Source of the DNA: an uncultured virus (IMG/VR IMGVR_UViG_3300035429_000176) | Taxonomy: Duplodnaviria > Heunggongvirae > Uroviricota > Caudoviricetes | Reading direction: 5' to 3' (one strand) | DNA length: 20,000 nt | IMG/VR virus record: IMGVR_UViG_3300035429_000176 | Shown: piece by piece, positions 1 to 20,000 of the stretch | How the letters are laid out: each line of letters begins with the position of its first letter | Numbering within the stretch: the stretch's first letter is position 1 | Translations under genes and position numbers: made by a program | Notes under the pieces: model-generated | What the model saw: only the letters and a program-made list of their open reading frames with translations | Database searches by the model: none | What the model was told of the DNA's origin: nothing

Positions 1-99
1 CCACCCAACCTTGTCACCCTTTGCCTTATGATAACTGCTGATTTTCATCAAGGCAAGATTAGGATAATTGCTATCAACAGCCAATAGTCCGATGTTCAT
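1..99 (-). CDS. 5' part of a probable phage radical SAM family protein (runs off the window edge)
   Basis: Manual translation from ATG at 99 gives MNIGLLAVDSNYPNLALMKISSYHKAKGDKVGW. I recognise the PNLALMKIS.YHK..GD.V.W N-terminus from phage radical SAM-like proteins; the CxxxCxxC motif is not visible in the window. Confidence 0.65.
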   Translation of the reverse strand, partial: MNIGLLAVDSNYPNLALMKISSYHKAKGDKVGW

Positions 100-113
100 T
101 TCTATTGTTGTTA

Positions 114-953
114 TTAGTTAAACACTATCTTCTGCTGCAGCACTTCGTCTGCATAATATTGATTGAAACTTTTATCACTTATCCACCAATTAAACCCAAA
201 TTCGGCATCGGTGAAGTTACGATTGAGATATCCCGCATCAATCAATTTTTGAATTGTTTGTATCCACTTTCGCTTCATATGAGGAAAACGCTGGCAGTCT
301 TTTAGCTTCTGTTTGTAGTTAGACATCGGGCAAAGAATACATCCAATACGCTTATAGCCTTCATCGTATAATTTGCAGTGCGGTATATTATTTGAGTTAA
401 GATACTGCCAAACTTCACGTTCAGTCCAGTAAAGAATAGGCGAGACAAGAATCTTATCTTTTCCATTGACGCATGTAACCATATTTTCTTTATGCTCGGA
501 AAATTGGTCGAAATTCCCGCTGAATTTGCTGCTAATCTCAATTTCTTCACGTTTAGAGCGCCGCACACTTTCAGCTTTACGAATGCCGATCAAGGTGACT
601 TTACCTGCACCGGACATTTCTTTAAATTCAGCACAGCACCAGCGCATCGTTCGTGTAGGAATTATATGCTTTTTTAGAGCCATGTCATAAATAGACATTT
701 TAGGCTTTATCAGTTCCACGTCTGGGTAATTCCTCTTCACAAATCGAATAACGTCCGGAGGGTCAATGCTCGTAAGGTTCATGTGAGCCTTGAATTTTAC
801 TCCTGCCATTACCGCAAGATGGTAGAGGACTTGACTATCCTTGCCGCCGGAGAAAGCTAAATAAAAGCCATTATCCGGGTCGTAGTCAAGTGCCATCTGT
901 TCACATTTGCGAAGTAAAGCGATAGAGTAATCTATTTTAGATTGCAGATTCAT
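114..953 (-). CDS. PAPS/APS reductase family protein (PP-loop, Fe-S cysteines)
   Basis: LAFSGGKDS PP-loop, RWCC, GIRKAES..R, SPILYWT, and RIGCILCP. Start placed at MNLQSK (953) because the longer ORF overlaps the upstream gene. Confidence 0.9.
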   Translation of the reverse strand: MNLQSKIDYSIALLRKCEQMALDYDPDNGFYLAFSGGKDSQVLYHLAVMAGVKFKAHMNLTSIDPPDVIRFVKRNYPDVELIKPKMSIYDMALKKHIIPTRTMRWCCAEFKEMSGAGKVTLIGIRKAESVRRSKREEIEISSKFSGNFDQFSEHKENMVTCVNGKDKILVSPILYWTEREVWQYLNSNNIPHCKLYDEGYKRIGCILCPMSNYKQKLKDCQRFPHMKRKWIQTIQKLIDAGYLNRNFTDAEFGFNWWISDKSFNQYYADEVLQQKIVFN

Positions 954-969
954 TTGATTCCTTTCTATA

Positions 970-1176
970 TTATTTTGATTCAACTTTCTGCCATCCAAAC
1001 TTAAAAATGTCTGCTTTAAGACGGGATTCAACATCTATCTTGTTTAAGATATAGCCTTTAGAGTCTACATACTCTCCATCTATGATATATAGATATTGAG
1101 TACCCATTGCTGGAAGATATTTATGGGTTAATTTAGCACCACTTTGCATGGCTTTTATTGCTTCTCCTATATTCAT
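970..1176 (-). CDS. Small phage protein, possibly DUF2829/Tad2-like
   Basis: 68 aa ORF that fills the gap in the operon; N-terminal MNIGEAIKAMQSGAKL and C-terminal DIFKFGWQKVE. Confidence 0.7.
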   Translation of the reverse strand: MNIGEAIKAMQSGAKLTHKYLPAMGTQYLYIIDGEYVDSKGYILNKIDVESRLKADIFKFGWQKVESK

Positions 1177-1188
1177 ATCTAATTTGTT

Positions 1189-1929
1189 TTACGCTAATTG
1201 TTTATCGAAAATCTTAATACATTCAAATAAATATTTTGCCACTGTTGGATTTACCGCATTGCCGATACTTCCAACTCTGTGTGACCAATCGGGAAACCCA
1301 TCATCATTTCTAACAGTGCTATGCGCTGGGATTTCAAGAATCCTTTTTGCGCAAGTATATCCGACACTCGTATCTGATGTCCACTGTTTAAATATCGAGT
1401 TAATGCTTCCACATTTGCAAACGTCGCCTTGTAATCCGATTTTGTTGGAGTAGGCAATAAGATAAAGTCTTTCCCTTTTGTGTGGGTATCCAAAAGCGTA
1501 GTTTGATATACATTGCCATTCCGCATTATACCCGATTTTGGAAAGGTCGCATAGGACTTGTTCGAGACCGGAAATAGTGAGAGCTGGCGAATTTTCAATG
1601 ATGACGTATTTAGGTCTAACTTCCCATATAATTCGGTACATCTCACTCCACAACCCAGAGCGCTTTCCCTTAATACCTTCACGTTTTCCGGCAACACTGA
1701 TGTCTTGACACGGAAATCCTCCACTAATGATGTCCACATATCGGAGTCCGGTTGTTTTTGTAATATCTGTGAATCTTTCTGCATGAGGAAATTTGTTTTT
1801 TAATATTTCACCTTGAAATTTTTCTATCTCACAATTCCACAAAGTGTCAATTCCTGCCATTTCGGCACCTAATTCAAAACCGCCAATACCACTAAACAAG
1901 GAGCCGTGAGTCAATTTACTTTGCTTCAT
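1189..1929 (-). CDS. DNA (cytosine-5)-methyltransferase, alpha-type chain
   Basis: Motif I SLFSGIGG, motif IV GGFPCQDISVAG, motif VI IIENS, motif VIII PHKRERLYLIA, motif X GNAVNP. Probable start is MKQSKL (1929). Confidence 0.93.
   Translation of the reverse strand: MKQSKLTHGSLFSGIGGFELGAEMAGIDTLWNCEIEKFQGEILKNKFPHAERFTDITKTTGLRYVDIISGGFPCQDISVAGKREGIKGKRSGLWSEMYRIIWEVRPKYVIIENSPALTISGLEQVLCDLSKIGYNAEWQCISNYAFGYPHKRERLYLIAYSNKIGLQGDVCKCGSINSIFKQWTSDTSVGYTCAKRILEIPAHSTVRNDDGFPDWSHRVGSIGNAVNPTVAKYLFECIKIFDKQLA
1251..1784 (-). CDS. Nested alternative-frame ORF, putative methyltransferase beta subunit
   Basis: 177 aa ORF on the same strand, frame +1, entirely inside the MTase gene; contains LLPTPT and a motif IX-like LLEMMMGFPIGHT. 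Confidence 0.7.
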   Translation of the reverse strand: MQKDSQILQKQPDSDMWTSLVEDFRVKTSVLPENVKVLRESALGCGVRCTELYGKLDLNTSSLKIRQLSLFPVSNKSYATFPKSGIMRNGNVYQTTLLDTHTKGKDFILLPTPTKSDYKATFANVEALTRYLNSGHQIRVSDILAQKGFLKSQRIALLEMMMGFPIGHTELEVSAMR

Positions 1930-2086
1930 TTCTGTTCCGATAGAATACAAAATTATCTTCACATTCTCCGTTCTGATGCGTTATATATTCATTGGTGATG
2001 ATTTCGGGGTGTTTTGGCAATCGGTAAACTAATCCTCCATACACCCATTCATCGTTTTTTGAGCGTTTCCCTCTGAATTTTATCAT
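1916..2086 (-). pseudogene. Truncated YopX-family gene (56 aa)
   Basis: Manual translation gives MIKFRGKRSKNDEWVYGGL..., the IKFRGK...EWVYG N-terminus typical of YopX proteins; it stops early, overlapping the MTase start. Confidence 0.65.
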
Positions 2087-2088
2087 TC

Positions 2089-2532
2089 TCATCCTTTACC
2101 TCCTTTCTTCAATTCTGCAATAAGAGCATCGGCAAATTCCACAGAACTTACAGCAACCCCCTCAAAATCTCTCTCTCCAACCAGTACATCTCCATACTGA
2201 TTACTTAATCGCCCTTGCATAGCAGCTTTTGCTATTTCATACCTGCGTTGTTCCCAGTCTATGGCTTTTTCAAATTCAAGTGCTGTTCCGGGTATTTTTC
2301 TACCGTCTTTTGTTATGAATGAACCGCATGAAACCAGCATAGTACCTGAAGGTTCAACATCTATGACCTCGCCGGTAGCCTTTACTTTAGCTTTAAGTTT
2401 TTCAGCAGCTCTCATTTGTCTCGTGTGTTCTGCTACACAAGTTTTACACCTGTTAGGATATGATTTGCTGAACTCTGAAATATGTTTAGTCTTTCCACAT
2501 ACTTCACACTTCTTTACTTCTAAATAATCCAT
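2089..2532 (-). CDS. Phage protein with N-terminal CxxC...CxxC zinc finger
   Basis: CEVC...CKTC; C-terminal IDWEQRRYEIAKAAMQG segment familiar from Bacteroides phage proteins. Confidence 0.8.
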   Translation of the reverse strand: MDYLEVKKCEVCGKTKHISEFSKSYPNRCKTCVAEHTRQMRAAEKLKAKVKATGEVIDVEPSGTMLVSCGSFITKDGRKIPGTALEFEKAIDWEQRRYEIAKAAMQGRLSNQYGDVLVGERDFEGVAVSSVEFADALIAELKKGGKG

Positions 2533-2534
2533 AT

Positions 2535-2717
2535 TTATTTTTTATTTGAATTAATGGTTGTTGGCTCATAGTACTTGCATTTGTCTGTTTCCGGATTGTA
2601 TGCTGGCCATACCCATTGCAAACGTGTATCGGGTGGATCAGGCAAATAGCGTTTACAACTCTTGCGGATTGAGCAGGTAACGCCCGAACAATAACTATAA
2701 TCTGTATTCATCGTCAT
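2535..2717 (-). CDS. Small Cys-rich phage protein
   Basis: C-x4-C-x5-C-KRY...C-KYY pattern; fits the operon spacing; start uncertain (2717 or 2711). Confidence 0.65.
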   Translation of the reverse strand: MTMNTDYSYCSGVTCSIRKSCKRYLPDPPDTRLQWVWPAYNPETDKCKYYEPTTINSNKK

Positions 2718-2733
2718 AATGTTTTTAATTAGT

Positions 2734-3456
2734 TTACTGTTTTCTGAATGACTGCTCATTGCCGAAATTGATGATTAGCATCATTTCACGGAAACGGTCT
2801 GCAATTCGTTCGTCGTAATATTCTGCAATTTCTTTTGCCGTAAGATTGGATGAGACCAGCGTACAGAACTGCTCTTCATAGCGGAAAGACAGCATATCCA
2901 TGGCGGCGGTTACGTAATCGCCATAATGAATGCTTTCTTTCGGTTCGGAGCCGAGTTCGTCGATTGCGAGTATTTCGATTTGGCGCAGCCTTTTGTAGCG
3001 TGCCACATCGGAGGTGTTGTCGCGTGTGGGATTGTTATACGCTTTAGCCAGCAAAACGAGTTCTTTAGCCGATACCATCATGTAGCCGCGTATCGGATAT
3101 GCATCCGCATTGCCGTTATACCCCTCATCAGAGCGCAAGTAGTTTATAAGGTTTTGCAATGCACGCAGAATGGTGGTTTTCCCATTTCCGGCATCGCCGC
3201 AAAGGAACAATCCGAAAGTGGAGGCTTCCGATGTAATCCAATTGGAAATGTCCCAAAGGTGCTTTTTGTATTGTTCGGTGGCATTAAATTCCCTATGCCT
3301 ATGAGCAACTTCCACCCGGCACGCTTCATATAGCATAGCGTAAACTTGCTTGGCGGTATATGGCAATCTAAAACGAGTTACCATATGTTTTCTCTTCATC
3401 AGATTTGAGAAGATTACCTCTGCGTTGATTTCTGCTTTCGGGTCTAACTTTATCAT
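2734..3456 (-). CDS. DnaC/IstB-like ATPase (helicase loader)
   Basis: Walker A GDAGNGKTT, Walker B LAIDELG, SSNL, and YDERIADRFREM; directly downstream of the initiator. Confidence 0.88.
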   Translation of the reverse strand: MIKLDPKAEINAEVIFSNLMKRKHMVTRFRLPYTAKQVYAMLYEACRVEVAHRHREFNATEQYKKHLWDISNWITSEASTFGLFLCGDAGNGKTTILRALQNLINYLRSDEGYNGNADAYPIRGYMMVSAKELVLLAKAYNNPTRDNTSDVARYKRLRQIEILAIDELGSEPKESIHYGDYVTAAMDMLSFRYEEQFCTLVSSNLTAKEIAEYYDERIADRFREMMLIINFGNEQSFRKQ

Positions 3457-4168
3457 CTTTTCTTTTATTTTTATCATTTACAATTCTCAACCATGCGTTG
3501 AAGTGCTGTTTGGCATCCTGTAAGGAAGAATGCCGGTCTTTCCCGTCTGCCAGGCATTGTACCCGGAAGTCGTCAAGACTGCTGCGCAAAGAGGAAATAT
3601 TCGTTGCATGAAGCACTTGTAATTGGTCAAGCCAACACTCGTCTTTTTTCAGTTCGGCAATTTCTTCATCGATAGTCATGGAGTAAGGCTCGTATTGCAG
3701 TTCGTTTTGCACTGTTGTACTACCTTGTATCGTTTGTGGATTGTCATTCTTTCGTGGCAGTTTTTCAGTTTGTTTGGGCTTTCTTTTCTCGATTAGGTTA
3801 TAATCCCCAATATAGCAAACACGACGGCACTGTACGCATATACGACTATACCTTTCCTGAATACCTTTAGAAGTCAATACTTTTTCAGCGTCAAACAATT
3901 CTTTTGAAAACAACCCCAGTGTCAGGCAGGTTTTGATTACTTCTGATATATATGCCTCCTCAAATCCCGTAAGCTCCGAGCAAATGAAAGGCAACTCTTT
4001 ATCCCACTTCATATAATACCCACTCTTGTAGATATTGCAGAGCAGCAGAGCATATACCGTTATAGCTTTTCCACCTTGATACTTGATTAGTTTTCTTATT
4101 TTAAGGTCGTTAAATATATCTATATCCAGAGGGAAATAGTCAAGACCTTTTTTAAAAGTTCGTGCCAT
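3368..4168 (-). CDS. DUF4373-like phage replication initiator
   Basis: MAR..KKGLDYFPLD N-terminus and LTSKGIQERY; paired with the DnaC-like gene. Confidence 0.85.
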   Translation of the reverse strand: MARTFKKGLDYFPLDIDIFNDLKIRKLIKYQGGKAITVYALLLCNIYKSGYYMKWDKELPFICSELTGFEEAYISEVIKTCLTLGLFSKELFDAEKVLTSKGIQERYSRICVQCRRVCYIGDYNLIEKRKPKQTEKLPRKNDNPQTIQGSTTVQNELQYEPYSMTIDEEIAELKKDECWLDQLQVLHATNISSLRSSLDDFRVQCLADGKDRHSSLQDAKQHFNAWLRIVNDKNKRKDDKVRPESRNQRRGNLLKSDEEKTYGNSF

Positions 4169-4179
4169 ATCTGACTTTT

Positions 4180-4593
4180 TTAAAATTCATTTCTCAAATA
4201 ATCATCCACTTCACGAATGAAATCATCCAGCGAAAAGCACAGAACATATTTGTATTCTCCGTTTTCACATATTATCTTTTGCCATTCTTTTTGTGATGGA
4301 GATTGATAGCCACCTTTCTTTTTCATTTCAATGAGCAGCGCACCATAATCACGATTGCTTTTCAACAGAATCAAATCGGATACACCGGCTGTTACGCCCT
4401 CAGCTTTCAATTTGCCACCTGTAACAGTATCACGTCTTCCTCCGTTCGGCACAGCAAACAACCGGCCTTTTAACTTTGGATACTTCAAATTGAACCACTC
4501 TACGCAAGAGCATTGTATGCGATGTTCCTCATCGTCATATTTTTGCTTCTTTTTTCGTTTCCTTTCCATTTGAAGCATTTCCTCAAGTGTCAT
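4180..4593 (-). CDS. VRR-NUC domain nuclease
   Basis: EEHRIQ, FAVPNGG, AGVSDL, IEMK, QSPSQKEW (PD-(D/E)xK pattern). Confidence 0.88.
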   Translation of the reverse strand: MTLEEMLQMERKRKKKQKYDDEEHRIQCSCVEWFNLKYPKLKGRLFAVPNGGRRDTVTGGKLKAEGVTAGVSDLILLKSNRDYGALLIEMKKKGGYQSPSQKEWQKIICENGEYKYVLCFSLDDFIREVDDYLRNEF

Positions 4594-5200
4594 TGTCGCT
4601 TTGCTTTTCGGGTGTAACAATGGTGTCTTTTCCGGTCTTGTCTACTACAACTTTTTTCCCACCAACGGTTATCGTTGTCCTGCAACCTTCGGGGAGAGAT
4701 TGTATGAAATTTCGTACAACAGGCGAATTGGCATTTTCACTGATAGTATCCGTAATGGACTCATCTGCGGCATATGGATAGACATCCATAATGGCAGTTT
4801 CCGCTACCGATGCAATTTGGTAGTCAGCCATTGTACCTTTCATACCTTCGTCCAATTTCTTCACTGCGTCACGCAAGTCGGCAACTTGTACCAACACCTG
4901 GGTAGACGTTTTTTTCTCAGCACCGCTTTTCTCGTCCAATGTGATGAAAACCAGCTTGCACTTGAACCAACGGTCGGCAGATTCGTCTTCGCATGGGAAC
5001 AGTTCGCTGTAGTTGGCACGTTTGATGTCAGATACCGTGAATTCTCCTGAAATAAACGGTGTCATCTCTTCGATGATACGCGCTTCCGCTTCGGTGAAGC
5101 TGAGCGCGTCAACCAGATAGGGTTCCGTTACTTTCTTGTTCATTCCGTTATCCATTGTCTTTTCATAACGGATTTTACATTCAAACCACGTGTGCATCAT
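4583..5200 (-). CDS. DUF4494-like protein
   Basis: WFECKIRYEK...YLVDALSFTEAEARI signature of a conserved Bacteroidetes family. Confidence 0.8.
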   Translation of the reverse strand: MMHTWFECKIRYEKTMDNGMNKKVTEPYLVDALSFTEAEARIIEEMTPFISGEFTVSDIKRANYSELFPCEDESADRWFKCKLVFITLDEKSGAEKKTSTQVLVQVADLRDAVKKLDEGMKGTMADYQIASVAETAIMDVYPYAADESITDTISENANSPVVRNFIQSLPEGCRTTITVGGKKVVVDKTGKDTIVTPEKQSDNDT

Positions 5201-5472
5201 GAGTTCATTTTTTCTTTGAGTTGTTTACTGACTACAAGTTTTACTGTTCGTCTAGCCGGAATGACTACCGTTGTTCTCTTGTAGATATTACGGGCTTTCC
5301 TTTCTTTTGTGATATAAGTCTTGATAGTGCCAAAACCACGTATATAGACACTTTCACCTTTACAAAGTGCTTTCTCAATAGCATCAAAAGCACAATCTAC
5401 GGCTTGAATAGCCTGTGAACGACTAATAGTCGTATTGTTGATAACATGTTCAACGATCTCAATTTTTCTCAT
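5197..5472 (-). CDS. hup: HU family DNA-binding protein
   Basis: 91 aa; GESVYIRGFGT, ERKARN, IPARRTVK. Confidence 0.9.
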   Translation of the reverse strand: MRKIEIVEHVINNTTISRSQAIQAVDCAFDAIEKALCKGESVYIRGFGTIKTYITKERKARNIYKRTTVVIPARRTVKLVVSKQLKEKMNS

Positions 5473-5560
5473 TGTTTTTATTTTTATTAAAATGATAGAT
5501 CACTATTGTTTGGTCTACAATTCTCAGTTTTGTATTGAGTATTTTCAACTGATTTTTTCA

Positions 5561-5740
5561 TTATGATTCTTGATTTAAATCCGCAGATAGAAGTAGGATG
5601 ATGGCTGCAATGGCAAAACTCATTCCTAAAATGGCATACGTATATGCTTTAGAGGATTTGGATTCTAAAGCAAAATGAAAGTTAACAGCAAAAATGATGA
5701 TATTCAAAACAATAAATATTATATCAAAATAGATTCTCAT
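5561..5740 (-). CDS. Small two-TM membrane protein (59 aa, not in the ORF track)
   Basis: Manual translation MRIYFDIIFIVLNIIIFAVNFHFALESKSSKAYTYAILGMSFAIAAIILLLSADLNQES*. Confidence 0.55.
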   Translation of the reverse strand: MRIYFDIIFIVLNIIIFAVNFHFALESKSSKAYTYAILGMSFAIAAIILLLSADLNQES

Positions 5741-5788
5741 ATTACTTTATTTACTGGTTACTATTATTTTTCCTCATAATCACAAATG

Positions 5789-6538
5789 CTAATAGGGATT
5801 CTTGTTAAATGTTAACGAAAGCCCATTTGTAGCGGCTGTTATTTCTATCTCTGGATATAATCTTTCTATTCCATGGATAAACTCCGTAGCATTGCTGTTA
5901 TTGTCGGACAGATGCAGGAGTAGAATGTTGCATACTTGAGACAGGTCATTGGCTTGCAATGTGAGGAGACAGTTATCATAGGACATGTGCGACTTAATGG
6001 TGCGTTCGTAGCGTTTCTTGTCAATGCACCCGGCAGTGAAATTTGCATCAAGAATTTCCTTGCTATAATTGCACTCCAACATTACATTGTTAAGACCGGG
6101 AAATTTGTATTTTAGGAAATAGGTGTCTGTGGCAAACAGCACTGTTCCGCACTCTTCATGACGGATGAGGTATCCGTAAGGTTCCGCAGCATCATGTTGT
6201 ACAGGGAACGGTATCACTCTAAATCCATTTATCACAACTTGTTCGAATGGTAACAGCCCTTTTGCCCAATAGCTGGAAGAGAAACCAAGCGCATGTTTTG
6301 TGCCTTGACTCATATAGCAAGGTATGCAGGCGTTTATAAAATCGCCCACACATTTGGCATGGTCGCCATGCTCATGGCTGACGATACAACCAACAATGCT
6401 GTTTAGATTGAAGTCAAGAACCTTTTTTACTTTGTTGAACTTAACTCCAGCTTCCACTGCAAGTACCTCACCAGTCTTTTCAGACTGGAAGAGGTAACAG
6501 TTGCCTGATGATGAAGAACCTAATACATGAAGTTTCAT
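5789..6538 (-). CDS. MBL-fold metallo-hydrolase (probable phage exonuclease)
   Basis: LGSSSSGNCY, SHEHGDH, HDAAEP, FATDT, LECNY, LLHLS. Confidence 0.92.
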   Translation of the reverse strand: MKLHVLGSSSSGNCYLFQSEKTGEVLAVEAGVKFNKVKKVLDFNLNSIVGCIVSHEHGDHAKCVGDFINACIPCYMSQGTKHALGFSSSYWAKGLLPFEQVVINGFRVIPFPVQHDAAEPYGYLIRHEECGTVLFATDTYFLKYKFPGLNNVMLECNYSKEILDANFTAGCIDKKRYERTIKSHMSYDNCLLTLQANDLSQVCNILLLHLSDNNSNATEFIHGIERLYPEIEITAATNGLSLTFNKNPY

Positions 6539-6549
6539 TTCAAATAGGA

Positions 6550-7440
6550 TTAATAGCCCGGTCCATCATCCTCGGTTGAGGCTTGGTTTTCGGTACTTGT
6601 TTCACCTTGGGTCTCTTTAATTTCTCCTGTTTCAGGGTCAACACCTGCCGGAACTTCATTGGAAACCGGAGCTGCTGCATCATCAAAACTGATAGTGCCT
6701 TTGTTGGCTTGCGTGGAAATTTCTTTCGCAACCTGTTCTGTAACATCGACATAATCGGCGTCCTCTACATTTTCTTCAACGGTACGCATACCCATTGACA
6801 GTTCCGGTGAGTATGTATAGCACCAGAACGAGGCGGCACGGTAACGTAACATCTGTTCGGGCATAGTACGCCACTTGCTGCCGTTTTTGCTATACCAACC
6901 CTCATCAATCGCCATTTGTATGGTAACGGCTGTACCACGTAAGGCAAGTGGTGATTTTGATGTAACCGGTTTTCCGTTCTCATCATGCGTAACACCTTTA
7001 GGAGTAGTCCATGCCACACACTTGACATTTGCCACACCGTTATTGCAAACTCCACTTGATGTCAATTCAAACTTCAGTGGTTCAAAGCGTCCACAAGTAT
7101 TGATAGTGGCAATTAGGAACTTGGACGACCAAGATGGGCGACCATATACAATGTACAAGTTCTGCATTACCATAAGAGGGGATGCTCCAATGCGTGTGGC
7201 CACATCGAATGCGATTACGCAGTTGGCTACTGCTTCGGCTTCAGAGACCGTTTTTTTAGGTCCTTCTCCGGTCTTACCGCCAACAACACCGCCAATGCGG
7301 TAACTTTCGGGTACAAGACTGGAATTGGCAAACATGGTGGAGAAACGGTTGAGCGTTTCAATGGTTGTCGGGTCAAAGAAGTTGATGCCAGCAGGAACGT
7401 TACTTTGATGTGTAACCGGTGCGATTTGTCTTTCGTTCAT
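6550..7440 (-). CDS. recT: RecT/Redbeta-like single-strand annealing protein
   Basis: PLMVMQNLYIVYGRPSWSS, SKWRTMPEQMLRYRAASF, acidic C-terminal tail. Confidence 0.8.
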   Translation of the reverse strand: MNERQIAPVTHQSNVPAGINFFDPTTIETLNRFSTMFANSSLVPESYRIGGVVGGKTGEGPKKTVSEAEAVANCVIAFDVATRIGASPLMVMQNLYIVYGRPSWSSKFLIATINTCGRFEPLKFELTSSGVCNNGVANVKCVAWTTPKGVTHDENGKPVTSKSPLALRGTAVTIQMAIDEGWYSKNGSKWRTMPEQMLRYRAASFWCYTYSPELSMGMRTVEENVEDADYVDVTEQVAKEISTQANKGTISFDDAAAPVSNEVPAGVDPETGEIKETQGETSTENQASTEDDGPGY

Positions 7441-7467
7441 AATTCTAATAATTAAAGATTTAACTAT

Positions 7468-9438
7468 TTATTTTACTGTTAGTTGACTGTCTGTTGTAAC
7501 CTGCAAGAATATCATTTGTGCGTTGGAAGCAATGAATGTATTCACGCTTTCGGCACGGTCAATGAACATTGGAGCATAGACTTCGTAATGCCTTGCCAAT
7601 GTGTTGGTGATGTCAATACCTGCGTTCACTTGCTTTGCTGTATTGCACGTACCATAGGACACACCATCAATTATAGGAATACATACTTCGTATTCGTTTC
7701 CGTCAAGAGTGGTATCGAAAAGTTTCCAGTGTACCATGCCAAACAGCGAGTTCAAACGGCTCTCACAATCATCAATGCGAGCTTTGGCAAACTTAGCAGC
7801 TATATATTCACGTTTCTCTATGTCGGCTATCTTCTGTGCGAGTTCACGACCTTCCTTTTCAAGACGCTCTATTTCTTTATCATAGTTGGCGATAATGGTA
7901 CGGTTGTTTAGTTGGATTTCCAAGTTCTTAATAGCAGATTTCACCAACTCGGCACGTTCGGACAGTTCGGTATCTGTCTGAGTATATGTGATATTTGCTA
8001 TTTCTTTTTCTATCTCATCCAAACGTTTCAGGTTTGCTGCATACGCAGGCAGCTCGTTTTCGTTGATGGCGGACGGTGTTGCTTTCGGGGTGGATTTCAG
8101 ACGATCATACAGCCCTGCAATACATTCGTCAATGGCAGTAATCTTTTTGGAATGCTCTACAAGTTCTTCATTACGCCTGTTTAATTCCTCTCGGTATGAT
8201 TCGACTTGTGTCGACAGGGATTTTCCACGTGATTGATTCTCTTTGAGCCTGTTTTGTTTATATTCTTCAAACTTTTGGAGAGCGTCTTGTATCATATTGT
8301 CGGGTAAAGGCTGACCGCAATGAGGACAGATATTATCACCGGTGTACTGTGTGGCACGAATGGATGCCCATTCGGAACGTAATTCTTCAAGTCTGCTTGT
8401 TGTTCCAGTTATTTCTTCGTTCAAATACTTGATGCGTTCTTTTGCACGGGTAATGTCTATATTGCAATCCGATCGTTCGGAATGAATATTCTTCAACTCT
8501 TTCTCGATTTCATTACGTGTTTCGTTCTGCTTATCGGCTTCCTCCTGACGACTTCTCCTTTCTGCGGCAAGAATATCCTTCTGTTGCTGTTCGATTTGCC
8601 GTTTTTCACGGTTCAGCGCAGCTTTTTTATCGATGGCAGATTGCTTGCGAGCATCTTCAGAATGCAGAAGTTCGTTTATTTCTTCCAGCTCTTTCTTTTT
8701 GTCGGTGAGCATTTCTTCCAATAAGTTCCAATCCTCGGCTTCTGGTTTCATCTTGTCCGTTTGGTCGATACGTGGCTTGATTTCATCCGCTTGCATTTTT
8801 AGACGTTTTTTCTCTGCGGCAATCTGCCGACGATAATCCGCCAATGATTTGCCACTCAACATGTCTACGAGAGCGGTAAATTCTGCATTTCCCTGCGCCA
8901 ATTCGTTGTCTGTTTTGGCTCTGGCAATGGACATTAACACTTCACGTTGAACATCTTGTTTTAACGATAGGAAATACTCGGTATTGGTTAGCATCTTGAA
9001 AAGGTTCTCATCAATGATTTCGGCATTTATACGTTCCTTATACTCATTGACACGAACAGGTACGCCGTCCCATGTGCATTCGGTGACATTCCCCTTGAAC
9101 ACTTCCTCTACTTGTCCACGAGGTTTGACCCATTGCTCCTTATACTCTCGTTTGATGGTAATTTCCGTTCCATCAACGACTAATGTTCCCTCTACGGAGC
9201 ATTCACAATGCTGTAGGGGATTGCCCTTTTCGTCTGTGGTGCGCAAGTTGAAGTCTTTACGGTCTTTGCTGTCCTTGCCGAAAAGCAGCCAACAGAACGC
9301 ATCCATGTGCCTGGACTTGCCGAGACCGTTACGACCACAGATACGTGTAACAGTGCCATCTGTATGGAACTGTGTTGTCCTTTCTTTTTCTCCACGCCAG
9401 TTGCGAAGCGTGATTGATTTTAGCTGAATTGCTTTCAT
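7468..9438 (-). CDS. Rad50/SbcC-like coiled-coil ATPase
   Basis: Walker A GRNGLGKS, long coiled coils, CPHC zinc hook, C-terminal MFIDRAES Walker B. Confidence 0.88.
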   Translation of the reverse strand: MKAIQLKSITLRNWRGEKERTTQFHTDGTVTRICGRNGLGKSRHMDAFCWLLFGKDSKDRKDFNLRTTDEKGNPLQHCECSVEGTLVVDGTEITIKREYKEQWVKPRGQVEEVFKGNVTECTWDGVPVRVNEYKERINAEIIDENLFKMLTNTEYFLSLKQDVQREVLMSIARAKTDNELAQGNAEFTALVDMLSGKSLADYRRQIAAEKKRLKMQADEIKPRIDQTDKMKPEAEDWNLLEEMLTDKKKELEEINELLHSEDARKQSAIDKKAALNREKRQIEQQQKDILAAERRSRQEEADKQNETRNEIEKELKNIHSERSDCNIDITRAKERIKYLNEEITGTTSRLEELRSEWASIRATQYTGDNICPHCGQPLPDNMIQDALQKFEEYKQNRLKENQSRGKSLSTQVESYREELNRRNEELVEHSKKITAIDECIAGLYDRLKSTPKATPSAINENELPAYAANLKRLDEIEKEIANITYTQTDTELSERAELVKSAIKNLEIQLNNRTIIANYDKEIERLEKEGRELAQKIADIEKREYIAAKFAKARIDDCESRLNSLFGMVHWKLFDTTLDGNEYEVCIPIIDGVSYGTCNTAKQVNAGIDITNTLARHYEVYAPMFIDRAESVNTFIASNAQMIFLQVTTDSQLTVK

Positions 9439-9468
9439 CTACTTTGATTTTTAATAGTGAAAAAATAG

Positions 9469-9555
9469 TGGGAGGAACAGGATTTGAACCTGTGTCCTGC
9501 TGCATCTTGGCCATTTGGGTACGTACCGCCGCTCTATCCGCTGAGCTATCCTCCC
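9469..9555 (-). ncRNA. tRNA-like RNA with an aberrant anticodon arm
   Basis: Acceptor GGGAGGA/TCCTCCC, D arm GCTC-AGCGGATA-GAGC, T arm ACAGG-TTCAAAT-CCTGT; no canonical 7-nt anticodon loop. Confidence 0.8.
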
Positions 9556-9558
9556 TTA

Positions 9559-9828
9559 TCATTTGAAATAGTCTTGTTGTAACCTTTGTAGTGTACGCAG
9601 TTCGATTGTGCGGTATTCAATTTTGCCCGGACGCTTGCAGGGGGTTATTTTACCCTGCTTGCGCCATCTATCCACATTGCCACGCCCAAACATAGCGTAT
9701 GCTTTTCGCTGGCTGACCATTTCGGGGTCATTGTGTGTATCGGCAAGCATACGGACTACAGAGGACGCTACATCGCGGACGAAAGTGTCATAAGTAACGG
9801 ATTTATCGGGAAAATCAATAGTGAGCAT
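9559..9828 (-). CDS. Small phage DNA-binding protein (Xis/HTH-like)
   Basis: SQRKAYAMFGRGNVDRWRKQGKI resembles an Xis-type winged helix. Confidence 0.7.
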   Translation of the reverse strand: MLTIDFPDKSVTYDTFVRDVASSVVRMLADTHNDPEMVSQRKAYAMFGRGNVDRWRKQGKITPCKRPGKIEYRTIELRTLQRLQQDYFK

Positions 9829-9839
9829 AGGATTACGGA

Positions 9840-10052
9840 TTAAAGTGAATACTCTGCACGATAATTTTCATCGGTTTTAATGAAATATGTAAGCACTTTT
9901 ATTAGGGAACGTTTAGAACCGGGCTTGGCAATAGAGTCAACCAGACTTTCTCTCTTTTGCTTGTCTGTAGCAATAAAGATGTAGCCCACGTGTCTTGCTT
10001 CCGGTTTAAGAGGCTTGATTTGAGAATTTAATTTTTTGAAATTGATAGACAT
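9840..10052 (-). CDS. Hypothetical phage protein
   Basis: Start MSINFKK (10052) avoids overlap with the upstream gene. Confidence 0.65.
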   Translation of the reverse strand: MSINFKKLNSQIKPLKPEARHVGYIFIATDKQKRESLVDSIAKPGSKRSLIKVLTYFIKTDENYRAEYSL

Positions 10053-10071
10053 GATATTGTAAGTTAAGAGG

Positions 10072-10269
10072 TTATTTGTTTTCATTTTGAAACTCCATCC
10101 ATGATATACGTACCAGTTTCCATGTGAGAAAGATGAATACAGCTGATACAAGATAGCCAATGAACGATGCGATGTTTCCAAGTATGATATGTGCCACAAT
10201 GCTGACAACCACCGCAAAAAGCATGATGCAGGATAGTATCAGTTGTGAAATATTTACAAATTTGTTCAT
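10072..10269 (-). CDS. Small two-TM membrane protein
   Basis: 65 aa with two hydrophobic segments; follows the cro-like gene. Confidence 0.65.
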   Translation of the reverse strand: MNKFVNISQLILSCIMLFAVVVSIVAHIILGNIASFIGYLVSAVFIFLTWKLVRISWMEFQNENK

Positions 10270-10281
10270 GATGATTACAAA

Positions 10282-10473
10282 TTACGATATTCTGATTACT
10301 GTTATGATACGCTTTTCTCGGTCCGTTTCTGTCTGGTACTTACGATTCAGGATAAGTCCGAGGTCGGAAGCCTGAGCACGGACGCTCTTAGTCTTTTCAA
10401 TGGGGAAAGTAACCGCTTTACCTACTTTCAAATCCGTTAAAGTTGGACGTACTTTTACTTGATTTTCTGCCAT
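10282..10473 (-). CDS. Cro-like early regulator
   Basis: 63 aa basic protein, first gene of the leftward operon, divergent from the repressor; call is positional. Confidence 0.65.
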   Translation of the reverse strand: MAENQVKVRPTLTDLKVGKAVTFPIEKTKSVRAQASDLGLILNRKYQTETDREKRIITVIRIS

Positions 10474-10513
10474 TTTATTTGTTTTTTATGGGTTATTGTT
10501 TAACTTTATAGTG

Positions 10514-10539
10514 CAAAGATAATCAATCTACTTGATTAT
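10514..10539 (-). promoter_or_regulatory. Leftward promoter -7 element overlapped by a palindromic operator
   Basis: TATCTTTG on the minus strand (10514-10521) matches TAnnTTTG; perfect inverted repeat ATAATCAA-N5-TTGATTAT (10519-10539). Confidence 0.7.
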
Positions 10540-10586
10540 AAGAGTAAATATACTGATTTAACAAGTAAATTAACTATTATTAAAAT

Positions 10587-10970
10587 ATGGAAACCATAAA
10601 CGACAGGCTGCAATGGATTGTCAATGAAAAATTTGATGGCAATAAAGCTGCTTTTGCAAAAGCCATTGGAATCGTGCCAACAAGTATATCTAATTATTTA
10701 GGAAAGCAAAGAGCGTCTAAACCTTCCGTTGATATGATTGCTAAAATCGTCAATGTACTTAACGTGGACGCTCGTTGGCTTCTCACAGGGGAAGAGACAG
10801 CAAAAGTTGAGCAAGTTTTAACTCATGGTGATTTCTCACCGGCTTCAATCCATGGGGATGCGGTGAATGGCAACATGGATATTGCTGTTTTGCAAGAAAA
10901 GGTGAAACATTTAGAGGAACTTCTTGCAGAAAAAGAAAGATTGATAAGTGTTTTGATGGAACGGAAATGA
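10587..10970 (+). CDS. CI-like XRE-family HTH repressor
   Basis: NKAAFAKAIGIVPTSISNY HTH, VDARWLLTGE, C-terminal coiled coil; no S24 peptidase domain. Confidence 0.9.
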   Translation: METINDRLQWIVNEKFDGNKAAFAKAIGIVPTSISNYLGKQRASKPSVDMIAKIVNVLNVDARWLLTGEETAKVEQVLTHGDFSPASIHGDAVNGNMDIAVLQEKVKHLEELLAEKERLISVLMERK

Positions 10971-12031
10971 GAAAGGGTTTAAGCTGTATAGGTCTTTGGT
11001 TGTGTCTGCTTTTAATTATAGGGTGTTCAAACTCTGATAGCCAACCTGAGAATGTTGAGGTATATTTGGAAGCTAATACCGACCGTGTTTTATTAAAGGA
11101 AGAAGGTGGTACAGCTTACATAAATATTGCTTCCAATACGAGGTGGACGATACTAGTTGAAAATGATGAAATACCGGTTATTGATTTGGATATTACTCCA
11201 CTTGCAGGTGACGGAGATGGTGCTATTAAAATAACTTATGGTCGTGAGATAAACAAAGTACAGTGTGAACACGCTACTCTTATTTTTTATTATTATTCTG
11301 AAGGAAAAAGAGTAAGTAAGGAAGTGATTTTGACTAGGCAAGAAAATGATGGTAATAAAGATGAAGAGGGTTGGAAAACTTTTACAACTTTTGCAAAAGC
11401 TACAAATTCTTTTCCTGCTACATTTAAGACCATGGATGGGTATAAATTAATACCCACAGCTATTTCGATTTTCTCAACACCTGGTGATGTGTATTATATT
11501 GCAGGTCAGTATAAAGATTCTATGTTTGATATAGAAAAGAAAGAAATACATCTAGAGCTTTTGAGTGAACCTGTTTGTATAAGTGGATTATCAATTGGAT
11601 TTGAGAGTGTTGATGCATACCCTTCAAATGCTCCTTTTCATTCATCTAATTATAATGAAGTTAAACCTGTACTTTTTGATGAACATACTATAATTATTCC
11701 TATGTTTTTCTGGGTTGCTAGTACGACTGATGCAATACAAGAAGAGTTAAAACGGCATTCCTTTATGTTGGTGTATGATTCTAATGGAAATTCTGATAGT
11801 AATTTGGGGGTGTGTTTGTTGCATAATGTTTCGGATGATGAATATAGGATAAGAACATTATATACTGTACAATATTGTGCGTTTGATATAGCGTCTGCAA
11901 TTAGCCGATTTGAATCGGAGAAAGGAAATAAACCTAGTAGAATGACAATAGAGTATAAAGTGAATTCATTAAGTGATCGTTTAGAGGATGCTAGGATTGA
12001 AAAATATACTTTAGATTATAAATTTCAATAG
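10967..12031 (+). CDS. Lipoprotein with a BACON-like N-terminal and NigD-like C-terminal region
   Basis: Signal peptide with lipobox LIIG-C; GGTAYINIASNTRWTI is BACON-like; AT-rich; ATGA overlap with the repressor. Confidence 0.75.
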   Translation: MRKGLSCIGLWLCLLLIIGCSNSDSQPENVEVYLEANTDRVLLKEEGGTAYINIASNTRWTILVENDEIPVIDLDITPLAGDGDGAIKITYGREINKVQCEHATLIFYYYSEGKRVSKEVILTRQENDGNKDEEGWKTFTTFAKATNSFPATFKTMDGYKLIPTAISIFSTPGDVYYIAGQYKDSMFDIEKKEIHLELLSEPVCISGLSIGFESVDAYPSNAPFHSSNYNEVKPVLFDEHTIIIPMFFWVASTTDAIQEELKRHSFMLVYDSNGNSDSNLGVCLLHNVSDDEYRIRTLYTVQYCAFDIASAISRFESEKGNKPSRMTIEYKVNSLSDRLEDARIEKYTLDYKFQ

Positions 12032-12091
12032 AAAAACGCTGCTAACAAATAGTTGTACAATATTATAGAACTCGTTGAAAAGCAACGATAA

Positions 12092-12124
12092 TTAGCTGCG
12101 GCGCAGGCAGCAATCGAGGAATAA
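12092..12124 (+). other. Putative att core: orphan 3' end of a ppdK-like gene
   Basis: TTAGCTGCGGCGCAGGCAGCAATCGAGGAATAA = LAAAQAAIEE*, a GC-rich patch preceded by an in-frame stop; resembles the PPDK C-terminus RVPIARLAAAQAA. Confidence 0.65.
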
Positions 12125-12148
12125 CGGTAGTTCCGATTTAGTTGTTGA

Positions 12149-12190
12149 ATTAGGCTGTAATGACTTGTAAATAAGGCATTACAGCCTAAT
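12149..12190. terminator. 14-bp perfect inverted repeat (terminator or att-associated hairpin)
   Basis: ATTAGGCTGTAATG (12149-12162) / CATTACAGCCTAAT (12177-12190). Confidence 0.6.
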
Positions 12191-12206
12191 CTGTTTTCAG
12201 ACGGTT

Positions 12207-12303
12207 CGTTCATTTGACCGCATAAGAATAGCCAAATGAACGGTATTTGCATACACCTGGACATACATTTGTGAATATAGGAGCATACACCAAAGCATAC
12301 ACC
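12207..12303. repeat. Inverted repeat plus direct repeats upstream of the integrase (putative arm-type sites)
   Basis: CGTTCATTTG/CAAATGAACG (12207-12242); GCATACACC at 12249, 12283 and 12295, with variant ACATACATT at 12261. Confidence 0.7.
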
Positions 12304-12319
12304 ATTAAATTATTGATAT

Positions 12320-13522
12320 ATGGCTACATTTAAAGCAGTTGTAAGAAAGAAAAGAGCCGATGGCTTTTATCCGGTGTACATTCGCATCGTTCACCGTTCC
12401 AGAATGGGTTATATCAAAACTGATAAGCTCATTACAGATAAGCAAATTCTAAAGTCTGGAGAAATTAAAGATGCGGTAGTAAATGAATATTGTTCAAGGG
12501 AAATCCTGAAATACACCGATATGGCGAATCGCAAGGATATATCCGAATACTCTGTTTCAGAACTGATAGAGTATCTTACTCACGTAGAGGATAATGTTTG
12601 CTTTAGCGAATATGCAACCATGCATATCAATCGTATGATTTGCGAGGGTCACGAACGTAATGCGAAGAATTATCGTCTTGCTGTTAATCATTTGGAGCGT
12701 TATCTTGGAACAACCCATGTGATGTTTAATCACTTGACATCAACCGTACTAAAGAAATGGATTGCATCCCTTTCTTTAACCAATAGAGCCAAAGAAATGT
12801 ATCCGACTTGTATAAGACAAATTTTTAAATGTGCGATAGCGGAATATAATGATGAAGAACGTGATATAATACGTATCAAGTTCAATCCATGGCACAAAGT
12901 TCAAATACCCAAGTCAGATACAACACTAAAACGTGCTATTAGCGCAGAGGCTTGTCGTGAGTTTTTCAATCGTCCGTTGCCTATAAGCAAAATGATTTCT
13001 TCCCTGCCAGAATTGGGAAGAGATATTGCTCTTCTTTCTCTTTGTTTGGGAGGTATCAATTCTGTTGATTTGTACGAACTCAAAAAGAAAGACTACCAAA
13101 ATGGAGTCATTGGCTATAAAAGAGCAAAGATTAGAAACAGTCGCCGTGATGAAGGTTATATGGAAATGAGAGTTGAACCGTTTATCCAATCCACGTTTGA
13201 CAAATACCTCTCTACTGATGAAAATGAAGAATATCTGTTTAATTTCCACAAGCGTTACAGCAATTCCGACAGTTTCAATGCGAATGTAAACATCGGAATA
13301 CGAAAGATTTGTCTGGATATGGGTATGAGTAAAGAAGATTGTTATTGTTTCTATACATCCCGGCACACGTTCGCTACGATGATGCTTACCCTCGGTGCGG
13401 ATCTTTATACCACGAGCAAACTGCTCGGCCATGCCAACGTGAAGACCACGCAGATATACGCGAAAATCGTTGACAGCAAGAAGACGGAAGCCGTCAATCT
13501 GGTAGATAAGGTGTTTGATTAG
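12320..13522 (+). CDS. int: Tyrosine recombinase/integrase (apparently chimeric)
   Basis: Arm-binding-like N-terminus GFYPVYIRI, SAM-like core, then YTSRHTFAT, LLGH and TTQIY catalytic motifs. Confidence 0.93.
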   Translation: MATFKAVVRKKRADGFYPVYIRIVHRSRMGYIKTDKLITDKQILKSGEIKDAVVNEYCSREILKYTDMANRKDISEYSVSELIEYLTHVEDNVCFSEYATMHINRMICEGHERNAKNYRLAVNHLERYLGTTHVMFNHLTSTVLKKWIASLSLTNRAKEMYPTCIRQIFKCAIAEYNDEERDIIRIKFNPWHKVQIPKSDTTLKRAISAEACREFFNRPLPISKMISSLPELGRDIALLSLCLGGINSVDLYELKKKDYQNGVIGYKRAKIRNSRRDEGYMEMRVEPFIQSTFDKYLSTDENEEYLFNFHKRYSNSDSFNANVNIGIRKICLDMGMSKEDCYCFYTSRHTFATMMLTLGADLYTTSKLLGHANVKTTQIYAKIVDSKKTEAVNLVDKVFD

Positions 13523-13527
13523 TAAAG

Positions 13528-13656
13528 CATTTTGAGAATCATGCTATTTTTAAGGATATTAATATTGAGATTCACTTTTACCACGCAAGCATTTTGAGAT
13601 TTGTGTAATTTTTCAATGAAAACATTTTGAGATATGTGCGGATTCTCTTATCTTTG
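13528..13656 (+). promoter_or_regulatory. Promoter with four upstream direct repeats
   Basis: TTTG (13626-13629)-19 nt-TATCTTTG (13649-13656); (CATT)TTGAGA repeats at 13528, 13562, 13590 and 13623. Confidence 0.7.
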
Positions 13657-13682
13657 TCCCATATTGATAACTGTGCAGATAT

Positions 13683-15014
13683 ATGATATTCAAAAGGAAA
13701 ATATATAATGAGCTTCTGCAATGGAAGCGGACGGATGAAGGCAGGACTGCCCTATTGATACAGGGTGCGAGACGTGTCGGGAAATCCACCATCGCTGAAG
13801 AGTTTGCAACTAACGAATACGAAACCCATATACTGGTGGATTTTGCCGCATGTTCGACAGAAATTCGGGATTTGTTCAATGACGTGTCCGACCTTAACCG
13901 AATTTTCATGCGCCTGCAACTGGAATACGCTGTCGAGTTGAAGGAACGGAAGTCTGTCATCATCTTTGATGAAGTCCAGCTTGCACCCAAAGCGAGGCAG
14001 GCGATCAAGTATCTTGTGAAAGACGGAAGGTATGATTACATAGAGACCGGCTCGTTGATTTCAATCCGAAAGAATGTCAAGGACATCCTGATTCCAAGCG
14101 AGGAGGTCAAACTCCACATGTTTCCCATGGATTATGAGGAGTTCAGGTGGGCACTGGGAGATACGGCCACTATCAGGCTGCTCCAAGGCTGTTTCCACGA
14201 CAAAACATCCTTGGGAGATGCTACGAACCGCAAACTGATGCGTGATTTCCGGTTGTATATGCTTGTCGGTGGCATGCCGCAGGCCGTGGCAGCTTATCTT
14301 GAAACCAACAATCTGGAAAAAGTAGACAGTGTGAAGCGCTCCATAATAACCTTGTATGAGGATGACTTCAACAAAATCGACCCGACGGGAAACGCTTCCA
14401 AGATATTCCGCCAGATTCCGGCCCAGTTAACGGGCAATGCCAACAGGTATTTGGCATGGAGCGCAACGGATGGCACGCGTAATTCCGCACTGGCAGAGAT
14501 ACTTTCCGAAATCAGGGAATCGATGGTGGTCAACATGGCTTACCATGCCAATGACCCGAGTGCGGGAATGGCATTGCACCAAGACCCCAACAAATACAAG
14601 ATGTTTGCAGGCGATACGGGGCTGTTCGTCACTCTCGCATTCTGGGACAGCAAGTTTACCGACAACACAATATACCATAAGCTGCTTGCTGACAAGTTGA
14701 GCACAGACCTCGGGTATGTCTATGAGAATGTTGTCGCACAGATGCTAAAGGCTTCCGGGCACGAATTGTACTATTATACTTTTCCCACCGGCAGCGGCAA
14801 GCATAACTATGAGGTGGACTTTCTGATTGCGGATGGTGACAAAGTAAGCCCCGTCGAAGTCAAGTCATCCGGTTATAAGGCGCATACATCGCTGGATGCC
14901 TTTTGCGGCAAGTTCTCTTCCCGGATAAGGAACAAATATCTGGTTTACACGAAAGATATGCGCAAGGACGGCGATGTCTTGTATCTTCCCGTATATATGA
15001 CAATGTTTCTATGA
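13683..15014 (+). CDS. AAA_14-type ATPase with a DUF4143-like/PD-(D/E)xK C-terminus
   Basis: GARRVGKS, IIFDEVQ, ETGS, VGGMP, DTGL, EVDF...PVEVKS. Confidence 0.88.
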   Translation: MIFKRKIYNELLQWKRTDEGRTALLIQGARRVGKSTIAEEFATNEYETHILVDFAACSTEIRDLFNDVSDLNRIFMRLQLEYAVELKERKSVIIFDEVQLAPKARQAIKYLVKDGRYDYIETGSLISIRKNVKDILIPSEEVKLHMFPMDYEEFRWALGDTATIRLLQGCFHDKTSLGDATNRKLMRDFRLYMLVGGMPQAVAAYLETNNLEKVDSVKRSIITLYEDDFNKIDPTGNASKIFRQIPAQLTGNANRYLAWSATDGTRNSALAEILSEIRESMVVNMAYHANDPSAGMALHQDPNKYKMFAGDTGLFVTLAFWDSKFTDNTIYHKLLADKLSTDLGYVYENVVAQMLKASGHELYYYTFPTGSGKHNYEVDFLIADGDKVSPVEVKSSGYKAHTSLDAFCGKFSSRIRNKYLVYTKDMRKDGDVLYLPVYMTMFL

Positions 15015-15643
15015 TTATGGACGGTATGCTATCGAATATCTCCCAACGGTTGCACGAAGTGAACACACTTCTTGCCACTTACGGACAAGGTGTCTTGTCT
15101 TTTGAACAGGTCTTGCCTCCGTCCCTGTTCTATCAGGATTTCAACGACACGAACCTTCTTGTCAAGGAGGCTGCCTGTCTGGTAAAGGAGAACCCCGGAC
15201 AACTTCTGGACTTTTCCTCTTCCCTTCTTTCGGAAACGAACAAATACCTTTCACTTGACAGGACACCGTTGCAGGCGGCGGACTTTGAAACCCTTTTCAG
15301 GGAACACCTCAAACCGCTTGAATTTCGGTACGAGGGAGTGAAAGCAACCGCCACAAAATTATGGAGCGAATACTCGGCGATGAGCAGCCGGTTGGATTTC
15401 CTGCCTCTGGATTCGGAAGAATACAGGTCGCTTGATGCGGAATGCAGCACGGCAAAGGCGAAGTATGACGAGGCCCACGCTCAAGCGAACCTGTTATATA
15501 AAGAATGGGTGCAGGAGCGTGACCGGAATTTCTGTGTCTGGAGTTTCAAACCGGTGTTCCTCGACGTGCTGGTGGAGCGTCTGCAGGGAATCGCCGGAAG
15601 CATCATCTCCGACATCAGACGCATGAAGGAGGGGAAGCCATGA
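15011..15643 (+). CDS. Hypothetical protein
   Basis: ATG at 15011 overlaps the upstream stop (ATGA); helical, charged sequence. Confidence 0.7.
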   Translation: MIMDGMLSNISQRLHEVNTLLATYGQGVLSFEQVLPPSLFYQDFNDTNLLVKEAACLVKENPGQLLDFSSSLLSETNKYLSLDRTPLQAADFETLFREHLKPLEFRYEGVKATATKLWSEYSAMSSRLDFLPLDSEEYRSLDAECSTAKAKYDEAHAQANLLYKEWVQERDRNFCVWSFKPVFLDVLVERLQGIAGSIISDIRRMKEGKP

Positions 15644-16053
15644 ACCGTGCAAGCCTGCTGCAAGAGACCGCCGCATGGATGGACACCGTTGACCTCGCCC
15701 TGTGCCTGTTCATCTACGAGGTGTGCAACGACTACCAGTTCGAGTACCTGTCGGGCAGCGACTTCGTGAACTTCCTGAACCTGAAACCCACCGGACGGGC
15801 GGTCATCGTGCGCCCGAAAGAGAACCTTCGCGTCTGTTACATGGTGTTTTCCATCGCCCGTGCCATCAGGCCGCGCGAGCGCGGGAAACTCTGGTCGGAA
15901 GAGTTCCTGAAACGCTGTGGCATATCCAAGTCCTACTACGACAAGCACCGTAGCGACGTTTGCAACAAAGGTGCTACAAAAGAGAACCAAGATTTCCGCA
16001 AATCCATCGACAAGGCCGTTGAAAACGCAAGACGGCTGAAAGGCACCCCATAA
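15640..16053 (+). CDS. Hypothetical protein, possibly DNA-binding
   Basis: ATGA coupling to the previous gene; basic C-terminal half (FLKRCGISKSYYDKHR). Confidence 0.7.
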   Translation: MNRASLLQETAAWMDTVDLALCLFIYEVCNDYQFEYLSGSDFVNFLNLKPTGRAVIVRPKENLRVCYMVFSIARAIRPRERGKLWSEEFLKRCGISKSYYDKHRSDVCNKGATKENQDFRKSIDKAVENARRLKGTP

Positions 16054-16066
16054 CCGCCCGCCGTTT

Positions 16067-16200
16067 CCCCATTCAGCCCGGTATCTCCCCATTATAGCCA
16101 TGCGCTATACCGTTCATACACAACGGTATGGCGCATTTTCTTTTTATATACTTTCCCCATTCGTCCCCCATTGGCCCACCTTGGGGCAAACTTAACTTTG
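16067..16200 (+). promoter_or_regulatory. Repeat/hairpin region and promoter upstream of the excisionase
   Basis: CCCCATT at 16067, 16087, 16155 and 16166; hairpin 16100-16136 followed by a T-rich tract; TAACTTTG at 16193-16200. Confidence 0.65.
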
Positions 16201-16285
16201 CATCGGAAACAGAAGAAAGGAAAAGTCTGAAAAACAGCAGATTCCGATTTTAAGAAAGTACAAGTAACAATAAAAATGAACGTAT

Positions 16286-16528
16286 ATGGAAAGTGAACGC
16301 AATTTAATGACCACCACGGAAGCGGCCCGCTACCTCGGACTGAAGCCCAGCTATCTCTACAAGATGATGATGCGCCGCGCAATCCCTTACTACAAGCCGG
16401 GCGGCAAGCTGTGCTTCTTCGCCAAGGAAGACCTCGACGCATGGCTGAAACGGGTACGGGTGAAGTCGCAGGCCGAGATTGACAGCGAGGCATCCCGCTA
16501 TCTGGTGGCACGTGAGAAAGACAAATGA
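16286..16528 (+). CDS. Excisionase-family HTH protein
   Basis: LMTTTEAARYLGLKPSYLYK...IPYYKPGGKLCFF..EDLDAWL. Confidence 0.88.
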   Translation: MESERNLMTTTEAARYLGLKPSYLYKMMMRRAIPYYKPGGKLCFFAKEDLDAWLKRVRVKSQAEIDSEASRYLVAREKDK

Positions 16529-17028
16529 TTCATCAACCTTTTTTAGAACAATGCAGTCATGGACAATTCAAAGAACATGGAACCGGGTATCAGGAATACC
16601 GCGGTTCAGGATTCCCCGAACAAGGAACAGAGAAAGAGGGCAGACCCGCAATCAGCGCGAAGGCGCAGACCATTCTGGACTTCCTTCGCGGCTGTACCCC
16701 CTACGAGGCAGATTCCATACGGGTAATGGTCGGCTACGGAACGGGCAATGGCGATACCGCAACGATTGAGGCGACAGACATGCTGGCCGTCAACCGCTTT
16801 CTCAACCACGGGCTTACCAAGGAAAACGGGACAGATGGCGAGGCCGTGATGAAACACCGTCAGGAACGCGCGCAAAAACTGATGGAAGCCGTCAAGGATT
16901 TTGTCGACATCGGCCAGCTCTGCCGCGTCAGCGTCGCGCTGATGAAAATCTCTTCCGACTTCAAGGCGGTGGAGGACGCACGGGGGCACCTGCAATCCCA
17001 ACCCGCCGCCAACGTGAACCGGAACTGA
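16525..17028 (+). CDS. Hypothetical protein
   Basis: ATGA overlap with the excisionase; 167 aa. Confidence 0.6.
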   Translation: MIHQPFLEQCSHGQFKEHGTGYQEYRGSGFPEQGTEKEGRPAISAKAQTILDFLRGCTPYEADSIRVMVGYGTGNGDTATIEATDMLAVNRFLNHGLTKENGTDGEAVMKHRQERAQKLMEAVKDFVDIGQLCRVSVALMKISSDFKAVEDARGHLQSQPAANVNRN

Positions 17029-17138
17029 TGTCAAACCGGAACGGGGTATCGGACGGGCAAGGAAACTTCCACGCACGACATCTTGTCGAAACTGTTGCAG
17101 GCTGTTCCGGTACTCCATTCCCTTATTTTTACTGAATT

Positions 17139-17588
17139 ATGCAAGAAAACAAAAGGAACAAGGAAACATCCCTTTTCAAGAAGCCGCAGGGATTCCGTAC
17201 AATCCGCATCCGTCTTACTGCGGAGGCAATCGAATGGCTCGGAAGGACAACGAAAGATGACGACGGCAATACAATCGGCAACCACACTCTTTTTTATGAC
17301 CTGCTCTCACGGATGCGACTGTCACCCGGCAGGGGTGATTCATTCCGCAGGCCGCAGGAATTGCAGCCCGGACAGTTCCAGTTCTCGGAAACCAGACTCG
17401 CGGAGGAATGGAACATAGGGAGAAAAAGAATCCGCAATCTCCTTGCAACGATGGAAAGGCTGGGCATGATAGCGGTGGAGGCTTCCAAAACCGCTTCCGT
17501 CGCTTCCATGACCTGTATCGAGGAATGGACGGACTTTCAGAACCGCCGCATCATAAACCTTTGCAATCCCGCCCTGAATGGCATTTGA
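17139..17588 (+). CDS. Winged-helix protein, replication-protein-like
   Basis: LQPGQFQFSETRLAEEWNIGRKRIRNLLATMERLGMI wHTH pattern. Confidence 0.65.
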   Translation: MQENKRNKETSLFKKPQGFRTIRIRLTAEAIEWLGRTTKDDDGNTIGNHTLFYDLLSRMRLSPGRGDSFRRPQELQPGQFQFSETRLAEEWNIGRKRIRNLLATMERLGMIAVEASKTASVASMTCIEEWTDFQNRRIINLCNPALNGI

Positions 17589-17637
17589 ACGGCCTTTGAA
17601 TGGCATTTTATCCGGCAGCGGAGGCACGCCGCAGGAG

Positions 17638-17761
17638 AACTGAAAACGTCTTTCAGTTTCGAGATATGCCAAGGTATCACCTCCCTTCGGTCAGTCATCC
17701 CTTGGCGCTCTCGCAGCTCACTGGCAGTTCGCCGGTGGCGGCACTCGCAAGCTCGCACCGC
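17638..17761. other. Putative oriT region
   Basis: Intergenic cluster of inverted repeats just upstream of mobC: AACTGAAA/TTTCAGTT, GCCAAGG/CCTTGGC and CACTGGC/GCCGGTG; nic site not identified. Confidence 0.5.
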
Positions 17762-17784
17762 TTAATCCTTATAAAATAACAGTT

Positions 17785-18222
17785 ATGACAGAAGACAACA
17801 AGCAAGACATAGAATTTCCGTCCGGCGGTAGCCGTACCGAATACATCGGTGCCAAAGTCACCGCGGAACAGAAACAGTACATCCGCCGCCTTGCCGCCGA
17901 GTGCGGCATGACCGTCAGCAGCTACGTGCTGGCAAGGGCTTTCAATTACAGACCGAAAGCGAGGCTGACGGCAAGGCAGGAGGCGGTCATGGAGACCCTT
18001 ATAGGATGCCGCAGCGACCTCGTGAACTACACGTCCGCGCTCCGTGGCATGAACCCCGAAAAGCGCAGACAGATGTTTAACAGTTACCCTTTCATGCTCG
18101 AATGGCTCAAGGAACTCGGCAGGCTGGCCGAGCGTGTCACGGACGTGCTCGACAAGGTACGGTTTTCCAACCGCCTGCCCGACGGGACAAGGAACGGTGA
18201 AGACGGGGAGGGCGAGCCATGA
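17785..18222 (+). CDS. MobC-like ribbon-helix-helix relaxosome accessory protein
   Basis: YIGAKVTAEQKQYIRRLAAECGMTVSSYV; ATGA overlap with the relaxase. Confidence 0.82.
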   Translation: MTEDNKQDIEFPSGGSRTEYIGAKVTAEQKQYIRRLAAECGMTVSSYVLARAFNYRPKARLTARQEAVMETLIGCRSDLVNYTSALRGMNPEKRRQMFNSYPFMLEWLKELGRLAERVTDVLDKVRFSNRLPDGTRNGEDGEGEP

Positions 18223-19454
18223 TAGGGAAAGCGAAATCCATCTCCCACGGGATAAATGACATCAGGTACATCACGGGAGAATCGAGGAACAAGAAACATC
18301 CCGAACGCATCTTCCACGTGGGGGACACCCTGCTGACGCCCGGTCTGGATGCCACGGGTATATGGGATTCCATGCGGCTGACGCTGGAGAAGTCCAAACG
18401 GGTCAGAAATTCCGTCATCCGAATCGAGGTCAGCCCCGCGCCGGAACACACCAAAGACTTTACCATTGACGACTGGCAAAGGTTGTGGGACGACTTCACG
18501 GATGAGTTCGACAACATCGAACTGCTTGACAAGAACGGCAAGACCTATTCCCCGAAAACCGACCTCAAAGGCAGCAAGGGCACGGTGTGGCTGCATCTGG
18601 AATCCAAGAGCGGCATTCCCCACCTTCACGGCGCGTTCTGCCGTATTGATGAACAGGGAAATATCAACAACGACCACGACATACACCTGCGGGCACAGCG
18701 GGCAGCCGAGCGTGTGGCCTTGAAACGGGGCTGGACGACTGCCGCCGAAGTACGTGAGACGAACATCGGGCAGGTGAACCGGGACTGCATGGAAACCCTG
18801 CAATCCATGAAAAGCTGGTCATGGGACGAGTACGTGGCCAGACTCCGGAGCAAGGAATATGAGTTTTGGGAGCTGCGCGACAACAAGAAGATATTGCGCG
18901 GTTACGTGCTGAAGAAAGGCAACGCTAGATACAAGGCTTCCGAACTCGGCAGGGGGCGCAACCTCATGGCGACCAAGCTCGAAAGCACGTGGAAAAAACT
19001 GCACGCGGCTCCCAAGGCAAGGACTGTTTCGACACAGCCCGCCGCAAGGAAACCGGTACCGGCTACACCTCGGACAATTCCGGTTCACGCGCAAGGAACG
19101 GCACCGGTTCCGCAATACACCGGCTATCGTCCCGGCACCAGCCCGTACCATATCGACATTGACGGGGAAAGCCGCAGGTTCTTCATTCCCGATGAAGCAT
19201 TGGACGTATTCAATGACGAGTTCGACTACCGGGAGACAGCCAACAGCCGTGACCTCACGGACATGGCGGCGGCACTTTTCGTCGGGATGCTCGATACTCC
19301 GGCGGTTCCTTCGGGAGGTGGCGGGGGCGGTGATTCCAACGACCTGCCTTGGGGAAGACGCGAGGACGAGGACGAACGGGAATGGGCACGCCGGTGCGCC
19401 CGTGAAGCGGAAAGGGTGATCGGAAAGAAACCGAGGACAGGACGAAAAAGATAA
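18219..19454 (+). CDS. Relaxase/mobilization nuclease
   Basis: N-terminal Tyr (IRYI), IRIEVSP, HUH motif WLH..SKSGIPHLHG, C-terminal GGGGG..DLPWG. Confidence 0.88.
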   Translation: MIGKAKSISHGINDIRYITGESRNKKHPERIFHVGDTLLTPGLDATGIWDSMRLTLEKSKRVRNSVIRIEVSPAPEHTKDFTIDDWQRLWDDFTDEFDNIELLDKNGKTYSPKTDLKGSKGTVWLHLESKSGIPHLHGAFCRIDEQGNINNDHDIHLRAQRAAERVALKRGWTTAAEVRETNIGQVNRDCMETLQSMKSWSWDEYVARLRSKEYEFWELRDNKKILRGYVLKKGNARYKASELGRGRNLMATKLESTWKKLHAAPKARTVSTQPAARKPVPATPRTIPVHAQGTAPVPQYTGYRPGTSPYHIDIDGESRRFFIPDEALDVFNDEFDYRETANSRDLTDMAAALFVGMLDTPAVPSGGGGGGDSNDLPWGRREDEDEREWARRCAREAERVIGKKPRTGRKR

Positions 19455-19460
19455 CAGCCT

Positions 19461-20000
19461 ATGAATAAAAAATTCGATTTCTCGGAAATAGACGGGGTAC
19501 TTCCGGCTGCCGAAAAGATGCAGGAAAGAGACCGCATGACCGACGCGCTGGAAAACAATTATGAAGCCGTCCGCATTCTTAGTGCCAACGTGGAAAAGCT
19601 TGAAAACAGACTTTCGGAAGCCCTGCCCAAAATGGACGGGGCTGTTTCTTCCCTGCGTGGGGCGAGCACGGTCACAGTCGGCGAGGAAGCGAGAAAGACG
19701 CTTGAACAGGAGGGAGAGAAAATCTGCCGGAAGATGGCTGACAGGATGGAACGGGAGTGCGCAAGGCTGGCCGGACGCCTCGCGACGAATGACCGTGTGC
19801 TTATCTCCGCAACCGCTTTCTGGTGCATGATATTAACAGTCATTATTCTGTCTGCTTTTTTTGCTTGCATAATTGCAGCTAACAGTTATCTATTCCAGAA
19901 CGCATTGTTATGGAAAATAGCAAGTTGTTTTGTTGGTTTATGGATATTGTGTATGATAATTACCGTCTTCATTTGTCGTAAACTTGAATGCTCTAATTAG
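19461..20000 (+). CDS. Coiled-coil protein with two C-terminal TM helices (mobilization-associated)
   Basis: 179 aa directly after the relaxase; hydrophobic C-terminus. Confidence 0.7.
   Translation: MNKKFDFSEIDGVLPAAEKMQERDRMTDALENNYEAVRILSANVEKLENRLSEALPKMDGAVSSLRGASTVTVGEEARKTLEQEGEKICRKMADRMERECARLAGRLATNDRVLISATAFWCMILTVIILSAFFACIIAANSYLFQNALLWKIASCFVGLWILCMIITVFICRKLECSN

What the first reader, a model, noticed from the sequence alone, without database searches (positions are those of the whole stretch)
12320..13522. In-frame chimeric integrase fused at the catalytic RHT motif
Seen: codon usage switches from AT-rich to GC-rich third positions at about 13355-13370 (TAT ACA TCC CGG CAC ACG). 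From recall, the N-terminal ~345 aa belong to a Bacteroides integrase family that normally continues YTFRHTW.T.AQND...AMNH. The tail SRHTFATMMLTLGADLYTTSKLLGH..VKTTQIYAKI is typical of mobilizable-element integrases. Inference: recombination between two integrase genes at the shared motif joined the phage side to the mobilizable element. The hybrid has binding domains from one parent and the catalytic His/Tyr from the other. It could be inactive, trapping the elements, or could mobilise a composite.
Basis: partly seen in the sequence, partly recalled or inferred. Interest (0 to 1): 0.7.

Follow-up and report, generated by a model that had tools for sequence, protein, structure and literature searches.

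The report
Hybrid integrase left by integrase-targeting element
Two unrelated mobile elements in a gut bacterium are spliced together, in frame, inside the catalytic motif of their integrase genes, at the exact spot where a third family of mobile elements habitually inserts, so this hybrid gene is probably a scar of elements that parasitise and reshuffle other elements' integrases.

Summary
The chimera is real. Codons 1-345 are 97% identical to a 498-aa integrase. The tail and the next 6.6 kb are 99.8% identical to a tandem-integrase mobilizable element. The exact protein is on 48 contigs and one Logan contig bridges the joint. The N-half is not the prophage's integrase: it follows a ppdK att copy (12093-12124) and, in close relatives, heads a PvCTn-like conjugative element. 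New here: the joint lies on a 5-base window (codons x-x of H-x-x-R-H) where a third, two-integrase Bacteroidales element family inserts. Searched with element ends alone, 17 of 21 left and 10 of 13 right flanks are integrase halves cut at this register. One genome shows the pre-excision intermediate of a chimera. The window's 5 bases match neither parent as read. Best reading (0.6): adjacent deletion by such an element, then excision. No third element is seen in this contig, and one base past the window is ICE-type. Hybrid activity is untested. This scan reported similar targeting on other DNA (e1-6723388, e1-757615).

The parts
1..12092 (.). Right arm of a prophage (replication, recombination and repressor genes); a neighbour, not part of the chimera
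   Evidence: PHROGs hits for DnaC-like loader, replication initiator, RecT-like, SbcC-like and repressor proteins
6550..7440 (-). Prophage RecT-like single-strand annealing protein (bears on the rival mechanism)
   Evidence: phrog_561, E=1.5e-61
12093..12124 (+). att core: copy of the 3' end of ppdK that separates the prophage from the next element; 12098-12117 matches 19 of 20 positions of the published PvCTn attB motif
   Evidence: In genome loci the same core is the end of a PEP-utilizers_C gene directly before this integrase family; contigs of X15 and X23 and locus L011 part from the window at 12093-12124; motif from PMC11005914, window letters
12320..13354 (+). N-half (codons 1-345) of a ppdK-targeting, PvCTn-like conjugative element integrase
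   Evidence: 97% aa identity to L001; in L139/G003 the intact 498-aa gene is followed by NikA-like, relaxase, ParA, TraG, TraM and coupling-protein genes
13355..13359 (+). 5-base patch (first five bases of the two x codons of Y/H-x-x-R-H); differs from the ICE parent at 2 positions and from both known alleles of the mobilizable-element parent at 3-4
   Evidence: same register as the variable 5 bases at insertions of the third element family
13360..13365 (+). Ambiguous zone (Arg348, start of His349); base 13363 is ICE-type, while the 8 closest mobilizable-element copies have another base
13366..13522 (+). 3' tail of intB, second tandem integrase of the mobilizable element; supplies His371 and Tyr380
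   Evidence: 0 differences over the 156 bases compared in the 8 closest loci; alignment A2
13683..15014 (+). AAA_14 + DUF4143 ATPase, cargo of the mobilizable element
   Evidence: Pfam; same protein in L016
16286..16528 (+). HTH_17 excisionase-like gene of the mobilizable element
   Evidence: Pfam E=2.8e-13
17785..19454 (+). NikA-like mobilisation gene (17785-18222) and relaxase (18219-19454)
   Evidence: Pfam (the relaxase hit is 24.0 bits, just under the 24.6 cut-off)
19461..20000 (+). Last backbone gene in the window; at 19999 the contig leaves the sequence shared by L016, X21 and X23, so the element's far end is not seen

Best explanation
Shown: the gene is an in-frame join of a PvCTn-like ICE integrase (codons 1-345) and the last ~53 codons of intB of a tandem-integrase mobilizable element, present as one stable allele. 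Shown: a separate family of Bacteroidales elements (called Z here; two arm-domain tyrosine integrases at one end, 12-18 kb, one composite of 32.6 kb) uses the DNA for x-x-H-[5 bases]-R-H of other integrase genes as its target; its two ends mimic those codons and the 5 bases between are exchanged. Shown: intB is a frequent target, and Z can be left between the N-half of one integrase and the C-half of another. Inferred: in an ancestor of this strain such an element sat in intB; its end recombined with the like motif in the ICE integrase gene, removing what lay between (ICE integrase tail, probably part of the ICE, the mobilizable element's left end, intA and 5' intB); the element then excised and sealed the halves in frame with a foreign 5-base patch. 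Two insertions followed by homologous deletion and excision would give the same end. Inferred: the hybrid keeps a full set of catalytic positions but loses about 100 conserved C-terminal residues and is more likely impaired than active (about 0.3 active); the mobilizable element has lost its left end and is trapped; the prophage is bounded by its own att and unaffected.
For: Z right-end DNA alone (205 bases, no target) in 301 genomes: 13 matches, 10 of 13 flanks are integrase C-termini starting at Pfam PF00589 positions 131-134. Z left-end DNA in 250 genomes: 21 matches, 17 of 21 flanks are integrase N-parts by Pfam, all ending in x-x-His at the same register. Of 100 loci with the intB tail, 7 have a Z end and 2 a second end type directly before it. 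Record G004 has intB split by 32.6 kb at the patch. The 5 bases differ between the two ends in 6 of 7 records read at both ends. Footprint: intact intB alleles L016/L035 and L047/L102/L104 differ at 5 of 1145 bases, 4 of them in the patch (p about 2e-9). Intermediate: G336 has the same Z and C-half as G415 (99.98% over 19,874 bases) but a precise 1,276-base deletion joins the Z end to the motif of the upstream integrase, intact in G415, G001 and G589. Other in-frame hybrids at the motif: L098, L062, L099, P0291. The ICE-integrase family is also cut at this register in proteins: 8 of 15 listed members of the P0066 cluster end YT-xx-KHHTISI with two different xx; P0036, 1 of 120 homologs, reads YTSRHTW. 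Both non-ICE changes of the window lie inside the patch. A 5-base non-homologous crossover is known for IntDOT (PMC2034462).
Against: No Z element or end is seen in this 27-kb contig; the rest of the genome was not available. Base 13363, right of the patch, is ICE-type whereas the 8 closest mobilizable-element copies differ, which a clean swap does not predict. The ICE site has Tyr (TAT) where all 17 tabulated Z targets have CA at -3/-2, so it is at best a secondary site. No DNA-level Z insertion in the ICE integrase was found: 0 of 151 loci and 0 pattern hits; the evidence there is protein only and that end sequence is not the Z end. L098 and L062 cross over in a 26-base identical stretch and may be ordinary homologous recombinants or misassemblies. 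The X15 copy of the element aligns from 13355 with only 2 differences, so an allele close to the window's patch may exist; its letters were not shown.
Confidence: 0.6

Rival explanations
1. Homeologous or microhomology recombination between the two integrase genes at their conserved motif, for example by the neighbouring prophage's RecT-like protein, with patchy repair. No third element needed. This is closest to the first reader's idea.
For: ICE-type base at 13363 and element-type bases from 13366 put a crossover in a CCG-CA microhomology; a RecT-like gene lies at 6550-7440; lambda Red promotes recombination between diverged genes (PMC2327257, listing and start of abstract only).
Against: The parents match only 14 of 21 bases at the motif and 52-54 diagonals between the two genes reach that score, best 16 of 21; no shared word of 10 bases; base 13357 matches neither parent as read; the joint coincides with a demonstrated site-specific hotspot.
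Confidence: 0.25
2. Insertion rather than deletion: a circle carrying the mobilizable element (with or without Z) recombined once into the ICE integrase gene, so the reciprocal hybrid (intB N-half plus ICE tail) sits at the element's far end and nothing was lost.
For: The far end is off the contig, so nothing excludes it; split-and-rejoin of integrase genes is known for archaeal suicidal integrases (PMC8371274 passages).
Against: One exact reciprocal pattern found 0 matches in the metagenome collection (weak, it fixes one patch); none of the 120 listed proteins with the intB N-half was flagged with an ICE-type tail; the element's normal left end lies upstream of intA, not inside intB.
Confidence: 0.11
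3. Assembly artefact or a naturally evolved full-length family.
For: All 14 runs with every sampled word are flagged as possible sources of this DNA, so they may be one strain; only contigs, no raw reads, were laid.
Against: 48 contigs from four sources, six studies over seven years, no 10-base shared word; 0 of 120 homologs and 0 of 151 loci share the tail.
Confidence: 0.04

Closest known systems
PvCTn-like conjugative transposons at ppdK (PMC11005914, passages read)
   Same: attB motif in the 3' end of ppdK (19 of 20 positions), integrase next to the att, tra/mob genes behind it in the intact relative; the paper also notes other elements with related integrases at this site
   Different: Here the integrase tail and whatever followed are replaced by a mobilizable element; direct identity to BVU3359 was not tested
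Tandem-integrase mobilizable transposons MTnPi1-3 of Prevotella intermedia (PMC4755523, section 3.2.3 read whole, other passages and supplement hits)
   Same: Two integrase genes in tandem, relaxase, an att with 5 free bases; the paper records one CTn copy inserted in an integrase gene
   Different: MTnPi1 att is TTAC-N5-AA in hypothetical genes and the CTnPi2 att is a different 11-mer; no habit of hitting the HxxRH codons is described in what I read; sequence identity to these elements was not tested
CTnDOT / IntDOT recombination with a 5-base non-homologous crossover (PMC2034462 passages; PMC8138268 passages)
   Same: Conserved bases on one side, then 5 bases that vary from site to site; arm-binding, core-binding and catalytic domains in both Z integrases
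   Different: IntDOT consensus is TTTGC-N5; Z uses the His codon of integrase genes, has two integrases, and both ends mimic integrase codons. The label IntDOT-like for Z proteins is recalled, not tested by alignment
Archaeal suicidal integrases (SSV1, pTN3, pT26-2) and their chimeric int(N)/int(C) model (PMC8371274 passages)
   Same: Integrase genes split at an att site and halves of different origin rejoined
   Different: There the att lies in the element's own gene and chimeras come from homologous recombination between related elements; here a third element cuts other elements' genes and the halves are from distant families (about 30% identity)
RIT elements (PMC3414803 passages; earlier scan note e1-757615)
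   Same: Multi-integrase elements that land in other mobile-element genes; the scan note reports the same motif as target
   Different: Three recombinases, about 3.5 kb, mostly Proteobacteria; the passages read name radC and a transposase as targets, not HxxRH codons

Membership tests
Tyrosine recombinase (hybrid protein) | PF00589 catalytic and SAM-like core-binding domains | tested here: met
   PF00589 39.6 bits, PF13102 27.5 bits, both over cut-off
Tyrosine recombinase (hybrid protein) | Catalytic positions R, K, H-x-x-R, H/W, Y in place | tested here: inconclusive
   R348, H371, Y380 align; box I has Asn and HxxR has Tyr as in the whole parent family; spacing R-H and H-Y is one residue shorter each than in the parent; model tail pLDDT under 50
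Tyrosine recombinase (hybrid protein) | Recombination activity | not testable with these tools
   Needs an excision or in vitro assay
   att copy at 12093-12124 lies between phage genes and this gene; relatives at 69-99% identity checked downstream mostly head mob genes, those at 56-61% head other genes, and G003 has a second family member at its start
PvCTn-like ICE integrase (N-parent) | attB motif in the 3' end of ppdK | tested here: met
   19 of 20 positions; host flank is PEP-utilizers_C
PvCTn-like ICE integrase (N-parent) | Followed by T4SS and mobilisation genes | tested here: met
   In G003: NikA-like, relaxase, TraG, TraM, DUF4138, coupling protein; absent from the window itself
PvCTn-like ICE integrase (N-parent) | BVU3432-BVU3433 regulatory pair and similarity to BVU3359 | not tested
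Tandem-integrase mobilizable transposon (C-parent) | Two integrase genes in tandem plus relaxase and mobilisation gene | tested here: met
   L016, 99.8% identical, has both integrases; window keeps NikA-like, relaxase and HTH_17 genes but only the intB tail
Tandem-integrase mobilizable transposon (C-parent) | Both ends and excision | tested here: inconclusive
   Left end seen in L012, L013, L016 at different host sites; right end not determined
IntDOT-type coupling-sequence element (Z family) | Conserved core next to 5 free bases that differ between ends | tested here: met
   CA at -3/-2 in 17 of 17 tabulated flanks; patch differs between ends in 6 of 7 records
IntDOT-type coupling-sequence element (Z family) | Integrase belongs to the IntCTnDOT subgroup by sequence | not tested
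   Domain order fits; no IntDOT sequence was available; PDB search gave only distant recombinases
IntDOT-type coupling-sequence element (Z family) | Excision as a circle; 7-base staggered cut | not testable with these tools
   Only indirect: footprints in intact intB

The most novel reading that the evidence does not exclude
Bacteroidales carry a widespread, apparently undescribed family of two-integrase elements whose target is the catalytic H-x-x-R-H codon run of almost any tyrosine recombinase gene. By inserting they silence rival or helper elements, and by one-ended deletion and excision they splice N-halves and catalytic tails of different integrase families in frame. The window is a finished product across two distant families, and some such hybrids are active, which would make this a site-specific engine of integrase evolution.
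Probability: 0.35. Interest if true: 0.8.

Novelty: new variant of a known kind. Interest (0 to 1): 0.62.

Why it matters
The hybrid alone is one strain's scar. What it points to is larger: an abundant element family in gut Bacteroidales that targets the active-site codons of other elements' integrases. That gives a concrete route by which conjugative and mobilizable elements are switched off, trapped or fused, and a mechanism for in-frame domain shuffling of tyrosine recombinases, whose change of specificity is poorly understood. The att sites can be read directly, so the model is testable with plasmid substrates. It also warns annotators that many truncated integrases ending just after x-x-H-x-x-R-H are interrupted genes, and that an integrase beside a prophage may belong to the next element.

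Tried and rejected
Reciprocal junction: one exact pattern, 0 hits in metagenome contigs; weak test. Window-type tail patterns: 0 hits in genome contigs and viral contigs. DNA for ICE integrases cut at the motif: none (0 of 151 loci broken there; three RHSFAT loci are native). P0038 (cluster of 295) ends just after RH, apparently at a nearby site on the other strand; not counted. P0060 ends in what looks like adapter sequence (recalled); not counted. AlphaFold model of the hybrid: mean pLDDT 69.5, pTM 0.34, residues 345-400 mostly under 50 because the alignment held only ICE-family rows; uninformative. Promoter scan 12000-13700: 5 sites against 7.0 expected; nothing. The 76 bases after 19999 match nothing fetched. 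G270 (L191/L152) also has halves that look non-cognate, but it has two Z copies on draft contigs and may be misassembled; not counted as an intermediate. In one search, 22 or so tail-native/N-foreign proteins were flagged, but most are simply diverged relatives with a conserved tail; only P0291 was checked half by half. Several odd upstream flanks were homopolymer frameshifts or contig ends (L033, L036, L060, L061, L065, L067, L086) and were dropped. Literature: searches gave no paper describing this target habit in Bacteroidales; the TIGER paper was not held, most subscription papers are outside the library, and supplement file 1 of PMC4755523 could not be searched.

Full report
1. Observation. 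The ORF at 12320-13522 is 400 aa and open, with Pfam integrase domains. Third-position G+C rises from 0.34 (118 of 345) to 0.69 (37 of 54) at the joint, p=3.7e-6. The N-part is 97% identical to a 498-aa integrase (L001) that continues YTFRHTWATIAQND. The tail and all DNA to 19999 are 99.83% identical over 6640 bases to L016, a mobilizable element with two tandem integrases, an AAA ATPase, an HTH_17 gene, a NikA-like gene and a relaxase. The window has only the last ~53 codons of the second integrase (intB).

2. It is not an artefact and not a family. The exact protein is on 48 contigs from NCBI, JGI/IMG, Logan and ENA. Fourteen of 24 listed runs, from six studies, hold all sampled words of 12900-13900, but all are flagged as possible sources, so they may be one strain. 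A single contig spans the joint and the parents share no 10-base word. Run X15 holds both parents unfused; X21 and X23 hold the element with its native upstream DNA. None of 120 listed homologs and none of 151 loci, 117 distinct genes with some contigs fetched twice, has this tail.

3. The N-parent is an ICE integrase, not the prophage's. Window 12093-12124 is a copy of the 3' end of a gene that in genome loci is a PEP-utilising enzyme directly upstream of this integrase family. It matches 19 of 20 positions of the attB that PMC11005914 gives for PvCTn-like elements in ppdK (passages). Contigs of X15, X23 and locus L011 part from the window at this core. In the closest relative the intact gene is followed by NikA-like, relaxase, ParA, TraG, TraM and coupling-protein genes, and the same record has a second, 57%-identical family member at its start. 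So prophage and ICE stand in tandem at ppdK, and the fusion joins the ICE to the mobilizable element.

4. The joint sits on a target site of a third element family. Of 100 loci with the intB tail (79 metagenome, 21 viral), 7 have, directly before the tail, the end of a different element with two integrases (Z), and 2 have a second end type. To avoid selection by my tail pattern I searched with Z end DNA alone. Right end, 301 genomes: 13 matches; 10 of 13 flanks are integrase C-termini of varied families starting at PF00589 positions 131-134; L143, L145, L147 are not. Left end, 250 genomes: 21 matches; 20 flanks were long enough to scan and 17 hit integrase domains, all ending in x-x-His; L297, L298, L301 did not hit and L306 was too short. 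The ends mimic the target: F-H codons on one side, R-H on the other. Whole elements measure 12.1, 12.5 and 18.2 kb; in G004 intB is split by 32.6 kb at this point. The 5 bases after the His codon differ between the two ends in 6 of 7 records read at both ends (G221, G001, G415, G270, G336, G552 differ; G004 is the same). This is how IntDOT behaves: a conserved motif and 5 bases that may all differ (PMC2034462 passages). Intact intB alleles carry the expected footprint: 4 of 5 differences over 1145 bases fall in these 5 positions (p about 2e-9 under a uniform spread).

5. Such elements can bridge halves of different genes. G336 and G415 share the same Z and C-half (99.98% over 19,874 bases), but in G336 a precise 1,276-base deletion has joined the Z end to the motif of the next integrase upstream, which is intact in G415, G001 and G589. 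Excision there would leave an in-frame hybrid. Finished hybrids exist: P0291 (302 of 326 residues intA-like, tail 49 of 53 intB-like), L099, and L098/L062, the last two crossing in a 26-base identical stretch and so also open to homologous recombination or misassembly. The ICE-integrase family is hit at the same register in proteins only: 8 of 15 listed members of one cluster of 135 end YT-xx-KHHTISI with two patch variants, and 1 of 120 homologs reads YTSRHTW. No DNA for these was found.

6. The window's own joint. Through 13356 it is ICE. The patch 13355-13359 differs from the ICE parent at two positions and from both known intB alleles at three or four. 13363 is ICE-type; from 13366 it is intB. 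The foreign patch fits a coupling exchange. The base at 13363 does not fit a clean one, and the ICE site has Tyr where 17 of 17 tabulated targets have CA. Plain microhomology is weak: 14 of 21 bases, matched by 52-54 other diagonals between the two genes, though the prophage does encode a RecT-like protein. I put a Z-type adjacent deletion plus excision at 0.6, homeologous recombination at 0.25, single-crossover insertion at 0.11, artefact at 0.04. Deletion versus insertion is not shown: the contig is 27 kb and ends 74 bases past the window.

7. Function (inference). The hybrid has R348 from the ICE side and H371/Y380 from intB, one residue closer at each interval than in the parent, and lacks about 100 C-terminal residues that are well conserved in the family, although shorter relatives of 397-404 codons exist. 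The model of the tail is unreliable. I rate activity at about 0.3. The mobilizable element has lost intA and its left end, so it cannot leave by its own route; its relaxase now lies behind a ppdK att and could in principle be carried if a family integrase acts in trans.

8. Known and new. PvCTn-like integrases, tandem-integrase mobilizable transposons (PMC4755523: section 3.2.3 whole, passages, supplement hits) and IntDOT-type crossovers are known; chimeric integrases are proposed for archaeal suicidal integrases (PMC8371274 passages). Passages of PMC8138268, PMC13597742 and PMC3414803 and ten library searches showed no account of Bacteroidales elements that target HxxRH codons; one CTnPi2 copy in an integrase gene uses another att. 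The library lacks most subscription papers and the TIGER paper. Earlier notes of this scan report like targeting on other DNA; I did not check them, and nothing similar to this window or to the Z integrase was indexed.

Noticed in passing
window:12093-12124; G003 (L139, L262, L280-L284): A prophage and a conjugative element with related integrases stand in tandem at the ppdK att; many viral records show the same tandem, so records classed as complete viruses may be phage plus ICE.
   Followed up: partly
window:19999-20000 and contig bases beyond (L278): The contig leaves the sequence shared by L016, X21 and X23 at 19999 and ends 75 bases later in sequence matching nothing fetched; possibly the end of an insertion sequence.
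   Followed up: partly
L016:17628-21109: After the backbone the element continues, in three sources, into a non-coding stretch that looks like a cobalamin riboswitch (recalled, not tested) and two surface-protein-like ORFs.
   Followed up: no
L046, L049 (before the intB tail); P0038: A second kind of element end sits at the same motif; P0038 (cluster of 295) seems to carry a similar end on the other strand a few bases further on.
   Followed up: partly
L304 (G512:C4:67866): A Z-type end appears inserted in the motif of a Z-type integrase gene, so the family may hit its own kind; both Z integrases keep an H-x-x-R-H site.
   Followed up: no
L012:3481-5700 and L013, L033: The mobilizable element itself inserts with low specificity: in a type I restriction subunit gene and in a traJ-like conjugation gene (labels by eye).
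   Followed up: no
P0030-P0032, P0137: ICE-family integrases fused or cut after ...DFTPAWEL (about residue 392), three of them in frame with a coupling-protein domain; a second possible breakpoint.
   Followed up: no
L189/L337/L338: An 18-kb Z element with a ter-like and vWA gene cluster (by eye) is near-identical in at least three genomes of the genus, which suggests recent transfer.
   Followed up: partly
window:16630: The window lacks 4 bases present in X15, X21 and X23 near the start of ORF 16525-17028, a likely frameshift.
   Followed up: no
L012:15812-21976: A 2054-aa NRPS-like gene and a phosphopantetheinyl-transferase-like gene (by eye) follow the element in this record.
   Followed up: no
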